NCBI GenBank assembly: GCA_018266105.1 | Contig: JAFEBA010000018.1 | Coordinates: 7,258-71,257 of the forward strand | Length of the DNA: 64,000 nucleotides | Reading direction: 5' to 3' | Source of the DNA: a bacterium | GTDB lineage: Bacteria > Vulcanimicrobiota > Xenobia > Xenobiales > JADMJV01 | In this document: positions 1 to 64,000 of the stretch, piece by piece | Position numbering within the stretch: the stretch's first letter is position 1 | Layout: every line of letters starts with the position of its first letter | Made by a program: the position numbers and the translations under genes | Notes under the pieces: generated by a model | What the model saw: only the letters and a program-made list of their open reading frames with translations | What the model was told of the DNA's origin: nothing | Databases searched by the model: none

Positions 1-331
1 CTTTCCAACTGGTGGTGATGCGCATCACGTCCTGCCTTTCTTCCTCTGATAGGGTAGTTTCCACTTCGTGATCAAAGATCCTCATTTCGGCCTGGTTCAG
101 CCGCAGGTAGCTATCCACGAAGCGTGAGATCAGGGCCGACTTCTGCTGGTCTACTCTGAGCGTCGCCAGTAGCCGGAGGCTCTGCACTTTTACCCTTGGC
201 CGGTCTTGCCGCTCAATTTTCATTCTGGCCAACAGCGCGCTGGCTACAGGGTTCTCGCGTTTGGCATAGGTCAGCCAGTCCAGTTGAGCCAGTTCCAGAG
301 AGAGGTCATTGAAGCCGGGCAGCCAGAACAA
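1..331 (-). CDS. Partial ORF running off the left window edge (C-terminal part of a protein; possible TTG start at 331). Hypothetical, with diverse protein-like composition (…LELAQLDWLTYAKRENPVASALLARMKIERQDRPRVKVQSLRLL…EEERQDVMRITTSWK).
   Basis: Hand translation of the reverse strand is open from the in-frame TGA (complement of 359..361) to the window edge. There is no ATG; the only start candidate is TTG. Composition is protein-like. The six-frame track does not list it because it runs off the edge. Confidence 0.3.
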   Translation of the reverse strand, partial: MFWLPGFNDLSLELAQLDWLTYAKRENPVASALLARMKIERQDRPRVKVQSLRLLATLRVDQQKSALISRFVDSYLRLNQAEMRIFDHEVETTLSEEERQDVMRITTSWK

Positions 332-568
332 ACGTTCTCCGGGAATGGCCGCTTCCGTTCAGGAAGCCTTCCCCATGAATCGAGCCAAACGACGACGCCA
401 ACAGCGCGCCCACTGCACCCCTTCGGACCGGGACCTGCTGGAGCTCCGAAGCGAGCGTGCGGAAGCAGGTTTGCTCGGTGAAGCCCGTTTTGGAATTAAT
501 GCCAACGCTTTCCAGCCTCCCAGCCGTGAGTTGCAATCAGCCCTGCGCAACTCGTCGGCCAGGTTGTC

Positions 569-1720
569 GTGAAAGAGAAGGCCTACGCCTGGGCCTTCCG
601 CCCACGATTTCGTAAGGGCGCCTTTGGCTGGAAATCTCAGCCCGCCATCGCACGGGTCAAAGAAGCGGTGACCGAGATCAAAAAGATGTCTCGCACGGAT
701 CCAATGCTGGCGGCTGAGGGCGCTATTCTTTTTCTGGAGAAAGTGTCGAATGCTTTAGAGCATGTCGATAGCTCCTCGGGAGCCATCGGCTCGGCCGTGA
801 ACAAGGCGGTGGCCGAGCTTTGCCGGATCATCGGGGCGGCGCCGGCTCCGCCGGAGGTGCGTTCTGCCTGGATGGAAAGGCTCTGGCAGGCACAGCAGTC
901 GGATGAGATTCCCTATATCGAGTGTCTGGGCGAGGGTTGGGGAACCGCCTGTGGTTCGCCCGAAGTGGCCTCCGCCTGGGCCGACATCTTCTTGCCGGGC
1001 ACGCGTGCCTGCTTCGGGAGCCTGAGAAGCGGCTACTATCAGGGCTGCGCCAATTGTCTATCGAGTTTGCTGGCTGCTGGCCGCTATTCCGAATTGCTGG
1101 AATTGCTCGAGAGTGCGCCCGACTATATGAATCCAGGCCACTGGCGCATGGAGGCGCTGTTGGCCGCCGGGCAAAATGACGACGATTCCGAAGCGGGTTT
1201 GTTGAGACAGGGCCGTAGCCTGGAAGCCTATCAGAGGTTCGGTCTGGTGACCAATCAAAAGTCGACCAATCTGGCCACCTTTCGCGCCATCAAGAAGAAA
1301 TATCCCGAAATTGCTCCGGAGAAAATTCTACGGGATTTGGTGGCGCTACATCCGGAAGGGGCCGGCAAGTGGTTCGCCGCCGCCAAGGATGCCGGACTTT
1401 GGGAGCTGGCCCTCGACCTGGCCGCCCGCAGCGCCTGTGATCCGAAAACTTTGATCAGGGCGGCCGCCGATTTTGAGTTCAGCAATCCGGAATTCGCGCT
1501 GGGGTCAGCTCTGTTGTCCCTCCACTGGTTGGTGGAAGGCTACGGCTACGATATCACCGGAGCGCACGTCATGACCGCTTATTTTGCCGCCCTCAAGTTG
1601 GGCCAGCAGTTGGGGCGTGGAGACGAGGTGAAAGGCCAGGTTCACACTCTCCTGGCCCGGGAGCGCCCGGGTGGCTTTGTGGGCAAAGTGCTGAAGGGCG
1701 TCATCGCCCGGGGTCGCTGA
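569..1720 (+). CDS. Hypothetical protein (383 aa, GTG start).
   Basis: Long ORF with protein-like composition. The overlapping reverse-strand ORFs are short and low-complexity. No recognisable motif. Confidence 0.5.
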   Translation: MKEKAYAWAFRPRFRKGAFGWKSQPAIARVKEAVTEIKKMSRTDPMLAAEGAILFLEKVSNALEHVDSSSGAIGSAVNKAVAELCRIIGAAPAPPEVRSAWMERLWQAQQSDEIPYIECLGEGWGTACGSPEVASAWADIFLPGTRACFGSLRSGYYQGCANCLSSLLAAGRYSELLELLESAPDYMNPGHWRMEALLAAGQNDDDSEAGLLRQGRSLEAYQRFGLVTNQKSTNLATFRAIKKKYPEIAPEKILRDLVALHPEGAGKWFAAAKDAGLWELALDLAARSACDPKTLIRAAADFEFSNPEFALGSALLSLHWLVEGYGYDITGAHVMTAYFAALKLGQQLGRGDEVKGQVHTLLARERPGGFVGKVLKGVIARGR

Positions 1721-2081
1721 GGAAGGCGGTAGGTGTTTGTAGCCCCCCTTTCAATTTGAGCCGTTGGGCCTGATCTGCTTTTAGAGCCAATGATTCGACT
1801 TGATTTAGAAATTGGGGTGTCAGTAGAAGTTGAGGCCAATAGCCAGGCTGGGCCGAAGCCTGGTCAGGATGCTTCCCCGGCTGTACGGGCGCCGAGAATC
1901 TGTTGGCCGCCAGCCAGGTCGGAGAGGTCGTCTGACCAGGCCCCGGCCGTGAGTGCTCTTAAGGCGAGCAGTGCAATACACAAAATCCGGATGGGAACAG
2001 CTTCTTGGGCGGAGGCCAGGTCCCTGGCTCAGGGTCCCGGTTTGGGTATCGAGCAGTTGCTGAGCGCTGGCTGAAGGGCGA

Positions 2082-2411
2082 TTACCAGGAGGGCAGTGGA
2101 TCGCCCCAGTGCCAGCCCGAGGGTGTGGACGGAGCTTCGAGCGGGGTCGTTTTTGGGGCCGGCACCGGCGCGGGGGGGTCGGCCTTTTCTGGAAGTGCGC
2201 TCAGGGGATCCCCCCAGGTCCAACCGGCCGGGAGCGGGTTGGACTCCTTGCGGGCGGGCAGGGCACTGAGAGGGTCACCCCACTGCCAGTCGGCGCCGGA
2301 GAGGGTGAGGCCGTCGCTGGGGCCAGTCTCGGTCTGGGCCCCGGCCCGGGTCTGGTCGGTGGGCCGGGAGTTAAAAACTGGGGCCGTTTGTCCGATTCGG
2401 TTCATCTTCAT
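2082..2411 (-). CDS. Small repeat protein (about 109 aa from the internal Met) with three W-x-W-G-D-P-L(SALP) repeats.
   Basis: The peptide contains WQWGDPLSALPA, WTWGDPLSALPE and WHWGDPLPSW. A GAAGGAGAG Shine-Dalgarno-like motif lies upstream of the internal ATG at 2411. The competing plus-strand ORF 2005..2724 is Gly/Ala/Ser low-complexity. Confidence 0.45.
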   Translation of the reverse strand: MKMNRIGQTAPVFNSRPTDQTRAGAQTETGPSDGLTLSGADWQWGDPLSALPARKESNPLPAGWTWGDPLSALPEKADPPAPVPAPKTTPLEAPSTPSGWHWGDPLPSW

Positions 2412-2592
2412 GGTGGGTTCTGCTCTCCTTCGTTTTTCCAAAGGCTTGGGACTGTGTGAGAGCATACCTGGTCGAGGTGATAGAAAGGTGTTGAGCGGGG
2501 AGAAAGCTCGACCAGTTCTTGAACACTTTTGTGTGGGTCTTGCGATACCGGGCTCGGCAATTAACGTTGGAGATCGGTCTTGGGGACGGACC

Positions 2593-3240
2593 TCAGGGGA
2601 GGAGCTGTACCCCGGTGCGGTCAGCGTCGACCAGGAAGCGGGCTCGACCCAGATCGGTGGCGCAATAAGCCCCTACCAGGGCAGCCCCGCTGACTGGGTC
2701 ATAGGCGACCCGTGTGAAAGATAGCGTTCGGGGCCATTGCTCGGGGGTCGGGTCGGGGGTTAACTGGGCGTAGAGCTGGCCGGGTAGCCCCTCCGAAAGA
2801 GAGAGCTCAATTTCAGGACTACCCATCGCCTCCACCTCCAAGCCCGTCGCTTCAGGGAAAAACTGGACTTTGCCCAGCACCACCCAATCCGTGCGGTTGT
2901 AGGTGAGCTTCAGATGTCTGAGCACCGCCGTGTAGACTTCCAAATCCCTTTCGCAAACCGGCTCCCCCTCATCGCGCCAGGGTTTGACCTCGCGAGTGGA
3001 GACATCCATGGAAAATTCACGACCGTGAGCATCAGCCAGGTAGAGCTGACCGCCCCGGATATCCAGCTCGAGAATCATGGGTGCAATCGCGCTGCCGGGC
3101 TCGGCCCATTCGGGGATAATGTAGTCCCAGAGCAATTTTCCGCTGTTGGCCTCGCGCGCGACCAGCCGACCCCCTTCTGTCCAGGGGGCTTCATAGCGTA
3201 CACCATCGAACTCTATCGGAGGGGGTGGTTCGAGAACCAT
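2593..3240 (-). CDS. Hypothetical protein (215 aa).
   Basis: ORF with balanced composition. No motif recognised. Confidence 0.5.
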   Translation of the reverse strand: MVLEPPPPIEFDGVRYEAPWTEGGRLVAREANSGKLLWDYIIPEWAEPGSAIAPMILELDIRGGQLYLADAHGREFSMDVSTREVKPWRDEGEPVCERDLEVYTAVLRHLKLTYNRTDWVVLGKVQFFPEATGLEVEAMGSPEIELSLSEGLPGQLYAQLTPDPTPEQWPRTLSFTRVAYDPVSGAALVGAYCATDLGRARFLVDADRTGVQLLP

Positions 3241-3358
3241 CCCCTTTGCTTCGCTTTCAACAGCACTTTTACTTCTGGCTCCGCCCCAGCCGGCGCCAGG
3301 AAGTTATGCGAGAGACCCGCGGATCTCAGCCGACTTCCTACGGTCGCCGCTCTGGGCT

Positions 3359-4183
3359 TCAGTCTTTCAGGAAGAACCTGACCGGGGCGGAGCGCACCAG
3401 AATGCCTTTGCTTCCGGTCACCTCGGCTTCCAGGGTGTGATTGCCTTCCTGGGTCAGCTTTTCATAGGGGCGGGGATCCCATTCGATCCGGGAAACCCCG
3501 CCGCGCTGAGTCCTGAGCAGCTTGCCGTCCAGGTAGAGCCGGGCAATGGCGTCGGGATCGTCGGGAGTGAGGGTGGTCTGCACCACCATTTTGTCCTCTT
3601 TCTGCACCCTGGCGTCGGCCGTGGGAGAGGTGATGGTCAGGCTGCGGGGCTGTTTGAGCTCGGCGGCGCTGATTTTGGGCGCCCCGGGCTTGGCCACCGG
3701 GCTGTCGCGGTCGACAAAGGCGGTGATCAGGGTTCCCTGGTCGATGGTCACGTCATCGCCCTCCATAAAGACGAAGAAGACCGAGAGCAGCACGCCGCCC
3801 ACGATGACCCCGGTTTCCTGGTCGTCGCCGGTTTCGTCGCGCACGGCCCGCAAAGGCACCAGCGAACCGTCGGCCGCGTCCACATTGTCCACGGAAATGT
3901 TGAGCGCTCCGGCCCGGCCAAAGAATCCGCTGCCTTCCGATTTGATCACCTTGCCGTAAGCCGTGGAGCCAGACGCAACCAGAATGCGTCCCTGGGCGTC
4001 CAGCACGTCCCGCTCAACCCGATACTTGATCTTGGTTCCCTCGGGGATCTCCCCGGAGACCATTTTCTCTTTGGTGGTCAGCACCAGCGGGGTGCCGTCT
4101 TTGAGGGTGGCGGGGGCCGGCTTGGACCAGCCTCCTTGTGCGATCAGGAGGGTGGTGGCGAGAAGGAAGACCAGTTTTTTCAT
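3359..4183 (-). CDS. Secreted hypothetical protein (274 aa) with N-terminal signal peptide MKKLVFLLATTLLIAQGGWS.
   Basis: Classical signal peptide: basic residues then a hydrophobic core. The mature part has beta-rich composition. Confidence 0.6.
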   Translation of the reverse strand: MKKLVFLLATTLLIAQGGWSKPAPATLKDGTPLVLTTKEKMVSGEIPEGTKIKYRVERDVLDAQGRILVASGSTAYGKVIKSEGSGFFGRAGALNISVDNVDAADGSLVPLRAVRDETGDDQETGVIVGGVLLSVFFVFMEGDDVTIDQGTLITAFVDRDSPVAKPGAPKISAAELKQPRSLTITSPTADARVQKEDKMVVQTTLTPDDPDAIARLYLDGKLLRTQRGGVSRIEWDPRPYEKLTQEGNHTLEAEVTGSKGILVRSAPVRFFLKD

Positions 4184-4306
4184 CCGCCCCAGTTTGCGAT
4201 TGAGGCTATGATTCCCCCCGTTTCATTTTCTTCCACCCAACAGGCTGAGCAGGAGTCCGCAACTGGCAAGGCGCTACCATAAACCCTCCCGAGTTGTCGT
4301 TCTATT

Positions 4307-5056
4307 TTAAGTTTCGCTGCGAAGGGTCAGGGTCTGGGCTTGAGTGGAACCGGGTTCGAGCACGACTTCGTCCAGGGCCGTGCGCAAACGAGCTCTTCCA
4401 TTCCCCAGGCTGGCCTGGATATTGAGGTTGGCCTGGGGGCAGAGCACGGTCAGACTGAGGACAGCTCGCAGTTGTCCGGTGAATTGAAGCTGGTGGGGCA
4501 TGAGCTGCAGGGCGCTGAGCGAGCTTTCGAAACTCGACTGTTGGAAATCGAACAGCAGCAGCGCGTCCGGCACCTTCCAATCGAGATTCAGGGCATCCTC
4601 CAGCACAATGTCGATCCGGGTTTCGAAGTAGCGGGGGTTGGCTTCCGGCTTGAGTTCGTCAGGCCCGGGCCGGCTCAAGCCCCGGCCTGGCTGGCTGAGT
4701 GCCATCAGCAAGTTCAGCTGGTCCTGAGGAGCGGTGAACCGGTCATTGATGCCCGTGCCGATGAAAGTGCTTGTCTGGAGTGGCTCTCGCAGGCTCAGGT
4801 GATTGCCCTGCTGGCGAGTTGTGGTGAGCATCAAGGGATTCCCGATGCTGCGGTCTTCAGCCAGCAATAGGTTGCCCTCAAGCTGACCTGGGGCTGGCAA
4901 TTGGACCCGGAAGCTGGAACTACTCAGGCTGATTGTGGCTGAGGCAGGTAGTTGATTGAGCTGGAGGCCCTGGTAGCTCCAGCCACTAATGAGGTCGAGC
5001 TGAACGACCTGAGCGTCGGATTGGAAACTGAGAAGATACTCATAAAGTTGAATCAT
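4307..5056 (-). CDS. Hypothetical protein (about 250 aa, from the internal Met MIQLYEYLL…).
   Basis: The track ORF 4307..5482 has an Arg/Leu/Pro-rich N-terminal 142 aa that is antisense to a more protein-like plus-strand ORF. I trimmed it to Met143, which is an ATG at 5056 on the minus strand. Confidence 0.45.
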   Translation of the reverse strand: MIQLYEYLLSFQSDAQVVQLDLISGWSYQGLQLNQLPASATISLSSSSFRVQLPAPGQLEGNLLLAEDRSIGNPLMLTTTRQQGNHLSLREPLQTSTFIGTGINDRFTAPQDQLNLLMALSQPGRGLSRPGPDELKPEANPRYFETRIDIVLEDALNLDWKVPDALLLFDFQQSSFESSLSALQLMPHQLQFTGQLRAVLSLTVLCPQANLNIQASLGNGRARLRTALDEVVLEPGSTQAQTLTLRSET

Positions 5057-5131
5057 TCGGTGCGGTTCACGCTGAGTGCTGGCAGTCCTGGTGGCGGCAG
5101 GCTTGGGTCTATTTGTGCGGAAGGTTTCGGG

Positions 5132-5455
5132 ATGCGACAGAAACCTCAGCGACCGCAACCCACTGAGAAGGTTCTCGACTACGATGATGGCGACCCTTAC
5201 TCGTGCATTGCGGCCGGGCGGGAGGAAGAACGACTGCAGCAGCGGCTGCAGCGTTCGGTAGAGGAGTGCTACGGAGAACCGGAGCAGCGCCTGGAGCGAC
5301 TGGCCGAGCAGGACCTGGCCAGCGTGAAAACGGCCCTTTACGATATTTGGGATCGCGAGCGCAGCTCGCAGAGCAATCCGGAGCTGGGGGACTGGGCCGC
5401 GGCCCAGATGGGCCGGCTGGGGGACCGCCGGCTGCTGGACTACGAGCGCCCTTAG
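5132..5455 (+). CDS. Small acidic hypothetical protein (about 108 aa, MRQKPQRPQP…).
   Basis: Internal Met of track ORF 4952..5455 with a GGAAGG upstream. Composition is charged and helical-like (…ERLQQRLQRSVEECYGEPEQRLERLAEQDL…). Its stop overlaps the 5452..5931 gene stop in convergent orientation. Confidence 0.4.
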   Translation: MRQKPQRPQPTEKVLDYDDGDPYSCIAAGREEERLQQRLQRSVEECYGEPEQRLERLAEQDLASVKTALYDIWDRERSSQSNPELGDWAAAQMGRLGDRRLLDYERP

Positions 5456-5931
5456 TTTTTCTTCGGGTGGCGGAAGACCCAAGGGGGGATGGGGTCGGAT
5501 TGGGCCCAGAGGCCGCGATGGCGCTGCTGAGCTTCCGCCTGAATGGGCATCCAGTATTCGGGCGCTCGACAGTAACGCGTGAAGACCCAGGCCTGGCCGT
5601 CGCGGACTTGACGCACATTGAGGTTGGTCCCGTCGGGCAGGTAGAGCTGCCCAAGTATGCGCCCGTAGCGATCCTGTCCCAAAGGAAGCAGATGGACCTG
5701 AGCGCCGTTGGGAATGAGCTGGCGCAGGGCCTGGCGGGATTCTGGACCGCCTGGCTGGCGCTTTTCGGGAGCATCAATGCTGTCCAGCCGCACTTTCTGA
5801 ATGCCCTGTTGGGTCTGTAGTTTGACGGTGTCGCCGTCGGTGACCGACAGCACCCGAGCAGGTAGCAGCGGCTGAGCGGGCACCGCCAGTTGTACGGTCA
5901 GCCAGAGGCCGAGCAGGCGTGTGTGGATCAT
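5452..5931 (-). CDS. Secreted thermonuclease (staphylococcal nuclease / SNase-like) family protein.
   Basis: Signal peptide followed by the SNase hallmarks: VTDGDTVKL, RLDSIDAPE, DRYGRILG and a C-terminal GLW segment. Confidence 0.85.
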   Translation of the reverse strand: MIHTRLLGLWLTVQLAVPAQPLLPARVLSVTDGDTVKLQTQQGIQKVRLDSIDAPEKRQPGGPESRQALRQLIPNGAQVHLLPLGQDRYGRILGQLYLPDGTNLNVRQVRDGQAWVFTRYCRAPEYWMPIQAEAQQRHRGLWAQSDPIPPWVFRHPKKN

Positions 5932-5985
5932 GGTCTACTCAGAATACCGCCTGGAGCGACATTTTTTGTCGCGCTCTTTGAAGGT

Positions 5986-6279
5986 TCAGGGTGTGCGCTG
6001 ACCTCGGCGGTTTTGCAAGCGGGCCCGAATATTCTGCCGTTCCTGCTGGTCGACTTTTCCATCTTTGTTGGTGTCTAGCCGCGAGCGGAGCGCCTGACGG
6101 GCGGCTTCCTTTTCGGCCTCATCGAGCTGGCCGTCGCCGTTGGTGTCGTATTTGGCTTTGAGCTGGGCGCTGGCGGCCTGCCATTCAGCCTGGTCGATCT
6201 GGCCGTCGCCGTTGGTGTCGAGGGTTGTCTGTGCGCTGGCCAGCTGGCAGAGGGTGAGGAAGATGATGAGCTTTTTCAT
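5986..6279 (-). CDS. Secreted EF-hand calcium-binding protein (about 97 aa from the internal Met MKKLIIFLTLCQLASA).
   Basis: Three canonical EF-hand loops: DTNGDGQIDQAE, DTNGDGQLDEAE and DTNKDGKVDQQE. Signal peptide present. The track ORF starts 50 codons upstream, but the signal peptide only makes sense from Met51 (ATG at 6279). Confidence 0.75.
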   Translation of the reverse strand: MKKLIIFLTLCQLASAQTTLDTNGDGQIDQAEWQAASAQLKAKYDTNGDGQLDEAEKEAARQALRSRLDTNKDGKVDQQERQNIRARLQNRRGQRTP

Positions 6280-6387
6280 AGGTGTGAGTTTAGCATGGCT
6301 TTCACGAAGGTTCATGGGGGTTTTGTGAAGAGTCTGTGAAGGTCGAATTCTGCAAGTTTTGCCGCAAGAATGTAGAATGATTGGCTG

Positions 6388-8271
6388 ATGTCCGAACTGA
6401 GCCCCATTTTGAAAACAATCCTGGAGCAATTAGGTCGGCAATTTGGGCAGGACCAGAAGCCAGTGACCACCCTGGCCTTGCTGCGTGAGTTGCGCACTCG
6501 TGGAAATTGCGGGGCCTGGAAAGTGCTTCAGCATGCCGAGCTCTTGTTTTTGGATTTACCTGAGCCTGTGGATGAGGGTGACTCAGGCATCCTGAGCACA
6601 AGCATGAAGGGTGCCTGGGTGAGCGCCGAGTTCCTGGCCAAATCTTCAAGGATGCTGGAGACCCAGCACCTGTTGCGAGGCTTGGCGCGCGAGAAGACGG
6701 GTGCGGCCGGACGCTGGCTTCGAGACAAAGGATTTGAGGAAGACCGGGTGGACTGGAGTCAGTTTTCGGACCCTCGCTCTCCGGCCGAAACACCGCCCGA
6801 TCTGTCGGGTCAACGGATGGTGCATATTTTCGGCACAATCACTTATCTTGCAATGGGTATGGATGATTTGCTGGGGCCCTTCTTTTCACTGATGGGGCTA
6901 TTATTCTTGACGCAGACGGTGGATTTGTTCAGTCGAGTCCGAGGCTGGAAGTTCGATCCAGAGCGATGCGCCCGATGCCGAACTGAACCTGAAATTCCCG
7001 CAATGCTAGATTCTGAGTCAGGCCTGTGCCGAGTTTGTGAACGCAAAGTGTTAAGCATTCCCGGTCGAAATTACCTTTTGCTCTTGCTTTTCCTAACCCT
7101 TACCTCTGCCTTCTATATGCAGCTCTACCAGCCGATTGGACTCGTACTGGCGAATTTGGGTTTGTCAATTTTACTGACCGGAGTGGCGACCTTTGTGCAT
7201 GAATTGGGCCACCTGCTGGCTGGAGTGATTGCAGGCTACCGAGTGGTGTCTCTACACCTGGGGAGCGGCGATTTGCGGAAGGGCTTCAAATTGGGGCCCA
7301 TCTGGATTTATCTGCAGGCCCAGCCTGTAGGCGGCATGGTGATGTCTCTAGCGCCTCGGACTCGAGCCCGACGTTGGCGTTCCGTGCTCTACTCGTTAGC
7401 CGGTCCGGGAGCGAACCTCTTCATGGCCTGGCTGATGTGGAAGAGCCTGGACGGACTTCCTGGACTGAATCTGAGTCAAGCCTGGTGCCAGGGATTGCAG
7501 CCAGCCTTAACCTTCTTTTACGTCAATCTGGCCATGGCCATCAATAACCTGTGGCCGCGCTATTCGGTCGCCGGAAGTCACGGTCAACTGCCCTCAGATG
7601 GTAGAGCCGCGCTCGATGCGCTGCGCGCCGGCAAGCAGGCTTCGCCCAAATTGCTTGAAACGCTCACCCTGCTTCAGGCCGGCATTTACCGGGATTTTGG
7701 CAATCACGAGGCCGAGCTTCTCTTCCTGGATGAAGCGGTGCTGGAGCCTGACCGGGCACAAAAGTTGCATCGGATGTTTCTGCTGGGCGAGTTGGAGCGT
7801 TGGGAGGAAGCTCTCGCGATCTTACCCGAATTGTTGGAGCCGGATGTCACGATGACCCCGGAGCAGCGCAGCGTGGAGTTGAACATGCTGGCCTGGTCTC
7901 AGTATATGTCCGGGGATCTCGAGCAGGCCGACCGTCTCTCCGCCGAGTGCCTGGAGTTGTTTTCGGAGTTATCCAATAATCTGGGCACCCGAGCGGAGGT
8001 GCTGGCCGCCCGTGGTCATCTGGCCGAGGCCAGGCCGATGCTGGAAAAGGCGATTCAGGTCAGCCTTTGTCACAGGTCGACGGCTCACAATTGCAAGGCC
8101 CTGGCGCGGCTGGCAGCTTTGCAGGGGGATCTGGGGGAGTTTGAACGGCTCAGCCTGTTGGGACGCAAGCTTGATCCCGAGAAGGCCGCTTATGCCTCAG
8201 CCCAAGATGCCGTGGAGGACGCCCGAGGTCGCGGCCACTGGGTGCCGAAGGCCGGCGTTGGCCCCCCTTAG
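6388..8271 (+). CDS. Membrane zinc metalloprotease, M50/site-2-protease-like, with a C-terminal TPR-like helical repeat domain (627 aa).
   Basis: HELGH zinc motif inside a hydrophobic segment (FVHELGHLLAGVIAGY). A second membrane motif, AINNLWP…SDG, resembles the S2P NxxP…LDG motif. The C-terminal 200 aa are helical-repeat-like. Confidence 0.55.
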   Translation: MSELSPILKTILEQLGRQFGQDQKPVTTLALLRELRTRGNCGAWKVLQHAELLFLDLPEPVDEGDSGILSTSMKGAWVSAEFLAKSSRMLETQHLLRGLAREKTGAAGRWLRDKGFEEDRVDWSQFSDPRSPAETPPDLSGQRMVHIFGTITYLAMGMDDLLGPFFSLMGLLFLTQTVDLFSRVRGWKFDPERCARCRTEPEIPAMLDSESGLCRVCERKVLSIPGRNYLLLLLFLTLTSAFYMQLYQPIGLVLANLGLSILLTGVATFVHELGHLLAGVIAGYRVVSLHLGSGDLRKGFKLGPIWIYLQAQPVGGMVMSLAPRTRARRWRSVLYSLAGPGANLFMAWLMWKSLDGLPGLNLSQAWCQGLQPALTFFYVNLAMAINNLWPRYSVAGSHGQLPSDGRAALDALRAGKQASPKLLETLTLLQAGIYRDFGNHEAELLFLDEAVLEPDRAQKLHRMFLLGELERWEEALAILPELLEPDVTMTPEQRSVELNMLAWSQYMSGDLEQADRLSAECLELFSELSNNLGTRAEVLAARGHLAEARPMLEKAIQVSLCHRSTAHNCKALARLAALQGDLGEFERLSLLGRKLDPEKAAYASAQDAVEDARGRGHWVPKAGVGPP

Positions 8272-10076
8272 AAGCGGTGGGCGGCGCTGCCGAAGCGGTC
8301 GGAAAGGGCGCTGGCGTGGACGCGCAATCGGTAGGGTTCGGAGCTTGGGGGAATGGGCAGCTCGAGGCTGAGGTAGCCCTGTGCGTCGCTCTGGTGGAGG
8401 CCGAGGTAGAGACCCGGGTTGAGCGGGGGAGGGTCGGGTGGATGCGCGGGTTCGGGTGGGCTGTGAGGCTGGCGGCCGGGCAGTCGGTCGAGGTTGCTGG
8501 TGAGTGTCAGCCAGCACTCGGGTTGGGGCAGGAAGGTGGAGAGGGGGTCGGGGCTTTCCCCAAGGTCTTGTTCAAGCAGGACCAGAAGCTCTGCCGGGAC
8601 CGGGGGATGAACCTGCACCCGGAGTTGCCCGGGGGCGGGCAGGCTGAGGGTCAGCTGGAGGCGGCGGTGTTCATCAGACAGGCCGAGCAGGGCCTGGGCC
8701 TGGAAGTGACCCTGAGCGCAGAAAGCATCGGCTCGCACCAGAACGGCGGGCTCCATGCCCGGCTGGATGGGAAAGCTCCAGTGGCTCCAGGGCTCGTCTA
8801 CGCGGCGGTTCTGGAGTTGCAGCAGGGAGCCGCGCCACAGGCCGAGCAGGACATGGGCGGGCCAGCTCTGGAGGCCCAGGCGCAGGTTGAGGGTCTGGCC
8901 GGGTTGCAGTTGGCCTTCGGGCAGCTCCAGAGCGCAGCTGGGGGTGGGACTTTCGGGCGGGGAATAGCGCTGCGGGCTGGCCTTTGCGCCCAGTTCCAGT
9001 CGGTAGTCTTCGCCTTCCGGGCCGGGAGCCACCAGGCTGAGTTTCAGGCTGCGCGCCTGCCACGGCCAGCGAAAGAGAAAGCCGCCATCGGGGCTGAGGG
9101 GCTGGCGCATCGTCTGGCCCCAGCAGGTCGCTTCCAGATAAGGGGCATAGGCGGGTTCCAGCGGGGAGGCCGGACTGTTCTGGCGGCGCAGCCAGCCGGC
9201 CACCACCAGCTCCTGGCTTTCGTTCAGGTGGGTCTGAAGCAGAAAGAAGCGGCCGCGCTGCCAGCTGGCCTGGGGCGGCTCGGCGTTCTGAACCAGCACT
9301 TCCATCTCCCCCAGGCGCCCCAGCTGAGGGGCTTCGCCATCACCCAGACCGATCCATGAGCGCCCGATTTGATTCAGGTGGTCCAGCATCCCCGAGGCGT
9401 CGCTCTCTCCGCTGGGGAAGACCAATCCGGCACAGGGCCGGGCCTCACTCAGGTGGGTGGCCACCAGGAAGCGGCGGCGGGGCAGATGGTAGTAGCTGAG
9501 CCCCAGATTGCTGACGTCCAGCAGCAGACTCTGGCGCCAGCCGCCCTCGGCCGCCAGTTCCACGGCCACGAATCCGTGGGGGTGGGGCAAGGCGGGCGAG
9601 AGATCAACTTGCACCAGGCCCTCGGGCTGGTTGAGCTGGAAGCAATGCTCCCATTGCTGCAGTAGAAAGTCTTCCTGATTCTCGGTGCCGTCATAAAAGG
9701 GGTCCACCTGCTCGCGGTTGAGACGCTGCAGGCGCACCTGCAACTGGCTCACCTGCTGGCAGTGCACTGGCAGCAGGGGGCGCTGCCAGGGCAGGGTGGC
9801 CTGGCGTGGCGGGGTGGCAAACTGGGCCAGGGGCACGGTCAGGACCAGCTCTTCCAGTTGTTCTTGCTCCTGAGCGTCGCGGTAACGCAGTTGCAGCAGT
9901 TGGGGACCCGCCTGCAGTTCCAGTTCGACCGACCATTGCTCGCGTTTCTGCAGATGCATGTGGCCTAAGCGGCCTTCCAGAATCTCCACGCCTTCACGAA
10001 AATCCAGCAGTGCCCACATGCGAACGCGGCTTTGCTGGCGCTGGAGCCGGAAGCGCTGGTCGGTTACGATGCTCAT
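8268..10076 (-). CDS. Large hypothetical protein (602 aa). Third gene of an ATGA-coupled three-gene operon.
   Basis: Its ATG overlaps the stop of the upstream gene (tcat at 10073..10076). Composition is protein-like and W/Q/L-rich. The antisense plus-strand ORFs are low-complexity. Confidence 0.6.
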   Translation of the reverse strand: MSIVTDQRFRLQRQQSRVRMWALLDFREGVEILEGRLGHMHLQKREQWSVELELQAGPQLLQLRYRDAQEQEQLEELVLTVPLAQFATPPRQATLPWQRPLLPVHCQQVSQLQVRLQRLNREQVDPFYDGTENQEDFLLQQWEHCFQLNQPEGLVQVDLSPALPHPHGFVAVELAAEGGWRQSLLLDVSNLGLSYYHLPRRRFLVATHLSEARPCAGLVFPSGESDASGMLDHLNQIGRSWIGLGDGEAPQLGRLGEMEVLVQNAEPPQASWQRGRFFLLQTHLNESQELVVAGWLRRQNSPASPLEPAYAPYLEATCWGQTMRQPLSPDGGFLFRWPWQARSLKLSLVAPGPEGEDYRLELGAKASPQRYSPPESPTPSCALELPEGQLQPGQTLNLRLGLQSWPAHVLLGLWRGSLLQLQNRRVDEPWSHWSFPIQPGMEPAVLVRADAFCAQGHFQAQALLGLSDEHRRLQLTLSLPAPGQLRVQVHPPVPAELLVLLEQDLGESPDPLSTFLPQPECWLTLTSNLDRLPGRQPHSPPEPAHPPDPPPLNPGLYLGLHQSDAQGYLSLELPIPPSSEPYRLRVHASALSDRFGSAAHRF

Positions 10077-12775
10077 CTGAGTTCCTCGCGAAGCCGGGCG
10101 GCCAGGGTCCAGAGAGCCTTTTCGTCCGGGGGATAGGCCCAGTTCAGACGTTGCTGCAGCTGGTCGGGGGAGATCTGCTGCAGCGGCCTGGGGTCGATCA
10201 GACGCCAGATGGTCAGCTCTTCGTTGCTGGCCACTGCCAGCCGGCTGCGCCGACCTTCGTAGGCATACTCCTGGAGCCAGGAATCGCGCAGGCTTAACAG
10301 CAGCTCGCCGCTCCGGGCTTCCCAGAAGTCTCCATTGCAGCCCAGCAGGCTGTGTTGGTCCTCGAGTAGCAGGCTGATGTTACCGGTGGCTTCGGGGGCT
10401 CGGTAGGAACGACAGACCTGATCGGGGGCCTGGCTGAGCACTACCTCGCCGTAGGAGCTGGCGGCCGCCCACCAGTTGCCGGACGGTGAGCAGGCCTGGT
10501 GGCGCACGTAGAGATGGGTGGGTTGGCCTCGCAGCGTCCATTCCGAATTGCGGTTTTGGATCGGACGGGGTTTGCCATCTTCCCAGTCCAGCCAGCGGTA
10601 CTCGAAGAAGGCCCCGCGCTGGTCGATTTGCAGGTCGCCGCCCGGGTGTTTGAGCTTCCGACACCAGCCGGACCGACCGTCCTCTCGATGGTGCAGAGCC
10701 AGGCACCGGTCTTCATGGGAGGGGCCGCTGAGAACCGCAATCCAGCCGTTGGGTGGAAAATAGAACTGGATGTGCTGATGGGGATGCTTCAGGCGAGTGG
10801 ACCAGAGCATTTCGGTCAGGGCGGCGTCCCAATACTGCACACGGGTGCGGGTGGCCAGCACCAGTCCCGGGCCGCGGGGGTCGGCGGCCAGGGCCACCAG
10901 ATCCGGCCAGTCCCGCCATTGGCGCTCGAAGAAGAGGCGGCTGGCGCGCGCGCCAATGATTGCGAAATCCACTCGGCCCGGGCAAAGGGCGATGTTCTGC
11001 CGGTGCCGCTCGGGCCTGATTTCGGCCAGCAGCTCGGGTTGCAGGGCGCGCAAAGCGGGCTCCAGCAGGTCCTCCCAAGGGCCGGGCAGATCCTTGAGCA
11101 GCGGCAGCGAGCGGCGCAACGGCAGGCGCGGCAGTATGCTGCGCAGTTGCTGAGGTTGGATCCGGCTGAGCAGCTCGGCCCAGTCCGAGGGTGAAAAAGA
11201 GCCGACCTGAGGATTCTCCCAGCGGTTGATGAGTGACAGTTGCTGTCGCTGCACCAGCTGCTGGCGCAGGCGTCGGGCCTGCTCGGGCTGGAGTTGTTCC
11301 AGCAGAGGTCGCAGGTCGCCAGCCGGTTTGCCTTCCAGCCAGTCCAGCAGCGGCAGCCAGGCTTCAGGCCAGGGGTGGCGGCGCAGGCCGGCCACCAGAC
11401 CGGGACGAGGCTGGTCGACGAGCAGCAGTGCCAGGTTTTGGCACCAGGCCGGCGGCAGTTCTTGGGAAAGCAGTTCAAGCAGGGGTTCATCGTCGGGGCA
11501 TTCCAGCAGCCCCGGCCAAATTCGTCCGGGTGGAAAATGAGCCAGATCGTGCCAGCGGCGCTGGCTCACGGCGGCCCAGACCCATTGGCGATGGTCCCGG
11601 TAGGGCTGGCAGTCGGAACTCAAAGAGCGAAGTTCAGGATGCCGACGACTGAGGGCAAAGAGGCACTGACTGCGGTAGGGGCGCACCCGCGGCCAGCAGG
11701 CCTGCAGCAGACCGGCCGCATCGCCCGACGGAGAGTTGCGGCGCAGGCGTTGGTAAAAGTGAACTTCATTGCCCAGGCAGCACACCAACCAGCGGTCGTT
11801 GGGGCTGACCGCCACCCGGCAGTGGCCCTCGTTGGGGGACCGGAAAAACTGCAGCAGCCGGCCGCTGGCGCTGGAGTAGACGGCCAGACCCTCTTGGCAG
11901 ACGGCCAGCACCAGCCGTCCGTCACGGCTGGCGGTGAGATTTTGTCCGGAGTGGGTGCGCAGGCAGGCTCCAAAATCTTGCATCAGGCTGCCGTCTTCCA
12001 GCGACCAGCGCGTGAGCTTGGAGCCGGAAGCAACCAGGAGTTGTTGTTGTCCGGGCAGGTGCAGCCAGGAGGGGGATGGGCCGGCCACCTCCTGGGCTCG
12101 GGCCAGCACGCGGCCGTCCTCCCAGGCGTGGTAGGTCCAGTTGCTCTGAGGGCACCCAAGAACGTAGCCGGCTGCACCGCGGGCGAAGGCGGTGAGGTCC
12201 TCGGGCAGGGGCGCCAGCTCCAGGCCATCCTGCAGCCGATAGAGGCCGGAGGGGCTTTTGAAACGGCTAACCACCACCGCTTCGGATTCGGGCAGCTGGC
12301 CCATGATCTTGTAGCCCCGGGATTGCCAGACCAGCTGGCCGCTGCCGAGGTCAAAGAAGAGGATGTTATCATTTTGCCAGATGGCCAGCCGCTGGCCGAT
12401 CGCCCACACCTCGGACAGGTATTTGATCTCAGGGCTGGCCGCAAAGCGGCGGTGGGGGCGGTGGCGACTGAGGTCCCAGAGCTGCCAGTGTTGGTCTCGG
12501 GTGGCCAGCATGCGGTCGGGGCCGGTCAGCCAGCCGCGTTGGAAATCCAGCTCCACCGGGGTGGCTTCGGGCAGGTCCCAGAGCAGGTTGCCGGTCAGGG
12601 CGTAGTCATCCTCCAGGCTGAGCTGCCAGGTGAAATCGCCGCTTGGGGTCCAGAGGCGCTGGGCGCACAGTTCATAGGCGTCCTCATATTCAGGCGCAGC
12701 CAGCCAGGCGGCTGCCTCTCGGGTCTGGCCGGCCAGTTGCAGCAGTTGACCAAGGTCGCGGTGCCAGTCGCTCAT
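10073..12775 (-). CDS. Very large hypothetical protein (about 900 aa from MSDWHRDLG…), Trp-rich with beta-propeller-like repeat motifs. Middle gene of the operon.
   Basis: The track ORF 10073..13162 begins with 129 Arg/Pro/Ala-rich codons overlapping the upstream gene. Trimming to Met130 gives an ATGA overlap at 12772..12775. Blade-like motifs are visible (…DGRLVLAV…, …SPNDRWLVCC…, …LAIWQNDNILFFDLGSGQLVW…). Confidence 0.6.
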   Translation of the reverse strand: MSDWHRDLGQLLQLAGQTREAAAWLAAPEYEDAYELCAQRLWTPSGDFTWQLSLEDDYALTGNLLWDLPEATPVELDFQRGWLTGPDRMLATRDQHWQLWDLSRHRPHRRFAASPEIKYLSEVWAIGQRLAIWQNDNILFFDLGSGQLVWQSRGYKIMGQLPESEAVVVSRFKSPSGLYRLQDGLELAPLPEDLTAFARGAAGYVLGCPQSNWTYHAWEDGRVLARAQEVAGPSPSWLHLPGQQQLLVASGSKLTRWSLEDGSLMQDFGACLRTHSGQNLTASRDGRLVLAVCQEGLAVYSSASGRLLQFFRSPNEGHCRVAVSPNDRWLVCCLGNEVHFYQRLRRNSPSGDAAGLLQACWPRVRPYRSQCLFALSRRHPELRSLSSDCQPYRDHRQWVWAAVSQRRWHDLAHFPPGRIWPGLLECPDDEPLLELLSQELPPAWCQNLALLLVDQPRPGLVAGLRRHPWPEAWLPLLDWLEGKPAGDLRPLLEQLQPEQARRLRQQLVQRQQLSLINRWENPQVGSFSPSDWAELLSRIQPQQLRSILPRLPLRRSLPLLKDLPGPWEDLLEPALRALQPELLAEIRPERHRQNIALCPGRVDFAIIGARASRLFFERQWRDWPDLVALAADPRGPGLVLATRTRVQYWDAALTEMLWSTRLKHPHQHIQFYFPPNGWIAVLSGPSHEDRCLALHHREDGRSGWCRKLKHPGGDLQIDQRGAFFEYRWLDWEDGKPRPIQNRNSEWTLRGQPTHLYVRHQACSPSGNWWAAASSYGEVVLSQAPDQVCRSYRAPEATGNISLLLEDQHSLLGCNGDFWEARSGELLLSLRDSWLQEYAYEGRRSRLAVASNEELTIWRLIDPRPLQQISPDQLQQRLNWAYPPDEKALWTLAARLREELR

Positions 12776-14964
12776 GACTGCTCCTGGAGGGCCTTGAGCC
12801 AGGCCCGCAGGCGCTCGGGGAGATATTGGTCGGGCTGCGGGGGAGACGAGTCTTGCAGCGGCGAGAACTGCAGCTGGCCGTCTTGCAAGGCCAGCAGCCG
12901 GTCGGGGGCGAGCACGCAGGTCTCGGGAAGGCGGCCCAGCCGCTCGGGCCGGAGCGCGTCCAGCAGCCAGGCTTGCTGGCCGATGGTGACCCGAGCGTAG
13001 CCGTGGCGGGCTTCTTCCAATTGGAGGTCTTCGGCCTCCAGGCGGCCGAGTTCGCGGCCTTCCTGCAGGCTGTAGAGAGCCTGGCTGCCCTGCACGATCA
13101 GACGCGGGCCGTCCTGCACCACCCGGCGCACGGCCGAGAGGTTGCAAAAGCGATGGACGCAATCTCCGGTCTGGGGATCAAACAGGCTGACCGTGGCGTG
13201 CAGGCCCAGCAGAATGGTGCTGCCCAGGCGGTCCAGGCAGCCGGCCGCCAGATAACCGTCGTGAAAGCCGACCCAGCTAACCTGACCGTCCTGTTCGGCC
13301 TGGCAGAGCTGGCCCAGGGTATCGGCTTCCCAGATCTGGATTTTCTCTTTGTGGGTGGTCGCCAGCCAGCGGCCGTCCGGACTCCAGGCCAGAGTCTGGC
13401 GAGCCCAGCTGCCTACGAATACGGGTCCTCTTGAAATAACGGGCTCGGGAAGGTCGGTGGAGCCTAGCAGGGCGGGCTGGTTGCGGCGCAGGCAGAGCAC
13501 CCGCAACTGCTGGCCGTGGGCGTGAGCCAGGCGGGTGGCGCAGGGGGAGAGCGCCAGCGGGCCTTCGGCGATGGCCTGACTCCAGAGGGTGCGACCGCGG
13601 GCGTCGCAGCAGCTGAGCTGGCCGTGGTGACGCAGCAAAAGGCCTTGAGGGAGAAACCAGATTTGTTGAGGTTCTGAGTCCGTCTTGCACTCTCCCAGCA
13701 GGCACAGTTCGGGGTAGCTCCAGATTTGCAAGCGTTTCTCATTCCAGAGCAGCAGCCGGTCGGATTGGGGGCTGAGCTGTAAGGAGTGGGCCGGGGTTTC
13801 CATGAGGCTGTCCCATCGGGGCACAAAGCATCGGATGGGAGCGCCGTCGAGCAGCTTGAGCAGGCGATGAAAGAGGGGCCGATTGTGGCGAGGTTGCCAG
13901 CCGCTTTCGGCCAGTTTCAGCAATTGCTCAGAAGCCTGTCCCGCCGGCAGGGAGCGCAGAGCCTGCCAGCTCACTTCCGGGTTGTTGGCCAGCGGGTCGT
14001 CCAGGCCTCGGCGCTGGAGTTCCTCTTGGACAGGCCGGGAGAACTGGCCGTCGTGCTGCAGCTCCTGGAGTTCCTCGCTGGGAAAGTCTTGCAGACTTTG
14101 ACCTTGGGCCAGAGCCAGCAGCACCCGCAGGCCGGGTTGGTGGGTGGTCCAGCCGCGCTTGAGCCAGTGGCGACGCAGTTGGGGCTGGCGAGTTTGGGCC
14201 CAGAGCCAGAGAATGGAGCCGGGTTCGCCGGCCAGGGCGGCCAGGATCTGGGAGTGGTATTCCGGATAGTGGCGAGCCAGTTCCAGCAGGCCGGCGGCCA
14301 GACGTCCAGGCGGCTTCGGAATTCGATCCCATTCGTTGATTTTGGCGCGCAAGAGCAGGCTCAGGGCGACTTGAAAAGGGAGCCCGACCAGCTGGCGGCA
14401 GGCCAGCTCGCGCCAGTTGGGCTGGCCCAGGTAGTCCAGCAGGCGGGCGGGGGGCAGGGGGCGCCCAGAAAGCAGGCAGCTCTCTGCCCAGCCGGGCTGG
14501 CCTTCCGCCGGTAGCCAGCCCAGGTCCTGCACCAGCTGGGCCAGCTGGGCTGGACAGTCGGGGCTGGCGCTGTGGCTCAGCATTCGGTCGCGCTCGGGGG
14601 TTGGATGGCTGAGGCAGTCCAAGATCTCGGAGTAGTGGTGCTCGAGTTGATGGATGATCAGTCGGTCGGCCCCGCTTTGGAGAAGGCGCTGCCAGGGTGG
14701 GCGGCCCCAGGGGCTCAGGCGATCCAGTCGGCCGGCCTCAAGCTGCTGGCGGGCGGCCAGGCTGGGGGGGCAAAAGGAGCCGGTTTGAAGGGCCTGGAGA
14801 GCGGTGGAGGCGGCTTCGGGGGGCATCCAGCCAAGGGATTCAAACAGCCAGTCCCAACGGGCCTCGTCTCTCCAAAGGGTTACGACGTCGGTCCAGCTCA
14901 CTGAGCCCGCTTCGACGGCCTTTGGGAACCCGCCTGCGGTGCCCAAAGCACCCTTTGGAAACAT
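12772..14964 (-). CDS. Large hypothetical protein (730 aa) with C-terminal WD40/beta-propeller-like motifs. First gene of the operon.
   Basis: The long ORF has WD-like segments (LAWSPDGRWLATTHKEKIQIWEADTLGQL; SPQSDRLLLWNEKRLQIWSY). Its stop overlaps the next gene's ATG. Confidence 0.6.
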   Translation of the reverse strand: MFPKGALGTAGGFPKAVEAGSVSWTDVVTLWRDEARWDWLFESLGWMPPEAASTALQALQTGSFCPPSLAARQQLEAGRLDRLSPWGRPPWQRLLQSGADRLIIHQLEHHYSEILDCLSHPTPERDRMLSHSASPDCPAQLAQLVQDLGWLPAEGQPGWAESCLLSGRPLPPARLLDYLGQPNWRELACRQLVGLPFQVALSLLLRAKINEWDRIPKPPGRLAAGLLELARHYPEYHSQILAALAGEPGSILWLWAQTRQPQLRRHWLKRGWTTHQPGLRVLLALAQGQSLQDFPSEELQELQHDGQFSRPVQEELQRRGLDDPLANNPEVSWQALRSLPAGQASEQLLKLAESGWQPRHNRPLFHRLLKLLDGAPIRCFVPRWDSLMETPAHSLQLSPQSDRLLLWNEKRLQIWSYPELCLLGECKTDSEPQQIWFLPQGLLLRHHGQLSCCDARGRTLWSQAIAEGPLALSPCATRLAHAHGQQLRVLCLRRNQPALLGSTDLPEPVISRGPVFVGSWARQTLAWSPDGRWLATTHKEKIQIWEADTLGQLCQAEQDGQVSWVGFHDGYLAAGCLDRLGSTILLGLHATVSLFDPQTGDCVHRFCNLSAVRRVVQDGPRLIVQGSQALYSLQEGRELGRLEAEDLQLEEARHGYARVTIGQQAWLLDALRPERLGRLPETCVLAPDRLLALQDGQLQFSPLQDSSPPQPDQYLPERLRAWLKALQEQS

Positions 14965-15048
14965 TTTTTAGGGCACGGGTTGTTTTGTGAGGGCCAAGAT
15001 GATAAACTGGAGATCTCGTCGCTCGCGGTCTTCGCAACATTGTTAATT

Positions 15049-15534
15049 CTAACAGCCTCGAAGAATGATTTTGGAAGAGGACGCGACGTGATTGAGCTGA
15101 AAACGCCCGACGGTATTATTAAGTGGAAGTTCGGTAAGCATTTGAAGGGCGAGGATCTGGCGCTGGAAGTCTTTCGGCGCCCCCGTCCGGGCCTCTTTGG
15201 CCGGGAACCCGGTCTCCCCTGTGAAAAGGCCCATCGGCGCCGGGATAGCTTCTTGCATCTGGCTGAGACCATCTGGCCCAATTTCGAAGTGGTGCGGGAT
15301 ACCCACCCCATGGACGCCGGCGGCTAAACGGACGGGGCTGGCCGCCAGCAGGGCCGAGCCCACGCCGTGGCCGACCGCGTCCAGCAGCAAGAAGCAGAGG
15401 ATGTCTTCGTTGATGAGGCAGTTGAAGCAATCGCCGCCCACGTGGAAGGCGGGACGCAGAGCCCCAGATATGGTCCACTGCCCCAGGCTCATGTCTCCGT
15501 GGGGCAGGCCTTCTTCCACCACCAGGCGGGCCAT
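15049..15534 (-). pseudogene. Remnant of a PP2C/SpoIIE-family serine phosphatase. The N-terminal half of the domain is recognisable; the C-terminal half is missing or deleted; an in-frame TGA lies just upstream.
   Basis: …ALRPAFHVGGDCFNCLINEDILCFLLLDAVGHGVGSALLAA matches the PP2C motifs (…PA…VGGDFYD…, DxxGHGVxAALL). Only about 100 residues follow instead of the usual 150 or so, and the conserved PLG…GD…YTDG block is absent. Upstream in the same frame, a 40-codon protein-like segment ends at a TGA only 5 codons before the Met. Confidence 0.4.
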
Positions 15535-15969
15535 CCGAAGCCAGTCGGATCAGACCGCTCCGAAGAGTCGAGGCACGGCCTGCTCAATCAGGGCCACGAT
15601 CGCGGCCGGTTCAAAAAGGTCGATTAACTCCTCGACCAGCTGGAGCAAGAGCTGGGACTGGCCGGGAAAGCAGCCTCAGCCCTGAAGAGTTCGGCCCGAC
15701 CTGCGAGCTTTGGAAGCGGCTTGAACCACCCAGAGCGTGTGCACGTGCGCCTTGGGGTTCAATTTGACCGGCATGTAGCGCCGCCAGCCGGGGAGCTGAT
15801 CGGAGGGAAGCCTGCGAGCGGCTCGGCGGGTGGGGTCCTCAGGTTGGAATGAATGCATGGGCAACCTCATTTCGGCAAAGCCAGGCACCCTGGGAGATGG
15901 CTTGGTTTTAACGGGATATCCAACACCTTTCGTACAGGCGCTCCGCTCTTCCTGCAGCCGGGAGGCTAT

Positions 15970-16557
15970 TTAGGACCTGGGAGCTGGAGCGCCGCATCGG
16001 CCGCAGAAGCGGTGGTCAGGCTCCAGCCTGGCTCTGCAACCAGGACACAGGCGCTCCAGTGGGGTGCCGCAGTGAATGCAGTAGCGGCTTTGTGGCTCGA
16101 CGGTGCGGGCGCAGTGGTGACAGTGTGGGGCGCTTGCGCCCGGACGGGCCCAGGCCAGCTCCAGCGGCTCCAGTCTGACCAGCCAGCTCTGGGCTCCCTG
16201 AAGAAGCTGCAGCTCGTTGCTGGAGCTGAGTTCAAAGATTCGCTCACCGCCGCAACCGCTCCAGGTGCCGCAGAAGAAGGCCCCCCTGGCGTCCTGGCTG
16301 AGGCTGAGGTGATCCTCTCCCTGACTGTTGTGCAAAGCCAGAATTCCGCCAGGTTCAAAAGGGCAGGGCGTCCAACGGCCCTGCCAGTGCGAGCCCTGGG
16401 AGGCGGAGACGCCCACCAGCTGGGCCAGAACCAACAAACCCTCTCGGATAGAGAGGGCGTTCGCCTGCTCCAGGCCCCGACAGAATGCATCCAGGGCCCG
16501 GGCCTGTTGGGGGCTGACTTGACGCGGTTGGCTTTCAAGGGGTTGGGTGCTGTTCAC
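15970..16557 (-). CDS. Double zinc-ribbon domain protein (195 aa).
   Basis: The C-terminus reads CHHCARTVEPQSRYCIHCGTPLERLCPGCRARLEPDHRFCGRCGAP, i.e. two CxxC…CxxC ribbons. It overlaps the upstream gene by 23 nt. Confidence 0.6.
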   Translation of the reverse strand: MNSTQPLESQPRQVSPQQARALDAFCRGLEQANALSIREGLLVLAQLVGVSASQGSHWQGRWTPCPFEPGGILALHNSQGEDHLSLSQDARGAFFCGTWSGCGGERIFELSSSNELQLLQGAQSWLVRLEPLELAWARPGASAPHCHHCARTVEPQSRYCIHCGTPLERLCPGCRARLEPDHRFCGRCGAPAPRS

Positions 16558-19339
16558 GCCAGTCCTCCAAGAATCGCTGTCGCGGCAGGTAGCCGTAAAG
16601 GGCGTGAGATTCGGAGATGCCCTCCTCGGGTTGATAGTAGCGGTAGCCCACGGATGGATCGTAGCGATAGTCGGGGCCGGTATCCAGCTCCACTCCCTCC
16701 AGTTGTCGGGTCAGAAGTTCTGAAATCAGGTCCAATCCGGGGGCCACCGAAAAGCCCAGACTCGCCAGCAGGGTGCGCAACACCACATGGGCGCCGCGTC
16801 CGCTGGCCGTCAACCAGTATTTCCAGCGCAGGAGAAAGCGCCGTTCTCTTTCGTTGCTGTAGAGTCCATCGGGGTGCAGATACTGGTCCTCCCGCCAGTG
16901 CTGTTCCCACCAAGGGTCCAGACCCCGTGGGTCCTGCATGGGGTCCATGCCCGAGAGGAAAATGCCGCTCCAGGCGTGGATGAAGCCAAGCCGGTAGTTT
17001 TCAAACTCGATGGCGTTCATGCTGCTGACCACACCGATCCGGTCGGGGCTTCCGGCCCGGTAGTGGCGTCGGGAGCAGAGCCATTTGCAGATGCGATTGC
17101 GCAGTTCGGAGCAGACGAAGAGGCGGTAGAAGCGGTCCTGGGGTTGGTTGGTGTCGTGGCCGGAAAGAGCGAGGGTTACGTTCCAGAGCGGTCCGCGCAA
17201 GGCCGGCACCAGGTGCAGCAGGGCCAGGCCGACGGCCGAGGCGGTTTGCAGGGTTTGCAGATAAGGGCCGTTTCCAAAACATGGATTCGTCAGCTTTAGC
17301 TGGCCTTCCTCAGCCATCAGGTCTTGCAGCAGGCGGCTGAGGTTGGCGGCCACCTCCAGGCTGAGCGTCAGCGCCGGGCTCTCTTGTTGGTTCGGGCTTT
17401 CCACTTTGAGGGCTAATTGGAAGACGGTTTGGTCGTAGTTGCTCCAATCCAGGCCTGTGTAGGTGAGAACGAACTGGCAGGACCCATCGGGTCCGGTTCT
17501 GGCCTGATTGATGGGCGGGTCCAGGCGGGCCGTTCCGCTCGTCTGGATCTCCAGCCGGAGTTTGCTGTCGGCCAGAGTCTGGCTGGAGTCACCGTGCAGG
17601 AAGAGCAGGCACCAGGCTTCGCTGGTGGCGCGTTTCAGGCCGGGCACCAGCCAGCAGCGCAGGTCCAGGAAGCGTGGTTTGAGAGGCTGGTCGCGCAGCA
17701 GAGGCTGCTTAAGGTAGTTGGCGGGAGCGCTGGCCGAGGTTTCCACCTGCAGATGCAGGATGAGTTCTTGAGAGCGGCGCTCGGGGGCGTCCAGCAGGGG
17801 TTTGGGGGTAAGAAAGGTGAGCAGTTGCCCGCCTTCCTCCAGGCTTTGCGGGGGCAGCCAGTCAAATCCCGGCAGGGCCTCGCCCTGCAGTTTCCATTCC
17901 CAACTCCACCACTCGGGTCGCACCAGCTGGATCAGTCCGATCTCTCGCGTTCCAGGCTTGTCGCTGCGGCAGCAGGCCAGGGCCAGCTGGAGCTGATCCT
18001 CGCCGTCGGTCACCAGCTCGAAGCCTTCCAAAGTCAGATTGCGATAAAAGCGTTGGCAGGGGTCAGGCCAGCCCTGGAGGATCATCTCCAGTTGCGGTCG
18101 GACGCGATAGGACACAGTGGCGGTATAGATCTGACCGTCGGCAGCGCCGATTTTGAGGGTGGCCTGGATGCAGCCGTCGTGGTCGGCCAGGTCCGGGCCC
18201 AGAAAGGTTTCCAGGTCCAGTGGGGCGACCCGCAGGGTCAATTGACCGGGGCCTTGCTGGAGAAACTCCTTGAGCTCCAGAGCGGGGGGCTTAAATTGCA
18301 GGGTGGTGTTACCCGCATGAATTGGAAATCCAGGTTCGATTGGATGGTCTGGTTGGCCGGGCTGATGAAAGCAGGCGATGATCTCGGCAAAATCCCAGCC
18401 CTGGCGATAGAGCACGTCTTGACTGGGGTGGCCGCGGACCCAGGCGCTGAGCACCAGCTGGGGTGGAGTCAGGGTCACCTGAACCTGGGCGCTGGTCCGG
18501 GCCAGACCGGCCACGGCCGTGATCTGAAGTGGGGGGGGCTTTTGTTGGCCTGTCAGCAGCACCTGACAGGTCAGGCTGCCCTGGCCCTGGGCCGGTTGAG
18601 CTTGCAGACCGGGCGGGGCCTGAATGGAGATCAAAGCATCGGGCGCGGCCACAGGTCCGGCTGCAAGGTCAATCCTCCAGGCCGTAATGGTAAGCCCGGT
18701 GCTTTGTCCGGGCGCCAGCTGCAGCGAATCGGAGCTCAACTGTAGGGCGTAGCGTGGGGGATCGTTCTTTGGGTTTTGGCGGGTCTTGAGCTGTCGCCGG
18801 GCGATGGCCACCACGGCCGCTGCTCCTAGAGCGCCGGCTCCGACCACCAGCGTCCAGTCGGGAAGCGAGGACTGACCCGGAAAACCCGGCCGGCAGCCGG
18901 GAAAGAGGTGGGTCAGATAGTCGTCGCGTTCCTGAGCGCTGGCGAAGGCCTGTTCGACCGGAAAGGGTCCCTGCTGGGTGACGCGCTCGGGATTGGTCCA
19001 CTGGAAGGATCCGAAGTTCCAGACTTTCCCCATGGAGTTAAGTCGGCAAAAGCCGTAGCGGGTGGTGGGCGGCTGCTGGCACCGCACTTTCAGGCAGGCC
19101 ACCACGGCGCTGGCTTGGACCGGGTCAGGTATGCGAGGGTCGTGCAGCTTGCGCAGTTGCAGCTCAGAGACCGTCAGGGATTCCCCGATTTCTTGGGATA
19201 GGGTGGGCTGACGGTTCTTCCAGGCGGTCTGGATGTCGGAATCGGTGGGCATGCCCAAGGAGGGCAACCACCAGGGGTCGGCCGCGGCCGCCCAGGTCCA
19301 AGCCAACCAGAACCACAGCAGCACGAGTCGCCTGAGCAC
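16535..19339 (-). CDS. Large single-pass membrane protein (934 aa): signal peptide, extracytoplasmic domain of about 150 aa, one TM helix, and a cytoplasmic domain of about 740 aa. Function unknown.
   Basis: N-terminal MLRRLVLLWFWLAWTWAAAADP, then a hydrophobic stretch WTLVVGAGALGAAAVVAIARRQLKTR. The rest is protein-like with no recognised family. Confidence 0.6.
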   Translation of the reverse strand: MLRRLVLLWFWLAWTWAAAADPWWLPSLGMPTDSDIQTAWKNRQPTLSQEIGESLTVSELQLRKLHDPRIPDPVQASAVVACLKVRCQQPPTTRYGFCRLNSMGKVWNFGSFQWTNPERVTQQGPFPVEQAFASAQERDDYLTHLFPGCRPGFPGQSSLPDWTLVVGAGALGAAAVVAIARRQLKTRQNPKNDPPRYALQLSSDSLQLAPGQSTGLTITAWRIDLAAGPVAAPDALISIQAPPGLQAQPAQGQGSLTCQVLLTGQQKPPPLQITAVAGLARTSAQVQVTLTPPQLVLSAWVRGHPSQDVLYRQGWDFAEIIACFHQPGQPDHPIEPGFPIHAGNTTLQFKPPALELKEFLQQGPGQLTLRVAPLDLETFLGPDLADHDGCIQATLKIGAADGQIYTATVSYRVRPQLEMILQGWPDPCQRFYRNLTLEGFELVTDGEDQLQLALACCRSDKPGTREIGLIQLVRPEWWSWEWKLQGEALPGFDWLPPQSLEEGGQLLTFLTPKPLLDAPERRSQELILHLQVETSASAPANYLKQPLLRDQPLKPRFLDLRCWLVPGLKRATSEAWCLLFLHGDSSQTLADSKLRLEIQTSGTARLDPPINQARTGPDGSCQFVLTYTGLDWSNYDQTVFQLALKVESPNQQESPALTLSLEVAANLSRLLQDLMAEEGQLKLTNPCFGNGPYLQTLQTASAVGLALLHLVPALRGPLWNVTLALSGHDTNQPQDRFYRLFVCSELRNRICKWLCSRRHYRAGSPDRIGVVSSMNAIEFENYRLGFIHAWSGIFLSGMDPMQDPRGLDPWWEQHWREDQYLHPDGLYSNERERRFLLRWKYWLTASGRGAHVVLRTLLASLGFSVAPGLDLISELLTRQLEGVELDTGPDYRYDPSVGYRYYQPEEGISESHALYGYLPRQRFLEDWREQHPTP

Positions 19340-19384
19340 ATGTTAATCCTGGCCGAGGGGGGGGTCAAAGAACTATGACGCGGA

Positions 19385-19816
19385 TCAAGCGGCCTGGCAT
19401 TCCTCCAGCAACTGGTCCACGCGCTGGGCGTGGTCTTCGATCAGCTCGAGGGTGGCGTTGGCGAAGGCGGCACCCCCGGCTTCCAGTTGCCCCAGCAGGG
19501 TGTCCACGGTCCCGGCCAGTTCCACATAGACCTTGGCCGAGGCGGCGATGACGGGGCTGTCACCCAGGGCGTGGAGCTGGTCGGCCACACGCCAGATGCC
19601 GTCCAGGAAGCGTTCGCAAAAGTTGAGCAAGTCGTCGCTGATGTCTCCGTAGGCCACGGCGCTTTCCACTCGCTGGCGCAGTTCCATAACCTTGGCCCGC
19701 ATTGGTTTAGGACCATTGCTCTGGACCCGTTCGTCCACGGTCAGGTCGAGTTGGCCGCTGGGGTTGGCCAGAAACTGGTTTCGGCGAGCCATTTGCTTGA
19801 AGAGTTCGAAGTTCAC
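19385..19816 (-). CDS. Small all-helical hypothetical protein (143 aa), translationally coupled (ATGA) to the upstream papain-fold protein.
   Basis: Its ATG overlaps the stop of 19813..20925. Helical composition, no signal peptide. Confidence 0.5.
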   Translation of the reverse strand: MNFELFKQMARRNQFLANPSGQLDLTVDERVQSNGPKPMRAKVMELRQRVESAVAYGDISDDLLNFCERFLDGIWRVADQLHALGDSPVIAASAKVYVELAGTVDTLLGQLEAGGAAFANATLELIEDHAQRVDQLLEECQAA

Positions 19817-20925
19817 TGGGCCTCCGCGCTTTTGGGTCGATAGACTTTGACATCCGGCAGGTGGTTGTAGGGACCAATTTCGGAATACTCAATGGTCGGG
19901 TTCTTGGCCCGGTCATCGTAGGTGCCCCAGCGGTCATTGGCGGCGTTGTAGACCCACTTGCGTCGGTCCACCCCACCCACTTCGTTCTGGGCGCTGCGGG
20001 TTTTCCAGTCGCCGCCGGCGCCCCAGGAGGAGTCGAGGGTGTAGACATGCACCTCGGCATTGTGGCCGGACCCCTGCCAGAATTCGTTTTTGGAATTGTG
20101 CAGCTTGGCCACTTTGTCGGCGCTCATGGTGGTGTGGTCGTAGACCGAGACCCAGTGGCCGGCTTCACCGGGGCTAGGGTCAGTGAGACGGATGATATCT
20201 CCGGCTCGGGCCCGGATCGGTTTGCCCGCCTGTTGCGGCACGCGGCTGAACTGTTCAGGCGAGAGGCTTTGCTGCAGGGAATCGCCGTTGCGGTTGACTC
20301 CGCCCAGGCCCAGGTCGCGGCCGGCGGCTTTGCTGGCCGCCTGGGCCACGTAGCCGGCGCAGTCGCTGCCCAGACCGAACTCCCATTGGAGCTTGCGAAC
20401 GCGGGCCGAATCGGTGGTATGGTCGCCGCTGGCGGGTGGGAGCTTGCCTGCGTCGATGAGGGCCTGGGTGACCAACTTGAGTTGTTCGGGAGTGGCTCGG
20501 CCCATGCCAGCGGCCGAGGCGGCCGAGCGCAGGGCCGGGTTCTGTTTGATTTCCGGTAAGGCCTCGCCGACCTTCGCCATGGTGTTGATCCGGCCCTTAG
20601 AGGGTTCTTTTCCCTCAGGGTCACTGAGGCCGCCTTCCATTTGGAACTGGGGAAAGACTTTGACGGTGCGTGGGGCCTCGCCGGGAGTATCGGACGGAAT
20701 GGTGTAGGTCGAGCGCATGCTGTTGCGAAAATCGTCCAGCCGGGCCTGGGTCACTTTCTTGTCGTAGGGGGGCACCACCGGAGCGGTGGGAGCCGTGCCA
20801 ACCAGTCCGCCCAGCGCTTCGTTGGCCGCCTGGCGCAATCTTTCGAAGGGATTGAAGCCGGCGCTCTGAGTGGCCTGGAGGCGCTGGACCGGAGAGGTTC
20901 GCTGTTCTGTGTTGATGACCGCCAT
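19813..20925 (-). CDS. NlpC/P60- or CHAP-like (papain-fold Cys/His) domain protein with a disordered N-terminal region of about 190 aa. No signal peptide.
   Basis: …GSDCAGYVAQA… and, about 60 residues later, …GDIIRLTDPSPGEAGHWVSVYDH…. Spacing and context match the NlpC/P60 catalytic Cys and the GD…(G)HVGIY His motif. Confidence 0.5.
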   Translation of the reverse strand: MAVINTEQRTSPVQRLQATQSAGFNPFERLRQAANEALGGLVGTAPTAPVVPPYDKKVTQARLDDFRNSMRSTYTIPSDTPGEAPRTVKVFPQFQMEGGLSDPEGKEPSKGRINTMAKVGEALPEIKQNPALRSAASAAGMGRATPEQLKLVTQALIDAGKLPPASGDHTTDSARVRKLQWEFGLGSDCAGYVAQAASKAAGRDLGLGGVNRNGDSLQQSLSPEQFSRVPQQAGKPIRARAGDIIRLTDPSPGEAGHWVSVYDHTTMSADKVAKLHNSKNEFWQGSGHNAEVHVYTLDSSWGAGGDWKTRSAQNEVGGVDRRKWVYNAANDRWGTYDDRAKNPTIEYSEIGPYNHLPDVKVYRPKSAEAQ

Positions 20926-21026
20926 GGCCTCAGGTTAGCGGCTGAGTGGCCTCTGGAGAGCCAAGCAGATATAAAAAAGCGACAGTGGATGTTGCCAGCA
21001 GGTAAACTGTTGTAAACAGTCCGTTG

Positions 21027-21254
21027 TTAGCAGGCTTCCGGCAGGGGATTGACTTCTCGCGAGCAGCGGGGCAGGCTGGCGGTGAGTTGACTGGCCTGGT
21101 CGGAGGCGCGCAGGATTTCGCGTAGCAGTTCGGCCCGGTCATCATTCGGGTCCAGGTCGAGCAGCAGCAGATCGGCATAGCCTTGGATGACGCTGAGCAG
21201 GTTGTTGAGTTGATGCGCCTTTTGGGCCAGTTCGGAACGAGCGGGTTGTCTCAT
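21027..21254 (-). CDS. HisKA (DHp) dimerisation/phosphoacceptor domain only (75 aa). No HATPase domain follows.
   Basis: ELAQKAHQLNNLLSVIQGYADLLLLDL is a canonical H-box. It is in the same reading frame as the upstream PAS gene, separated by one TGA plus 26 codons. Confidence 0.55.
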   Translation of the reverse strand: MRQPARSELAQKAHQLNNLLSVIQGYADLLLLDLDPNDDRAELLREILRASDQASQLTASLPRCSREVNPLPEAC

Positions 21255-21332
21255 ACTCTGGTTATGCCCTCGAGTTGATCTGTCGGCCTGGTATTTTCGA
21301 CCGACTTGGCCCCCTGGTAGATTTGTAAGAGG

Positions 21333-21893
21333 TCAGCGAGCCACCAGGGCTTCCCGGTCCAGAATTTGGTTGAGAGTTTCAAAAAAGAAGCGGTCGTACT
21401 CGGTTCCGAGGCTGGCCAGCAATCCCAGAAGATGTTGGCAGGAGGCCTCGGCCGCCTTTTTGGGGTTGCTGAAGGTGGCTTCCAGGTCCAGCATTTGTTT
21501 GTAAATGGGCTTGAGGGCCTCGATCATCTGGCGCGGAGGCAGGCGGCGGTTGCTGTGGTAGCCCACCAGCCTTCCGTCAGCGGCGTAACTGGGGGAGACA
21601 TGGGCCAGCACCCAGTAGTGGCAGCCGTCCTTGGCCAGGTTGAGCACGATCGCGAAGACTTCGTGGCCCGCGGCCAATCGGTCCCAAAGGAGTTTGAAGG
21701 CGCCTCGAGGCATGTCGGGGTGGCGGATGATGTTGTGAGGTTTGCCCAGCAGTTCGTGCTCTGGGTAGGCGGCGATTTTGCAGAAGACGCGGTTGGCGTA
21801 AGTGATAATGCCTTTGGGATCGGTCTTGCTGACAATCACTTCTTCGGGTTGGAAGACCCGCTCAATTCCATTTGGGATGACCATACTGTTCAA
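21333..21893 (-). CDS. PAS-domain sensor protein (Aer-like PAS, 186 aa).
   Basis: TDPKGIITYANRVFCKIAAYPEHELLGKPHNIIRHPDMP…KDGCHYWV is the typical PAS pattern found in Aer-type sensors. Confidence 0.75.
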   Translation of the reverse strand: MNSMVIPNGIERVFQPEEVIVSKTDPKGIITYANRVFCKIAAYPEHELLGKPHNIIRHPDMPRGAFKLLWDRLAAGHEVFAIVLNLAKDGCHYWVLAHVSPSYAADGRLVGYHSNRRLPPRQMIEALKPIYKQMLDLEATFSNPKKAAEASCQHLLGLLASLGTEYDRFFFETLNQILDREALVAR

Positions 21894-21942
21894 GTCGGCA
21901 GACTGGGCCAGAGCTTAAGCGCGCGGGGCGCGCGGGCGCAAC

Positions 21943-21966
21943 AAAAAAGCCCCGTTTCCGGGGCTT
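21943..21966 (-). terminator. Rho-independent terminator for the minus-strand gene 21990..22472.
   Basis: The reverse strand reads GCCCCGGAAACGGGGCTTTTTT: a GC-rich hairpin plus a T-tract, immediately downstream of the gene's stop. Confidence 0.6.
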
Positions 21967-21989
21967 TGCGTCAGCCTGGGGGATCGGGT

Positions 21990-22472
21990 CTATCGGGCCA
22001 CCAGGAATTCACCGGTGCATTTGGGGATACCGAAGTCGTCGGTCTGGGGCTGGCCGTCCACCATGACCAGCATATTGGATCCGATCATCCACTGGCCATT
22101 GTCGTGGATGGCGTTGAGGTAGGCGGGCGCGCCGTTGAAGACGGTGGCCATCTCAAAGGACTGCTTGTCACCACCGGTTTTGTGAATCAACACGGTCTCG
22201 GGACCGTCGCCGCAGGCCTCCAGGCTCTGGTAGGGCTTGCCCTGGAGGGCCGCCGCGGTGAGTTTGAGACTGCCTTCGGCCGGGTCATCGTCCATGCCCG
22301 GCTTGTTGTCCAGGCCGCTGATGCGCTGGACTTCTTCCAGGTTGTCGCGCAACGAGATGAACTGCATCAGCTCCATCTCCGGGCCGTGCTTCTCAGCTCC
22401 TTCGCCCAGGCTGCCGGTTTTGCGAAACCGATCGAATGCGTTTTGTACAGGTGCGGGAAGTTGGATTTTCAT
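21990..22472 (-). CDS. Hypothetical protein (160 aa).
   Basis: ORF with protein-like composition followed by its own terminator. Confidence 0.5.
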   Translation of the reverse strand: MKIQLPAPVQNAFDRFRKTGSLGEGAEKHGPEMELMQFISLRDNLEEVQRISGLDNKPGMDDDPAEGSLKLTAAALQGKPYQSLEACGDGPETVLIHKTGGDKQSFEMATVFNGAPAYLNAIHDNGQWMIGSNMLVMVDGQPQTDDFGIPKCTGEFLVAR

Positions 22473-22567
22473 ACTGCCTCCGAAACGATGTGTGTCTGTG
22501 TTCTATTTGTGTAGGCTGTAGTGTAGCGGGGGCAGGTGGCAAAAAGGTGATTTGATTCGAGCGTTTG

Positions 22568-23200
22568 TTAAAAGATTTTTACCGGGTTGGGCATGATTGG
22601 GACAAGACCCTGTTGGGCGGCGCTGTTGATCAATTGGCTTCGGTCCAGGGTGCCAAAAGTCTGGAAGAGTTCGCGTAGTTCCGCTTTGATGGTGCTGCAC
22701 GAGTAGTGCAGGTGGGCGGCGATTTCCTGGTTGGTTTGGCCCTGGGTCATGCCGCGCAAGATGCGCATCTGACGCAACGAGATGTAGCGTTCTTTGCGAC
22801 GCGTGCTGCGCATGGGTGCGGGCTGGCTGACCACGGCCTGAATGGCGGCCATCAGTTGGTGGGCGTCGTTTTCTTTGCTGATCATGGCGCTGGCACCGGC
22901 GCGCATGAGGCTGTGGTAGCTGAGCTGGCTCCAGTTGGGTGTCAGGGCCAGCACCGGCAGTTGCTGGTCCAACTGGCGCAGGCTGTGCAGGACTTCCAGC
23001 CCGGATTGGTCCATCAAATTGAGGGAAAGCAGCAGCAGCGAGGGCTGCAGGCTTTGGATCAGCTCCAGGCAGTGGCTGCCGGAATCGGTTTCGGCCACCA
23101 CCGAAAAACCCTGGCCGGTGAGCAGCCGTGCCAGGCCGGCCCTGAAGAGGCGATGTTCGTCGGCCAGCACCACCCGGGTGAGGCACCTCGGTGGGTTCAT
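22568..23200 (-). CDS. Two-component response regulator, NarL/FixJ (LuxR-type HTH) family.
   Basis: N-terminal receiver domain (VVLADEH…) and a C-terminal LuxR HTH (…LRQMRILRGMTQGQTNQEIAAHLHYSCSTIKAELRELF…). Confidence 0.85.
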   Translation of the reverse strand: MNPPRCLTRVVLADEHRLFRAGLARLLTGQGFSVVAETDSGSHCLELIQSLQPSLLLLSLNLMDQSGLEVLHSLRQLDQQLPVLALTPNWSQLSYHSLMRAGASAMISKENDAHQLMAAIQAVVSQPAPMRSTRRKERYISLRQMRILRGMTQGQTNQEIAAHLHYSCSTIKAELRELFQTFGTLDRSQLINSAAQQGLVPIMPNPVKIF

Positions 23201-23829
23201 ATGGCGTCCTTGAAGAGCGGATGTCTTTCCCGGGGTTGGGTCACCAGGCCCTGGATGGCAGCTTCGCAGGCCAGGTGGGTGCGGTCGGCGCAGCCCAGAG
23301 TCTGAAAGAGGGCGTTAATTTCCATTTTGACGGTGCCGCGCGAGATGTGCAGGTGGGCGGCGATCTGATCGTTGGTCAGGCCGTAAACCACCCCCTCCAG
23401 AATGCGCTGCTGGCGGGAGGTGATGTGACCGGTGCACTCGCGGGCGATGCCGGGAGTGATATAGCGGCCCCCGCCAACCACCAGACGCACGGCTTCCATC
23501 AGTTCTTCGGGGCTGGCGTTCTTGGATAGGAAGCCGTTGGCACCCGCCTCCACCGAGCTTTTGAGACGGAAGGCGGTGGCCGCGCCCGTCACCACCAGAG
23601 TGGGCACGGCCCAGCCCTGAAGGCGCAAGGAACGCAGCACCTGGACCCCGTCCATGTCCGGCAGGGCCAGGTCCAGGATCAAAAGATCGGGCCGATGGCG
23701 TTCGATCAAATCGAGCGCCTCGGCCCCGTAACTGGTTTCAGCCACCAGGTCCACACCCAGAGGGGTGAGGATACTGGCCAGGCTGGCACGCACCAGACTC
23801 TGGTCTTCTATCAGGATGGCGCGGATCAA
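23197..23829 (-). CDS. Two-component response regulator, NarL/FixJ family. ATGA overlap with the downstream paralogue.
   Basis: Receiver motifs (ILIEDQ…LLILDLALPDMDG) and a LuxR HTH (…LTNDQIAAHLHISRGTVKMEINALF…). Confidence 0.85.
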   Translation of the reverse strand: MIRAILIEDQSLVRASLASILTPLGVDLVAETSYGAEALDLIERHRPDLLILDLALPDMDGVQVLRSLRLQGWAVPTLVVTGAATAFRLKSSVEAGANGFLSKNASPEELMEAVRLVVGGGRYITPGIARECTGHITSRQQRILEGVVYGLTNDQIAAHLHISRGTVKMEINALFQTLGCADRTHLACEAAIQGLVTQPRERHPLFKDAI

Positions 23830-24045
23830 GCGGTTCTACCCCCGAACGATTTTGACGGATTGTGGGTTCCATCGCATGCAGCGCAGTTCCCTCGTCTATT
23901 CTGACGAGATTCGCCTCATTTGGCAAAAATGGCGAATTCTTGTTAATCCGTTTGGATGATCCGATACGATGAGATTCACCATATTCGTTCAGGTGGCGCA
24001 GGGCCTTGCAGCTGTCTTGGAAGGGGTTCGTGGTGAAATTATACA

Positions 24046-24921
24046 ATGCGCCCGGCCATGCTTTGGCTGCTGATCGTCCTCTTTTTGACGGTTCCAGCGC
24101 TGGCGCGCGATCTGCCGCCGGTGCTGTTGTTGCTCAACGGCACCGGTTCGGCGGGGAAGTCTTCAATTGGACGGGCTCTGGAGAAGAGCTTGCGCCATGC
24201 CACCTTTTTGAGCGAAGAGCGGCTGGTTTTCCTGGCCTATGCCGAGATTCTCAAGCGGCGTGGGCTGAGGCCCAAGAAACCGCTGCACGACCTGGTGGAT
24301 TTAATGGATTTTCGGGCTCATCTGCCGGCCCTCACCGAGGCCAGTCTGCGTCGGGAGTTTCGCCGCCAGGGTTGCGACTTGATCGGTCAGGAGACGCGTC
24401 GGCAGATCGAGCTGGCTGCTCGTCAGGGCTATGATTTCATTTTGCTGGACGACACCTTGTGGAAGCCCGAGCAGGTGGAGCAGTGGCACCAGCGCTGCCT
24501 GGGCTACCGTAGCTTCCATGTGGTGGTCTACTGCCCGCTGAGCAGTCTGCTGGAGCACGTGAAGCGCCGCAATCAGTCGGTCTACGCCTATGAGCACCGC
24601 GATCTGGCCCTGCCCCTGGAAATGTATTTTTCGATGTATCCGCCCAGTCAGGGGGAGGCCGGCATCGACACTCTCGCGCCGGAACAGTTGGAGCGCGATC
24701 TGCGCGCCTGCGCGGCTTATCAGCGCGAGCTGAAGGGCGAGGACCTACCCATCGGCCAGTATCTGCAGCGGATGAGGGCGGTGGTCAGAATCGCGCCCTT
24801 TTTTCACTATGACCTGATGGTCAATACGGGTCTGAATTCGACCGAACAGTGCGTGGAGCAGATCGAGGTGGAGCTGGCCCGGCGCTTTCAGGGTTCTTGC
24901 ACGATCAAGGCCAGCAAGTAG
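24046..24921 (+). CDS. P-loop kinase of the chloramphenicol-phosphotransferase-like (CPT) family with an N-terminal signal peptide.
   Basis: Signal peptide MRPAMLWLLIVLFLTVPALA. Walker A LLLNGTGSAGKSSIGRAL is very close to the CPT MIILNGGSSAGKS. A later acidic DD motif sits in FILLDDTLW. Confidence 0.55.
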   Translation: MRPAMLWLLIVLFLTVPALARDLPPVLLLLNGTGSAGKSSIGRALEKSLRHATFLSEERLVFLAYAEILKRRGLRPKKPLHDLVDLMDFRAHLPALTEASLRREFRRQGCDLIGQETRRQIELAARQGYDFILLDDTLWKPEQVEQWHQRCLGYRSFHVVVYCPLSSLLEHVKRRNQSVYAYEHRDLALPLEMYFSMYPPSQGEAGIDTLAPEQLERDLRACAAYQRELKGEDLPIGQYLQRMRAVVRIAPFFHYDLMVNTGLNSTEQCVEQIEVELARRFQGSCTIKASK

Positions 24922-25034
24922 GCGAGCGCGGCGCTGACCCCGGTCATCAACAAAATGCCGGCTCCCCGCGTGATGATTAGCGAGAGCACCAGTCCGAAGG
25001 TGGCACCGGCCAGCAAGGCGCGATTTGGTCTCAT
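24893..25034 (-). CDS. Possible small membrane peptide (about 47 aa; MRPNRALLAGATFGLVLSLIITRGAGILLMTGVSAALAYLLALIVQEP). Speculative.
   Basis: Hand translation of the reverse strand. A single glycine-zipper-like TM segment. It overlaps the 3' end of the kinase gene by about 28 nt and is below the length cutoff of the ORF track. Confidence 0.2.
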
Positions 25035-25119
25035 GGGTGTCCCTTCGAGTTTAACATCACGCTAACATTCTTCGAGGGCGATTTGCGTTTTGCTCACGGC
25101 CGGTCTCTAAGCTGAACCG

Positions 25120-25692
25120 ATGGCTGTCGCTACCCTCACTCCTTTCGCTCCGGTCTGGAATCCCAACTGGTCGGCCCTACCCGCCAATCAGGCGGCCGAA
25201 GGCGGAGATGCGGGACCGGTCAGTGAGCCGGGCGACTCGGTCAGTTTGAGCGGATTGGGACCAAGGCTGGCCCAATCCACTTTGGAGGCAGCCGCCTGCA
25301 ATCAAGATTTGAGTCGGCAGCGTTGCTATCATTTCGTGAAAGAAGGCCTGGCGGCCGAAGGCATTGAGTTGACCGGCAAGCCCGCTTATCTGGCCGCCAA
25401 TCAGCTGGCCCGCAATCCGCATTTCCAGGAAGTGCGAGTCCCCCGCGATGAGCTGGCCGATCTGCCCGCCGGCGCGGTGGTGGTGTGGAATCGGAACGTC
25501 AAGGCGGGTCATCGCAACGGCCACATTTCGGTGGCTCTGGGGGATGGTCGCGAGGTCAGCGACCGCATTCGGCCCCAAGTGACCAATTATCGTTCACAGT
25601 ATCGAGTTTTTCTCCCTGAAGGAGCCACACTGGTGGCTCGTAACGGGGATTCGGCCGCCAGCGGCCTGCCGGCGGGTGGCGTGGTCGGCTAA
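25120..25692 (+). CDS. NlpC/P60-like papain-fold domain protein (190 aa), no obvious signal peptide.
   Basis: …RCYHFVKEGL… (catalytic Cys context) and …GAVVVWNRNVKAGHRNGHISVALGDGREVSD… match the GDLVFF…HVGIYLGNG pattern of NlpC/P60. Confidence 0.5.
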   Translation: MAVATLTPFAPVWNPNWSALPANQAAEGGDAGPVSEPGDSVSLSGLGPRLAQSTLEAAACNQDLSRQRCYHFVKEGLAAEGIELTGKPAYLAANQLARNPHFQEVRVPRDELADLPAGAVVVWNRNVKAGHRNGHISVALGDGREVSDRIRPQVTNYRSQYRVFLPEGATLVARNGDSAASGLPAGGVVG

Positions 25693-25707
25693 GTCGAAGG
25701 TTGGGCC

Positions 25708-28700
25708 ATGAGAAAGACTCTTCTGGCCGCCCTGCTTTGTGGCGCCGCGGCCTGGGCTTTACCTGAGGGCGGGCAGGTGATCCAGGGCAATCTTCAGATG
25801 ACCCAGCCCTCGGCCAACATTCTGCAGATTTTACAGTCCAGCCCCAGCGGAATTATCAACTGGAATTCGTTTAGCATCGATGCTCATCAGTTGGTGCAGT
25901 TTCTCCAGCCCAATTCGGCTGCGGCCGTGCTGAATCGGGTCGTGGGGCCGGAGCCGAGTCAGATTTTAGGGCAGCTGCAGGCCAACGGCCGGGTGCTTTT
26001 AATCAATCCCAACGGAATTTTATTTGGACCTGGAAGCGTGGTGGATACCGGCAGTTTCCTGGCCTCCACGCTCTCCATTACGGATTCGGACTTTCTACAG
26101 GGACGCTATAATTTGCAGTGGGATCCCAATACGCCCATGCGGGCGGTGGTCAACCAGGGTGAAATTCGCGTGGCCGACGGGGGTTTTCTGGCGCTGGTTT
26201 CGCCGGTGGTGGACAATCAAGGCTTGTTGGTTGCCCAGGGGGGTCAGGTGGTCTTGGGGGCAACCCGCCAGGCCAGTCTGACGTTGGACGCGCGCGGTTT
26301 GTTGACGGTGGTCATGCCGGACGGTTTTCGAGGACAGAGTTCGGGCCCGCCGGAAACGGTGCTTTTGTCGCAGAACCAGATGAGCGACGCGCTGGCTCAC
26401 GTGGTGAGTCTATCCAAGCAGGCCGAATCGATTGTGGAGACACCCCAGGGAATTCGGTTGGCCGGGGCCGAGGGGCTATTACTGCATCAGGGTGAGATTC
26501 GTGCCCAAGAAGTGCGTATGGATTCCAGTCAGGCCACTTTGCTGGATGCCGACAGCCTGGTGAGCGGCTCGGACCTTCGCATTTTCTCGGCGGGATCGGC
26601 TGTCTCCATGGGGCTTTTGCAGGCTGACTTTGTGGAGCTGAGCGGGGCCAGGGTGAGTCTGACGCGGGCTCCAGAGCTGGCCACGGGTGGGGTCCTGTTG
26701 TTGGATCCGAATAACATTTTTATTCGCGATACCGGCATCGGGCCGGATGTTACCCTGAGCACTTCGCCAGGAGTGGACGTGGATGTGCAGGCCAGCGCCT
26801 TGAACGTGACGGGCGGGGTCCTGCTGCAGGCGGATCAGGATATTTCGGTCGAGGTTCCCATCAACATCGACCGCAATACGCAGTTGCGCCTGGACGCGGG
26901 GCGAAATATCGTGATGCAGCCCGGCACTTCGGTCAATATGACCGATTCGGCAGCAGTTTTTACGGCCAACGCCACCGGGGCCGTGGATGTGCGCGAGCTG
27001 ACGGTCCCAACCGTGCATGTCAATGCCGGCACGTTCGCGCGTTTTGATGGAGGCACGGTGGGGGTGGCGGGCTTGCCCACCCTGGTCAACGTGACGGCTC
27101 CCAGCGTGCGCATCGCCACCGGGAATATCACCAATGTGGTGGGTACGGATGTAAATGTGACCTTTACGGCCAAACCCGCCGCTATTCCGGACGTGGGTTT
27201 GGAGCCAGATTCGCGGCTGAACGTGCTGGGCAGCAACTCCAACAATGTGACTCTGGCGGCCCCGGGTGGCAATGCCTTTCTGGACAGTAACGCCAATCTG
27301 GCGACCAGCAATGTACTCAGCCAGGTGATGGTGAGCGGGGCCAATGTGAATATGGTGACGGGCAGTCGCATCAGCGAGCCCAATGCGGGATCCACACTGG
27401 CTATCAATTCGGTCGACAAGAGCTCGCTGACCAGTTTGGAAGTCCCAAATGTGAATCTGCACGCGGGCAGCTTCATTCAGTTTTTGGGCGGGACGCTGGG
27501 CCAGGCCGCCAGCGACACGCTGATCACGGCCCTGGCGGATACGGGCGTGGTGACCGTGTTCGCCAATCGTCAGGTCGAGGTGGTGGGCCAGAACGCCCGC
27601 CTGGATATGACTTCCACCGGTGCCAATCTGAGCTTTGCCGACAATTCCACCCTGAATTTAAACGGTTCGACCAGCAATCGGCTGAACGCCACGGCCGGGG
27701 GCAATGAGGTTTACATCGGTCAGCAAACCCGCATCAATGCTCAAGGCCCGGCCCAACTGAACTTCAATGCGCCGGCCAGCTTTGTGGTGCAGCGCAATGA
27801 TGGGTCTATCAACATCAATGGCGCTGGCAATGTGAGCATGATGGCGGCCACCAATGTGGTGGTGCAGCCCGGCAGTAGCATCACCGCCTCGCGTTTTGAC
27901 GCGGGCGCGCAGAATGTATCCTTGGAGGGCACAGCCAACGTGCCGGTAGTCAACGCCACCGCCACGGCCCTGGGAGATTTGACTCTTAGCGGACAGGTGG
28001 GTCTGGCTGGTCAGCCCTTGCTCTACACCACCTCCGGCGGAGGCGTGTTTTTACACGACCTGACGCTCCAGGCCAGTCAGGTGGACTGGACCTTGAATTC
28101 CAGCGCGCGCAACATTGAAGTGACCTTGGGAACAGTGCTGGTGGGCGGCTCCAACAACCAGGTCAGCTGGACCTCCAATGCCTTTTTTGCCTTTGACGCC
28201 AACACAGTGGTCAGAGCGGACGGAGCCAGCCGCTTCAATTTTGTGTCCACCACCTCACGTCCAATCATGTCGGCCAACAGTACCATTTCCGCCACCGACC
28301 CGGCTTCCAGCCTTGCCTTTGCCAGTCCCTTTTCGCCTCAGCTGAACCGGGTGGTTTCGGGCGGTCAGCTGACGGTAGTGGCCACCGGTGGGGCGGGGTT
28401 GAACATCACCGACCAGCTGGTGGGCAATCAGGTGAACTTGTCTACCCCGGGCCGTTTGCTGGACGCCCGCACAGACAGCACGCCGGCCATTGTGGCCAGC
28501 AGTTTGCTGAACGTGACAGCGGCCAATATCTCGGGTCCGGTGGATGTGCCCGAAGCGGGTTTGGTGAGCGCACTGGTCTTCGCCACCGGTTCCGGGGCTC
28601 AGGTGCGCTTCAATGTGACGGGTCCCAACAACACCACCCTTGGCAATCGGGCCGCCAACCTGTTTTATGCATTTCCTCAGAGCAGCGACGTGCAGATCGT

Positions 28701-29127
28701 TCATCCTTCCGGGGATGTGCTGATCTACAGCCAGCCGCCTCCGGCCAGCAGCTCGGCTCAGATGATTCGGACTCGAGATGATTTGACGGCGGCTCAGTTC
28801 CAGCAAGTCACACAACAATCGGCTCAGGCTCAGGTGCAGTTGTCGAGTTTGTTTTCGGTGGCCGATCTTCCGGCTCTCAATGATGTGTTACTGCTGGAGT
28901 ATGAGAACCCTGGACTGACCGGGCCTTATTCCATCAGCTACATGACTTCGGCGGTGGTGGAGCGGGTGGTGCTGAGCCCTGAAGATGCGGCTCGCCAGCT
29001 TGGGCGCCGCGATCGGGATCGCCTGGACCGCTCAGATGCGGTCCTGATCGCGGGCAATGACGAAGATGAGGAACTGCTTTATTGGCGGCGCCTCATTCAG
29101 GGCTTCATCATCTGGGAAGACGAGTAG
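25708..29127 (+). CDS. Two-partner-secretion exoprotein (TpsA/filamentous-haemagglutinin-like) with an N-terminal TPS secretion domain and a beta-helical repeat body (1139 aa).
   Basis: Signal peptide, then LPEGGQVIQGNLQMTQPSANILQILQSSPSGIINWNSFSIDAHQLVQFLQPNSAAAVLNRVVGPEPSQILGQLQANGRVLLINPNGILFGPGSVVDTGSFLASTLSI, which is the haemagglutination-activity (TPS) domain. The remainder is a long T/N/V/G-rich repeat region typical of beta-helix passengers. Confidence 0.85.
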   Translation: MRKTLLAALLCGAAAWALPEGGQVIQGNLQMTQPSANILQILQSSPSGIINWNSFSIDAHQLVQFLQPNSAAAVLNRVVGPEPSQILGQLQANGRVLLINPNGILFGPGSVVDTGSFLASTLSITDSDFLQGRYNLQWDPNTPMRAVVNQGEIRVADGGFLALVSPVVDNQGLLVAQGGQVVLGATRQASLTLDARGLLTVVMPDGFRGQSSGPPETVLLSQNQMSDALAHVVSLSKQAESIVETPQGIRLAGAEGLLLHQGEIRAQEVRMDSSQATLLDADSLVSGSDLRIFSAGSAVSMGLLQADFVELSGARVSLTRAPELATGGVLLLDPNNIFIRDTGIGPDVTLSTSPGVDVDVQASALNVTGGVLLQADQDISVEVPINIDRNTQLRLDAGRNIVMQPGTSVNMTDSAAVFTANATGAVDVRELTVPTVHVNAGTFARFDGGTVGVAGLPTLVNVTAPSVRIATGNITNVVGTDVNVTFTAKPAAIPDVGLEPDSRLNVLGSNSNNVTLAAPGGNAFLDSNANLATSNVLSQVMVSGANVNMVTGSRISEPNAGSTLAINSVDKSSLTSLEVPNVNLHAGSFIQFLGGTLGQAASDTLITALADTGVVTVFANRQVEVVGQNARLDMTSTGANLSFADNSTLNLNGSTSNRLNATAGGNEVYIGQQTRINAQGPAQLNFNAPASFVVQRNDGSININGAGNVSMMAATNVVVQPGSSITASRFDAGAQNVSLEGTANVPVVNATATALGDLTLSGQVGLAGQPLLYTTSGGGVFLHDLTLQASQVDWTLNSSARNIEVTLGTVLVGGSNNQVSWTSNAFFAFDANTVVRADGASRFNFVSTTSRPIMSANSTISATDPASSLAFASPFSPQLNRVVSGGQLTVVATGGAGLNITDQLVGNQVNLSTPGRLLDARTDSTPAIVASSLLNVTAANISGPVDVPEAGLVSALVFATGSGAQVRFNVTGPNNTTLGNRAANLFYAFPQSSDVQIVHPSGDVLIYSQPPPASSSAQMIRTRDDLTAAQFQQVTQQSAQAQVQLSSLFSVADLPALNDVLLLEYENPGLTGPYSISYMTSAVVERVVLSPEDAARQLGRRDRDRLDRSDAVLIAGNDEDEELLYWRRLIQGFIIWEDE

Positions 29128-29130
29128 AGT

Positions 29131-29718
29131 CTACTTTTTATACAGGGCCATATAGTCGAAGATGACTTTGCGCCCGGCCGGCCGGAGATCTTGTTTGAGC
29201 TGCTTGTCGGCGAAGACCGGGGCCACGTAGCTCCACAGCGAGGTGCGGCCCCCAAAGTTCTTTTGCGCTTCAATGAGTTCGGTGACGATGGCTACGGTGA
29301 AGCTGGGGCCGAGCTTGCGGCGGGCCTGTTGAGCCAGGGCCAGGGCTCCGTCCACGTGATTGTAGTCGTCCAGCGCGGTGAGGTAGGCCAGGCAGAAGCG
29401 CTCTTCAGGATTGAGGCGCTTCTGGATTTCAGCCGGGTCGGTGGTCTTGTATTTCTGTGCGAGGATCTCCAGGAAGAGTTTGGCGTTCTCTTTGTTGTTG
29501 ATGTTCCAGCTCAGGGCGTTGATGACGGCCGCCTTTTTGTCGATGGGGGCTTTGGAGGTCAGGTAGATTCCCAAACGAGTGTTGAGGCGCTCAATGTCGT
29601 GTGCCATCACCACTTCGGGGACGTCTTTGTAGGAGGTCCAGAAATCGGTGGAGGTGAGGGGAGAATCGGCCCAACCGCAGGTGGGGGCCAGCATACACAG
29701 CAACAGAAATTTCTTCAT
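29131..29718 (-). CDS. Secreted or lipoprotein-like hypothetical protein (195 aa).
   Basis: N-terminal MKKFLLLCMLAPTCGWA: signal peptide with a Cys near the cleavage site. Confidence 0.55.
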   Translation of the reverse strand: MKKFLLLCMLAPTCGWADSPLTSTDFWTSYKDVPEVVMAHDIERLNTRLGIYLTSKAPIDKKAAVINALSWNINNKENAKLFLEILAQKYKTTDPAEIQKRLNPEERFCLAYLTALDDYNHVDGALALAQQARRKLGPSFTVAIVTELIEAQKNFGGRTSLWSYVAPVFADKQLKQDLRPAGRKVIFDYMALYKK

Positions 29719-29769
29719 GGGAACCTGTTCTGCGCTGCATCGTCCCTTTACCTTCAGGCCTTCGTGGCC

Positions 29770-30264
29770 TTATTTAGGAGGCTTGAACTCCCAGAGTATC
29801 CGTCGGTTGAGGTCGACCACGTCGACCGGGCGACACATTTTTCCCAGAGCCGGGGCGGTGTCTTTGTGTTCTTTGAAGTAGTTGGGGTTGGCGCAGATTT
29901 CGTAGCAAATCCTCATCCAGTTGTTGGGCACGGCCATCCAATTGGAGGGCTTTTCTTCTGTCTCCAGTCTTCCGTCCTTAAAGATACGGTAGGCTTTGTA
30001 GGTGCGTAGCTCCTTCGACTGGGTGTTGAAGTCCATGGTGAAGACATAAAAGTCCACGTTCTGAGGGTGATTCTCGAATTGTTCGATCACCCTGAGTCGG
30101 CTGGTGCCGTCAGGCAGTTGCTGAATCTTCGGATCGGCCGTAATCAGGATGCGGTTGGGGGCTTCGCCAGCGCCGAAGACCAGATGCCAGGTGGTCACGC
30201 CTTCGGGAGCCGCCAGGGCCAGTTTCCCGCTGAGCAGAAATGCGAAAAGAGTCAGGCGTTTCAA
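29770..30264 (-). CDS. Secreted hypothetical protein (164 aa).
   Basis: Signal peptide MKRLTLFAFLLSGKLALA. ATGA overlap with the upstream gene. Confidence 0.55.
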   Translation of the reverse strand: MKRLTLFAFLLSGKLALAAPEGVTTWHLVFGAGEAPNRILITADPKIQQLPDGTSRLRVIEQFENHPQNVDFYVFTMDFNTQSKELRTYKAYRIFKDGRLETEEKPSNWMAVPNNWMRICYEICANPNYFKEHKDTAPALGKMCRPVDVVDLNRRILWEFKPPK

Positions 30265-30950
30265 TCGAAGGTCCCCAGGTCGGTCACGGGCTGGTCGGCC
30301 TCCACCGTGACCATTCGTACGATGTAGTGGTCCAGGTCGATCTCGCGACTGGGCCCGTCTTTGTAGATGCTTTCGCTTGAGAATCCGATGGGCACGTTAT
30401 TGAGGTAGGTTGTAGTGGTCATTTCCCCCTGGTATTCGTGATTGTAGACTTCCGTTTTGTAGGGGATGGTGGCCATCAGCAGATACTTGCCGGGCTTGAG
30501 AGCCCGGAAGCGAAAGTTTCCTTCTTCATCCGTCATCACGCGCGCCGACCAGCCTTCGGCCTGTGGGTCCAACTTGCTCAACACCACGTAGAACAGCTGG
30601 TCGTCGGCAACCCCCTCGGTGACGGCCTTGACGTGACCGGTCATGGGTAGCAGATAGACCACGAGGTTGTTGCCATACTTGCGTTTCTCGAAGAACGAGA
30701 TGAGGGCTTTGCGACCATTGGTGACGGTGAAGATGCGCCCCGTCAGGCTGGCTTCGCCCGGCGCTAACAGCTCCTCGGCCTCGGCCGGGTTGAAGAGGGG
30801 TCTGGTGGAGGGTTGAGCCTGGACGCTGGCCAGACAGGCCAGGACGAGGAGGCCCGCCGCAAGGTTTCTGAGTGATGCTTTCACGGTTGTAGAGTTTAGC
30901 AAAGGCGTGGGCTCAGCACAAGAAACCTGGAGCTGACTGTGCCTTCGCAT
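30261..30950 (-). CDS. Secreted protein with a carboxypeptidase-regulatory-like (CarbopepD_reg) beta-sandwich motif.
   Basis: …DEEGNFRFRALKPGKYLLMA… matches the DxxGxFxFxxLxPGxYxL motif. A hydrophobic signal segment lies near the N-terminus. Confidence 0.5.
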   Translation of the reverse strand: MRRHSQLQVSCAEPTPLLNSTTVKASLRNLAAGLLVLACLASVQAQPSTRPLFNPAEAEELLAPGEASLTGRIFTVTNGRKALISFFEKRKYGNNLVVYLLPMTGHVKAVTEGVADDQLFYVVLSKLDPQAEGWSARVMTDEEGNFRFRALKPGKYLLMATIPYKTEVYNHEYQGEMTTTTYLNNVPIGFSSESIYKDGPSREIDLDHYIVRMVTVEADQPVTDLGTFD

Positions 30951-30953
30951 CGA

Positions 30954-31955
30954 CTAGCCGACAAAAGCCCAGAGTCCGTCCAGCTTGTCGCCGATGGTAT
31001 TGGTGTTGTTGAATTTCTGGGCTCGGCCATAGTGGTCGGTGTGATTTTGGTCGACATAGACCACGTGGTGGCCGCCGTGGGCGTAGACTCCGTCGTATTT
31101 GTTGATCTCGGAGGCCTTGATGGCTTTGACGTGGCCTTCCAGGCCCAGGTATTTAACGGCGCTACTGGCGCTGTAGCCGTCGCCCATATCCTGGAACGCG
31201 TCAGCCAGACTGATGTGGCGACTGCGGGCCTCGCGCTTGGCGATGACTGCGTAGCAAAGGGTGGCCATGGATTTGACCTCGGAAGGCTTGCCGTCGTAGT
31301 TGGTGGCGTGACCGGCCTGGCGCAGTTCGGCGTGGGAGATGTGGACGCTCGAGCCATTGCGCAGGCGCACCTTGTAGCCGTCGCTGTCTTTGCTGACGTG
31401 GTCGAAGACTTCGCCCTCGAAGTGGTCGAGTGCGGCCTTGATGACTCCGGTGGAGACGCAATTGCCAATGTTATTCTGTCCGAACTGGCTGAAAATCGCG
31501 TCAAATCCTGCCTGTTCGCGTTCGCTACCGTGACCGTTGGCCACCCCCTGGATGGCTTTGTCAAGCATTTGTTCGTCTTGCACACCCCATTCGCCCAGGT
31601 GTCCCAGCGAGCGTCCGTGCAGGCCGGTGCTGTGATCAATCGGCCCGGGTGACTCGGGCCTGGTTTCGCGCTGAGGGGCGACTTCCGTCACAGCCGCCTG
31701 CGTTTTGGCCTGGGGGATGGCGGCGTTGGGAACCGGGTTCATCAGACCGGCGAGCAGGGCGGCCAGCTGGTCGGCGATTTGCAGCATCACGGTCTGGCTG
31801 TCGATCATCAGGGCCTGAGGTAGAATGGGTGACACCTGCGGTGCGGGCTGGGCGCTGAGTATAGATGGAATCCAGACCACCGGGGTATTGCCGTAGACCG
31901 GAACCGTGTTGCTGACAAACATTCTTTGTGCCTCCTCGAGTTTCTCTGGCATCAA
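30954..31955 (-). CDS. Hypothetical protein (333 aa), possibly a Cys/His hydrolase. First gene of a four-gene minus-strand operon of exported proteins.
   Basis: GNCVSTGVIKA… and a distal …AHGGHHVVYVDQNH…D. The Cys–His spacing is longer than in NlpC/P60, so the fold assignment is uncertain. Confidence 0.45.
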   Translation of the reverse strand: MMPEKLEEAQRMFVSNTVPVYGNTPVVWIPSILSAQPAPQVSPILPQALMIDSQTVMLQIADQLAALLAGLMNPVPNAAIPQAKTQAAVTEVAPQRETRPESPGPIDHSTGLHGRSLGHLGEWGVQDEQMLDKAIQGVANGHGSEREQAGFDAIFSQFGQNNIGNCVSTGVIKAALDHFEGEVFDHVSKDSDGYKVRLRNGSSVHISHAELRQAGHATNYDGKPSEVKSMATLCYAVIAKREARSRHISLADAFQDMGDGYSASSAVKYLGLEGHVKAIKASEINKYDGVYAHGGHHVVYVDQNHTDHYGRAQKFNNTNTIGDKLDGLWAFVG

Positions 31956-32044
31956 AGTAACTTCGAGGTTGGGGCGGGACCTGGGCGATAACCTTCGCAG
32001 GTTAGCGATTTGTAACTGGATGGTGAATAAGTTGTGTCAGCGCT

Positions 32045-32758
32045 TCAGGTTTGGGTCACCCACAAGTAGAAGACGCCGCCTAGGATGGCGCAACCCATGA
32101 GGGCGAGGAAGACGCCAAAGAATTTGAAGCACCCATCCAGATTGCCGGCTGAGGCCGGATCGCGTGGGGAGGCTGGAGCACATCCGATTGAGACTTTTCC
32201 ATCGGGACCGAGAGTGGCAACCATGGTGCCCACCTGCACGCCGCAGTCGAAGTGATCAAGTCCGAGCGTACTGGCGATCTCTTTGGACCTTTCCAATGGA
32301 GGGATCGGGTCGAAGGACGAAACGCGCACCATCTGGGCGGATTTGGTCACCAGGCAGACGGCGTAAAGCCATTGTCGGCCGGCCTTGCTGTCCCACCAGT
32401 GGCTCATGACCCCGGCTGCGTAGAGTTTGGAGAATTCGCAGACGCGGGTCTTAAAGACCTTTCCGAAAATGTTGCGCACAATTTCCAGCTGTTGGGTGTG
32501 GGGATTCAGCTGGTAGCGCACGTCGTAGTTGACTTTGAGCCAGTAACCGACGGCCCAGATGCAGGTCATGGCCGCAATGAACGGCATCAGAGGAAAATCA
32601 GCCCAGATGGGAGGGCGTCCGTTTTTGCCTGGACAAACAAAGAGAAACCAGATTCCAAAAGTGGTGAATGCCATGCTCGGGGCCGAGCCCAGAAACCCAA
32701 AGACTTGCTCCAGCGGACTGTCGTAGTCCAGGTCGATCACTTCGCCAGCGTTGCTCAT
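32045..32758 (-). CDS. Integral membrane hypothetical protein (237 aa).
   Basis: Several hydrophobic helices (FTTFGIWFLFVCPG; FIAAMTCIWAVGYWL; FFGVFLALMGCAILGGVFYLWV). Confidence 0.5.
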   Translation of the reverse strand: MSNAGEVIDLDYDSPLEQVFGFLGSAPSMAFTTFGIWFLFVCPGKNGRPPIWADFPLMPFIAAMTCIWAVGYWLKVNYDVRYQLNPHTQQLEIVRNIFGKVFKTRVCEFSKLYAAGVMSHWWDSKAGRQWLYAVCLVTKSAQMVRVSSFDPIPPLERSKEIASTLGLDHFDCGVQVGTMVATLGPDGKVSIGCAPASPRDPASAGNLDGCFKFFGVFLALMGCAILGGVFYLWVTQT

Positions 32759-32829
32759 GGTTCGTCTCGATTCGACGCAACCATGAGTTTTTCCCGGGCC
32801 CTCTCTACCGCCTCCGGGAGTCGAGCAGT

Positions 32830-33177
32830 TTAGAGTTCCACCAAAATTTGGAAGCCGCCGTAGATCATTCGATTCCCGTCAAAAGGCATCGGCATGCACT
32901 TCATGCGCTCATCCTCCATGAACTTCTTCATTCCTTCATCGCGCACGCTTTTGGAGGGCCAGCGAACCCAGGAAAAGACAACGTTCTCTTGGGGTTCCAA
33001 CTGCACAGCCAGGGGGAAAGATGTCCGCTGGCCCGGCGGCACGTCCTCTCCCCAGGCTTCCACCACGCCCAGGGCGCCATATTCTTTGAAGATGGCGGCG
33101 GCGGTTTGGGCCAGTTGGCGGTATTCTTCCTTCTGGGCGGTGGGCACGGGCACCACGAATCCGTCGATGTAGTCCAT
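32830..33177 (-). CDS. DUF1428 family protein (about 116 aa from MDYIDGFV…).
   Basis: MDYIDGFVVPVP…FKEYGALGVVEAWGEDVP…VVFSWVRWPSKSVRDEGMKKFMEDERM…MPFDGNRMIYGGFQ follows the DUF1428 consensus closely. The track ORF has 27 extra N-terminal codons. Confidence 0.7.
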   Translation of the reverse strand: MDYIDGFVVPVPTAQKEEYRQLAQTAAAIFKEYGALGVVEAWGEDVPPGQRTSFPLAVQLEPQENVVFSWVRWPSKSVRDEGMKKFMEDERMKCMPMPFDGNRMIYGGFQILVEL

Positions 33178-33297
33178 ATCGTTCTCCTTCACAATCGGGT
33201 TGATGCGAAGTGGTCGAACGAGGGCGGTGCTAATCGACATTCGCTCGCAGAGGCGCACCCGCCCTACGGAGCAGAACCGTTTTTGAACTCCTTGTGC

Positions 33298-33741
33298 CTA
33301 CTGGGTGATTGTGATTTCCAGGGGGGTGGCTAGGTGACTTCCATTGGAGGCCCGGATAATTCTCATCCAATAGCGGCCGGGCACCGCGTAGGGAATGAAG
33401 GCGAAGGCCAGGGACTTGGAATCCATACTGCCACCGATACGTTGGTTCTGAAGCTCAACCTCGGAACCATCTTCTTTTTGCTGGACCCAGGAGACATGGA
33501 TGCCGTCACTGCGATCCAGGCTGAGCGGAGGATTGAAGTCGATCCAAAAAAGCAGCCGATTTCCGTTGATTGAATTGAGCTGGTAGGTGTTTCCCGAGTG
33601 CGGCGTGCCCGCACCCAGAGCATAGCTGACCACATCCGTGGGCGAATCCTTGTCCTTCACCTTAAAGCTGTCGCACCAGGTTAACCTGCCGTCGGCGAAT
33701 GCAGAGACGGTCAGGGCCAGACAGAGTAAATACTTCAGCAT
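33298..33741 (-). CDS. Secreted hypothetical protein (147 aa).
   Basis: Signal peptide MLKYLLCLALTVSAFA. Confidence 0.5.
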   Translation of the reverse strand: MLKYLLCLALTVSAFADGRLTWCDSFKVKDKDSPTDVVSYALGAGTPHSGNTYQLNSINGNRLLFWIDFNPPLSLDRSDGIHVSWVQQKEDGSEVELQNQRIGGSMDSKSLAFAFIPYAVPGRYWMRIIRASNGSHLATPLEITITQ

Positions 33742-33802
33742 ACGGGCGGGTTCGAAGGATAACGTGCAAAAGCCTGGCTGCTACGGGAGCGAGGGGGAAA
33801 CA

Positions 33803-33834
33803 AAAAAGCCTCCCCTGGGGAGGCTTTTCGACCC
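33803..33834 (-). terminator. Hairpin plus T-tract terminator downstream of the tRNA-Gln pair (GC-rich stem readable on both strands).
   Basis: The plus strand reads aaaaaaGCCTCCCCtggGGAGGCtttt. The reverse strand gives the hairpin followed by TTTTTT. Confidence 0.5.
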
Positions 33835-33854
33835 GTTGACTGGTCTTTTGATGG

Positions 33855-33929
33855 TGGCTGCCCAGGTAGGGATCGAACCTACGAATGACGGATTCAGAGA
33901 CCGTTGCCTTACCACTTGGCTACTGGGCA
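33855..33929 (-). tRNA. tRNA-Gln(CTG): tRNA-Gln (anticodon CUG), with CCA encoded.
   Basis: Reverse complement: TGCCCAGTAGCCAAGTGGTAAGGCAACGGTCTCTGAATCCGTCATTCGTAGGTTCGATCCCTACCTGGGCAGCCA. The acceptor stem pairs, the T-arm reads GTAGG-TTCGATC-CCTAC, and the anticodon loop CUCUGAA gives CUG. Overall layout parallels E. coli tRNA-Gln. Confidence 0.8.
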
Positions 33930-33948
33930 ATATGACGATGTAAAAGAC

Positions 33949-34020
33949 CTGGCCAGGTTGGGATCGAACCAACGAATGCCGCTTCCAAAGAGCGGTGCCT
34001 TACCACTTGGCTACTGGCCA
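33949..34020 (-). tRNA. tRNA-Gln(TTG): tRNA-Gln (anticodon UUG).
   Basis: Reverse complement: TGGCCAGTAGCCAAGTGGTAAGGCACCGCTCTTTGGAAGCGGCATTCGTTGGTTCGATCCCAACCTGGCCAG. Anticodon stem CCGCT/AGCGG, loop CUUUGGA giving UUG, T-arm GTTGG-TTCGATC-CCAAC. Confidence 0.8.
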
Positions 34021-34061
34021 ACGAGTTGACCACGCCATACTAATGATTTTCCCCCTTCAGG

Positions 34062-35855
34062 TCAAGGCCCGCTGTGGGAGCAATTTTTGAGGATTCCGGC
34101 GACCTGGTTTTGGAGCTGGGCGGGGGTGAAAGGTTTGGCCAGGAAGTTGGCTTCACCGCGGTCGATGCCGAAGGGGGCGAGGCGGTCGTCGGTATAGCCC
34201 GAGATGAAGAGAACGGGGAGTTCGGGGCGGAGTTCTTGGGCGGATTGGGCCAGGCGGCCGCCGTCCATTTCGGGCATGACGGCGTCGGTGATGAGCAGGT
34301 CGCAGGGCCTGTGTTCGGAGAGCCAGCTGAGGGCTTTGTTCCCGTTGGCGAAGGCCTGGACGTCATATCCGAAAAGGCGCAAAAGGCGGCTGGTGAGAGC
34401 GCGAACCTGGTCGTCGTCTTCGACCAGCAGCAGTCGTCCGGAGGCGGTTTTGGGGAGCGGCTGATTGGAGCCGCTCAGGGATTCTGAGCCGTTGGGGTTG
34501 AGGCAAGGCAGGCTGAGGGTGAAGGTTGAGCCTTGGCCGGGTCGGGAGCTGACGGAGATTTTGCCGGAGTGCATGCTTACGATGCCGTGGACGGTTGAGA
34601 GGCCGAGACCGGTGCCTTCTCCCAGGGGCTTGGTGGTGTAGAAGGGTTCAAAGATGCGCGCCGCCGTGGCTTTGCTCATTCCGCAGCCGGTGTCGGAAAC
34701 GGTCCAGACCAGTTCGTCGGGCTGGCCGTAGTCCAGGCTGATGGTGAGTTTGCCGCCGGAGGGCATGGCGTCGCGGGCATTGACCACCAGGTTGAGCAGC
34801 ACCTGTTGCAAGCGCATGTTGTCGCCTTCGACCTGGGCGTTGGGGCAGTTGAGATGGCTGATCAACTGGATGTCCTCTCCAATCAGGCGGTGCACCATCT
34901 TGAGAGAGTCTTGCAGCAGTTTTTGGAGCTTGATGGGCCGCATCTTGAGCACTTCTTTGCGGCTGAAGGCCAGCAGGTGTCCGGTTACCTCGGCTGCACG
35001 TTTGGCGGCCGATTCAGCGTCGTCGATGTATTCACTCGACTCGGATTGCTCCGGGGTACAGGTGCGGATGAGTTCCAGGTTGCCCATGATCACGGTGAGC
35101 AGGTTGTTGAAGTCGTGGGCCACGCCGCCGGCCAGGCGGCCGAGCGACTCCATTTTTTGGGACTGGGTCAGCTGATCTTGGAGTTTCTGCTGGTCCTGGT
35201 GGGCGGCGTGTAGTTCGGCGGTGCGTTGCTCGACCCGGGAATCCAGGGTGCGGCGCATGGTTTCGGATTCCTCCAGAGCCGCACCCAGGTCGCGCACCAG
35301 GTTGAACTGGCGCACCGAGATGCGTAACCGCAGAGCCATGGCGGTGATGGCCACCAGTTGAATGCCGACCAACTTGGTGACTTCGGCCAGCAGTTCGCTA
35401 AAGGGTAGGGAGTGGAAAACGGCCAGCCAGCACAGCCAGACCAGGACCCAGCTCAAGATGGACCGTTTCCAGGAGATTTCAGCAAAGGCCACGCCCAGGA
35501 GCATGACGGTGCAATAGACGCCGAAAGGCCCGCTGAGACCAGCCGCCGCCGTGCATAAGCCGGAGATGAGACAGGCCACCAGCAGGACCGAGGCATATAG
35601 ATCAAAGCGTTGCACGGGGAAGCGACGGGCGCTGAGATGGCGGGCAAAGAAAATCGCCCCCAGGATGAACGTGATTTTTTGGGCGACCAGCAGGTAGAGA
35701 AATCGCTGTGGAGCGGTCATGACCACCACCACGGTGGCGAAAGCAAAATAGAAGGCAGCCGCGATCACCAGTGGGCGAAGTCCGTCCAGGCCGACCGAGC
35801 GCATGTAGTCTCGCGGGCAGGTCAGATTCTGCTGACTGAATTTGCGCAAGCTCAC
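34062..35855 (-). CDS. Hybrid sensor histidine kinase: multi-TM sensor, HisKA, HATPase_c and a C-terminal receiver domain.
   Basis: H-box VAHDFNNLLTVIMGNLELI; G-boxes DTGCGM and GLGLS; receiver LLLVEDDDQVR…DLLITDAVMPEMDG…ISGY; several N-terminal TM helices. Confidence 0.9.
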   Translation of the reverse strand: MSLRKFSQQNLTCPRDYMRSVGLDGLRPLVIAAAFYFAFATVVVVMTAPQRFLYLLVAQKITFILGAIFFARHLSARRFPVQRFDLYASVLLVACLISGLCTAAAGLSGPFGVYCTVMLLGVAFAEISWKRSILSWVLVWLCWLAVFHSLPFSELLAEVTKLVGIQLVAITAMALRLRISVRQFNLVRDLGAALEESETMRRTLDSRVEQRTAELHAAHQDQQKLQDQLTQSQKMESLGRLAGGVAHDFNNLLTVIMGNLELIRTCTPEQSESSEYIDDAESAAKRAAEVTGHLLAFSRKEVLKMRPIKLQKLLQDSLKMVHRLIGEDIQLISHLNCPNAQVEGDNMRLQQVLLNLVVNARDAMPSGGKLTISLDYGQPDELVWTVSDTGCGMSKATAARIFEPFYTTKPLGEGTGLGLSTVHGIVSMHSGKISVSSRPGQGSTFTLSLPCLNPNGSESLSGSNQPLPKTASGRLLLVEDDDQVRALTSRLLRLFGYDVQAFANGNKALSWLSEHRPCDLLITDAVMPEMDGGRLAQSAQELRPELPVLFISGYTDDRLAPFGIDRGEANFLAKPFTPAQLQNQVAGILKNCSHSGP

Positions 35856-35951
35856 AACTCAATTATCGCCCTTGGGACCGGTGGATTGAATGGTGCGTAT
35901 GCACCACCGGGCTTGATACTTTTTGCAGGGTTCCGAAAGGAGAGTCTTTTG

Positions 35952-36236
35952 TTGAACCTAATTCAAGCTGCAAAGCAGCAAAGGAGCAGAACAGCGTTGG
36001 CCAGACGTGGAAACCCTTACGCTATGGTGAGGCTGGAGCCTCACGTGATGAACCTGATCCAGCAGCGCAGCGAGCCGGCCGAACGCGGACGCGGCGGTGG
36101 TGTGAGTCAATATCTGCGCCGGTTGGTCTATGATCATCTGGGATTGGGGGAGCCGCCCTGCTTTGCCAGCCCGGAGCTGGAGGTGCCCGAACTTCCCCGG
36201 CGCAGCGAGCCCCACGCCGCCCCCGAACTGGCGTAG
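35952..36236 (+). CDS. Possible small ribbon-helix-helix-like DNA-binding protein (about 94 aa from TTG; about 70 aa from ATG at 36024). Transcribed divergently from the hybrid kinase.
   Basis: AAAGGAGAG lies 7 nt upstream of the TTG. The peptide …PYAMVRLEPHVMNLIQQRSEPAERG…VSQYLRRLVYDHL has a beta-strand then two helices, as in CopG/RHH proteins. The N-terminal MNLIQAAKQQRS is repeated internally as MNLIQQRSEP. Confidence 0.35.
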   Translation: MNLIQAAKQQRSRTALARRGNPYAMVRLEPHVMNLIQQRSEPAERGRGGGVSQYLRRLVYDHLGLGEPPCFASPELEVPELPRRSEPHAAPELA

Positions 36237-36339
36237 CGAAAAGGCTTGCTCTGTCCCGGCGTCTGAGGCGAGCTTTGTTGTGTGCGCCTGGCCCCGATTG
36301 TGGCAGCAGAAGAGCACGGTTACGAAGCTCTGGCGTTCT

Positions 36340-36460
36340 TGGACTGGAATTGAGTTTGTTAACGGGAGGTTGAATTTGTAAACGGGATGTGAATGACTTG
36401 GCGGCGCGTTAACAACTTGTTCATAAGTTGAGCGGAAATTTGTCATAATATCGGGCCACA
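36340..36460. promoter_or_regulatory. AT-richer intergenic region with direct repeats (AACGGGA-GT-GAAT twice) and an extended -10-like TGtcATAATAT ahead of the 36499 gene.
   Basis: Sequence: gtTAACGGGAGGTTGAATttgTAAACGGGATGTGAATGA…cgcgTTAAC…aaatttgTCATAATATcg. GC content is locally depressed relative to the flanking genes. Confidence 0.3.
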
Positions 36461-36498
36461 GAAGACGCAAGAGTGTCTTCACTGATTGGAGCTCGTGC

Positions 36499-36873
36499 AT
36501 GGCGCAGGCCCTGGCAATGGGGATGACGGAAATGTTCCGGTTTGCCCCGATAGTTGATTTACGAACGCCGCGTTCAACTTGGGACACGTACTGTCGAGCT
36601 ATCTTGACGGAGCAGCCGACGTGTCTGTGGGAGACGATCCATCCGAATTTGCGGGCGATGATGCAACGCCGCCTGCAGTTGGAAGGGTCCACCCGCTTCT
36701 TCCAGAGGATGAAGCCGATTATATCGGGTCCGTGGGGACGGTTGCGGTTGGGTGAAGCACACGAGGTGAGCCATTCGGCCGTGGTCTGCGAACTGTTTCG
36801 CGGCACCCAAGAAGTGGGTAAGGCGTGGTTTGCGTTTCACAATCGACAATGGGTGCTGAGTCAACTGAGTTAG
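36499..36873 (+). CDS. Hypothetical protein (124 aa).
   Basis: ORF with protein-like composition. The overlapping minus ORF 35958..36806 is low-complexity. Confidence 0.45.
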   Translation: MAQALAMGMTEMFRFAPIVDLRTPRSTWDTYCRAILTEQPTCLWETIHPNLRAMMQRRLQLEGSTRFFQRMKPIISGPWGRLRLGEAHEVSHSAVVCELFRGTQEVGKAWFAFHNRQWVLSQLS

Positions 36874-37658
36874 AGCCGCAAAACTGGCTCGCCATTGATG
36901 CGGGTGCCACTCGAATCCGGGTGGCACCTATTTGCTTTTCCGGAACTGCCCGTCTCTGTGGTCCGGTGGCGGTGGAAAATTTCGACTCCTCCCAGGGGCC
37001 CTCGCGGGTGGCACAGGCAGCCCGTTTGATTCGTTCGGTGGGCGAGGCGGCGGGCTGGACTCCGCCTTTTCGGGTGGGATTGGCCTGGGCCGGGGCACCC
37101 TCGGCCGACGGCCTGGGCACGGTGGCGGCACGCTATGGTCCGGCCATTCCCGACTTGGTGCCGCGTCTGGCCGAGTTGGTGCCGCTGGAGGGGTTGCCCT
37201 GTCTGCATAGCGATGCGCGCGCTGCTCTGGAAGGGGCGGCTTTAATTCACAAGTTTTCTTCCGCCTATGCGCTGATCGCGGGTTCGGGGCTGGGCGAGGC
37301 CTACTTTGAGAACGGTCGCAGCTGGAGCCGCGAGGAACTTCAAGCGCGCCTGGGGCGCGCGGCCAACTGGGAATACAAGGGTCGAGACGGCGAAGCCTGG
37401 CTGCGAGCGGCGGCCTGGCGCAATGAACGCCCCCGGCCTTTTCAGGAAGCGCTGCTGGCGCTGGTGGCGCAGCGTCTGCAGGTGGTTCGGCCGGAGGTGC
37501 TGGCTCTGGGGGGGCACTTTGGTCAGTGGTTTGAGTGGGGTTGGGTGAATCCAGAGGAGATCCGCGAGAAGTTTGGCCTGAGCCTGTTGCGGCTGGATCC
37601 TGAGGAAGCCCTGCTGGGCTGTGTTCAGATGGAGAGACGTCGTATACAGAAGGGCTAA
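36849..37658 (+). CDS. ASKHA-superfamily ATPase (BadF/BadG/BcrA/BcrD or N-acetylglucosamine-kinase-like).
   Basis: Phosphate-1 motif LAIDAGATRIRVA and a later …LIAGSGLGEA… (adenosine/phosphate-2-like) motif. The start is probably the internal Met (MGAESTELEPQNWLAIDAG). Confidence 0.5.
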   Translation: MGAESTELEPQNWLAIDAGATRIRVAPICFSGTARLCGPVAVENFDSSQGPSRVAQAARLIRSVGEAAGWTPPFRVGLAWAGAPSADGLGTVAARYGPAIPDLVPRLAELVPLEGLPCLHSDARAALEGAALIHKFSSAYALIAGSGLGEAYFENGRSWSREELQARLGRAANWEYKGRDGEAWLRAAAWRNERPRPFQEALLALVAQRLQVVRPEVLALGGHFGQWFEWGWVNPEEIREKFGLSLLRLDPEEALLGCVQMERRRIQKG

Positions 37659-37678
37659 GGCTCTGCTAGACTGGGCCC

Positions 37679-38239
37679 ATGAGGTGCCTTCTTTGTCTAT
37701 TGCTACTGGCTCTCCCGCTGGTTTGTGAGGCTCGCGGTCGCCACTGCCACGTGGGACGAAGCCACTTTATTCGCACCACTTCGTTCTATCGACCGCGCAC
37801 TTCGTTCTTTGGTCGACTCTTCTACTCGGCGCCGCTGCAACCGCTGCAATACAACGGTCAGAGCGCGACCGATCTGTTGGAGATGGACGGCGCCTACACC
37901 CGGGATTCTTTAGTCAAGGGCCTGGCGCTGGCTCTGGCTCCTAAGGGCAACCGTATGCTGCCTTGTGTTCTGGACTTTGATGAGGTGATTCGGCAGGGCG
38001 GCTTTGAGCGCTTTCTGGCGGATTGGGAGCCACCCGCCCGTCAGGAGCTGTTGGGATATCTGCAGCAAATCGAGTGTGAGGACACGTTACGCATCACCAA
38101 TGAGGTGCTGGCGCGCACCAATCCAACTCAAGAGGAGCTGGCCCAGGCCACTCAGGAGCTGCTGGATGACGGGAATAATCTTTACGACGCCCTTTGGGAT
38201 TATTGCTACGATCACCGCGAGGCGGTGGCCGGCCTTTAG
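37679..38239 (+). CDS. Secreted hypothetical protein (186 aa).
   Basis: Signal peptide MRCLLCLLLLALPLVCEA. Confidence 0.5.
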   Translation: MRCLLCLLLLALPLVCEARGRHCHVGRSHFIRTTSFYRPRTSFFGRLFYSAPLQPLQYNGQSATDLLEMDGAYTRDSLVKGLALALAPKGNRMLPCVLDFDEVIRQGGFERFLADWEPPARQELLGYLQQIECEDTLRITNEVLARTNPTQEELAQATQELLDDGNNLYDALWDYCYDHREAVAGL

Positions 38240-38592
38240 AGGATTCCGGTCAGCTTGAATCCTGAGGGGTCTTTGCGGAAACGGAAGCGGCCCAGGAAGT
38301 AGTGGCTGCCCTGGCGCCGCGGCCTGAGTCCTTGCAGTTGAGGGTGCTGGCCGGCCATGGTCACCAGGAAAGCCTTGCGGAAGGCGGCTTGTTGGGTGGC
38401 GCTGAGCTGGCCGTAGTGGGGCAGGTCAGGGGCTTTGCGGACTTCTAGCGCAGACCAGTCGATTTGTTGCTGGGCGGCGGGCCGGCCCCGAAAAAGATTG
38501 TCCAGCACGCTTCGCATTTCTTTTTCTTGGCCCAGGGTTTGGCCCGAGCAGGTCCGGTAGAGCAGCCAGGTGAGCAGCAGAGCTCGGTGCAT
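38236..38592 (-). CDS. Small hypothetical protein (118 aa), possibly exported.
   Basis: ORF convergent with 37679..38239 (4-nt overlap). N-terminal hydrophobic stretch MHRALLLTWLLYRTCSG. Weak evidence. Confidence 0.3.
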   Translation of the reverse strand: MHRALLLTWLLYRTCSGQTLGQEKEMRSVLDNLFRGRPAAQQQIDWSALEVRKAPDLPHYGQLSATQQAAFRKAFLVTMAGQHPQLQGLRPRRQGSHYFLGRFRFRKDPSGFKLTGIL

Positions 38593-38637
38593 TGGGTCAG
38601 ATTCTCCCTGGGGTTGGAGAAGGCCCGCTTCCTACCC

Positions 38638-41600
38638 ATGAAGAATCGCGCCCTCATGGCACGCAAAAAGCGCAAAACGAACGATCCTACTGACGGGGGC
38701 GGCGAATCCGCCGTGGCCGTGGAGGAAGAAGAGTTGACTGACTTTGAGGCCGTCCTGGACCAGGACCCGAACGGGTTGTTGGTGGTGGAGACGGAGACTC
38801 GTCAGGTCTTGTGGGCCAACCGCAGCGCTGAAAAGCTGCTCAAGAAGAAGCGTGAGAAGCTGCTGGCCGAGCCTTTTCCTGAGGAGTTGGAAGAGGGGCC
38901 CATGCGTACGCTGGACCTGAATCGCAAGGTTTCCACCTTGAGCTGGCAGGGTCAGGAAGCCAGCATGCTGGTTTTGACCGAGATTAGCGGGAATTCAGCC
39001 TCCTTTTCCACGGAATGGCGTCTGGAGGCGGCCGAAGAGCGGGCCCGTGAGGCCGAAGAGCAGGTCAGTCAGTTGCAGGCGCTGCTTCAGGAGGCGCGCA
39101 AGGCCGCCAAGGCGGCGGGTGGCGGCGACGCCAAGGAGCTGGCCGCTCTCAAGGAGCAGCTGGCTAAGGCTGAGGAGCGGGCTCAGGCGGCCGAAGCCTT
39201 GCTGGATGAGGCGTCCAGCGGCAGCAGCGAGCTGCAGGCTCTGCGTGAACACGAGCAGGAGCTGAAGGCCGAGTTGGCCGCCGCCCAGCAGCGCATGGAG
39301 CAGGTCGAACAAGAATTGCGCGCTGTGGAGAGTCGTGTGGACCTCTCCGAGCAGCGGGCTCGCGAAGCCGAGCAACTGATGGAGGAGGCGGAATCGCAGT
39401 CGCGCGAGACCGAGCGCCATCTGGAGGATGTCCAGGACAGCGTGCGCCATGTCGAGGAGCAGCTGGAGCAGGCACAGGCCGAGCTGGCTCAGGCTCGGGC
39501 CGATCTGGCCGCCGAGCGGAAGGCGCGCGAGCAGAGCGGGGCCGAGTCCAAGATCGCCGACCTGGCCGAGCAGGTTGAGATTCTAACCGAGGAGCTGGAG
39601 TCGGCTCGTACCCGGTTGTCGGCTTGGGACGAAAAGCAGGCCCAGTGGTCCACCCGCGAGAGCGAGATCGAGGAGTTGGAAGGTGTTCACCTGCAGGTGA
39701 TCACCGAGTTGGAGCAGCTGCGCGAAGAGCGGCAGAACTGGCAGGAAGCCCAGGCCGCCGAGACGGTAGAGCCGGGCGAGCTGGAGAAGCTTCAGGAGCA
39801 GCTGCGCGAAACCCAGGAGCGGGTGGACTTCCTGGAGGTGGAGCGCTCTGAGCTGGAAGAGAAGTGGCTGGAAGCTCGGGCCGAGCTGGAGACGGCTCAG
39901 CAGCAGGCGGCTGATCAGGACGCTGCGGCTCAGTTGACCCAATCCCAGCATGCGGAGGCTCAGGCCGAGCTACTGGGCCGCCTGGAAGAGCTGACCGCCG
40001 AGCTGGATCAGCTGCGTGCCGCGCAGAGCGGCGCGGCCGAGGGGCTGCAGGCCGAACTGCAGGCGGCTCAAGAGCAGATCAGTCAATTGACCGGTCAACT
40101 GAGCGCCTCTCAGGACGAGTGCACGACGGTCCAGGTTGAGCTGGCCACGGCTCAGGAGAATTGGGCCGAGTCGCAGAGTCAGGTGAATGAGGCTCAGACC
40201 GCTCTGCTGCAGGCACAGGCCCAGATTCAAGATATTCAGGCCCAGCTGGCCGAGGCCCAGGCCCATGTTAGCGAAACTCAAGGACAGCTGGGCGAGGCCC
40301 AGGCTGAAGCAGGGCAGTTGCGTTCGGAGCTGGAGAGCCTTCGACAGGCTGAGGGTCAGGACAAGACACTGGCGGCTCAGTTGGAGGAGCAGCTGGCTGA
40401 ATTGCAGCTGGAGTCGGCCGATCTCAACGAGAAAAACGCCGATCTGGCTCTGCAGTTGAGTGCCAGCGAGAGCAAAGCGGCCACGGCTGAGGAAGCTCTG
40501 GCGCAGGTGCGCAAGGAGCTGGAATCGCTGCAGGCGGTCAGCGGCGACCTGGACGATGTGCAGCAGCACCTGGTTTCGGTCGAGAAGGAACGCGACGAGC
40601 TGTCGCGCCATCTGGACGAGGCCGAGAGCGAGCTGCAGAAAGTGCGCGATCAGCTGGAGGAGAAGACGGCCGAGGCCGAGGCCCAGGCTGCCGCCCTGAG
40701 CGATTTGGAAAGTCAGCTCAACGAGAGTCTGGATGCGGTTGAGGAGGCCAAAAAGCCTTCGGCCGAGCTGGAGGCGCTCAAGGCCAATCTGGCTGCGGGC
40801 GAGGAGAAGGCCCGGCTGTTGCAAGAGCAGCTGGACGAGATGCTGGAGCGGATGGAGCAGGCCGACAAGCTAGAGACGGAAGTCTTTTTGCTTCGCGGCG
40901 CAGCCGACGAGCAGTCTTCGCGTTTGAAGGAGCTGGAAGAAGCCCATCAGGCTCGCGTCACCGAGCTGGAAGCGTTGCTGGCCGAGGCCCAGAGCCCGAG
41001 TCCACAAGCGCTCGAGGACGCCGAGGCCCGGATTGCGGCCGAGGAACGAGTCTCCGAGCTGGAGGCGGCTTTACAGGCGGCTCAGGGCCCCAATCCGGAA
41101 CTGCAGGCTCAGGAAGCCCGTTTGGTCGAGCTGCAAGCGCGGGTGAGCGAGTTGGAAGCGGCTCTGGCTGATGCTCAAGCCCCGGACCCTCAGCTGGAGG
41201 TGATGGAAGCTCGCGTCATGGAGTTGGAGCTGGCTCTCTCAGATGCGCAGACGGCTCTGGCCAGTGCCCAGGCACCCGATCCAAAACTGGCCGAGCAGGA
41301 GCAGTTGCTGGCCGAGGCCGAGAATCTGGTGGCCGAGCAGGAGGCGGCTCTGGCCAGCGCTCAGGCGGCCCGTGCGGCAGCCGAGGCTCGGGTGGCCGAG
41401 TTGGAAGCCGCTCTGCAAGAATCCAGTTCAGCGGCCCCAGCCACGGCCGAGGTGGATGCTCGGGTGGCCGAGCTGGAAGCGGCTTTGAGTCAAGCTCAGG
41501 GCGCCGCAGTGCAGCTCAGCGAACTGGAAGCGGCCTTCACGCAGTACAAGACGGACGCGGATGAGCGCGTGACTGAGCTGGAAGATCTGTTGGAGCAGGC

Positions 41601-43290
41601 CAGTCATTTTGAGCCAGAAGTGGCGCGTTTGAAGTCAGAACTGTCGGCGGCTCTGGCCGGGTCGAGTACACCCGATCCGCGAATTGCTGAGTTGGAGCTG
41701 GCCCTGGCGGCTTCACAGGAGGCCCTGGCCGAGGCTCAGCCCAAGCTGATGGAGCTAGAGTCGGAGCTGTTGCGACTGCAGCAGCTCACCCCCGAGCCCT
41801 CCGCCGATGGCGCTCGAATGATTGAGCTGGAGGCCGAGGTTTCTCGGTTGCAGGCCGAGCTGGATACGGCTCGGGCGGCCGACACCACCGCTGAGGTCGA
41901 AGCTCTGCAGGCACAATTGAACAGTCTGCAGCAGCAGCAGGCGGTGGCTCCGACCGGCGAGGGCGCGGATAAGCAGACCGAGCAGCTGGCCTTTGAAGAT
42001 AATCTGACCAAGCTGCCCAATCTGAATCTGTTGAAGCGCTATCTGGGCTTCTCCTTGAAGCAGGTGGAGCGCTATGATCGGAAGTGCGCGCTGGTGCACG
42101 TGGACGTGGACCGTTTCCAGGCCATCAACGAGGCCTTGGGGCCGGAGGCGGGCGACGAAGTCCTGCGTCAAGTGGGCGAGCGTCTGCAGAAGGTGGTGCG
42201 CACTTCGGATGTGCTGTGCCGCAAGGGCGAAGACGATTTCCTGATCTTGCTGAGCGAGGTGGCCGGCGAGGCTGATGCCCCTCAGTCCATTTCCATCGTG
42301 CTCAAGCGCATCCAGGAAGTGCTGGCGCCACCGATGATCGCCGGCAACCAGCCGGTTGTGGTGACGGCCTCGGTGGGCGTATCGCAATTCCCCAGCGATG
42401 CTGAGGACGGCGACAAGATGATGGCCCACGCTTATGAGGCGATGCGCCGGGCGAAGGAATTGGGCCGCAATCAAGTTCAGTTCTACACGGATGAATTGCA
42501 GAAGCGCCACGAGGCCCGGGCGACCCTGGAGGCGGAGCTGCGCAAGGCAGTGGAGGCGCGGCAGTTCCAGCTGCTGTATCAGCCGATCGTGCACCTGGCT
42601 ACGGGCGCCATCAAGGGTGTAGAGTCTCTGCTGCGCTGGGCTCATCCGTCCTACGGTGTACTGACGCCCGACTACTTCCTGGAAGTCGCGGACGAAGCCG
42701 GAGTTATGGTGCCACTTGGCCGCTGGGTGATTCTGCAGGCCGCTCAACAGCTTTACGAATGGTCGCGTCAGGGTCTGGATTTGTTCGTGACCGTGAACCT
42801 GTCCACGCGTCAGTTCTTGCAGGCCGATCTGGTGGATACGATTCGGCGAGCGCTGGAAACCACGGGCGCTCCGGCCCACAACTTTGTGCTGGAGATTCCC
42901 GAGTCGGTGCAGATGCTGGATATTCAGCGGGTGCAGACGATTTTGCTGGCGCTTCGTCAGGCGGGTGTGCGAGTGGCCTTGGACCGCTTCGGCTCCGGCT
43001 TCTCCTCGCTGGAGCGCATTCACAGCGAACTGACCACCTTGATCAAAGTCGACCGCAAGTTCCTGTTCCATTCGGCCTCCAATGCGGCCGCGCTGAACGT
43101 GACGGCGGCGGCTATGGCTCTGGCCCGCGTGTTGCGCGTGCGTCCTGTGGCGGTGGGCGTGGAAAACGCGGCCCAACTGTCACTTTGTCGTCAGTTGGAG
43201 TGCGAGTATGTCCAGGGCAATCTGGTCTATATTCCCACGGATGCGGCCCAGATCAGCGAGCTGGCTCGCGCCGGCCGCCTCTTGCGTTGA
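38638..43290 (+). CDS. Large c-di-GMP signalling protein: N-terminal PAS-like region, coiled coil of about 1,100 aa with tandem repeats, degenerate GGDEF domain (GEDDF), and EAL domain (about 1,550 aa from Met59 of the track ORF).
   Basis: I took the start at ATG 38638, with GGAGAAGG upstream. The GGDEF region reads …LTKLPNLNLLKRYLGF…VHVDVDRFQAINEALG…RKGEDDFLILL…. The EAL region reads …QLLYQPIVHL…VESLLRW…EVADEAGVMVPLGRWVIL…DRFGSGFSSLERI…KVDRKF. The central 1,100 aa are E/A/L/Q-rich heptad coiled coil. Confidence 0.85.
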   Translation: MKNRALMARKKRKTNDPTDGGGESAVAVEEEELTDFEAVLDQDPNGLLVVETETRQVLWANRSAEKLLKKKREKLLAEPFPEELEEGPMRTLDLNRKVSTLSWQGQEASMLVLTEISGNSASFSTEWRLEAAEERAREAEEQVSQLQALLQEARKAAKAAGGGDAKELAALKEQLAKAEERAQAAEALLDEASSGSSELQALREHEQELKAELAAAQQRMEQVEQELRAVESRVDLSEQRAREAEQLMEEAESQSRETERHLEDVQDSVRHVEEQLEQAQAELAQARADLAAERKAREQSGAESKIADLAEQVEILTEELESARTRLSAWDEKQAQWSTRESEIEELEGVHLQVITELEQLREERQNWQEAQAAETVEPGELEKLQEQLRETQERVDFLEVERSELEEKWLEARAELETAQQQAADQDAAAQLTQSQHAEAQAELLGRLEELTAELDQLRAAQSGAAEGLQAELQAAQEQISQLTGQLSASQDECTTVQVELATAQENWAESQSQVNEAQTALLQAQAQIQDIQAQLAEAQAHVSETQGQLGEAQAEAGQLRSELESLRQAEGQDKTLAAQLEEQLAELQLESADLNEKNADLALQLSASESKAATAEEALAQVRKELESLQAVSGDLDDVQQHLVSVEKERDELSRHLDEAESELQKVRDQLEEKTAEAEAQAAALSDLESQLNESLDAVEEAKKPSAELEALKANLAAGEEKARLLQEQLDEMLERMEQADKLETEVFLLRGAADEQSSRLKELEEAHQARVTELEALLAEAQSPSPQALEDAEARIAAEERVSELEAALQAAQGPNPELQAQEARLVELQARVSELEAALADAQAPDPQLEVMEARVMELELALSDAQTALASAQAPDPKLAEQEQLLAEAENLVAEQEAALASAQAARAAAEARVAELEAALQESSSAAPATAEVDARVAELEAALSQAQGAAVQLSELEAAFTQYKTDADERVTELEDLLEQASHFEPEVARLKSELSAALAGSSTPDPRIAELELALAASQEALAEAQPKLMELESELLRLQQLTPEPSADGARMIELEAEVSRLQAELDTARAADTTAEVEALQAQLNSLQQQQAVAPTGEGADKQTEQLAFEDNLTKLPNLNLLKRYLGFSLKQVERYDRKCALVHVDVDRFQAINEALGPEAGDEVLRQVGERLQKVVRTSDVLCRKGEDDFLILLSEVAGEADAPQSISIVLKRIQEVLAPPMIAGNQPVVVTASVGVSQFPSDAEDGDKMMAHAYEAMRRAKELGRNQVQFYTDELQKRHEARATLEAELRKAVEARQFQLLYQPIVHLATGAIKGVESLLRWAHPSYGVLTPDYFLEVADEAGVMVPLGRWVILQAAQQLYEWSRQGLDLFVTVNLSTRQFLQADLVDTIRRALETTGAPAHNFVLEIPESVQMLDIQRVQTILLALRQAGVRVALDRFGSGFSSLERIHSELTTLIKVDRKFLFHSASNAAALNVTAAAMALARVLRVRPVAVGVENAAQLSLCRQLECEYVQGNLVYIPTDAAQISELARAGRLLR
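41040..41525 (+). repeat. Intragenic tandem repeats (units of roughly 28–29 codons) in the coiled-coil region of the GGDEF-EAL gene.
   Basis: The protein repeats …RVSELEAALQAAQGPNPELQAQEARLVEL / QARVSELEAALADAQAPDPQLEVMEARVMEL / ELALSDAQTALASAQAPDPKLAEQEQLL… / ARVAELEAALQES…AEVDARVAELEAALSQAQ. The DNA repeats gagctggaagcggct…gctcaggc…cccgatcc accordingly. Confidence 0.5.
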
Positions 43291-43727
43291 ACTGTCCCCG
43301 CTGCCCCGGGGAGCTGCGCGAGGTTAAGGTCGGGCGTGGCCTGGCCCATGTTTGCCGGGGTTGCGAAGGCTGCTGGTTTGACGGCAAGAACCTGGAGCGC
43401 ATACTGGACGGGGAGCAAATCGTGGGCACTCCGCTGGGCGTGAGTCTGGTGGGGGAAGAGCACGGTGTGGCCCTGGAGGCCCCGGTGCACTGTCCCCGTT
43501 GCGCCCGGCTGATGCGCCGCTATGAATACGGCGGTGACAGCCAGGTGATTCTGGATGCCTGTCCCGATCATGGCGTCTGGCTGGACGACGGAGAGCTCGG
43601 TTCATTGCTGGAATACGTGGCCATTCGCGAGGGAGAGTTTTACGATTTGCCCGGAGGCGCGGCCTTGCCTCGAATTCCGCCGGCCTTCTGGCACTGGTTG
43701 GGAAGCTGGTTTCGGAAGTTAACCTGA
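43287..43727 (+). CDS. Protein with two zf-TFIIB-like zinc-ribbon domains (about 146 aa), translationally coupled to the GGDEF-EAL gene. Start uncertain: TTG at 43287 overlapping the TGA stop, or GTG at 43200.
   Basis: Two copies of CPRC…(V)C…C…G(V/C)W(F/L)D…(E/N)L…(I/L)L: CPRCPGELREVKVGRGLAHVCRGCEGCWFDGKNLERIL and CPRCARLMRRYEYGGDSQVILDACPDHGVWLDDGELGSLL. There is no ATG before the first ribbon, so the start must lie at or upstream of the upstream gene's stop. Confidence 0.55.
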   Translation: MNCPRCPGELREVKVGRGLAHVCRGCEGCWFDGKNLERILDGEQIVGTPLGVSLVGEEHGVALEAPVHCPRCARLMRRYEYGGDSQVILDACPDHGVWLDDGELGSLLEYVAIREGEFYDLPGGAALPRIPPAFWHWLGSWFRKLT

Positions 43728-43759
43728 CGTTCAGATCTGCTCCGGGGCTTTGGCATAGA

Positions 43760-44167
43760 GTGGCGGGTATGAAGCTATCAGGCTGGACTGGCATCCCTTA
43801 TGGAACGGTGTTCCACGGGAATTTCGCGGGCCACCCGTCGGTGGACGAGATCCACTCGGACGGCGCGGTGGATCCGTCTTTTTCGCAGCCGGGCGATGAT
43901 TTTATTCCTTCCATTCAGGATCAGCGCGTCAAGGACTTTTTGTTGACCGGACTGGCCCCGCATCAGGGCTGGCAGCATCAGGAAGACGGTTCCTGGGCGT
44001 TTGATCATCAGCGCCTGTCGGCCTGCAAGGGTCTGGTCACCTTAAAGTCCTGGATTTGGGAAAGTGGCTCCAAGGTAACCCATCATATAGAGGCTCCTTA
44101 CAAGTGGGACACGGGCAAGGTGGGCCTGAAAGAGAGCACCGAGGGCTTTAAGATCACGGCCAGCTAG
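43760..44167 (+). CDS. Hypothetical protein (about 135 aa).
   Basis: ORF with protein-like composition. No motif. Confidence 0.4.
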   Translation: MAGMKLSGWTGIPYGTVFHGNFAGHPSVDEIHSDGAVDPSFSQPGDDFIPSIQDQRVKDFLLTGLAPHQGWQHQEDGSWAFDHQRLSACKGLVTLKSWIWESGSKVTHHIEAPYKWDTGKVGLKESTEGFKITAS

Positions 44168-45648
44168 GGCGTGCGCACCAGCCAGCGAGGCTGAAGTTTG
44201 CCCACCAGAGGTGGCTCGGCCTCCTTCGGCAACGAGACCAGCAGTTCGATTTTGAAGGCCTCGGCCACCTGTGCTGAGGCGGTGATGAGACGGTCGTGTT
44301 CGAAACTGGGCTTGGCGGGAACGGGAATTTTCAGCATCTTCGGCTGGAGTTTGCCCAGCACGGCCAGGCTCTGCAGTCCGCGCGAGCTGCATTTGAGAAT
44401 CCAGTGGAGCCCTCGCTCCTGGAGATGCAACAGACTTTCCAGCCGGTAGCGGTGATGCAGCAGGCCTTCGTCCACTTCCCAGAGCCAGCCGGGCTGCAGC
44501 AAGAAGCTTGTGTCCACCCCTGGGTTGAGCCAGGCTGAAGCCAGCGGCGCCAGGCGGGTGGCTTCCCCTCTCTGGTTCTCCAGGTAGGTTTTCTCCCATC
44601 GGGCCCAGAGGCCCTGGACCCCTGCTGAGTCCACCAAGTCGAGTACTTCCGGTCCTTCAAGCTGCTGACCGGGCCAATCCGGCCAGTAGTGCTCGAGCGG
44701 CTCGGGCCCGAGTACGGGCAGCCAGCGAAAACTGAGGGAGTCGCCGCGCAGTGCTTCTTCCAGGGCGGCGTGCCGTTCTTTTTTGAGCTGGTGGCTTTGT
44801 TTGAGGGCTTCGGCGTAAAGCTCGCAGCTGTCGCCGCCGTTCTCTTTAGCGCGCTTGAGAGCGAGTTCGGCCACCTCCATCCACTCGTTGGTGAGGCGGG
44901 CGTCTTCAGGGCAGACGGCCACGCCGATGGAGGCGGAGCATTTGACCTGGGCTTCGGCCACGGTGAAGGGCTGGCGGAAGGCGGCGATCAAGCGGTTGGC
45001 CACAACGGCCGCTCGACCGCGCACGGGCAGGTGACCGGAGTCACTGCCGCGGGTGCTGGTTCCGCCGCGGTCGGCCGTGAGTTCGGTGAGCAACACCAGG
45101 AATTTGTCGCCTTCTAAACGGCCCACGATGTCGGAGCTGCGCACGTTGTTTTGCAGGCGTTGGGCCGCCTGAATCAGGACTTCGTCGCCGGAACTGCGCC
45201 CGAGTTCGGAATTGACGTGGCGCAGGTGGTCCAGATCAACGCGCAGCAGAGCCGAGGAGCGCATGTAGCGCTGGGACTGGCTGCAGCTGTGTTCGACAAA
45301 TTGGGCCAAAATGTTCCAGTTGGGGAGACCGGTGAGCGGGTCCTCAAACGCCATTCGTTCCGTGTCTTCGGACACCCAGGCTACCTGGGCGTCTTCTCGG
45401 AAGATGTACAGGCGCTGGTTGGAGGGAGCCTCCACCACATCCACCACCCAGCCGGCCGAACCGGCTTCCGGGCTGGGCAGGCGATGCTGGCCCGAGGGGA
45501 GGTGATGACTGAAGTGGCTGCCCTTCTCCGCCTGGCTGCCAAAGAAGCGGCGCGCCTCGGGGTTGGACCTTTGCACATAATGCTGAGAGTCCAGCACCAG
45601 CACGGCGTAAGGCAGGCTGTCGAGCAGCCAGTCGGGCGGATTTACCAT
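44164..45648 (-). CDS. GGDEF-domain protein with a degenerate active-site motif (LEGDKF) and an N-terminal PAS-like region. Probably a non-catalytic or regulatory diguanylate-cyclase homologue.
   Basis: …FEDPLTGLPNWNILAQF…RVDLDHLRHVNSELGRSSGDEVL…RLEGDKFLVLL…ASIGVAVCPED…ALKRAKENG. The GGDEF fold is present but the signature reads EGDKF. Confidence 0.75.
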   Translation of the reverse strand: MVNPPDWLLDSLPYAVLVLDSQHYVQRSNPEARRFFGSQAEKGSHFSHHLPSGQHRLPSPEAGSAGWVVDVVEAPSNQRLYIFREDAQVAWVSEDTERMAFEDPLTGLPNWNILAQFVEHSCSQSQRYMRSSALLRVDLDHLRHVNSELGRSSGDEVLIQAAQRLQNNVRSSDIVGRLEGDKFLVLLTELTADRGGTSTRGSDSGHLPVRGRAAVVANRLIAAFRQPFTVAEAQVKCSASIGVAVCPEDARLTNEWMEVAELALKRAKENGGDSCELYAEALKQSHQLKKERHAALEEALRGDSLSFRWLPVLGPEPLEHYWPDWPGQQLEGPEVLDLVDSAGVQGLWARWEKTYLENQRGEATRLAPLASAWLNPGVDTSFLLQPGWLWEVDEGLLHHRYRLESLLHLQERGLHWILKCSSRGLQSLAVLGKLQPKMLKIPVPAKPSFEHDRLITASAQVAEAFKIELLVSLPKEAEPPLVGKLQPRWLVRTP

Positions 45649-47657
45649 ACGCGATTGCGCGGGTTGCGCACCATGGGCGAGTTCTCCGGGATCTGGAAGG
45701 CCTTTTGGAATTCCGGCATGTTGGAAAGCGGCCCGTTGACGCGGAAGCGCGGGTTGGGGTGGGGATCGGTGTTGACCTGGAGGCGCACGTACTCGTCCCG
45801 CATATTCATGGCCCAGATGCGAGCGTAGGCCAGGAAAAAGCGCTGCTCGGGTGTGAAGCCGTCGAGCGTTTTTGGAGTTTTGCCAGCTTGGGAAGCCTGG
45901 TAGGCTTCCCAGGCGAGCTTGAGCCCGCCGAGGTCGGCGATGCTTTCGCCCACCACCAGTTTGCCCTGGATGTGCAGTCCTGGCGCCACTTCATAGCCGC
46001 TGAACTGATCCACGATGGCTTTGGAGAGAGCCTGGAATTTCTTGAGGTCCTCGGGTTTCCACCAGTTGCGAAGGTTGCCTTTGGGGTCAAACTGAGCACC
46101 CTGATCGTCGAAACCGTGGGTGATTTCGTGGCCAATGACCACGCCCAGTGCGCCGTAGTTGACCGAGTCGTCCGCTTCCATGGAGAAGAACGGGGGCTGC
46201 AGGATGCCGGCGGGGAACACGATTTCGTTGTTTTGGGGATCGTAATAGGCGTTGACGGTGGGTGGAGTCATGTACCATTCATTGTGGTCCATGGGTTTGC
46301 CGATTTTCTTGAGGTCGCGCTGGACTTCGAAGGCATCGGCGTGCTGGACATTGGCCAGGTAGTTACCCGGGCTGATGCTCAGGCTGGCGTAATTGCGCCA
46401 GCGCTCAGGGTAGCCGATCTTCTGGTGGAAGGAGGCAAGCTTTTCCTGGGCCGCCTTTTTGGTTTCGGGCGTCATCCACTCCAGCTCGTTGATGGTGTTC
46501 TTGAGAGCACCGCGGATGTTTTTGAGCATATCTTCCACTTTGGCCTTGGCGGCCGGAGGGAAGTGGCGGTCCACGTACTTGTGGCCGAGGGCGTCACCCA
46601 TGTCCCCGTCGATTTCTTTGACTACCCGGCGCCAGCGAGTGGTGATCTCCTGGGCGCCGGTCAGTGTCTTGCCGTAGAAGCCAAAGAAAAGCTGAGCCCA
46701 GTCTTCAGTCAGGTAGTCGGCAGATTTGCGCAGCACGTTCCATTGCAGGTAGGCTCGCTGGGCCTCCAGCGGGGTGGTTTTGAGGATGGCGCCAAGCAGT
46801 TTGAAGAACTTGGGCGAGGAGATGTTGACCGACTTCAGAGCGGGAGCGCCGAGTTCTTTGAAGTAGCGCGGCCAGTCCAGGCCGGGCGCTTCTTTGGCCA
46901 GTTGGGCCACGCTGACGGGATGGTAGGTGGCCTTGGGGTCGCGCTGCTGGACCAGCGTCATGCTGGCCCGGGCCAGGCGGGTCTCAAGTTCAAAGACCTG
47001 CTTAGCCTTCTTCTCGGCCGTGGCGGCGTCGTCTCCCCATTTTTTAAAGACCTCCACCAGGAAGGCCTGATACTGTTCCCGGATTTTTTGTGATTTTTCG
47101 TCCGTCCGGGTGTAGTACTCGGATTCGGGCAGGCCCAGGCCGCCCTGGTTGAGCTGGCCGATGACCAGACTGCTGTCTTTTGAATCCTGGGCCGAGCCGA
47201 AGCTGAAGTAGGGGTGGCACGCCTGCCGGTGGCGTTGGGTTAACCAGCCTTGAAGGTCTTTGGTTTTGGCCAGTTCGTCCAGCTCTTGTTTGACCAGGTT
47301 GATGCCGGCCGCCTGGCCGGCTTCGGTCATGCCGCTGGTGTAGAAGTAGCCCAGCTTTTTGCCCTCGGCGTCGCTGGGGTTTTTGGCTTGTTCTTCCAGG
47401 ATGGTGTGAAGTTTGTCCTGATTTTCTTCCAGCAGCTTGTTGAAGGTGCCCCAGCGGGGTTTGTCAGAGGGAATGGGGTTGGCTTTGAGCCAGCCGCCGT
47501 TGGCGTATTGGAAGAAGTCCTGGGCGGGATTTGCGCTCCGGTCGAGGTTGTTGAGGTCCAGGCCGCTCTGCGAGGGTTCGGCGGTTGCGGCAATGGAAAG
47601 CAAAAGAGCCAGGCCGAGGTGGGCCAGGCTCTTTTTGAGAGAGTACGGGTGGGTCAT
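45642..47657 (-). CDS. Secreted M13-family zinc metallopeptidase (neprilysin/PepO-like endopeptidase).
   Basis: Signal peptide. HExxH in VIGHEITHGFDDQG. Distal GESIADLGG (ExxAD) motif. NAYY and overall M13 length and architecture. Confidence 0.9.
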   Translation of the reverse strand: MTHPYSLKKSLAHLGLALLLSIAATAEPSQSGLDLNNLDRSANPAQDFFQYANGGWLKANPIPSDKPRWGTFNKLLEENQDKLHTILEEQAKNPSDAEGKKLGYFYTSGMTEAGQAAGINLVKQELDELAKTKDLQGWLTQRHRQACHPYFSFGSAQDSKDSSLVIGQLNQGGLGLPESEYYTRTDEKSQKIREQYQAFLVEVFKKWGDDAATAEKKAKQVFELETRLARASMTLVQQRDPKATYHPVSVAQLAKEAPGLDWPRYFKELGAPALKSVNISSPKFFKLLGAILKTTPLEAQRAYLQWNVLRKSADYLTEDWAQLFFGFYGKTLTGAQEITTRWRRVVKEIDGDMGDALGHKYVDRHFPPAAKAKVEDMLKNIRGALKNTINELEWMTPETKKAAQEKLASFHQKIGYPERWRNYASLSISPGNYLANVQHADAFEVQRDLKKIGKPMDHNEWYMTPPTVNAYYDPQNNEIVFPAGILQPPFFSMEADDSVNYGALGVVIGHEITHGFDDQGAQFDPKGNLRNWWKPEDLKKFQALSKAIVDQFSGYEVAPGLHIQGKLVVGESIADLGGLKLAWEAYQASQAGKTPKTLDGFTPEQRFFLAYARIWAMNMRDEYVRLQVNTDPHPNPRFRVNGPLSNMPEFQKAFQIPENSPMVRNPRNRVW

Positions 47658-47675
47658 GCCCGCCGCGTTCGCTTT

Positions 47676-48128
47676 CTACTCGAAGGACCCCTCCGGGGCC
47701 TGGGTGGCTTTGATGAGGTTGTGCAGCTCCTCGAGCAGAGTCTCGAGGGCCTGGGGGGTGGGTTGGAGGCCGTCTTTGATGAGGCGGTACTCTTTGTGAG
47801 TGAGCTCCAGTTCCAGGAAGGGGTCTAAGCTGGCCAGGGCTTTGCGCACATCTGGGTTGGCCAGCATTTCTTTGGCTTCGGGCGTCTCAGCGCGGATGAC
47901 GTAGTTGTCGTCCAGGTGGGGGTCGCCAACTTTGGTCTCGTCGGAGATGCCCATTTTGTCGAGCTGCTTGGTGTAGTCGCTTTCAGCCGAGAGCCGCAGG
48001 CGGGCGGCCGGTCGGGCGTGCAGGACCACCAGCCATTGTTGTTCTCCCAGGGCTTTGAGGGCGAGCGGAATGCCGTGGTATTCATTGCCAAAATGATTGA
48101 GGATCGATTCATCGATAGTAGTCATCAT
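47676..48128 (-). CDS. Hypothetical protein (150 aa).
   Basis: ORF with protein-like composition. Confidence 0.45.
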   Translation of the reverse strand: MMTTIDESILNHFGNEYHGIPLALKALGEQQWLVVLHARPAARLRLSAESDYTKQLDKMGISDETKVGDPHLDDNYVIRAETPEAKEMLANPDVRKALASLDPFLELELTHKEYRLIKDGLQPTPQALETLLEELHNLIKATQAPEGSFE

Positions 48129-48282
48129 GGGTTAGAGTATACTCGACACTAATTCAAGCTCCTCTTTATTTGGTGTGTTGCGCTGAGGTTTGGGCTCCAG
48201 GTCCAGGGCTGAATTCGGGCTGGTCCCGACGTAGGAACATCCGTGGGGGTGAAAGAAGCGGCGCGCCTCTGGAGGTATAGAG

Positions 48283-49692
48283 ATGATGAGTGTTGAGACC
48301 GCTCAGGTGCGTCAGGAATCCGATACGATGGGGACGATTGAGGTCGCCAACGATCGTTACTGGGGTGCTCAGACCCAGCGTTCTTTGAAGTATTTTGCCA
48401 TCGGCGAGGACAAGATGCCGCCGGTATTGATTCGGGCCTTCGGGATTCTTAAGCGTTCGGCGGCTGAGGTGAATGCGGAGCTGGGGCTGTTGAAGCCGGA
48501 GCTGCGCGATTTGATCGTTCAGGCCGCCAATGAGGTGATCGAGAATAAGTTGGATGAGCACTTTCCGCTGCGCATCTGGCAGACGGGCTCGGGCACACAG
48601 ACCAACATGAACACCAATGAGGTGATCTCCAACCGGGCCATCGAGCTGGCGGGCGGACAGATGGGCTCCAAGAAGCCCGTTCATCCCAATGATCATGTCA
48701 ACATGTCTCAGTCCTCCAATGATACCTTCCCCACCGCGATGCACATCGCAGCGGTGGAGGTGCTGCACAAGCAGTTGGTTCCCGCCATCAAGCATCTGCG
48801 TGATGTGTTGGCTTCGCGTCAGCAGAAATTCGAGCACATTGTCAAGATTGGGCGTACTCATCTGCAGGATGCGGTGCCGCTGACGATGGGTCAGGAATTT
48901 GGCGGCTACGTGGCCATGTTGGACCAGGATCTGCAGCGCATCGAGATGGTTCTGCCTCATCTGTATGAGCTGGCGGCCGGGGGGACGGCGGTCGGTACGG
49001 GTCTCAACTCGCACCCGGATTTCGCCGTCAAGGTCGCCGAGCGGATTGCCAAGATTAGCGGATTCGCCTTTGTGACCGCGCCCAACAAGTTTGCCGGTCT
49101 GGCCTCCCACGATGCGCTGGTGATGGCCAGCGGGGCGCTGAAGACACTGGCATGTTCGTTGATGAAGATCGCCAACGACATTCGCTGGTTGGCTTCGGGT
49201 CCTCGCTGTGGTCTGGGTGAACTCGTGTTGCCTGAAAATGAACCGGGTTCATCGATTATGCCGGGAAAAGTGAATCCCACTCAATCTGAAGCCATGACCA
49301 TGGTGGCCGTGCAGGTGATGGGCAATGACGCGGCCATCGGTTTTGCGGGATCGCAGGGCAATTTTGAGTTGAATGTGTTCAAGCCGGTCATCATCCACAA
49401 CTTTTTACATAGTGTTCGCCTGCTGAGCGATACTTGTCGCTCCTTTGCCGACCATTGTGCTGTGGGTATCGAGGCCGACGAAGAGGTCATCGCGGGCTAT
49501 GTTCGCGACTCGCTGATGTTGGTGACGGCGCTGGCGCCGAAGATTGGCTACGACATGGCGGCCAAGGTCGCCAAGCAAGGCCACAAAGAGAAGAAGAACC
49601 TTAAGCAGGTTTGTCTGGAGTTGAAATTGTTGACCGAGGAAGAGTTTGACGAGGCCCTCCAGCCTCTGAAAATGTGCTTCCCGGGAGTGTAA
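48283..49692 (+). CDS. fumC: Fumarate hydratase class II (fumarase C).
   Basis: Fumarate-lyase signature [31 protein letters not shown] (fumarase-type rather than aspartase). Overall FumC length and conserved blocks. Confidence 0.95.
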
Positions 49693-49815
49693 AAAACCAT
49701 GGTTAATCCGAGTAAAACACTCGAGATTTACTTGTGGTTCAGGTCGGAAGGAGTCAAGGGCACCTTGTAAAAGGGCCTTTGAGAAATTTTTCACAAAGTC
49801 TACGGCGCCGGGGGA

Positions 49816-50394
49816 ATGAGCGCCGATCGTAGGAGTCGAGACAGAATGGCACCAGAGCAGAAACTATTGGCCAGTATCAGGAGCATCGTTTTGATTGCCC
49901 CTATCATCTTGATGGCCACGTTTATCGGGGTCTATCAGTATAGCTGGCGGGTGAAAGCGCAGCCTTTCCCGTTTAATCACAAGTATCATGCCGGTGACCG
50001 CGGCATCGATTGTAAGTATTGTCACCGCGGAACGGATAAAGGCTATATGGCCGGCGTTCCGTCGGTGTCGGATTGCTGGGCCTGTCACCAGAATCTGACC
50101 GATAAGGGTCAGTTTGGTGCGCCGGTGATTGAGCGTCCCGACGTGCAACGTCTGCTCAAGGACTACGTCGAGACCAAGAAAGAGATCAAGTGGTACAAGG
50201 TTTATGACATGCCCGAGCATGTCAAATTCCCTCACAAGGCGCACATCAATGCTGGTTTGCAGTGCACCGAGTGCCACGGCAAGGTGGAGAATATGCCGGT
50301 GGTGCAGATGAACCAGGTTCCCCATATGGGCTGGTGCGTCGGCTGTCATCGTCAGAAAAATGCTCCCGTCGATTGCACGGTTTGTCACTACTAG
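49816..50394 (+). CDS. actA: Pentahaem c-type cytochrome, the ActA subunit of alternative complex III.
   Basis: Five CxxCH motifs (CKYCH, CWACH, CTECH, CVGCH, CTVCH) and an N-terminal membrane anchor. It lies immediately upstream of the MopB/FeS/NrfD genes. Confidence 0.8.
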   Translation: MSADRRSRDRMAPEQKLLASIRSIVLIAPIILMATFIGVYQYSWRVKAQPFPFNHKYHAGDRGIDCKYCHRGTDKGYMAGVPSVSDCWACHQNLTDKGQFGAPVIERPDVQRLLKDYVETKKEIKWYKVYDMPEHVKFPHKAHINAGLQCTECHGKVENMPVVQMNQVPHMGWCVGCHRQKNAPVDCTVCHY

Positions 50395-50406
50395 GCGGAG
50401 GATTCA

Positions 50407-52668
50407 GTGTCACTTACACGTCGTAACTTTATTAAATGCGGTCTGATGACCGGGGCGGCAGTTTCGCTCACGGCCTGTCAGCGCAATGTCGAGCACGGGG
50501 TCGTCTCGCAGTATGTGATGCCGGAATATGCGATTCCGGCTCAACCTCTTTATTGGGCCACCACTTGCGGTGAATGTATCGGGGGCTGCGGCGTAGCCGT
50601 CAAGACGACCGATGGTCGCGCCATCAAGTTGGAGGGTTTGCCTGAGCACCCGCTCAGCCGGGGCCGGCTTTGCGCCCGCGGTCAGTCTGGACTGCAGGTG
50701 ACCTATCACCCCAGTCGCCTGAACGACATCACCGATGGTTCCGGCAAGGTTCTGTCGCGGGACTGGGGTGAGTTCTTCAAGAGCACTCTGGATAAGTCCA
50801 ATCTCACCGACAAGCAGCCTTTGTTTGTGGTTCGCTCACTGGGCGGCACGTTGGGTGGGCTGTTGATCGAGTTGGCCAAAGAGACCAAAGGTAAAATCTG
50901 GTTGCTGGATTACCCCAGTCGTCTGGCTGAGCGCCAGGTGATGAAGGCTCTGACCGGCAAGGCCGAGTTGCCCTTCTATCGTTTTGAAGACGCCGACTAT
51001 GCCGTCACCTTCGGTGGCGACTTGCTGGCCCTGGGTCACAACATCGTGCGCTCCGGGTGGGGTTACGGTGAGTTCCGTCAGGGACGCGGTCGTGACCGCG
51101 GCACTCTGGTGTCTGTTTCCTCGCGCATCAATATGACCGCAGGCAACTCCGACCGCTGGCTGCCCACCCGTCCGGGTGCTGAGGGCTGGGTGGCGCTGGC
51201 CGTGGGCAATATCATCGCCGCCAAGAAGGGCGGATCTGTCTGGCCCGCCTGGGCCAAGAGCGTGTCGCTGGAGAAGGCGGCCGAGGCTTCGGGCCTGGAG
51301 GCTTCGCTGATCGAGCGTCTGGCCGCCCAGCTTCTGAAAGCCAAGAAGCCCTTGATCGTAGCCGACAGCGATGCCGGTAACTACATCAATGGGGTAGACT
51401 CGCTCTATATCATTCACTCGCTGCAGAAGCTGTTGACCGGCAGCATCGAGACCTTCGAGCCGGAGAACGTTCTGGGCGTTAAGGGCGGCGTGCCCAAGGG
51501 CCTGATCGTAAATACGGCCGAGGCGATGAAGCATCTGGACAGCACCAACTGTCTGGCGACCTGGATTTTCGATCTGGATGTGGTCAATTTGATGCCGGCC
51601 TCCATCGACGCCAAAGCTCAGCTGGCCAAGGGCGGCAATCTGGTGGTGTTCTCCACCTTTGCCAGCGAGACCAGCAAGCTGGCCAAAGCGGTGGTGCCTA
51701 TCCTGAATTGGGTTGAAGAATTTGGCGACCAGCGCATCACCGGCGCCGGGCTGGATATCTACAATGTGCAGCAGCCGGCCATCCGGCCGCACTGGGAGAA
51801 CGCCCGCTCGCTGGGCGACATCCTGACGGCCATCAAGGTGGGCGACCCCATTGGTCTGGGCGTGATTCCCAATGGAGCCGCCGATGGCGCCTCCAAGGGC
51901 AAGACCTTCCACGACTTGATCAAAGGCGACGCTGACCAGACCCGCTGGGAAGCCCTGCTGGCTCGTGGCGGTTCCTATAAGGAAGAATCTCTGGCCTCGG
52001 ATATCTACAAGCATCGCGTGGCCACTCCGCCCAAACTCGTGGCTGATCCCGGTAAGCCACCGGCAGGCGTCAACCCCTACGAGGGATTGGAGCCGGCCAG
52101 CGTGACCGCCTGGACGGAGACCTTTGTGGAGGGGCCCGTGCTGGTGCCCATCGCCACTCTGGCTCTGCGCGACGGTAGTCTTGGCAACCGGCCCTGGATG
52201 CAGGAGTTGCCCGACCCCATGACTACCTCGGTCTGGGGCGGCTACATCGAGATGAGCCAGACCCTGGCCGACAAGCTGAAGGTCAAGCGTCACGACGTGG
52301 TGCGCGTCACGGTGCCCGGCGTCGAGAAGGCGATTGTGGGTCCAGCCCTGCCGTCGGCCTCGATGCACGAAGACTTTATCGGCGTGCCGGTTGGGGCTGA
52401 GAATCCGGATTACTCGGGTTGGTCGAACCTGAACTACGGTCTGGGCAGCAAGGTGTTTGGCCGCTATGGCTACACCAACGCCAACTATAGTAAGGGCGGT
52501 ATCAATCCGCTCACCAAGATCAAGGCTGAGATGACCAAGGCGGGTGAACCCCAGTGGGTTGGCGCCAAGGTTGAGGTAGCCAAGGATCCTGAAAACAAAG
52601 TTGACATGATTACAGCGATGGATATCCGCGTGTTTGAACTGCCGCGCGAGATTCTGCCGTTTCAGTAA
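50407..52668 (+). CDS. actB1: Molybdopterin-oxidoreductase-like large subunit with a Tat signal (ActB1 module of ACIII, encoded separately from the FeS module).
   Basis: Twin-arginine signal MSLTRRNFIKCGLMTGAAVSLTAC. N-terminal CGECIGGCG…C cluster-binding motif. MopB-like length. Confidence 0.8.
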   Translation: MSLTRRNFIKCGLMTGAAVSLTACQRNVEHGVVSQYVMPEYAIPAQPLYWATTCGECIGGCGVAVKTTDGRAIKLEGLPEHPLSRGRLCARGQSGLQVTYHPSRLNDITDGSGKVLSRDWGEFFKSTLDKSNLTDKQPLFVVRSLGGTLGGLLIELAKETKGKIWLLDYPSRLAERQVMKALTGKAELPFYRFEDADYAVTFGGDLLALGHNIVRSGWGYGEFRQGRGRDRGTLVSVSSRINMTAGNSDRWLPTRPGAEGWVALAVGNIIAAKKGGSVWPAWAKSVSLEKAAEASGLEASLIERLAAQLLKAKKPLIVADSDAGNYINGVDSLYIIHSLQKLLTGSIETFEPENVLGVKGGVPKGLIVNTAEAMKHLDSTNCLATWIFDLDVVNLMPASIDAKAQLAKGGNLVVFSTFASETSKLAKAVVPILNWVEEFGDQRITGAGLDIYNVQQPAIRPHWENARSLGDILTAIKVGDPIGLGVIPNGAADGASKGKTFHDLIKGDADQTRWEALLARGGSYKEESLASDIYKHRVATPPKLVADPGKPPAGVNPYEGLEPASVTAWTETFVEGPVLVPIATLALRDGSLGNRPWMQELPDPMTTSVWGGYIEMSQTLADKLKVKRHDVVRVTVPGVEKAIVGPALPSASMHEDFIGVPVGAENPDYSGWSNLNYGLGSKVFGRYGYTNANYSKGGINPLTKIKAEMTKAGEPQWVGAKVEVAKDPENKVDMITAMDIRVFELPREILPFQ

Positions 52669-52694
52669 CTGAAAGCGCTCGAAAAGGAGAGAGT

Positions 52695-53435
52695 ATGGCT
52701 GATACAAAGCCCCCTTGGGGCGTAGTTCAGTGGGGGATGGTAGTGGACGCAGACCGCTGCACGGGCTGTAAAGCCTGTGTTGTTGCCTGTCGTTCCGAAA
52801 ATAATATAGCCACCGTAGGTGCGGAGGCGAGCGCCATGGGGCGCATGATGGACTGGATCCGCATTGAGCGCATGTTCCACGGCGAGTATCCTGACATTCA
52901 GACGATGTTCGTTCCGATGCTGTGCCAGCACTGCGGCTCGGCTCCTTGCGAATCCGTCTGCCCCGTGTTCGCCGCCGTGGGTACCCACGATGGTCTGAAT
53001 GCACAGATTTACAACCGTTGCGTGGGCACTCGACTGTGCGCCAACAACTGTCCGTATCACGTGCGTATGTATAACTTCGTGCAGCCCAAGTGGCCGCCCT
53101 CAATGGAGTTGCTGCTCAATCCCGACGTGTCGGTGCGTAACGAAGGCGTGATGGAGAAGTGCACGATGTGCGTCCAGCGCATCCGCCGCGCTGACCTGGA
53201 CGTCAAGGTGAGCAAGCGCCCCTACGCCGATGGTGAGCTGCGCACGGCCTGCGTGCAGAGCTGCCCCTCGGGCGCGCTGGTGTTTGGCGACCTCAACGAT
53301 GAGGAGAGCACCATCAGCAAGCTGGTGAAGCACGAGTCCAACCGTACTTACTACATCGGGCATGTCGAATATCACACCGCTCCTAACGTGATCTATCTGC
53401 GTCCGGAGAAGAACGCGGAGGCCCTGGGCGAATGA
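52695..53435 (+). CDS. actB2: 4Fe-4S ferredoxin-type iron-sulfur subunit (ActB2 / PsrB-NrfC-like).
   Basis: Several Cys clusters: CTGCKACVVAC; CQHCGSAPCESVCP; CVGTRLCANNCPYH; CTMCVQR. Confidence 0.8.
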   Translation: MADTKPPWGVVQWGMVVDADRCTGCKACVVACRSENNIATVGAEASAMGRMMDWIRIERMFHGEYPDIQTMFVPMLCQHCGSAPCESVCPVFAAVGTHDGLNAQIYNRCVGTRLCANNCPYHVRMYNFVQPKWPPSMELLLNPDVSVRNEGVMEKCTMCVQRIRRADLDVKVSKRPYADGELRTACVQSCPSGALVFGDLNDEESTISKLVKHESNRTYYIGHVEYHTAPNVIYLRPEKNAEALGE

Positions 53436-54820
53436 GCCACGAGAATCTGAACTTCCGCGCGGCGGAGATTTCCATCCCGGAAATCTACAACGCCGCTTTC
53501 GAGCCCATCGGGCGCTCGGGATGGCGGAGCAATCTGGTGATTGCCTTCTGTATCCTGCTGGTGCTCACCGCCGGTTTCGCATTTGCCCGTCAGGTCTTCT
53601 GCGGCTTCTGGGTGACCGGGCTGCACATCCCCGTTTACTGGGGCTACTTCATCATCACATTCGTTTTCTGGATTGGTGTAGCTCACGCCGGAGCGCTGAT
53701 TTCAGCCCTCTTGCGACTGTGCGGCGCTGAATGGAAATCAGCCGTAACCCGCGTGGCCGAGGTGATCACTCTGTTCACCCTGCCGGCCGCCGCCTCGTTC
53801 CCGCTGATTCACGTCGGCCGCACGGAAGCAGCCTACTACTGTTTACCGTTCCCCAACCACCGTCTGCTGTGGCCCAACTTCAAATCGATGTTGGTGTGGG
53901 ACGTATTCGCGATTTCGACCTACCTGACCGGTTCGGTCATCTTCCTGTATGTCACCACGGTGCCCGACCTGGGCATCGCGCGCCCGCGTATGAAAGGCTG
54001 GCTGCGCACGCTGTACACGCTGATGAGCTGGGGCTGGCGCGGCACCGCCGAGGAATGGAAACGAGTCAAGGAAGCCGCCGCGCTCTACTCGGTCATCATT
54101 CTCCCGGTGGTTATCTCGGTGCACACCATCGTTTCTTGGGACTTCGCAATGCAGGTGGTGCCCGGATGGCACTCTGAGGTCTTCGGTCCCATCTTCTTCG
54201 TCGGCGCTCTCTACTCGGGAACGGCCGCCGTGTTCACGATGCTGTGCATCCTGATCTGGACCTACCCCTCCTTCCGACTGCTGATCACCCAGGTTCACTT
54301 CGATATGCTGGGCCGCGTCTGGCTGGTGCTGGGTCTGGCCTGGGCCTACCTGTTCTTCAACGACTTCCTGCCTGCTTACTACGCCCACAAGGCGGACAAG
54401 ATGGACTACCTCTACTACAACGCCTTTGGTGCTTACGCTCCTCACTGGTGGATGCTCGTCATCGGTAACTTCGTGGTGCCGCTGATGTGCCTGGCCTTCC
54501 AAGAGTTCCGCCGCAGCATCATCCCGATGTTTATCCTGTCCATCATCGTCAACATCTGTATGTATCTCGAGCGCGTGGTCATCATCATCCCGGGCCTCGA
54601 GATCTACAACAAACTCAACTACAACATTCTGCCTTACTCGATCAGCCCCACCGAGTTCGCCATCGTGTGCGGAACTTTCGGCTGGGTTATCGGTGGACTG
54701 ACGACCTTCTGTCGCATCTTCCCGATTCTCCCTTACTGGGAGCTGGCCGAGACCAAGTCACGTCAAATTGAGCGCGAAGTAGCCGGCGTCAACGTTGCCT
54801 ACTTCCAGTCGGGTGAGTAA
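53432..54820 (+). CDS. actC: NrfD/PsrC-like polytopic membrane quinol-interacting subunit (ActC).
   Basis: 462 aa, about 10 TM helices, NrfD-like composition. ATGA overlap with actB2. Confidence 0.8.
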   Translation: MSHENLNFRAAEISIPEIYNAAFEPIGRSGWRSNLVIAFCILLVLTAGFAFARQVFCGFWVTGLHIPVYWGYFIITFVFWIGVAHAGALISALLRLCGAEWKSAVTRVAEVITLFTLPAAASFPLIHVGRTEAAYYCLPFPNHRLLWPNFKSMLVWDVFAISTYLTGSVIFLYVTTVPDLGIARPRMKGWLRTLYTLMSWGWRGTAEEWKRVKEAAALYSVIILPVVISVHTIVSWDFAMQVVPGWHSEVFGPIFFVGALYSGTAAVFTMLCILIWTYPSFRLLITQVHFDMLGRVWLVLGLAWAYLFFNDFLPAYYAHKADKMDYLYYNAFGAYAPHWWMLVIGNFVVPLMCLAFQEFRRSIIPMFILSIIVNICMYLERVVIIIPGLEIYNKLNYNILPYSISPTEFAIVCGTFGWVIGGLTTFCRIFPILPYWELAETKSRQIEREVAGVNVAYFQSGE

Positions 54821-54823
54821 ACG

Positions 54824-56014
54824 ATGAGAGTCTGTGCTGAATTCGAAGAACACTTCACCGCGCTAGCTGCTCACAAGCATCTGGTGGATGAGGGTCTGGA
54901 CCCCCAAGAAATTGAAATCCGGAGCCCCTATCCGCTGCCTGAGCATCCCATCCCTCCGCATCGCAGCGGTCCCTACAACATGCGTGCAGTCGTGCGTTTT
55001 ATGTGGGCCGTGGCCGTGCTCTGCGGCTTCTCCTTCGTGACCTTCACTCAGTATGAGTGGGCGCCGGTTTCGGTGACCAACGGCCATCCGTTGATTCCGA
55101 TTCCAATCACCATGCTGGTCACCTACGAGTGCGGTATGATCACCGCCATCCTGACCACCACCTTTATGTTCTTCTTGGAAACCTTCAAGTTTCGCCAGCT
55201 GGTTCCGCCGCTGGAAGAGGACATGCCGGTCGCCATCGGTTACGTGGCTCTGGTTGTGGGCGGACGCTCCGCCGACCGGGCCACCAAACTGCTGGAGGGC
55301 AAGGGAGCCCGCTCGATCGTCTCTTACGCCTTCATGTTCGCCTTGCTGGGGATGTTGACGGGCTGCGCCCAGTTCAATATGCGTAAGCAGGACGTCATCA
55401 AGAGCACCGAGGCTGCGGCCGAACTGGCCCCGCCGCTGAGCGTGCGGATGCCCAGCGCGGCCGAGCAGGTTGTGCCCGCGCCTCCCACCATCGGTCTGCA
55501 GGGTGTGGCTGGCGACGAGAAGCTATTCTATGACTACCGCGCCTCGCTGGCACGGGCCATGCGCCAGGCTGGCGCCAAGGACCCCGGCGCCGCCGATACG
55601 ATGAAGGTCATGAACGAAGCCGAGGGCAAGCTCAAGGCTGAGGGTCAATACCCCAAGATGTACGAACTGAAGAACCGCCAGGCTGAGGTCGAAGCGAGTA
55701 TTGCCGGCTGGGTCAACCCGGTCAAGGCTACCGAAGAGAACCTTAAGCGCGGCGAGCAACTGTTTGCAACCAACTGCGCTCTGTGTCACGGTGACAAAGG
55801 CGAAAAGCCCGGCAAAGTAGGTGAAGTCTGCCTGCCCAAGCCCCCCGCCATCGGCACCAAGACGGCCTACCCGAATGCCAGCAAGCCGGACGGCTACTTC
55901 TACTACAACATCTATTGTGGTAAGAACAATATGCCGCCCTTCGGCTATAAGCTGACTCCCGAGGAAATCGCCCAGATTGTGCTGCACGTGCGCAAGCTGC
56001 AGAGCGCTCAGTAG
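54824..56014 (+). CDS. actDE: Fusion of ActD (DUF3341 membrane subunit) and ActE (monohaem cytochrome c) of ACIII.
   Basis: N-terminal …AEFEEHFTALAAHKHLVDEGLDPQEIEIRSPYPLPE… matches the ActD/DUF3341 start. Two TM helices, a lipobox-like LTGCAQ, then a C-terminal CALCHG haem site. Confidence 0.7.
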   Translation: MRVCAEFEEHFTALAAHKHLVDEGLDPQEIEIRSPYPLPEHPIPPHRSGPYNMRAVVRFMWAVAVLCGFSFVTFTQYEWAPVSVTNGHPLIPIPITMLVTYECGMITAILTTTFMFFLETFKFRQLVPPLEEDMPVAIGYVALVVGGRSADRATKLLEGKGARSIVSYAFMFALLGMLTGCAQFNMRKQDVIKSTEAAAELAPPLSVRMPSAAEQVVPAPPTIGLQGVAGDEKLFYDYRASLARAMRQAGAKDPGAADTMKVMNEAEGKLKAEGQYPKMYELKNRQAEVEASIAGWVNPVKATEENLKRGEQLFATNCALCHGDKGEKPGKVGEVCLPKPPAIGTKTAYPNASKPDGYFYYNIYCGKNNMPPFGYKLTPEEIAQIVLHVRKLQSAQ

Positions 56015-56067
56015 AGTCCGACCTTCGGGTCGAAAAAAGCCTCCGCCCTCGGGTGGGGGCTTTTTTT
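56015..56067 (+). terminator. Rho-independent terminator after the act operon (GC hairpin plus T7 tract), immediately before dinB.
   Basis: aaaaaaGCCTCCGCCCtcGGGTGGGGGCttttttt, with a second small hairpin CCGACCttcGGGTCG just upstream. Confidence 0.6.
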
Positions 56068-56068
56068 C

Positions 56069-57097
56069 ATGATTGCGCATATCGATATGGACGCTTTTTA
56101 CGCCTCGGTGGAGCTGCGGGATCACCCGCGCTGGAGGGGCAAGCCTTTGGTCGTGGGCTATCATGGTCCGCGCGGAGTGGTGGCGGCGGCTTCCTACGAG
56201 GCCCGTCGCTATGGCGTCTTTTCGGCCATGCCCATCGCTAAGGCGTTGCGTCTGTGCCCCGAGCTGGTGGTAGCACCACCGCGCTTTTCGGTGTATTCGG
56301 AGATCTCTCAGGGGCTGCGCCAGCTGTTCGCCGAGTATACCTCGCGAGTGGAGCCCCTGGCGCTGGACGAAGCTTACCTGGATTTGAATCACCTGGACGG
56401 GCCGGGGCGAGTTGTTGCCGAGATTCGCTCTCGCATTCGCAGACTGTTTCAGTTGCCGGCCTCGGCCGGAGTCGGTCCCAACAAATATGTGGCCAAGGTG
56501 GCTTCGGGCAAGGCCAAGCCGGACGGGCTTTTGCTGGTTTCTGAAGAGTCGGTGCTGGGGTTTTTATGGCCGCTACCGGTTTCAGAGCTTTGGGGGGTGG
56601 GGCCAGTTTCTGCCAGCAAATTGCGCAACCACGGCCTGGTCACGATCGAGCAGGTAGCTCACTCCTCGGTGGAAGAGCTGACCCGAATCGTCGGTCGTTC
56701 GGGGGGGGATTTGCACCGCATGGCCTGGGGCCGGGACGATCGCCCGGTGGAGACGGATTTCGAGGCCAAGTCCCTGTCTTGTGAGCACACCTTTGAGCGC
56801 GACTGCGAGGATGTAGAGGAGTTGCGTGCGGTGCTGGAGCGTCAGGCGCTGCGGTTGCAAGAGCGGTTGGTGCGTCAGCGCCTACGGGCGGGGCTGGTCG
56901 TGGTCAAGCTGCGCTGGCCGGATTTCAGAACCGAGACGCGCTCGCTGCGTCTGCGTCCCGGAGCGCTTTTGGCCGAGGTGGCCTGGGGGGTGTTGCAGGA
57001 GCGGCTGCGGCTGGTGGGACAGCCCGTACGCCTGTTGGGAATGGGAGTCGCTGATTTAAGCGGTGACGACCAGCCGGTGCAGCTGGAGCTATTTTAG
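56069..57097 (+). CDS. dinB: DNA polymerase IV (Y-family translesion polymerase).
   Basis: MIAHIDMDAFYASVE…GKPLVVG…GVFSAMP…LDEAYLD. Canonical DinB/UmuC motifs. Confidence 0.9.
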   Translation: MIAHIDMDAFYASVELRDHPRWRGKPLVVGYHGPRGVVAAASYEARRYGVFSAMPIAKALRLCPELVVAPPRFSVYSEISQGLRQLFAEYTSRVEPLALDEAYLDLNHLDGPGRVVAEIRSRIRRLFQLPASAGVGPNKYVAKVASGKAKPDGLLLVSEESVLGFLWPLPVSELWGVGPVSASKLRNHGLVTIEQVAHSSVEELTRIVGRSGGDLHRMAWGRDDRPVETDFEAKSLSCEHTFERDCEDVEELRAVLERQALRLQERLVRQRLRAGLVVVKLRWPDFRTETRSLRLRPGALLAEVAWGVLQERLRLVGQPVRLLGMGVADLSGDDQPVQLELF

Positions 57098-57144
57098 GGG
57101 CTGGCTCTCGAAGGCGCTCTGGCGGCTCGGTCGAATCCTGAGAG

Positions 57145-58062
57145 ATGGAAAGCGCACCTTTAGGTTCTGATACTTCCCCCCCTCTCAAACCCGGCCCGGC
57201 CGGTCCGTTGCCCACCACGATTCGCTTGGCGGGCGTGGCCTTGCTGGTGATGGCGGGTTTGAACTTTGTGTTGATGGTCACCCTGCCAAATAGCAAGGGC
57301 CACGGTGGCTCCGGTATTCTGGATATCGTCCTGGGATTGATGCTGGCCTCAGGCAATCGCTCCGGTTTGGGTTTTGCGCAACTGCGGGCCTGGCTGGGCT
57401 TGCTGCTCGGGGTTCCGGCCATGGCTTTGATGGGTGGGGCTCCCGAGGCCATCGCCCAGGGGGTGTGGTCGTTGGGGATGCTGGCTCTGCTGAAAGAGGG
57501 AGCGGGTAAGCCCCGAGTCATTTTGGGCGGAATTTTGGTCTGTGGCACGCTGGCCGTGGGTGGCCTGGCGGCACTGGTGCTCAATGTGGGCCCGGGGTTG
57601 ATCGCCTATCGCGGCCAGACCCAGCCACTGCCGGCCGACGGGCGGGTTCAGTGCAGCAATTCCAAGCTTTTGGTGAAGGTCAGTGCTCCAGGCTGGGAGC
57701 AGATGAAAGCCGAAGAAGTCAAGAAGGAGAACGATCTCTTTGATTTCTGGCTGGTTCACCCCGCCAAAGACCTGCATTTTGCCGTGCTGCCCGAGACCAG
57801 TGAGGCCGGAGTCAGCCTGCAAGCCTACACCGATGCCGTGGTCAAGGTGACGGGGTCCGAGCCGGTTTCGCGACAGGACCATCGGTTGGGCAAGATGCTG
57901 CGCTTCCACCAGAAGCTGGAGGATCTAGAACTGGAGAGGCTGGTGCTGGTGATTGTGCGGGGCCAGGATCTGTATCAGGTCCACGCCTGGTGTCTGGCCG
58001 ACCAGTTTCCGCTCCGAGAGGCGGAGCTGCGCCAGTTGTTGGATGCGGTCGAGCTGAAGTAG
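57145..58062 (+). CDS. Membrane hypothetical protein (305 aa).
   Basis: Four or five hydrophobic helices in the N-terminal half and a soluble C-terminal domain. Confidence 0.5.
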   Translation: MESAPLGSDTSPPLKPGPAGPLPTTIRLAGVALLVMAGLNFVLMVTLPNSKGHGGSGILDIVLGLMLASGNRSGLGFAQLRAWLGLLLGVPAMALMGGAPEAIAQGVWSLGMLALLKEGAGKPRVILGGILVCGTLAVGGLAALVLNVGPGLIAYRGQTQPLPADGRVQCSNSKLLVKVSAPGWEQMKAEEVKKENDLFDFWLVHPAKDLHFAVLPETSEAGVSLQAYTDAVVKVTGSEPVSRQDHRLGKMLRFHQKLEDLELERLVLVIVRGQDLYQVHAWCLADQFPLREAELRQLLDAVELK

Positions 58063-58082
58063 CTGCTAAAGTTGGGGGAAAG

Positions 58083-58571
58083 ATGAGATTTGTTCCGGTT
58101 TTATTGTTACTGCTGTCGGCTCCGCTCTGGGCGGACCCGGAAACCAATGTTTACAGCCTGATCGTGGAAGACCTCAAGGGGGTCGAGGCAGATGTGCGCA
58201 CCCTGGATCGGCTGCTGGAGAAGAAGGTCGGATACACCACTCGAGACCTGGATACAGCTCGGGCCAAGTATGCCGAGCTGAAGTCCCTCTACGAAGGCGA
58301 GCGTAAGAAGATTCAGCAGTTTCGGAGCAGTGCTCATCCTGAGGCCAAAGAAACGGTTCTCAAGCTGGTGGATAGTCAGGACAAGTGGACCTGCAATACG
58401 GTGTTCGTGATCGACATGGAAGTTCGCGGCAACGACTATTTTAAGGGCAAGTCGGTCAACTATGATCCTGATCGCGGGCCGGCCATGTCCGGCAATGCTC
58501 GGGCGGAGGCGGTGGCGGCTCGTCAGCTGTACGGCAACCTCAAGGCGGTTGTGGCCGAGAAGTTGAAGTAG
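58083..58571 (+). CDS. Secreted hypothetical protein (about 162 aa from MRFVPVLLLLLSAPLWA).
   Basis: Internal ATG at 58083 preceded by GGGGGAAAG. Signal peptide present. The track ORF is extended 31 codons upstream. Confidence 0.5.
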   Translation: MRFVPVLLLLLSAPLWADPETNVYSLIVEDLKGVEADVRTLDRLLEKKVGYTTRDLDTARAKYAELKSLYEGERKKIQQFRSSAHPEAKETVLKLVDSQDKWTCNTVFVIDMEVRGNDYFKGKSVNYDPDRGPAMSGNARAEAVAARQLYGNLKAVVAEKLK

Positions 58572-58576
58572 TCCGG

Positions 58577-59335
58577 ATGGAGATTGGAAGCGGCCCGTTG
58601 CCCTTGACTTCGCAAGCCACCCTGCAGGCCTATGCCCAGGCAGCCCCGGCCGCGGCCGGTCCGGCCGAGGTGGTGGATTCGGTCGAGCTCAGTGCCGCCC
58701 CGTCTGCCCGGCCGGTGAAGAGGTCAGGCGAGATGGGCGACTGGAAGGATACGCTGCGGGCGGTGGACCGCTTCCGCGGAGCTGTGCTGGTGCTGGGTTT
58801 TGGCAACAAGGGTCAGTACAAGGATCCGGCCGGGGCCAAGCTGGCTCTGGATCAGCTGGCCGACCAGTTTGATGCTCAATACGGCAAAGGCCGGTGGCTG
58901 GCCGTCTTTGGCGGTGATGCCTACAAGCAGGACGCGCCCGACGTAGCCCATTTGGTGCGCCATCTGCAAGAGCAACGGGCCGTGCCGGCGCTGGCTATTC
59001 AAAGCGATAAGGTCAAGGAGTGGGGTGGAGTGGACAAGCAGATCGATCTGGTCCATTACGTGCCCACCACCTTAGGGGCGGACGGTAAGATCGTTTGGGG
59101 CGGTTTCGTGGAAGGCAAGCCGGTGGGTCCGACGGCGGCCTACCTGGGTGAGGATTTTATCGGGGGCCAGAGCCCTCGCCTGAAAGCGGTGGTGGCTGTG
59201 GGCGGAGGGGAAATCGCCGGTCAGGAGGCCGTTTACGCTCGCCAGCACGGCATTCCCGTGCATTACGTGCGGGCCGAAGCTCGCTATGAGGTGCCAGGTG
59301 GTCGGTTTGGCGCCATCGATTCGATGCTGGTTTAG
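58577..59335 (+). CDS. Hypothetical protein, possibly a SLOG-superfamily (LOG/DprA-like) Rossmann-fold protein.
   Basis: …AVLVLGFGNKG…WLAVFGGDAYKQ…KAVVAVGGGEIAGQEAVYARQHGIPVHYV… is an arrangement of Gly-rich loops reminiscent of LOG/DprA Rossmann folds. This is a weak call. Confidence 0.35.
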   Translation: MEIGSGPLPLTSQATLQAYAQAAPAAAGPAEVVDSVELSAAPSARPVKRSGEMGDWKDTLRAVDRFRGAVLVLGFGNKGQYKDPAGAKLALDQLADQFDAQYGKGRWLAVFGGDAYKQDAPDVAHLVRHLQEQRAVPALAIQSDKVKEWGGVDKQIDLVHYVPTTLGADGKIVWGGFVEGKPVGPTAAYLGEDFIGGQSPRLKAVVAVGGGEIAGQEAVYARQHGIPVHYVRAEARYEVPGGRFGAIDSMLV

Positions 59336-60672
59336 CGGTTGGAAGAAGCCCAGCGATTGAGCCAGGTCCTTTTCATTTCCTGAAACTCGGTGTGCAAAGA
59401 GCGCTCCAACATGCCTTCGGAGCTGACTCCGACCAGCATTGTGGAGAGCACGCTGCCGACGATACCGCTGCTGGCGATGATTTCGGCACCGATGGGGTCG
59501 GGAGCGTTGAAGGCCAGGTAGGCGCCAAAAGTGGTGATGGCGGCGCCGATGCCGTAAATGCGACGCAGCACTCCTCGGATGTAGCCGGTGCCGGCGAAGT
59601 TCATGGCGCGCAGGCTCGGGCAGGCGGCTCGGCAGGCAATTTCGCGTCGCCTCTCCATTTCTGGAGATTTGATGGGTTCGAATCCGGTCAGGTCGACGGC
59701 CAGCCCTTCGGCGTTGACGAACAGGCCCAGCGAGACACATCGGAAGTGGTTGTCCAGTTGCTCGCGTTTGATCACGATGCCGTCGCGCACCCAGCTGATG
59801 GCGCAGGGGCGGCGCAGGGGGAGCTCACCCACGGATTGGGGTTCCATCGTGACCGCCACCAGCACAGCCAGGTTGACCTGGGGAGGGACCTGAGCAAGCG
59901 GTTGATAGACATTGTTGAGTTTGGATGTTCCCGGGTTGACCGGCTTGTAGCCGCCAGCGGTGAGTTGGGCCACCGGCAGTTCGGGCAGATCGGCAGGGCC
60001 GAGAGCCAGGCGAATGGGATAGCTGATGGGGCTGAAGCCGTGCATGGGACAGCCGAGCAGCGAATCCAGGCGCTGACCCGCCACCGTCAGTGGGATAGGG
60101 CAGGTGAAGCAGTGTTCGCGTAATTCTTTGCGCAAGTCGGTGTTGACCTGGCCGGCATCCAGAGCAGCCTTGATGTTCAGCGGTCCGGCCAGGCAGTTGC
60201 GATTGGAGATCGCAAGTTCTAGATTCGGGCCGGGAGGAGCCGCACGTCGTCGCAGCTTGCTGCCGTCCCAGAAGAGAATTTCTGAGACTCCCGGTAGGGC
60301 CAGGCGGAAAGGACGTTTGTTTTTGATGGCCGTCGGCCAGAGGCCGCGCTTGAAATGGTCGAGGGCCAGGTCGGAGCTGACCTGGGGATCGTAGAAGGCA
60401 GCTTCAACCTGGCTCAGAGTCCACTTGAGCGAAGGTTTCTCGAAGACGAAGACGTTTTCGCCATTGGTCTGGCGCACGCTGAGACTGTGTGCGCCTCCCA
60501 CCACAGCCGACTGCACGAGTTTGCAGGCCCAGGCGTTTTCTCGCGGCAGCTGAAAGGCGGCCAGTTTTTCCAGGGCCTTCTCGCCGGCGATGGTAAAGGA
60601 GCCGGCCGAGTCTAGCCGGGCTTCATCCAACTGGTCGGAGAGCAGGCGATCGAGCTCGGAGAGTTCGTCCAA
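59332..60672 (-). CDS. Hypothetical protein (about 446 aa if started at TTG 60672) with a C-terminal hydrophobic segment.
   Basis: The first 96 codons of the track ORF overlap the upstream M48 gene. There is no ATG until residue about 300. The first start candidate after the upstream stop is a TTG two codons downstream. Confidence 0.4.
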   Translation of the reverse strand: MDELSELDRLLSDQLDEARLDSAGSFTIAGEKALEKLAAFQLPRENAWACKLVQSAVVGGAHSLSVRQTNGENVFVFEKPSLKWTLSQVEAAFYDPQVSSDLALDHFKRGLWPTAIKNKRPFRLALPGVSEILFWDGSKLRRRAAPPGPNLELAISNRNCLAGPLNIKAALDAGQVNTDLRKELREHCFTCPIPLTVAGQRLDSLLGCPMHGFSPISYPIRLALGPADLPELPVAQLTAGGYKPVNPGTSKLNNVYQPLAQVPPQVNLAVLVAVTMEPQSVGELPLRRPCAISWVRDGIVIKREQLDNHFRCVSLGLFVNAEGLAVDLTGFEPIKSPEMERRREIACRAACPSLRAMNFAGTGYIRGVLRRIYGIGAAITTFGAYLAFNAPDPIGAEIIASSGIVGSVLSTMLVGVSSEGMLERSLHTEFQEMKRTWLNRWASSNR

Positions 60673-60674
60673 GG

Positions 60675-61577
60675 CTAGAAATTCTCGGCTCGAGCGAGTC
60701 GCTGGCTCAGAGGCGGGTGATCCTGGTCGGTGGCCGGTTTGTTGAAGGCCGTTTCGATCATCTGCAGAGCCACCAGCATGTGCTTGAGGTTTTGCTTGGG
60801 GTAGCCGGCTTTTTCGAGTAGCTGTGAGCCCCTCTGGTCGGCCCTGAATTCCTTTTCCCAGTTGGAGTTCTGCAGGGCCTCGGGTAGCTCCATCAGCAGA
60901 GTGTGGCCGGGTCCCTGGGTTCCGCACATTCCCAGCTGTTCGGTGAGGACCTGTTGACCCCAACTGGCGGCAATGTCTCGATGCTCGATGTGAGCCACCT
61001 CGTGGGCCAGCACCGCAGCCAGAAGGTCTTCGCTTTGCAGGCCGTGCTCACGCATATAGTCGTGGAGAGCCCGGGCCGGCTGCTGCTGGGGCTGAGTGGG
61101 GCCGCCGGCCTGGTCGAAGAGTTCCACCATCCCCATGGTGATATTGATCAGTCCTCCGCCCTGGGCCTGGGCGTTGATGGCGCTGCGCTCCTCGAGGATG
61201 GGACTGAGCTTGAGGTCGCCCAGAGTGGAGGCATCAGCCAGTTTCTTACAGATGGATTCCAGTCGGGGGTTGATGCTGCTTTCGTAAGTGGAATTGGCGA
61301 AAGCCACCCGCGAAGCCCATTTGGATTCCTGCTGAGGAGTGACCAGTTCTTGCCCGACCTGTTCGGCCAATCCGACCAGCAGTCCGCAGCCTTGGGTGCC
61401 AAATTGGGTCTGCCAACGGGCCAGTTGGGGCAACCAGCTGGGGGTGCCGGCTTTGCCACTGAATTCCAACTGGTCGGCAGTTGGGGCGGCCTCAGGCGGA
61501 GCGGCCGCGGCTGTGGTCGGGCTCAGGCGTTGGGGCATGACCTCGGCCAGGCGCTGACCGAATTGGATCGCGAGCAT
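60675..61577 (-). CDS. M48-family zinc metalloprotease (HtpX/BepA-like).
   Basis: LAHEVAHIEHRD (HExxH) and distal EFRADQRG (ExxAD…G). Start taken at the internal Met, i.e. the ATG within the CATG at 61575..61578. Confidence 0.65.
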   Translation of the reverse strand: MLAIQFGQRLAEVMPQRLSPTTAAAAPPEAAPTADQLEFSGKAGTPSWLPQLARWQTQFGTQGCGLLVGLAEQVGQELVTPQQESKWASRVAFANSTYESSINPRLESICKKLADASTLGDLKLSPILEERSAINAQAQGGGLINITMGMVELFDQAGGPTQPQQQPARALHDYMREHGLQSEDLLAAVLAHEVAHIEHRDIAASWGQQVLTEQLGMCGTQGPGHTLLMELPEALQNSNWEKEFRADQRGSQLLEKAGYPKQNLKHMLVALQMIETAFNKPATDQDHPPLSQRLARAENF

Positions 61578-61674
61578 GGGAAGGTTTTCGACTTCATTGT
61601 GGTCTGAACCTGTGAAGCCAAGTCGGCCGGAGTATGCTACACTATGCTTTAACACACCGGACAGCGGGGACGAA

Positions 61675-63501
61675 TTGAACTCTAAACAGAACCGGCGAGC
61701 GATCGCTTTGATCACCACCCTGATGATGTCGGTGGTGCTATTGATGATGCTGGTCTCCCTGGTCAGGGCGGTAACCACTCAAGACTATCTGACGCGGGGC
61801 TATCACGACAATGTGGCGGCTATGTACGTGGCTGAGTCTGGCCTGGCCGACGTCATGTCCCATCTGGAGATCGACGGGAGCTGGCAGGAGGGCTTCAACG
61901 GCGAGCCGATGCAGAACCGCCCTGGCAAATACTGGGTGAAGTTCTTCAGCGGCGGGGGCCAGGTGCCGGATGATGCTTCGATCAATAACATTATCGGCAA
62001 CACCGCCCGGCCGGGACCACGTGGAAGGGTGGTCCCAAAAGGCTCGGCTCTGATTGTGGTGACGGCCCGAGTGGGAGCAGCCCAGCGCCAACTGGAAGCC
62101 ATCATCAACAGCTCGGGCGTGATCAATGTGGAGTACCCTTTGATGACCTCCGGCAACATCGAGCTCAAGGGGGCGGTCACCATCGACGGCATTCACAGTC
62201 TACAGGGCTATGAACGCGTGGCTGCGGGAATTCACTCTAATTCCCGCGGTTCGGGCACAGCCAGTGTGACCTGGGAACCATCCAATGCCACCGATAAGGC
62301 CGTGGTCACGGGTAAGGTGAGCTCGGCCGATTCTCGTCCGGTGGGCGTGGGCATCGATTTCGGCTCGGACGCCAGTCGTTACGACGTGGGTGCCTTTGAG
62401 CGGGCGGCGGCCCAGAAGCAGTTTCCAGGAGTGGGCGATATCGACCGGCAGGTCAGCCTGCACGCGGGCGATCCCGCTCCCACTATTCAAACAGCCGGGA
62501 CCACCACCTTGCCGGCGGGTAAGTATCATAAGTCCGGCAACTTGAGCGTTAATGGGGATCTGGCCCTGGACGGCGGGGAATTGTTCGTGGACGGTGACCT
62601 GACCATCAATGGCGGGATTTCTGGCCAGGGGGCCATCTGGGCTTCGGGCAAGGTGACCTTTAAGGGGGATGCCACTCTGCAATCGAGCGAGAAAGCAGCG
62701 GTGATGTCCAAGCAGGGGGTGAATCTGCTGGGTTTCAACGGAGAGGAATACATGGAGGCTTTTGCACAGAGCGACCCGGAGGTTCGGGTGCTCTGGGATG
62801 CCACCAAGCAGGCTCTGGGAGACACTCAGGATTTGCTGCAGAACGGTGACCCGGCCACGATTGTGGGAGCCGGCGGGCCGCTGGACGTGCAGGCTCGCAA
62901 GCTGGCTTACTATCCGGATAGCGCCGAGCTTCCCATTCCCGTGGTCAATCCTGAGGATGCCCTGGTGGGAGGCAACTACTTGGGCAAACTGCAAGAGAAG
63001 CTGTCTGCCCAAAGTCAGGGCCCCTCTCGAGACTTCATGATTCGCAAGCTGGGTGGCTACAAGGACTTCTTCGGAGCCAACACGGCCGGGACGGATGCCA
63101 CCGTGGCCAATCAGTTTTTCAATCGCCCGCGGGTGATGCCGGGGGCCTTTGCAGCTGTGGTCAATTCCTCACGAGTGGATGCTCTGAGCAAGTTGACCTT
63201 ACAGGTTTCCAATGTAAGCTATGCAAAAGCCGGCAGCTCTTACTTTCAGGGAGTGATTTATACCAATGGCCATGTCTTCGCCGCCAACAGCGTGACCACG
63301 CTGGGCGCGATCATGGTGGATGGCCGCGGTCGAACTGATGTCCAACCGAATCCTCTTGATCCTTCGGAGACTTTCAAGCCCGGTCAATTGGTGATGCGGA
63401 AGGGAGCCAACCTGACCTTCGTCGAGGAGTTTTTCGAAGACGGCGACAACGCTCTGCGAATTCGGGGGCCGGTACGGGTGCGCACATGGGCTTCCCGTTA
63501 A
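61675..63501 (+). CDS. Large pseudopilin-like protein (GspK/PilX-like N-terminus), about 608 aa from a TTG start.
   Basis: N-terminus MNSKQNRRAIALITTLMMSVVLLMMLVSLVRAV…AAMYVAESGL resembles GspK/PilX minor pseudopilins. GGGGA lies 4 nt upstream of the TTG. The track ORF starts 33 codons earlier at the shared CATG. Confidence 0.5.
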   Translation: MNSKQNRRAIALITTLMMSVVLLMMLVSLVRAVTTQDYLTRGYHDNVAAMYVAESGLADVMSHLEIDGSWQEGFNGEPMQNRPGKYWVKFFSGGGQVPDDASINNIIGNTARPGPRGRVVPKGSALIVVTARVGAAQRQLEAIINSSGVINVEYPLMTSGNIELKGAVTIDGIHSLQGYERVAAGIHSNSRGSGTASVTWEPSNATDKAVVTGKVSSADSRPVGVGIDFGSDASRYDVGAFERAAAQKQFPGVGDIDRQVSLHAGDPAPTIQTAGTTTLPAGKYHKSGNLSVNGDLALDGGELFVDGDLTINGGISGQGAIWASGKVTFKGDATLQSSEKAAVMSKQGVNLLGFNGEEYMEAFAQSDPEVRVLWDATKQALGDTQDLLQNGDPATIVGAGGPLDVQARKLAYYPDSAELPIPVVNPEDALVGGNYLGKLQEKLSAQSQGPSRDFMIRKLGGYKDFFGANTAGTDATVANQFFNRPRVMPGAFAAVVNSSRVDALSKLTLQVSNVSYAKAGSSYFQGVIYTNGHVFAANSVTTLGAIMVDGRGRTDVQPNPLDPSETFKPGQLVMRKGANLTFVEEFFEDGDNALRIRGPVRVRTWASR

Positions 63502-63926
63502 AGAAGAAGTGTCTGGCCGTTACGGTGGCCGAGGTCATCATGGCTTTTGGCATTGTGGCCGTGGCCATTCTGGCCATTGTATCGGGTTTCATGGGGGCGA
63601 TCGAACTCAACGCTCAGTCTGTGGATATGGCGGTGGCCTCTCAGGTGGGTCGAGATTTTCTAGAGCGGGTTCACGAGTTGGGCTACGACAGTGTACCCGA
63701 GGGGACGTTCGTGTTCGATGGCTCCCGCAATGACCCGCCCAATGCGGATGGGTTCCCGCCCGCCCCTTACCCCAAGGTGACGGCCAACGGCAAGGACCAT
63801 TTTCTTCAGGTGCGAGTGGGCACCAAGGGCGCGACTTTGAAAGTGGTGGTGGTGGAAGTGGTCAACAGTCGGCACGGTCGCGCAGTTTTTGAGACTTACT
63901 TATACCCGGGGTTTTCGACGACCTAG
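63486..63926 (+). CDS. Type IV pilin/pseudopilin-like protein (146 aa) with a non-canonical prepilin leader.
   Basis: …KKKCLA|VTVAEVIMAFGIVAVAILAIV has a hydrophobic N-terminal helix with Glu at +5 relative to a putative cleavage after Ala (canonical is Gly). Confidence 0.45.
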   Translation: MGFPLKKKCLAVTVAEVIMAFGIVAVAILAIVSGFMGAIELNAQSVDMAVASQVGRDFLERVHELGYDSVPEGTFVFDGSRNDPPNADGFPPAPYPKVTANGKDHFLQVRVGTKGATLKVVVVEVVNSRHGRAVFETYLYPGFSTT

Positions 63927-63938
63927 TGATTGCAACCA

Positions 63939-64000
63939 GGCACGAGCGACGGGGGATGAATCTGTTGGACCTGGTTGTGGCCATGGGCTTGCTCATGATG
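63939..64000 (+). CDS. Start of a further pilin-like gene (MNLLDLVVAMGLLMM…), truncated by the window edge.
   Basis: ATG at 63939 followed by a hydrophobic pilin-like N-terminus. Only about 20 codons are visible. Confidence 0.25.

Follow-up and report, generated by a model that had tools for sequence, protein, structure and literature searches.

Three consecutive genes on the minus strand of a 64,000-nucleotide stretch of bacterial DNA (GCA_018266105.1 JAFEBA010000018.1:7258-71257; the window) form a translationally coupled unit, and comparison with other genomes supports its conservation as a unit. As judged by sequence comparison, two of the products, A and B, carry WD40-type repeats, and the third, C, links to the alpha-2-macroglobulin (A2M) family through one intermediate sequence. 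We tentatively propose, at a little under an even chance, that the self-contained operon encodes a cytoplasmic scaffold complex centered on a truncated array of macroglobulin type that lacks the thioester.

The coupled unit and its surroundings

The original prediction placed three consecutive genes here, joined by ATGA stop/start overlaps, and both overlaps are present (Table 1). Its lengths of about 900 and 602 residues hold for B and C, while A is most likely 709 residues long instead of 730. The ORF of A remains open further upstream to an ATG at 14964 (12772..14964); the preferred start is most likely the GTG at 14901, which matches the N-terminus 'MSW' of both A homologues (L002, L003), and the NCBI call for A is likewise 709 aa. 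The predicted coding strand is correct: with GC3 at 0.78–0.79, the trio is typical of the genome's expressed genes, and its proteins show conservation almost without gaps in L002. All three proteins had been described as Trp-rich, which applies to A (4.1%) and B (4.9%), but only mildly to C (2.7%); other genes in the window range from 0.6 to 3.3%. The predicted absence of signal peptides was borne out by a hydropathy scan, which found neither an export signal nor a TM helix in A, B or C.

Table 1. Coordinates of the coupled genes, their domains and the upstream region in the window
Feature	Position	Strand	Description
Gene A	12772..14901	-	709 aa, start GTG at 14901 (most likely)
Gene B	10073..12775	-	900 aa, inside longer ORF 10073..13162
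Gene C	8268..10076	-	602 aa
A stop/B start	12772..12775	-	ATGA overlap, 4 nt
B stop/C start	10073..10076	-	ATGA overlap, 4 nt
A residues 1-360	13822..14901	-	family-specific N-terminal domain, Trp/Leu-rich, presumed helical
A residues ~373-640	12982..13785	-	WD40-repeat region
B residues ~45-345	11741..12643	-	N-terminal beta region, WD40-like blades clearest at 220-345
B residues ~350-585	11021..11728	-	helical-repeat middle domain
B residues ~600-860	10196..10978	-	second beta region, probably a degenerate propeller
B residues 861-899	10079..10195	-	DPxPL...RLxxAY...E(K/R)ALW, terminal helices
C residues 405-597	8286..8864	-	equivalent of bacterial A2M bait-region-bearing MG domain and first ~40 residues of Pfam A2M
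C residues 533-555	8412..8480	-	Pro-rich insert at A2M bait-region position, putative bait
Spacer upstream of A	14902..15637	-	AT-richer stretch, SpoIIE-like ORF remnant, terminator-like hairpin
Terminator-like hairpin	15618-15637		ends upstream unit

Gene-neighborhood conservation, suggested with the original prediction as a check, came out in favor of a unit. The trio recurs in identical order in a Vulcanimicrobiota MAG (L002) at 56–64% identity, with 4-nt overlaps at 12136-12139 (A/B) and 14832-14835 (B/C). A far more distant version, at about 25% identity, lies on a JGI metagenome contig (L003), where overlaps are of 4 nt or longer throughout (A/B at 10001-10004), and the junction of B with the following gene is conserved at a further locus (L004). 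Protein A is 64% identical to its L002 counterpart and 25% to that of L003 (pairwise E 2e-29). B and its L002 counterpart share 64% identity across 899 residues, with a single gap; the distant homologues of B are P0047 (918 aa; E 8e-13 pairwise, 6.9e-5 library-wide) and the fragment P0007. C is the least conserved, at 56% identity to L002. The family is very rare and patchy, with four environmental loci among about 15 billion proteins, none of the four from a cultured organism; it was not found in pattern scans of 185,579 species genomes, and no member was found on plasmids or viral contigs.

Linkage to the upstream membrane, zinc-ribbon and papain-fold genes, also among the suggested checks, fared less well. 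These genes are set apart from the trio by the terminator-like hairpin and a ~1-kb spacer, in which GC falls to 0.52 at 14900-15200. Neither L002 nor L003 has genes for the zinc-ribbon protein or the 934-aa membrane protein, which are not conserved partners of the trio, and the papain-like 370+143-aa pair is kept only in the close relative L002 and missing in L003. The gene that precedes A in L002 is divergently oriented, so that the trio forms a separate transcription unit in that genome. Secreted proteins are encoded among the neighboring genes, e.g. an SNase that carries a signal peptide. In L002 the trio has a caspase-like gene and a PIN/PhdYeFM pair close by, and the L003 module is coupled at its downstream end to a phosphodiesterase-family enzyme that matches PglZ weakly.

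WD40-type repeats in A and B

Single-sequence searches of PADLOC, NCBIfam and the PDB gave no match for the trio, and the original prediction held the proteins not to be assignable to WD40. That assessment is overturned for A and B, which match WD40 proteins when the search is exhaustive or uses a family profile of few sequences. Judged by such a profile, A carries a genuine WD40 region: its best PDB match is the WD40 domain of PkwA (E 1.4e-8, four stretches), further matches are WDR48, PWP2, WDR61, FBXW7 and WDR5, and many WD40 chains score at E<1e-3. The matches fall mostly at profile positions ~495–640, while a few start from 373 (local hmmsearch), and the single-sequence Pfam WD40/THOC3 match at residues 523–568 stays sub-threshold (15.4 vs a cut-off of 27 bits). 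Conservation of the N-terminal domain of A begins at residue 1 in each of the three homologues, and this domain, scanned alone against Pfam, gives no match even at E<=10.

On the evidence of exhaustive phmmer searches, B likewise carries WD40-type repeats. Its best match is P0006 (E 7.6e-17), which has tandem WD repeats, and 70 of the 73 matches are multi-stretch, covering B residues ~85–355 and mostly 220–345. The AF2 model of B is of low confidence overall (pLDDT 39). Both beta regions lie at pLDDT 22–45 (22–35 in the second), the N-terminal one being modeled entirely as strands; only residues ~350–585, all helices, reach pLDDT 60–83. Matches of this helical middle domain to MgtE_N-like sequences are non-significant (Pfam E 0.017–0.26; PDB 2yvy E 0.2). 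The second beta region aligns with P0047 and has weak WD40 domain matches at profile positions ~660–785 (local hmmsearch), consistent with its probably being a degenerate propeller. Residues 861–899 are the most conserved signature of the family, with invariant columns across four homologues, and are the stretch of B that best matches P0047 and P0007.

Protein C and the alpha-2-macroglobulin family

Sequence comparison links C to the A2M family transitively, the one intermediate being the L003 third gene product (1390 aa). First, C is colinear with the first ~860 residues of this protein, as judged by BLASTP (E 5e-8 and 6e-5 for residues 153–408 and 624–861) and hhalign (probability 81%, E 1.2e-5). 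Second, the 1390-aa protein matches Pfam A2M (PF00207) at 31–34 bits (cut-off 21), has a sub-threshold A2M_BRD match just upstream, and can be aligned to E. coli alpha-2-macroglobulin over the bait-region domain; C of the window, scanned both entire and in segments, gives no PF00207 match even at E<=10. Third, a profile of the C proteins of the window, L002 and L003 matches residues 760–1062 of E. coli YfhM/ECAM (hhalign, probability 90%, E 1.5e-6), while a profile of the window and L002 proteins alone gives no significant match. Identity between C and ECAM is ~14%, and the C motifs 'SPDPLSTF' and 'DRFGS' align with 'TPDPWQAFF' and 'DDFGS' of ECAM.

In the three-sequence alignment, C residues 533–555 align with ECAM ~920–965, and the ECAM bait region includes Arg923-Leu942 and Phe947-Asn963 (PMC4498604). 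The insert is bait-like by this alignment and probably disordered. C stops just after it, about 40 residues into the Pfam A2M domain, and has no sequence beyond the bait-region domain. No CxEQ is present in C or the 1390-aa protein, nor in any other of the seven proteins that make up the window and L003 modules.

The AF2 model of C consists almost entirely of strands (pLDDT 42). In Foldseek, another suggested check, the top matches of this low-confidence model are the complement C5, C4 and C3 beta-chains, A2ML1, A2M, Salmonella A2M and CD109, at TM ~0.12. A propeller fold for C was considered and rejected given the absence of propeller signal (the C-family profile matches WD40 proteins at E>1 only), the all-beta low-confidence AF2 model and the A2M relationship.

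The trio could be read, in extension of the original prediction, as three beta-propellers of wholly unknown family that make up an undescribed system with the membrane, zinc-ribbon and papain-fold genes lying upstream. Propeller-type repeats do occur in A and B, and it remains true that no library assigns or annotates a function; C, however, is A2M-related, WD40 is recognizable in A and B, neither L002 nor L003 has the 934-aa gene or the zinc-ribbon gene, L003 also lacks the 370+143 pair, and a terminator-like hairpin lies between the units. We consider this reading very improbable.

A second alternative is that the genes are lineage-restricted, under weak constraint and without joint function, C being a truncation remnant heading to loss. 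It would account for C being less than half as long as its L003 counterpart and the least conserved of the trio, from a family that is almost unsampled. We nonetheless find it improbable: the 602-aa length of C, its start and its end motif 'DRFGS' are kept in two genomes (the window and L002); all three ORFs are open over 6.7 kb at about 60% identity to L002 with hardly any gaps; the stop/start overlaps are preserved; and GC3 is that of expressed genes. Since both genomes encode C at 602 aa, 56% identical and free of frameshifts, the short form appears to be maintained and not decaying.

Proposed function and comparison with known systems

Based on these observations, we propose that A, B and C are soluble cytoplasmic proteins that most likely come together in a single complex. 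The scaffolds would be A and B, each of which pairs its WD40-type repeats with a Trp-rich domain specific to the lineage; this domain is presumed to be helical in A and is helical in the AF2 model of B. C would be a chain of about six beta-sandwich (MG) domains descended from a thioester-less bacterial alpha-2-macroglobulin. The third protein of L003 appears still to be full length, with MG domains, bait-region domain, A2M domain and a long C-terminal body, and it would have been cut back in the lineage of the window to end just after the Pro-rich loop at the bait-region position. Ending there, C would have lost the trap-closing parts (MG9, CUB, TED and C-terminal MG), and we therefore suggest that it serves as a rigid platform of MG domains on which a loop is exposed. 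A and B would use their WD40 surfaces to hold C or to bring clients to it, much as MagD works with the products of its operon, or insect TEP1, a macroglobulin-family protein, with two LRR partners, LRIM1 and APL1C (analogy only).

To our knowledge, all characterized bacterial alpha-2-macroglobulins are periplasmic and known only as protease traps, and we know of no precedent for an intracellular one. A signal-less MG array with a bait loop, tied to two WD40 proteins, would use the fold beyond trapping, as a platform or sensor inside the cell, and would give two orphan families of 700–900-residue proteins a first functional anchor. Practical value is limited for now, given four environmental loci, no cultured source and no predicted enzymatic activity.

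Two further alternatives bear on where and why such a complex would act. The trio could be a conflict (immune-like) module, an intracellular guard/decoy version of a macroglobulin in which the loop of the decoy C is cut by an invader protease and the WD40 proteins sense or transmit the cut. The Pro-rich insert at the bait position, the extremely rare and patchy distribution, the PIN/PhdYeFM and caspase-like genes in L002 and the coupled phosphodiesterase in L003 point this way, as does the divergence of the trio, which is two to three times faster than that of its flanks (56–64% vs 79–87% identity between the window and L002). Non-essential scaffold proteins are also expected to diverge fast, however, and the rate fits a conflict-related role, relaxed constraint or a housekeeping scaffold equally. 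Moreover, neither the window nor the L002 version has any effector domain, both lack the phosphodiesterase, plasmids and viral contigs yielded no member, and PADLOC-DB gave no match at E<=0.1 for A, B, C and six neighbors. We regard a conflict role as unlikely. Still less likely is its boldest form, a first intracellular member of the macroglobulin/complement superfamily in which a bait-bearing MG decoy and two WD40 partners sense foreign proteases inside a bacterium; if true, the surveillance principle of TEP and complement would have a cytoplasmic counterpart in prokaryotes.

The trio could instead form an envelope protease-inhibitor complex of Mag/YfaS type, exported via unrecognized signals, mis-called starts or a dedicated route. 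The sole characterized bacterial relatives of C are periplasmic and have operon partners (PMC5764988, PMC3735191, PMC4498604), and secreted proteins are encoded nearby. Against this, the hydropathy scan showed neither an N-terminal hydrophobic segment nor a TM helix in any of the seven proteins encoded by the modules of the window and L003; over residues 1–45, the hydropathy of 10-residue stretches peaks at 0.5 in C and at 0.4 in the 1390-aa protein. A, B, C and the L003 orthologues have no lipobox. The N-termini 'MSW' and 'MSDW' are conserved, which argues that the starts are not mis-called. MagA/B/C/E/F (YfaT/A/Q/P) families were found by Pfam and NCBIfam in neither A and B nor the L003 orthologues, and the whole trapping half of the molecule is missing from C, which cannot entrap a protease because it is truncated right after the bait-region domain. 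An envelope inhibitor is thus improbable, and we retain the cytoplasmic scaffold as the preferred reading.

Compared with known systems, the repeat regions of A and B resemble bacterial WD40 proteins such as PkwA of Thermomonospora curvata (PDB 5yzv) in matching WD40 profiles and structures. They differ in having no kinase, NTPase or other effector domain, and A 1-360, B 350-585 and the B C-terminal signature match no known family. C is near the size of the complement C3 beta-chain (~640 aa), and the beta-chains of C3, C4 and C5, which form the MG1 to MG6 ring, are its top Foldseek matches (pLDDT 42, TM ~0.12); complement and TEP1 are, however, extracellular animal proteins with thioesters, and the partners of TEP1 are LRR instead of WD40 proteins.

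Among bacterial macroglobulins, the type I proteins E. coli YfhM/ECAM and Salmonella SaA2M (PDB 4u48, 4rtd) appear to resemble C in the bait-region-bearing and next MG domain, to which the C-family profile aligns, and ECAM shares the bait-flanking motifs. Unlike them, C has no CLEQ thioester, lipoprotein signal or adjacent pbpC; its predicted MG domains ahead of the bait region number about six instead of eight, and no further domain follows that region. Type II proteins are thioester-less and act in complexes with proteins of their own operon, and operon partners bind and stabilize MagD (PMC5764988). After export, MagD stays in the periplasm, retained at the inner membrane, whereas C has no signal peptide or TM helix, and the partners in the trio are WD40/helical and not of the Mag families. 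Nevertheless, MagD of P. aeruginosa (magABCDEF) and E. coli YfaS are, like the A2M-type protein of the trio, A2M-family members without CxEQ that are encoded beside operon partners, and they appear to share with it the order of MG domains followed by a bait-region domain.

Gene structure and conservation of the trio

Both gene junctions were read, and they bear out the predicted arrangement of three consecutive minus-strand genes, here A, B and C, joined by ATGA at 12772-12775 and 10073-10076, where each stop codon shares bases with the start ATG of the gene that follows. Because these junctions fix its start and its stop, B spans 10073..12775 and encodes 900 aa. The length of 730 aa originally given for A has to be revised: the preferred start is the GTG at 14901, which yields 709 aa, the same length as the NCBI call, and both A homologues start 'MSW' exactly at this position, the 21 codons upstream having no counterpart in them. 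GC3 is 0.78-0.79 in all three genes, like that of other window genes. The reported Trp-richness holds for B (4.9%) and A (4.1%) but only mildly for C, whose 2.7% lies within the range of ten other window genes (0.6-3.3%). In agreement with the original prediction, hydropathy reveals no signal-peptide-like N-terminus in A, B or C, and no 19-residue window has membrane-helix hydropathy. Rfam gave no RNA element near the operon. An NCBI MAG encodes identical copies of the three proteins, annotated as hypothetical (JST97_09305, JST97_09300 and JST97_09295), and the nearest relative comes from a MAG with the label Vulcanimicrobiota.

In this Vulcanimicrobiota MAG (locus L002) the three genes keep both their order and their 4-nt overlaps (712, 899 and 602 aa), at identities of 64% for A, 64% for B (one gap in 899 positions) and 56% for C, a divergence at which synonymous sites would be saturated. 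The flanks are more alike, with 82% for a 370-aa gene, 87% for a 143-aa gene and 79% for a staphylococcal-nuclease homologue (SNase), which in L002 corresponds to the gene directly after the trio. From these identities it follows that the trio has been kept intact yet diverges two to three times faster than the genes around it; a set of decaying lineage-specific genes fits the data less well and is, in our judgement, quite improbable.

B was also searched exhaustively with HMMER against 1.84 billion cluster representatives, which yielded 73 matches. Seventy are multi-stretch matches to B ~85-355, mostly 220-345, of which the strongest (P0006, E 7.6e-17) has tandem WD repeats in its sequence. 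Two of the 73 are genuine members of the B family, a 236-aa fragment (P0007) and a 918-aa protein (P0047) that has the family's C-terminal signature DPxPL...RLNxAY...ALW in common and is located on a 200-kb JGI metagenome contig (L003). There, the alignment of A with the 688-aa protein before P0047 begins at residue 1 (25% identity, pairwise E 2e-29), and P0047 is followed by a 166-aa ORF and then by a 1390-aa protein, all these genes mutually overlapping. On a further contig (L004), a B fragment precedes an ORF weakly similar to the 166-aa ORF. A word-index protein search matched B and C only to themselves, since the L002 orthologues sit in 90% clusters represented by 51-aa and 301-aa fragments. 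Pattern scans of species-representative genomes, metagenome contigs and viral contigs yielded no further trio loci, and tblastn of A and of the L003 1390-aa protein against plasmids gave no match. The recurrence in L002 and L003, together with the empty further scans, shows that the family is real and very rare and that, as had been anticipated for related genomes, it persists as a module over a deep divergence.

Domain content of A, B and C

Single-sequence scans of the three proteins against Pfam, NCBIfam, PADLOC and the PDB returned nothing beyond sub-threshold WD40 matches. For A, a profile of three A homologues strikes solved WD40 structures clearly, led by PkwA (E 1.4e-8, four stretches) and followed by WDR48, PWP2, WDR61, FBXW7 and WDR5. 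All these PDB matches fall on A ~497-606, and local searches push weak WD40 matches back to ~373. Residues 1-360 are conserved in all three A homologues and had no match even when scanned alone.

The WD40 similarity of B is strong at 220-345 and weak in the C-terminal beta region. The AF2 single-sequence model of B is poor overall (pLDDT 38.8); it places strands at 45-345 and, more sparsely, at ~600-740, on either side of a helical stretch at 350-585, which alone reaches pLDDT 60-83. An MgtE_N/FliG-like identity for this helical middle was rejected, the signal being weak and never significant. Foldseek with the poor B model gave nothing at E<=1e-3, and its listing of WD40 and propeller-plus-solenoid proteins (e.g. 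Atg18, IFT-A) was not relied on. By hhalign, A and B are not detectable as paralogues. Judged by profile similarity, A and B are assignable to the WD40 class, their remaining domains having no family match. The WD40 matches make the original description as beta-propeller-like right for these two, and the A profile and the exhaustive B search overturn the statement that their repeats could be assigned to no recognisable family.

The propeller description does not extend to C. A C-family profile gave no propeller signal against WD40 proteins (E>1 matches only), and C is instead probably related to alpha-2-macroglobulin (A2M). BLASTP aligns it with the L003 1390-aa protein in two colinear blocks, C 143-389 with 153-408 (E 5e-8) and C 394-596 with 624-861 (E 6e-5), and hhalign also matches the two proteins (81%, E 1.2e-5). 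The 1390-aa protein in turn scores 31-34 bits against Pfam A2M (gathering score 21; E 2e-7 to 3e-8), with a sub-threshold match to the bait-region domain directly before it and a weak bMG5 match further upstream. A profile of three C-family proteins aligned with residues 760-1062 of E. coli YfhM (ECAM) at 90% probability (E 1.5e-6), pairing 'SPDPLSTF' of C with 'TPDPWQAFF' and 'DRFGS' with 'DDFGS'. In the same alignment the Pro-rich residues 533-555 of C lie opposite ECAM ~920-965; the ECAM bait region includes Arg923-Leu942 and Phe947-Asn963 (PMC4498604). C terminates five residues past 'DRFGS', ~40 residues into the A2M domain.

A profile of C and its L002 orthologue alone reaches neither ECAM nor Pfam A2M, and the A2M assignment is therefore transitive via one intermediate. 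The AF2 single-sequence model of C is poor (pLDDT 42) and consists nearly entirely of strands. Its best Foldseek matches include the beta-chains of complement C5, C4 and C3, A2ML1, A2M, cobra venom factor, Salmonella A2M and CD109 (E 7e-6 to 6e-4); with this weak model the TM-scores are ~0.12 only, generic Ig and FnIII tandems stand scattered among these matches, and the listing is consistent with A2M descent rather than proof of it. Taken alone, the domain identities of the trio are in our view likely to be correct. A CxEQ thioester is absent from both C and the L003 1390-aa protein, and so, judged by hydropathy, are signal peptides and membrane anchors; an exported inhibitor of the Mag kind fits the data less well, and we give it little credence.

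Surroundings of the trio

The question had also been raised whether the trio always co-occurs with three kinds of upstream gene, those for the membrane, zinc-ribbon and papain-fold proteins (Table); it does not. The 934-aa/195-aa pair is absent from L002 and L003, and thus looks like an insertion relative to L002; the 370-aa/143-aa pair is present in L002 only, not in L003. A system of three propellers acting with these upstream genes fits the data less well and appears highly improbable. The 370-aa/143-aa pair, unmatched in Pfam, NCBIfam and PADLOC, may represent an enzyme with its partner or a toxin with its immunity protein.

Features of the window and of locus L003
Feature	Position	Strand	Remarks
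EF-hand protein and SNase	5452-6429	-	SNase with clear signal peptide
M50 peptidase gene, 627 aa	6388-8271	+	Clp_N, Peptidase_M50 domain and TPR repeats
Gene C	8268..10076	-	ORF scan
ORF containing B	10073..13162	-	ORF scan
ORF of A	12772..14964	-	ORF scan
ORF in spacer upstream of A	15049-15534	-	SpoIIE/PP2C-like motif 'GGDCF...DAVGHGVGSALLAA'; no Pfam match; possibly a gene remnant
934-aa and 195-aa proteins	15970-19339	-	23-nt overlap; 934-aa, signal-like N-terminus, one hydrophobic helix around residue 161; 195-aa, C-terminal double zinc ribbon (PF12773, E 3.7e-11)
370-aa and overlapping 143-aa proteins	19385-20925	-	370-aa with 'GSDCAGYV' motif, the papain-fold candidate
Two-partner-secretion exoprotein, 1139 aa	25708-29127	+	N-terminal TPS secretion domain, E 1.7e-30
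Tandem tRNA-Gln genes (two)	33855-34021	-	Anticodons CTG and TTG, 18 nt between
GGDEF-EAL protein, 1608 aa	38464-43290	+	First ~1150 residues without family match, very acidic (19% Asp+Glu)
Type I phosphodiesterase/nucleotide pyrophosphatase, 377 aa	L003 17386-18519	+	E 1e-21; weak PglZ match

Between the zinc-ribbon gene and A lies ~1 kb with a terminator-like hairpin (15618-15637) and an AT-richer stretch, and the gene that lies before A in L002 is divergently oriented. On the other side, the M50 peptidase gene converges on C, overlapping its stop codon by 4 nt, and is absent at the corresponding position in L002. Since the upstream partners are not conserved, the spacer contains a hairpin, the L002 neighbour is divergent and the M50 gene convergent, the trio is its own unit. 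SNase was considered as an effector of the operon and rejected on account of its signal peptide and the other window genes between it and the trio. In L003 the phosphodiesterase gene overlaps the end of the A2M-like gene, coupled downstream, and has no counterpart in the window. The remainder of the window looks chromosomal, with alternative-complex-III-like genes, GGDEF/EAL proteins, an M13 peptidase, a histidine kinase and two tRNA-Gln.

Proposed role and relation to known systems

Bacterial A2Ms are of two types, with and without a thioester, and MagD of P. aeruginosa, which belongs to the second, is nonetheless a protease trap that forms complexes with other products of its operon (PMC5764988). 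By its predicted domains, the L003 module resembles a thioester-less A2M that lacks an export signal and is accompanied by two new partners. The window C has apparently lost everything past the bait-region domain, so that it would be unable to close a trap; what remains may be a rigid array of ~six macroglobulin (MG) domains with an exposed Pro-rich loop. Coupled translation would produce A, B and C in fixed proportion, A and B could attach to the MG array or recruit further proteins to it, and the complete assembly might serve as a binding platform inside the cell. Going beyond the established gene structure, conservation, domain assignments and absence of export and thioester features, we propose this complex, its location and its role tentatively, as plausible but somewhat short of probable.

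In the main rival reading, the trio would be a conflict module and the loop of C a decoy for foreign proteases. The fast divergence of the trio and its rarity fit such a module, but the trio contains no effector and has no match in PADLOC, and we consider this reading unlikely. The trio is known from four loci only, none from a cultured host, and no activity is predicted for it; as a module it is clean, conserved and very rare, and it gains its first structural anchor.

WD40 proteins and bacterial A2Ms are each already known kinds, and a literature search found no paper joining A2M with WD40 partners in bacteria. What is new is (i) the domains without family match, A 1-360 and the middle and tail of B, (ii) the pairing of WD40 proteins with an A2M-type protein, (iii) an A2M-type protein without any export signal and (iv) the predicted stable truncation of an A2M-type protein to its N-terminal array and a loop at the bait position.

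Follow-up and report, generated by a model that had tools for sequence, protein, structure and literature searches.

In canonical NlpC/P60 enzymes (MEROPS C40; E. coli MepS/Spr and B. subtilis LytE/CwlO among them), the third residue of the catalytic triad lies about 10–12 residues past the histidine. The 370-aa enzyme predicted here, encoded in the window (the whole 64-kb stretch of DNA that was analysed), departs from this group in several respects. It falls below the PF00877 threshold, it lacks a signal peptide or lipobox, and it adds a conserved N-terminal domain of ~135 aa, with no significant Foldseek match (nothing at E ≤ 0.1 against the PDB). Its putative third triad residue, an Asp in a DSSWG motif, comes only after a helical insertion of ~25 aa (aa 267–290). 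Compared with CHAP endolysins (LysGH15, PlyGRCS, Lys2972), the enzyme has no PF05257 match and no homologues among the phage, plasmid and viral-contig records searched, and its context is chromosomal and non-prophage.

Type VI secretion pairs (Tae1/Tse1-Tsi1, Tae3-Tai3, Tae4-Tai4) join a compact, single-domain amidase of ~130–200 aa, homologous to Tae, to a periplasmic immunity protein. In contrast, the window enzyme is twice as large, carries the added conserved domain and shares no sequence similarity with these amidases; its 143-aa partner is predicted to be cytoplasmic, and the signal peptide of the Tai proteins recurs only in unrelated partners of myxococcal relatives. IseA, the proteinaceous inhibitor of the NlpC/P60 endopeptidase LytE, is a secreted protein that does not fold as a helical bundle, and its gene is not coupled to that of its target. 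Measured against LytE-IseA (PDB 8i2f/8i2e), the 143-aa partner is predicted to be cytoplasmic and helical, and its gene is coupled to that of the enzyme. Toxins associated with eCIS are marked by an N-terminal DUF4157 and a C-terminal toxin domain (Geller et al. 2021, PMC8213781). Relatives P0129 and P0154/P0197 match this architecture, with an N-terminal eCIS_core and the family module at the C-terminus, whereas the window enzyme has no eCIS_core and no eCIS genes within 64 kb, but does have a dedicated downstream partner.

We propose that the two genes encode a secreted, peptidoglycan-cleaving effector and a cognate neutralising partner, a reading whose chances we put at about even. The 370-aa protein would be one of an unnamed family of cysteine hydrolases that have two domains, no leader and a Cys189-His257-Asp298 triad, and that are exported as antibacterial effectors, most likely cutting peptidoglycan stem peptides. 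The translationally coupled 143-aa protein would be its cognate binding partner, most likely neutralising the enzyme as an immunity protein or a pre-export inhibitor, probably by docking its conserved N-terminal tail on the enzyme.

The gene pair and its predicted products

Both reading frames were found where the original prediction had placed them, and their 4-nt overlap was confirmed (Table 1). The overlap had been given as ATGA; the sequence reads GTGA, and ATGA occurs in the orthologues at L003 and L004. The GTG start of the partner gene is validated by the MNFxxFK N-terminus, which is invariant in all partners. Comparison with homologues on other contigs (62–87% identity) gave dN/dS values of 0.07–0.28 across the pair, with 0.13–0.28 for the enzyme and 0.07–0.22 for the partner, as expected of ordinary purifying selection acting at similar rates on both. 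Because these values are low and Shine-Dalgarno sequences (GAGG and GGAGG) precede the two starts, we regard both frames as real genes. The translational coupling leads us to infer that the two proteins are made in stoichiometric amounts; their charges are complementary, as the isoelectric points in Table 1 indicate.

Table 1. Positions of the gene pair and of its predicted features in the window
Feature	Position	Strand	Remarks
Enzyme gene, stop codon included	19813..20925	minus	370-aa ORF; pI 8.96, 40 kDa, leaderless
Enzyme N-terminal ~50 aa	20776..20925	minus	Low-confidence/disordered except for a short conserved amphipathic helix, aa 26–37, FxxLRxAAxEAL
Accessory domain, aa ~51–185	20371..20775	minus	Helices and a small sheet; pLDDT mostly 88–97
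VTQALIDAGxLP motif, aa 152–163	20437..20472	minus	Near-invariant; within accessory domain
Divergent NlpC/P60/CHAP-type papain-fold catalytic domain (predicted), aa 186–370	19816..20370	minus	
Cys189 codon, predicted nucleophile	20359..20361	minus	Motif G-x-DCAGY; Cys in 166/168
His257 codon, predicted general base	20155..20157	minus	Motif GD-x12-GHWVSVY; His in 166/168
Asp298 codon, predicted third triad residue	20032..20034	minus	Motif DSSWG; Asp in 163/168, Glu in 4, His in 1
GGAGG Shine-Dalgarno of partner gene	19821..19825	minus	Within the enzyme gene end, 4 nt ahead of GTG
GTGA stop/start overlap, translational coupling	19813..19816	minus	GTG start 19816..19814, TGA stop 19815..19813
Partner gene	19385..19816	minus	143-aa ORF; acidic, pI 4.6
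Partner tail, aa 1–35	19712..19816	minus	Conserved; AF2 pLDDT <50
Partner four-helix bundle, aa 39–142	19391..19702	minus	pLDDT 81–94 per 10-residue block, aa 41–140

For the enzyme, 21 homologues were found; a protein 100% identical to it is on record as 'hypothetical protein JST97_09335 [bacterium]'. Searches of Pfam, NCBIfam, PHROGs and PADLOC returned no useful match for either protein. Against Pfam the enzyme matched no family at E values up to 1 and did not reach the gathering thresholds of PF00877 or PF05257, while with the same E limit PF00877 was matched by 6 of 22 relatives, the best of them at 3.2e-4; longer relatives scored at best 21.0 bits for PF00877 (cut-off 23 bits) and 18.1 bits for CHAP (cut-off 26 bits). 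A single-sequence search of the PDB gave only chance matches. Designed armadillo repeats, which appeared in the PDB profile search, were dismissed as spurious; the similarity was confined to the short QALIDAGxLP motif, without any stretch reaching significance by itself.

The AF2 model of the enzyme (pLDDT 79.9, pTM 0.78) contains the expected papain-type alpha+beta fold, the lack of which was to have refuted the original prediction; the predicted nucleophile begins a helix that packs against an antiparallel sheet. The anticipated motifs are also present: DCAGYV lies at aa 188–193 and GDIIRLTDPSPGEAGHWVSVYDH begins at aa 242, and Cys189 and His257 are 68 residues apart. When aligned with MepS by hhalign, Cys189 pairs with the cysteine of DCSGF and His257 with the histidine of GRHVGIY. 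Among 168 family sequences the order Cys, His, polar residue is retained, with C189 conserved at 99%, H257 at 99% and D298 at 97%, and G242 and D243 at 100%. The order of strands in the AF2 model suggests that Asp298 completes the triad.

The long disordered N-terminus that had been described proved to be shorter. Disorder is confined to ~50 residues, and aa ~50–185 are confidently folded and highly conserved; pLDDT values below 50 occur only at aa 1–24, aa 36–48 and in a loop at aa 101–106. This accessory domain is found in nearly all of 150 family members listed, and T153, Q154, L156 and D158 are conserved at 92–98% in the 168 sequences. With no Pfam or NCBIfam match to aa 1–185, the N-domain is family-specific, and none of the known N-terminal trafficking domains (Rhs, PAAR, LXG, TPS/FHA, MIX etc.) was detected in it by these profiles. 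The first ~50 aa keep their sequence among close relatives despite low pLDDT, and may act as an export or loading signal. As had been claimed, neither protein carries a recognisable export signal: the 19-residue Kyte-Doolittle mean peaks at 0.86 in the enzyme and 1.12 in the partner, so that by this heuristic there is no Sec/Tat-type signal or transmembrane helix in either, and the partner would be cytoplasmic.

The partner was predicted to be helical, and its AF2 model (overall pLDDT 74.9) shows a four-helix bundle preceded by a low-confidence tail of 35 aa in which many of the invariant residues sit. A search of the PDB with the partner profile gave only chance matches, and the searches made revealed no known inhibitor or immunity protein like it in sequence or fold.

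Conservation of the pair and partners in other lineages

Twenty homologues of the partner were found, all on Vulcanimicrobiota-type contigs. The partner gene adjoins and overlaps the enzyme gene in the window and at all ten further Vulcanimicrobiota-type places examined (L003–L007, L046–L049 and one additional contig), while the flanking genes differ. An identical 4-nt overlap was seen at L003, L004, L005, L007, L046, L048, L049 and the additional contig, and also at L047, which is cut upstream. Conservation of the partner beside every close homologue examined, on which the original prediction had been made to depend, was thus borne out, and the pair, rather than the genes around it, is the conserved unit. 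A 934-aa signal-peptide protein encoded directly downstream (16535..19339) and a zinc-ribbon protein were considered as further members and rejected, both being absent beside the pair in L003–L007. The pair is single-copy and lies in a stable, syntenic chromosomal block in one Vulcanimicrobiota sub-clade.

The enzyme family extends well beyond these loci, to 523 clusters at 50% identity found mainly in Vulcanimicrobiota and Myxococcota. A leader peptide is almost wholly missing from it; among 146 representatives a single N-terminus is hydrophobic, and that one ambiguously so, while transmembrane segments are absent. Distribution is sporadic, and a motif scan of one genome per species across 185,579 GTDB species yielded 3 Vulcanimicrobiota loci only. 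At 21 loci in Myxococcota the enzyme is followed by mutually homologous genes for proteins of ~300–430 aa with a signal peptide or lipobox, the start of which mostly overlaps the enzyme stop. These proteins are unrelated to the 143-aa partner and match nothing in Pfam or the PDB. At L026 and L036 this position is occupied by different lipobox proteins, one Polyangiaceae MAG encodes up to five paralogous pairs of enzyme and exported partner, and a subgroup of Myxococcota (L016, L020, L021, L024, L030, L033) lacks a coupled partner. Non-homologous partner types that vary by lineage, encoded downstream of a C-terminal toxin domain, are a general feature of polymorphic toxin/immunity cassettes, and this feature is seen here.

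Relatives also provide a link to contractile injection. An eCIS_core domain (PF13699) forms the N-terminus of P0129 (E-value 1e-32) and P0154 (E-value 7e-27), and P0129 and P0197 (from P0154's cluster) are encoded directly beside operons for sheath, tube, Pvc16, AAA and baseplate proteins; the loci at eCIS operons are L042–L045. No coupled partner gene was seen beside the two eCIS-linked relatives examined. A LysM domain is present in a further relative, P0096.

Around the window pair itself the picture is different. As originally stated, T6SS and T7SS genes are absent from the window, and no T6SS, T7SS or eCIS genes were found either there or within 6 kb of 37 genomic family loci. Specifically, neither ~40 window ORFs nor the neighbours of the 37 loci contained T6SS components (Hcp/VgrG/PAAR, Tss), phmmer searches with 10 eCIS proteins detected no structural genes in the window or at the 37 loci, PF13699 is absent from the window enzyme and its neighbours, and no recurrent secretion-system family emerged among 111 neighbouring ORFs. 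A flagellar T3SS was rejected as a family-wide route on the basis of the hosts, since most family members occur in what we take to be non-flagellated Myxococcota. Export of the window enzyme would proceed through a contractile injection system, a T6SS or another route in the source organism.

Effector, housekeeping enzyme or lysis factor

The effector reading is favoured over a purely intracellular enzyme because of what the relatives show: exported or lipoprotein partners, eCIS_core fusions beside contractile-injection operons, and a LysM domain. The periplasmic partners of Myxococcota would be out of reach of a cytoplasmic enzyme, and it therefore follows that the enzyme must leave the cytoplasm. 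If instead nothing were exported, the window protein could be an amidase or peptidase that works in the cytoplasm under the control of a regulatory inhibitor, its substrates being, for example, muropeptides from peptidoglycan recycling, gamma-glutamyl amides or a protein that is acylated or modified. This housekeeping role, which we consider unlikely, accords with the absence of an export signal from both proteins and of secretion genes nearby. A single-copy, syntenic pair under purifying selection also looks less like an arms-race cassette and so counts against an effector. So do the Myxococcota subgroup without a coupled partner, the below-threshold scores for the Pfam NlpC/P60 and CHAP models and the lack of a significant Foldseek match in the PDB. 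Yet in distant homologues with the same invariant residues the coupled gene encodes a lipoprotein or a protein with a signal peptide, and the eCIS_core and LysM fusions, the scattered occurrence among GTDB species and the multiple paralogous pairs in one Polyangiaceae genome also speak against housekeeping. The original idea of an effector and its immunity protein is thus favoured by the family evidence and weakened by the cytoplasmic partner, by the lack of a secretion apparatus in the window and by the two descriptive details that had to be corrected. In particular, a partner without a signal peptide could not shield the periplasm from an incoming peptidoglycan hydrolase as Tsi and Tai proteins do, and its role may be that of an immunity protein, a pre-export inhibitor or a chaperone. 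The LysM fusion of P0096 and the periplasmic partners of relatives point indirectly to peptidoglycan, in which a stem-peptide or amidase bond would be cleaved.

The enzyme could alternatively be an effector whose partner is a cytoplasmic chaperone or adaptor, which keeps it export-competent or hands it over to machinery for secretion or loading; any immunity would then come from another gene, such as one for an exported protein. The conserved helix within the disordered N-terminus would suit such a function, as would a conserved 195-aa exported protein whose gene, in L005, L006, L007 and L046–L049, is separated from the pair by 0.1–3.5 kb; a 195-aa gene, putatively homologous, follows the pair on the additional contig, and the window homologue (29131..29718) lies 8 kb away. 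However, L003 and L004 lack this gene in the vicinity of the pair, and general synteny can explain its proximity elsewhere. Toxin followed by immunity gene is the usual order, and T6SS adaptor genes usually precede the effector, whereas the window partner lies immediately downstream and overlaps; moreover, the myxococcal relatives have no homologue of the 143-aa partner. We regard a chaperone as improbable. Least credible, and in our view very improbable, is an endolysin-like enzyme that frees phage-like particles or eCIS, with the partner as a timing inhibitor. Endolysins do lack signal peptides, relatives adjoin eCIS operons, and eCIS are released by cell lysis (PMC8213781), but tblastn searches with the enzyme, covering 50,697 phage and 72,556 plasmid records, gave no homologue, the family motif was absent from IMG/VR viral contigs, no PHROG matched, and holin and prophage genes are absent from the flanks of the pair. 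Coupling to lipoproteins and N-terminal eCIS_core fusions are, furthermore, features of cargo toxins and not of lysis genes. Two other schemes were rejected: a type II toxin-antitoxin system (the toxin is large, with a hydrolase fold, and the partners of relatives are exported) and Tat 'hitch-hiking' export with the myxococcal partner, whose signal peptides are of the Sec or lipobox type without a twin-arginine motif.

Significance of a partner that differs between lineages

A broader version of the effector reading, which we offer tentatively and hold to be rather doubtful, is that the enzymes form a large, unannotated family of leaderless NlpC/P60-like toxins, with a family-specific N-domain and no sequence relative in Pfam, NCBIfam or the PDB, in which one neutralising partner has been exchanged for another between lineages. 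With the same reserve, the swap would be between a cytoplasmic four-helix bundle with a docking tail in Vulcanimicrobiota and periplasmic lipoproteins in Myxococcota. If this is true, a cytoplasmic partner would imply that the toxin has a substrate in the cytoplasm as well, for instance UDP-MurNAc-peptide or lipid II precursors, so that producers must be protected from within; alternatively, it would imply that export or loading follows a new route, with the partner serving both as inhibitor and as hand-over factor. Cytoplasmic helical and periplasmic lipoprotein partners of one enzyme family would provide a clean test case for where a toxin acts and how leaderless effectors are kept safe before export.

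The family is annotated only as 'hypothetical protein', and a profile would improve the annotation of several hundred clusters. If correct, our proposal would add a new and fairly widespread family of antibacterial cell-wall effectors from barely explored lineages of soil and bioreactors, Vulcanimicrobiota (Eremiobacterota) and Polyangiaceae/Labilithrix, along with at least two new families of immunity or inhibitor partners and a new type of eCIS cargo.

The enzyme–partner gene pair

Both ORFs named in the original prediction, for a 370-aa leaderless NlpC/P60-CHAP-like protein (the enzyme) and a 143-aa partner, are present at the expected places and sizes, and the partner start does lie within the enzyme stop, the shared 4 nt reading GTGA and not ATGA as first described. 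A GGAGG motif is located 4 nt upstream of the partner GTG. This start is real: every partner homologue, down to one with just 30% identity, shares the invariant N-terminal sequence MNFxxFK; among orthologues, the codon at the same overlapping position is either ATG or GTG. GC content of the surrounding DNA is 60–66%, and shadow ORFs are common there. Purifying selection on the enzyme (dN/dS 0.13–0.28) and on the partner (0.07–0.22), measured against orthologues at 73–87% identity, establishes that both are genuine genes and not shadow ORFs.

Features of the window and of related loci
Feature	Locus	Position	Strand	Remarks
Enzyme gene, 370 aa	window	19813..20925	minus	ORF
Partner gene, 143 aa	window	19385..19816	minus	ORF
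GTGA overlap, 4 nt	window	GTG 19816..19814; TGA 19815..19813	minus	read from sequence
934-aa protein gene	window	16535..19339	minus	begins 45 nt after partner gene; N-terminal signal-like segment; TM helix at ~aa 162–180
195-aa double-zinc-ribbon protein gene	window	15970..16557	minus	PF12773; overlapped by 934-aa protein gene
Three large consecutive genes (730, 1029, 602 aa)	window	8268..14964	minus	faint WD40/beta-propeller matches only
Same block, closest relative	L003	10019–16970		56–64% identity; also near the pair
190-aa leaderless protein gene	window	25120..25692	plus	RCYHFV ... GHISVALGDG; weak CHAP match (PF05257, E 0.083)
1139-aa TpsA-like exoprotein gene	window	25708..29127	plus	TPS secretion domain (PF05860, E 1.7e-30)
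195-aa exported protein gene	window	29131..29718	minus	signal peptide MKK...; mature start DSPLTSTDFW
195-aa exported protein, elsewhere	L005; L006; L007	7640–8230; 2017–2706; 10695–11294		homology shown (77–80% identity)
195-aa exported protein, elsewhere	L046; L047; L048; L049	11369–11956; 2021–2608; 2685–3272; 8589–9182		alike in size and position
Signalling-rich region	window	38464..43290; 44164..45648; 21333..23829	plus; minus; minus	1608-aa GGDEF-EAL protein, second GGDEF protein, PAS protein, two LuxR/GerE-type response regulators
eCIS_core-fused member, split	L045	10001–12460		by eCIS operon

Homologues of the partner form 20 clusters restricted to Vulcanimicrobiota-type contigs. Its gene directly follows that of the enzyme in the window and, as anticipated, in 10/10 other places (L003–L007, one further contig and L046–L049), with the 4-nt overlap at every place where it was looked at. 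Flanking genes differ among the window, L003 and L004, and synteny is confined to one sub-clade. What is conserved as a unit is precisely the gene pair originally flagged. At the other loci compared, neither the 934-aa signal-peptide protein, which has no match in Pfam, NCBIfam or PADLOC, nor the zinc-ribbon protein is linked to the pair.

The partner is acidic (pI 4.6 vs 8.96 for the enzyme). The expectation that it is all-helical holds for aa 39–142, a predicted four-helix bundle; the preceding 35-aa tail is of low structural confidence and is among its best-conserved stretches, a combination typical of segments that fold upon binding.

Other genes in the window were also recorded. The two LuxR/GerE-type regulators lie just upstream of the enzyme gene. 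The 190-aa gene, encoding a second leaderless protein with Cys/His motifs, ends 16 nt upstream of the TpsA-like gene, for which no TpsB partner was found among the window ORFs scanned. Convergent with the latter, 8 kb from the pair, is the gene for a 195-aa exported protein with no Pfam match; in L005–L007 and L046–L049 such a gene lies 0.1–3.5 kb downstream of the pair on the opposite strand, homology being demonstrated for L005–L007 only. This could simply be synteny, or the protein could be a third component of the pair, acting in the periplasm.

Fold, active site and distribution of the enzyme

The enzyme contains both predicted motifs, DCAGYV (aa 188–193) and GDIIRLTDPSPGEAGHWVSVYDH (beginning at aa 242), Cys189 and His257 being 68 residues apart. 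No hydrophobic segment fit for a signal peptide or membrane anchor was found in enzyme or partner (Kyte-Doolittle 19-residue maxima of 0.86 and 1.12, compared with 2.04 in the neighbouring 934-aa protein), so that by this heuristic the enzyme, as predicted, lacks an export signal. No family match was obtained in Pfam, NCBIfam, PHROG or PADLOC, and no PDB chain matched its sequence beyond chance. An AlphaFold2 model built with 22 homologues (mean pLDDT 79.9, pTM 0.78) is unreliable only at aa 1–24, 36–48 and 101–106. Given this confident model, the "long disordered N-terminus" originally described is replaced by a flexible leader of ~50 aa and a well-folded, strongly conserved accessory domain (aa ~51–185) holding the near-invariant VTQALIDAGxLP.

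In a profile-sequence comparison, E. coli MepS aligned with the enzyme at E 2.8e-5 (DCAGY with DCSGF, GD...GHWV with GD...GRHV), and several relatives match PF00877 below threshold. Across 168 family sequences, conservation stands at 99% for both Cys189 and His257. For Asp298 it is 97%, with Glu or His in the remaining sequences, as expected for the third residue of the triad. These observations support the papain-fold Cys/His part of the original assignment; Pfam thresholds for NlpC/P60 and CHAP were not reached. By structure the enzyme belongs to the NlpC/P60-CHAP papain-like superfamily. No curated family includes it: it has its own family-specific N-terminal domain, and is twice as large as Tae effectors.

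Searching 1.84 billion cluster representatives with a family profile gave 523 proteins at E ≤1e-3 and 297 at E ≤1e-30, most of them 300–390 aa and aligned across both domains. TM segments are absent from all 146 of the new representatives listed, and a hydrophobic N-terminus occurs in a single one, which may be a truncated gene call. A motif scan of 185,579 GTDB species, each represented by a single genome, gave 37 loci: 3 in Vulcanimicrobiota, ~33 in Myxococcota (Polyangiaceae, Labilithrix) and 1 in a MAG labelled Actinomycetota. Five copies occur in a single Polyangiaceae MAG, Emb289P4bin44. An endolysin-like lysis role is very improbable, since tblastn found no relatives in phage (50,697 records) or plasmids (72,556 records), IMG/VR viral contigs yielded none in the family motif scan, and holin or prophage context is absent.

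Exported partners and toxin-type fusions among relatives

The 143-aa partner is absent from Myxococcota family loci. In 21 of these, the gene directly downstream of the enzyme encodes another, mutually homologous protein of ~300–430 aa, whose start overlaps the enzyme stop in most cases. All of these proteins have a signal peptide and many a lipobox (LSAC, LAAC, LVAC and similar); none of the exported Myxococcota-type partners matches Pfam or PDB. Different lipobox proteins occupy the same position in L026 and L036, and a signal-peptide protein does so in L032. In Emb289P4bin44, five paralogous enzyme/lipoprotein-partner pairs (L013, L014, L018, L019 and L022) lie on four contigs, with partners 59–71% identical to one another, which suggests an expanded arsenal. 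A syntenic subgroup (L016, L020, L021, L024, L030 and L033) lacks a coupled downstream partner, and its flanks are the probable source of acyl-CoA dehydrogenase matches among family neighbours (7 members); in L020, L024, L030 and L033 a divergent upstream gene encodes a small Lys/Glu-rich exported protein.

In two lineages the whole family module is fused N-terminally to eCIS_core (DUF4157): P0129 (E 1e-32) and P0154 (E 7e-27). The genes for P0129 and for P0197, a member of the P0154 cluster, adjoin contractile-injection operons (sheath, gp19 tube, Pvc16_N, AAA ATPase, baseplate). Precisely this combination, DUF4157 at the N-terminus and a toxin domain at the C-terminus, is described as the hallmark of eCIS-associated toxins (Geller et al. 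2021, PMC8213781). One fused copy (L045) is split by an IS1595-type transposase, its C-terminal hydrolase-domain fragment picking up again ~1.2 kb further on. Another family member carries a LysM peptidoglycan-binding domain.

Proposed function of the pair

With a dedicated partner in the periplasm, the only arrangement that makes sense is one in which the leaderless enzyme ends outside the cytoplasm. The same logic applies to T6SS amidase effectors with their Tai/Tsi immunity proteins. We propose that the pair works like cell-wall amidase/endopeptidase effectors with a cognate neutralising protein. Enzyme and partner would be co-translated from one mRNA, and the acidic partner would bind the basic enzyme, probably via its conserved tail, keeping it harmless. 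The enzyme, with its flexible leader and no Sec/Tat signal, would be exported or loaded by a machine whose genes are not close by, for which the relatives suggest a T6SS or a contractile injection system, and its Cys-His-Asp site would cut peptidoglycan stem peptides inside the target cell. Fold, triad, missing signal, coupling and co-conservation, together with the partner swap and toxin-type fusions of relatives, are observed; binding, inhibition, substrate and export route are inferred. Taken as a whole, we judge this scheme to stand at about even chances.

The predicted effector–immunity layout is partly supported by the coupled, conserved pair and by the exported partners and eCIS fusions of relatives, but not in its textbook Tae/Tai form: the partner of this lineage is cytoplasmic, with a generic bundle fold, and so cannot protect the periplasm. 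It may instead be a pre-export inhibitor, or confer immunity to a toxin that has cytoplasmic precursors among its targets; that it is a chaperone seems unlikely. No T6SS, T7SS or eCIS genes were found within the 64-kb window, in agreement with the original reading for the first two, or near the 37 genomic family loci. A purely intracellular enzyme–inhibitor pair stays in consideration because enzyme and partner are single-copy, syntenic in one clade and evolving no faster than ordinary genes, but the relatives, with their periplasmic partners and eCIS fusions, speak against it and make it unlikely. On the exported effector reading, the enzyme represents a family of effectors that has no name as yet and is served by two or more new partner families. 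Though no surprise in principle, the family is clearly delimited and fairly widespread, carries no annotation at all and lends itself to direct tests.

Follow-up and report, generated by a model that had tools for sequence, protein, structure and literature searches.

Spo0B and ChpT are DHp-like dimeric helical hairpin proteins with a phospho-histidine that lack autokinase activity and relay phosphoryl groups from one receiver domain to another; both keep a degenerate C-terminal CA-like alpha/beta domain. RetS, a large multi-domain kinase-like protein, blocks GacS. Engineered DHp fragments ("domain A") of EnvZ and NtrB (Zhu et al. 2000; Kramer & Weiss 1999; summarised in PMC3510030) are enough for phosphatase activity towards the cognate regulator and confer, in vivo, a constitutive phosphatase phenotype. 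According to Willett & Kirby (2012), the E or D next to the phospho-acceptor histidine (H+1) is needed only for kinase activity, and the T or N at H+4, on the exposed face of helix 1, is required solely for the phosphatase reaction; the histidine itself only enhances phosphatase activity in EnvZ and CrdS (PMC3510030). Proteins of the "HisKA, no HATPase" class, which are nonenzymatic and HK-like, are listed in P2CS as "possible incomplete histidine kinases"; phosphoacceptor, phosphotransfer or phosphatase roles have been proposed for them, and to date no member is characterised (Galperin et al. 2018, PMC5847659). Our literature search on naturally free-standing DHp proteins returned nothing relevant, and broader terms led only to the archaeal members of this class.

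Here we analysed a 64-kb stretch of bacterial DNA (the window), in which a PAS gene is followed by a gene for a 75-aa protein that consists of a HisKA (DHp) hairpin. The locus comprises two complete, independent genes, and their shared reading frame is a coincidence. The explanation as a whole, namely a PAS gene and a DHp-only gene with its own upstream element and a putative signalling role for the mini-protein, is in our judgement likely to be correct.

Two genes in one reading frame

The sequence-only reading of this locus had described a PAS ORF ending in TGA, 26 in-frame sense codons and a 75-aa HisKA-only ORF, with no ATPase domain downstream. We confirmed this description (Table 1), and Pfam detected no HATPase_c in the following ORFs, the 370-aa and 143-aa ORFs downstream giving no Pfam match of any kind. 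The intrinsic terminator behind the upstream 160-aa gene indicates that the PAS gene opens a new transcription unit, and no terminator was found between the PAS and DHp genes. An Rfam match to asX2 (searched region 20800-22100) was rejected: its 24.8 bits fell short of the gathering score (70), and it overlapped the upstream terminator hairpin.

Table 1. Features of the PAS-DHp locus and of related genes, in coordinates of the window.
Feature	Position	Strand	Remarks
PAS ORF	TTG 21893 or, likelier, ATG 21884 to 21336	-	Pfam PAS 1.1e-12
Aer/CetB-type (FAD-type) PAS gene	21333..21884	-	183 aa from ATG 21884
PAS stop codon TGA	21333-21335	-	read as native stop, not nonsense mutation
Intergenic spacer, 78 nt	21255..21332	-	26 sense codons in the PAS frame; translation PLTNLPGGQVGRKYQADRSTRGHNQS
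Box 1 (ACAAATCTACCAGG)	21313..21326	-	upstream repeat of the box 2 motif; 4/8 loci
Box 2 (GTCGAAAATACCAGGCC)	21285..21301	-	distal half of the bipartite promoter-like element
Box 3 (GGGCATAACC)	21260..21269	-	-10-like half CATAAC (CATAAT in L010, L096)
DHp-only (HisKA-only) gene, 75 aa	21027..21254	-	ATG 21254, TAA 21029-21027
Intrinsic terminator of upstream 160-aa gene	21946..21967	-	9-bp stem, 6 G-C pairs, then T-tract
Second REC + GerE regulator	22568..23200	-	Pfam; overlaps first regulator by 4 nt
Orphan NarL/FixJ-type regulator (REC + GerE)	23197..23829	-	Response_reg 3.7e-25, GerE 1.4e-11
Hybrid kinase HisKA-CA-REC, HDFNN subfamily	34062-35855	-	~13 kb away; sole CA domain in the window

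The ORF list gave the PAS ORF its TTG start and a length of 186 aa. The closest homologues (P0001, P0003) are 183 aa long and start with MVTPNG or its equivalent, so the ATG is the favoured start; either length fits the CetB-type range for single-domain PAS proteins (~165-190 aa). The best 120 homologues were 172-240 aa long (median 181), covered 87-98% of the query and ended at most 25 residues past the alignment (median 4), and none of these 120 continued into HisKA. At the equal alignment position, the orthologous stop is TAA in one related locus (L007; protein end ...EAVGAR) and TGA in another (L001). On these results the window PAS protein belongs, at full length, to a very large family of free-standing proteins of ~180 aa, and the TGA, judged by the alignment, is the normal stop of this family. 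The best solved relative was the E. coli Aer PAS domain (8DIK; E = 1.5e-25, residues 18-133). The FAD-contact pattern H53-N54-x2-R57...F66...W70...N85, predicted from the sequence, is present and matches H54, N55, R58, F67, W71 and N86 of CetB2 (PMC12442639). In the window, the PAS gene is flanked by the gene for a hypothetical protein of 160 aa and by the DHp gene, and no CetA-like MCP partner gene adjoins it; a 69% identical PAS homologue (L006) is followed 4 nt further by the gene for an MCP-signal protein, as in cetBA.

The 75-aa ORF, whose N-terminal peptide is MRQPARSELAQK, matched Pfam HisKA (4.5e-9; 36.7 bits, cut-off 26.9) and is identical to the NCBI entry "hypothetical protein JST97_09340 [bacterium]". 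An exact-sequence look-up of this ORF gave no match despite the identical protein P0121 in the homology database, and was not counted as evidence. The mini-protein family, as defined by eight protein clusters only, occupies eight distinct loci (the window, L001, L007, L008, L010, L011, L012 and L096), with lengths of 62-75 aa and a common start and stop; it has so far been met in the window MAG, one Vulcanimicrobiota MAG and a few metagenome contigs. The dN/dS of the DHp gene was 0.11-0.59 with a median of ~0.25 (21 pairs; dS ~0.7-3). By these measures the DHp ORF is an independent gene under purifying selection. Its stop, placed after a conserved C-terminal Cys, interchanges among TAA, TGA and TAG, which makes TGA an ordinary stop codon in this lineage.

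The genomic context of the DHp gene varied. In L001, the closest named relative (PAS 85% identical), a Pro-rich ORF stands between the PAS and DHp genes, which are 668 nt apart and out of frame. No PAS gene was present within 1 kb of the DHp gene in L008, L010, L012 or L096, whose contexts are unrelated, and the ~470 nt upstream of the DHp gene in L011 are too short for a call on PAS linkage. The PAS-linked loci thus number three: in the window and L007 the two genes are direct neighbours, and in L001 a single gene lies between them. Across the DHp loci, no conserved gene neighbour pointed to a client regulator. The comparison of orthologues, which the sequence-only reading had proposed, revealed the same two-ORF arrangement with a proper DHp start, as expected of bona fide separate genes; none of the homologues compared has a sense codon at the TGA position or a fused PAS-DHp ORF. 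The idea of one PAS-DHp gene carrying a nonsense codon had to be abandoned, the PAS protein ending where its family ends and the DHp gene being independent in eight loci.

The frame itself required little explanation. The ATG of the 75-aa ORF is in frame with the PAS ORF and the 78-nt spacer, and the probability that 26 codons stay open by chance is 0.33-0.45, which after multiplication by 1/3 for the phase gives ~0.11-0.15. At such a chance level, a frame that stays open past a stop codon carries little evidential weight. A second reading frame of the spacer is likewise open, and the open in-frame spacer is statistically unremarkable. It recurs in 2 of the 3 PAS-linked loci (the window and L007), which we attribute to chance and shared ancestry. 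What had been flagged as recoding, a broken gene or a split kinase is the ordinary case of two intact genes that share a frame by chance.

A conserved DNA element in the spacer

We compared the spacers in an alignment of seven loci, with L096 added. A bipartite element, (A/T)TACCAG-N18-GGGCATAA, was found upstream of the DHp gene in all eight loci. The core of box 2 is ATACCAG without exception in the seven aligned loci and TTACCAG in L096, GGGCATAA is invariant in 8/8, and the two are separated by exactly 18 nt, counted from CAG, in every locus. Four loci (the window, L001, L008 and L010) keep box 1, and its distance from box 2 varies over 23-26 nt. A single copy of the full element is present in the 64-kb window; of 100 shuffled sequences, 0 matched it at 3 or fewer mismatches. 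The reading frame was not kept: the boxes of L008 lie in other frames relative to the ATG, a TGA falls between the boxes in L001, and the alignment contains a 1-nt indel between box 1 and box 2. On this pattern, the spacer is conserved as DNA and not as protein, and is non-coding.

Two rival readings of the spacer were weighed against this pattern. In the first, read-through of the TGA, selenocysteine insertion, another form of recoding or a plain sequencing error would yield a fused PAS-DHp protein, as the in-frame TGA with its 26 open codons and the similarly open spacer of L007 might suggest. The orthologous stop of L007 is TAA, the three stop codons alternate at the DHp end, independent assemblies place the stop at the identical position, and the frame is broken in L001 and L008. 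The 84 nt 3' of the TGA, folded as a single sequence, gave -22.8 kcal/mol (z = -1.64; 16 of 200 shuffles folded equally well), which is not a significant hairpin, and the window holds no tRNA-Sec, weak evidence given that it covers 64 kb only. Both programmed read-through and sequencing error, which had been listed as explanations of the TGA, are thus very improbable.

The second rival holds that an ancestral PAS-DHp(-CA) kinase gene gained a nonsense codon and lost its ATPase domain. The common frame and the open spacer would fit such a decayed gene, and PAS-HisKA proteins without HATPase are known in archaea (PMC5847659). Against this stand the full family length of the PAS protein, the dN/dS of the DHp gene with boundaries kept in eight loci, the frame-breaking differences in a spacer conserved as DNA, the separation of the two genes by another gene in L001, and the lack of any fused homologue among the 120 PAS and 150 DHp matches inspected. 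We regard a pseudogenised sensor kinase, also put forward earlier, as scarcely credible.

The element sits at the position of a promoter and is a putative promoter or operator of the DHp gene. In five of the eight loci, the window included, the ATG follows box 3 by 5-6 nt; L001, L008 and L096 have a leader of ~30-33 nt with GAGG or AAGGAG between box 3 and the ATG. This short distance from a -10-like box suggests a leaderless mRNA in the window. RNAalifold on the element gave -1.6 kcal/mol with no covariation and no conserved structure, which argues against a riboswitch or structured leader. A sigma-70 consensus scan of the spacer found no promoter, and the 22 nt between the ATACCA-like and CATAAC hexamers are too long for a standard sigma-70 promoter. 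The sigma-54, sigma-28, sigma-B and ECF consensus sequences, compared by eye, fitted poorly, and the NarL heptamer TACYYMT matched TACCAGG at only 4/7 positions. As a putative promoter, the element gives an entry point to promoter architecture in a phylum about which little is known.

The pattern AAWATACCAGGC-N16-GGGCATAA retrieved no further family members from the GTDB representative genomes, among which the lineage seems not to be represented. The scan did return two matches in Treponema MAGs, which lay inside unrelated coding sequence and were taken as chance. The same pattern gave 0 matches in JGI metagenome contigs. A protein-profile scan of metagenome contigs yielded 80 loci, and 41/41 of those inspected were full-length HDFNN-type kinases, with no mini-protein among them. 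The mini-protein family is modestly novel.

H-box and candidate functions of the mini-protein

His14 (codon 21213-21215) lies in the H-box A-H-Q-L-N-N-L-L and is invariant in 8/8 mini-proteins, as are the N residues at H+3 and H+4 of the H-x-L-N-N motif. The residue at H+1 is Q, T or K in all eight, never acidic; it is D or E in 130 of 136 H-boxes (96%) of full-length relatives and in 41/41 of the metagenome kinase loci inspected. The 75-aa ORF ends 61 residues past the His and contains no CA domain, with the same boundaries in all eight clusters. Only 4-13 residues precede the H-box helix, leaving no fused sensor domain, and the PAS is a separate protein. AlphaFold2, run on the monomer, predicted a helix at residues 5-31, a loop, a helix at 39-59 and a 16-residue disordered tail (mean pLDDT 84). 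The top-ranked Foldseek matches in the PDB were DHp domains (GacS/RetS, ZraS, ERS1) at a non-significant E of ~1, as expected for a hairpin of 55 residues, and the family profile matched no PDB sequence. The model adds little beyond a probable helical hairpin.

These features suggest the following mechanism. The mini-protein would form a homodimeric four-helix bundle that docks receiver domains. Autophosphorylation would be impossible for it, since there is no CA domain and the kinase-specific acid beside the His is now Q, T or K. It retains the His together with the phosphatase-specific Asn at H+4, and such retention, combined with the loss of the kinase features, points to a dedicated response-regulator phosphatase or phosphoryl sink, which would be a natural counterpart of the engineered, constitutively active EnvZ and NtrB phosphatase fragments. 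We infer from this a natural kinase-dead DHp that would be competent for phosphatase or phosphotransfer activity. The specific mechanism, in which a promoter/operator element drives a kinase-dead DHp dimer acting as a phosphatase or phosphoryl sink, is put forward tentatively, as a reading that falls somewhat short of probable.

Candidate clients would be the neighbouring orphan NarL-type regulator or the receivers of HDFNN-type hybrid kinases. The regulator at 23197..23829 has a canonical phospho-Asp (motif LLILDLALPD) and is a speculative client of the mini-protein. Its partner at 22568..23200 carries Ser at the position of the phospho-acceptor Asp (LLLLSLNL and LLLISLSL, the L001 orthologue included, versus LLILDLAL), which makes it a pseudo-receiver. 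L001 has the same regulator pair upstream of its PAS gene, and no kinase gene adjoins the pair in the window or in L001. A phmmer search with 40 full-length kinases against all six-frame ORFs of the window detected one CA domain only, that of the hybrid kinase, whose DHp is 31% identical to the mini-protein. No orphan HATPase_c ORF that could serve as the CA-only partner of a split kinase was found in the 64-kb window.

Three other functions were considered. The first is a minimal phosphotransferase of the Spo0B/ChpT kind, in which phosphoryl groups would pass from hybrid-kinase receivers to His14 and on to terminal regulators. An invariant His is at least as consistent with phosphotransfer as with phosphatase activity, given that the His only enhances the phosphatase activity of EnvZ and CrdS, and loss of the H+1 acid is expected where no CA domain ever phosphorylates the His (PMC3510030). 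Besides an HDFNN hybrid kinase, the window encodes orphan NarL-type regulators, and Pfam found no Hpt domain in the 33 window ORFs submitted to it; a phosphoacceptor or phosphotransfer role has been raised for the "HisKA, no HATPase" class (PMC5847659). However, Spo0B and ChpT retain the C-terminal CA-like domain that is absent here, linkage to hybrid kinases is not conserved, and an ordinary Hpt protein may be encoded elsewhere in a genome of which 64 kb were covered. We consider this function rather unlikely.

The second is a non-covalent pair, in which a CetB-type PAS protein would bind the mini-protein in trans, just as CetA is bound by CetB, and gate its phosphatase or phosphotransfer activity by redox state, forming a functional split sensor. 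Besides the adjacency of the genes in the window and L007, their near-adjacency in L001 and the lack of a terminator between them, such a pair is favoured by the trans signalling of CetB-type PAS proteins to a separate partner (PMC12442639), by the MCP-signal gene behind the PAS homologue of L006, and by a hybrid kinase (P0128) in which an HQLNN-type DHp-like segment is joined to two PAS domains. Yet 4 of the 8 loci lack a PAS gene within 1 kb and L011 is too short to judge, the DHp gene has its own conserved upstream element in every locus, the enormous PAS family almost never has such a neighbour, and the three PAS-linked loci are closely related, so that adjacency may be inherited synteny. 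The pair is unlikely. Of the earlier proposal of a split system built around a DHp protein without a catalytic domain, the DHp protein stands, whereas "split" was an overstatement for a family in which most members have no PAS gene nearby.

The third is an anti-kinase "poison subunit" that would heterodimerise with the DHp of HDFNN-type kinases and silence them, as RetS does to GacS. The mini-protein shares 47-58% identity with the DHp of many full-length kinases, its top structural match, although not significant, was the RetS-GacS DHp co-complex 7N0E, and it is small, predicted to be autonomously expressed and free of a fixed genomic partner. But a pure dimerisation poison would need neither an invariant His nor the NN motif, and identity to the sole window kinase is just 31%. 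This function is quite unlikely.

Returning to the kinase-dead phosphatase or phosphoryl sink, the mini-protein may be viewed more broadly as a free-standing DHp "transmitter core", a diffusible phosphatase of response regulators or phosphoryl shuttle, perhaps under the control in trans of the neighbouring CetB-type redox PAS protein, that would be the smallest known two-component protein and would be expressed from its own, possibly leaderless, promoter module in Vulcanimicrobiota-related bacteria. This broader picture is a serious possibility to which we give slightly less than even credence. ATPase-less "incomplete" kinases have been listed in censuses and never characterised, and the bare DHp hairpin is their minimal case; its H-box shows the kinase-minus/phosphatase-plus pattern defined by mutagenesis of CrdS, HK853, EnvZ and NtrB. 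If it is a dedicated phosphatase or phosphotransferase, it would prove by natural example that a DHp can be a functional signalling unit by itself, and would provide a very small tool to damp two-component pathways and a convenient system for studying DHp-receiver recognition with the CA domain absent.

Comparison with described proteins

Compared with a full sensor kinase (HisKA + HATPase_c), the mini-protein shares the HisKA domain and the phospho-acceptor His and lacks both the CA domain and the H+1 acid. Like the "HisKA, no HATPase" proteins, it combines a HisKA-like domain and its conserved His with the lack of an ATPase domain; the members described come from archaea and consist of several domains, with PAS or GAF sensors at the N-terminus (PMC5847659), whereas the mini-protein is a bare bacterial DHp of 62-75 aa with no sensor domain. 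The fused PAS-DHp protein of the sequence-only reading would match this archaeal class, and no such fusion exists here. Unlike Spo0B and ChpT, to which no sequence similarity was detected, the mini-protein has no CA-like domain, AlphaFold2 predicting two helices and a disordered tail, and it matches Pfam HisKA directly. In the RetS-GacS complex (7N0E), one DHp regulates the DHp of another kinase; a corresponding heteromer of the mini-protein is hypothetical.

The window PAS protein resembles CetB (Campylobacter jejuni; CetB1-5 of Magnetospirillum) and the Aer PAS domain in its size of ~170-190 aa and in its FAD-contact residues, and differs from CetB in having no adjoining CetA-like chemoreceptor gene. 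Orphan CetB paralogues without a CetA partner, such as CetB5, are known (PMC12442639), indicating that an adjacent CetA partner is not universal.

The EnvZ and NtrB DHp fragments share with the mini-protein a HisKA hairpin of ~60-70 residues without CA and the motif H-x-x-x-(T/N). Those fragments are laboratory truncations of bifunctional kinases that keep the acidic H+1, whereas the mini-protein is encoded by a natural free-standing gene with its own upstream element and carries Q, T or K at H+1.

Two intact genes in one reading frame

The locus had been read from its sequence alone as one PAS-DHp gene broken by a TGA. The layout behind that reading was accurate: coordinates and Pfam agreed on a minus-strand PAS ORF (1.1e-12), its TGA, 78 nt (26 sense codons) in the same frame, and a 75-aa ORF with HisKA only (4.5e-9; 36.7 bits vs a cut-off of 26.9). 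The reported lack of an ATPase domain downstream was also borne out. Pfam gave no match for the 370-aa and 143-aa ORFs after the DHp ORF, and a phmmer search with 40 full-length kinases against all 683 stop-to-stop ORFs of the window placed a CA (HATPase_c) domain only in a complete HisKA-HATPase_c-REC hybrid kinase. The chance that a 26-codon stretch of such composition stays open was 0.33-0.45, and multiplying by 1/3 for the phase match gave about 0.11-0.15, so the in-frame open spacer is not statistically striking. Another reading frame of the spacer was open as well.

The PAS query had 7,671 significant relatives in the homology search. Among the best 120 of these, every protein stood alone, with a length of 172-240 aa (median 181; query coverage 87-98%), and none continued into a HisKA domain. 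The subjects ended a median of 4 and a maximum of 25 residues beyond the local BLASTP alignment, and the homologues shared a Y-D-(E/R)-F-x-F motif just ahead of the C-terminal end. When relatives were compared for a sense codon at the stop site, both stopped at the same alignment position: the 85%-identical protein of L001, a Vulcanimicrobiota MAG locus, with TGA, and that of L007, a second related locus, with TAA (...EAVGAR-stop). The TAA excludes selenocysteine or TGA-specific read-through (programmed TGA read-through had been one proposal) and leaves no need to invoke a sequencing error or a nonsense mutation. These results indicate that the PAS gene is complete and ends at a normal TGA stop.

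The best solved relative of the PAS protein was the E. coli Aer PAS domain (8DIK, 1.5e-25, residues 18-133), and its H-N-x-x-R...F...W...N pattern agreed with the residues that contact FAD in Magnetospirillum CetB2 according to PMC12442639. The protein is of the Aer/CetB type and an ordinary member of that family. In the related locus L006, the gene for a 393-aa MCP-signal protein begins 4 nt after that of a 69%-identical homologue, like the classical bipartite cetBA (CetB/CetA chemoreceptor), whereas the window gene has no adjoining MCP-signal partner. The L006 arrangement shows this CetB-like PAS family acting in trans on different signalling partners. That the PAS protein likewise modulates the adjoining DHp mini-protein in trans is unlikely, although compatible with any other role of the latter.

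The DHp mini-gene and its upstream element

A word-indexed search found an NCBI entry of identical sequence ('hypothetical protein JST97_09340 [bacterium]'), along with three 65-75-aa relatives. An exhaustive HMMER search, in which the short DHp proteins outscored every full-length kinase, added proteins of 62-68 aa and one called as 104 aa (P0127, L010), where the gene caller reads through the upstream element from an earlier ATG. DNA was examined for eight DHp loci, whose contexts are listed in the table. Starts and stops of the mini-proteins coincided in the protein alignment, and dN/dS was 0.11-0.59 (median about 0.25) at dS about 0.7-3 (Nei-Gojobori, 21 pairs of seven loci), indicating clear purifying selection. 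The stop after the C-terminal Cys was TAA in the window, TGA in L007 and L008, and TAG in L001; all three are therefore ordinary stops in the lineage. The comparison indicates that the DHp ORF is a conserved gene in its own right, independent of PAS. Such orthologues were what the sequence-only reading had named as evidence against itself, and a single interrupted gene is refuted: the locus is two intact genes, and their shared frame is coincidental.

Cys is the very last residue in four of the eight mini-proteins (window, L007, L001 and L008), after a variable disordered tail (...PEAC, ...SEAC or ...KAC before the stop), and is absent in the other four. It could serve redox chemistry, metal binding or modification.

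The "26 sense codons" hold a conserved element. Aligned upstream regions of seven loci shared an invariant block around box 2, ...GA(C/A)(G/A)AA(A/T)ATACCAG(G/T)C..., and a second, GGGGCATAA(C/T), with exactly 18 non-conserved nt from CAG to GGG in all seven and also in L096. The bipartite element (A/T)TACCAG-N18-GGGCATAA thus lies upstream of every DHp mini-gene (8/8 loci). Four loci carry a third, upstream copy of the motif (box 1, ACAAATCTACCAGG). The spacing of boxes 1 and 2 varies by 1-3 nt between loci, L001 has a TGA in the ATG frame between boxes 2 and 3, and L008 has box 3 in a different frame from the ATG, with a TAA within it in the ATG frame, which together argue for conservation at the DNA level. 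RNAalifold found no structure (-1.6 kcal/mol, no covarying pair) and Rfam nothing relevant. The pattern was unique in the 64-kb window, and scans of GTDB representative genomes and JGI metagenome contigs did not find it elsewhere.

In five loci the ATG follows box 3 by 5-6 nt, placing CATAAC/CATAAT at -12 to -7 relative to its A, a position that suggests leaderless mRNA; L001, L008 and L096 have an inserted leader of about 30 nt with a Shine-Dalgarno-like GAGG or AAGGAG. A putative promoter is suggested by the constant spacing of the two halves, by their position and by the way the element travels with the DHp gene. The element matched no sigma-70, sigma-54, sigma-28 or ECF consensus, and may reflect promoter architecture in a little-known phylum. 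The L001 PAS ATG lies 6 nt past GCCGATAAC, with a -10-like GATAAC, suggesting a leaderless arrangement there too; the window sequence before PAS, GCCGACTTGAACAGT-ATG, is less clear. A weak Rfam match nearby to the Xanthomonas sRNA asX2 (24.8 bits vs a gathering score of 70) coincides with a terminator hairpin and is probably a chance match.

Coordinates of the genes, elements and neighbouring features
Feature	Locus	Position (strand)	Details
PAS gene	window	21333-21884 (-)	183 aa; start TTG 21893 or, more likely, ATG 21884; stop TGA 21335-21333
DHp gene	window	21027-21254 (-)	ATG 21254 to TAA 21029-21027
C-terminal Cys region	window	21027-21041 (-)	
Upstream element	window	21255-21332 (-)	
Upstream element	L001	9114-9220	DHp ATG 668 nt past PAS stop, out of frame; proline-rich ORF between
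Upstream element	L007	1463-1513	160-aa ORF, PAS, DHp, 368-aa ORF, 143-aa ORF; syntenic with window; 51-nt PAS-DHp spacer
Upstream element	L008	2436-2540	DHp after GntR-aminotransferase gene
Upstream element	L010	3645-3713	DHp between hypothetical genes and convergent G6PD gene
Upstream element	L011	430-473	Other, unrelated context
Upstream element	L012	5953-6000	Other, unrelated context
Upstream element	L096	1948-2018	DHp beside divergent Usp gene and OmpR-type regulator
Proline-rich ORF	L001	8680-9117	113-145 aa; no Pfam match; stop codon abuts box 1
Sequence before PAS	L001	7985-8003	
Sequence before PAS	window	21884-21902 (-)	
PAS and MCP-signal pair	L006	8001-9731	
asX2 match	window	21914-21966 (+)	Overlaps the hairpin below
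Terminator hairpin	window	21946-21967 (-)	Of upstream 160-aa gene
NarL/FixJ-type regulator	window	23197-23829	Orphan
REC+GerE regulator	window	22568-23200 (-)	Second of tandem pair; 4-nt overlap with first
REC+GerE relative	L001	6309-6908	Vulcanimicrobiota
Hybrid kinase	window	34062-35855 (-)	
Two tandem tRNA-Gln genes	window	33855-34021 (-)	Anticodons CTG and TTG; directly downstream of hybrid kinase
TPS (two-partner secretion) proteins, CPT/AAA_33-like kinases	window	25708-29127 (+)	Large TPS domain proteins
TPS proteins, CPT/AAA_33-like kinases	L001	13150-16552 (-)	Large TPS domain proteins

Predicted fold, H-box and possible clients

AlphaFold2, run on the eight-sequence alignment, predicted a DHp hairpin (mean pLDDT 84): helices at residues 5-31 and 39-59 joined by a seven-residue loop, then a disordered tail. 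The best-ranked PDB matches of the model were DHp domains (GacS in the RetS complex, ZraS and ERS1), with non-significant E-values. The H-box reads (A/V/I)-H-(Q/T/K)-L-N-N-L-L, with His and the Asn at H+3 and H+4 invariant. H+1 was acidic in none of the eight mini-proteins. By contrast, full-length relatives found with the same query had D or E there in 130 of 136 H-boxes, as did each of the 41 kinase loci inspected in the metagenome scan. In CrdS, HK853 and two NtrB homologues, Willett & Kirby found an acidic H+1 to be required only for kinase activity and T/N at H+4 only for phosphatase activity (PMC3510030). Read against that work, the non-acidic H+1 and invariant Asn form a kinase-minus/phosphatase-plus signature. 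The mini-protein would form a DHp dimer to which receiver domains dock and which strips them of phosphoryl groups or takes these over; of the specific roles, we tentatively favour a phosphatase or phosphoryl sink. A Spo0B-like phosphotransferase seems rather less probable.

Two candidate clients are encoded in the window: the orphan NarL/FixJ-type regulator and, through its REC domain, the hybrid kinase. In the 750-aa homologue P0128, a full-length PAS-PAS-HisKA-CA-REC hybrid kinase is preceded at the N terminus (residues 33-73) by one more DHp-like segment of HQLNN type; this segment, missed by Pfam, has a non-acidic H+1 and shares 51% identity with the mini-protein. This single fusion hints that DHp modules work with PAS-containing hybrid kinases. 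That the mini-protein acts as a poison subunit for related kinases is improbable.

Nearby, the second REC+GerE regulator has Ser for the phospho-acceptor Asp (LLLLSLNL vs LLILDLAL). Its L001 relative keeps the Ser, which makes it a pseudo-receiver whose partner is a canonical paralogue; neither the window nor L001 has a kinase gene beside the pair. Overall synteny with L001 is kept, with local rearrangements: the TPS proteins and CPT/AAA_33-like kinase genes lie close to the RR-PAS region in both. Many of the ORFs around it, among them those of 934, 1029 and 602 aa, lack any Pfam domain.

Comparison with known DHp proteins

What remains of interest is the DHp-only family together with its conserved upstream module, real and well-supported features of uncharacterised function. 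Proteins with HisKA but no ATPase domain form a recognised yet uncharacterised category, termed 'possible incomplete histidine kinase' in P2CS, and an archaeal census with a 'HisKA, no HATPase' class speculated on phosphotransfer or phosphatase roles (PMC5847659). The literature searched, whose coverage was incomplete, contained no account of a bare DHp protein occurring naturally; the examples in that census have N-terminal sensor domains, whereas the mini-protein is a bare DHp. According to earlier work summarised in PMC3510030, the DHp domain of EnvZ or of NtrB is enough by itself for phosphatase activity and produces a constitutive-phosphatase phenotype in vivo, and the mini-protein uses this same scaffold, already known to work alone.
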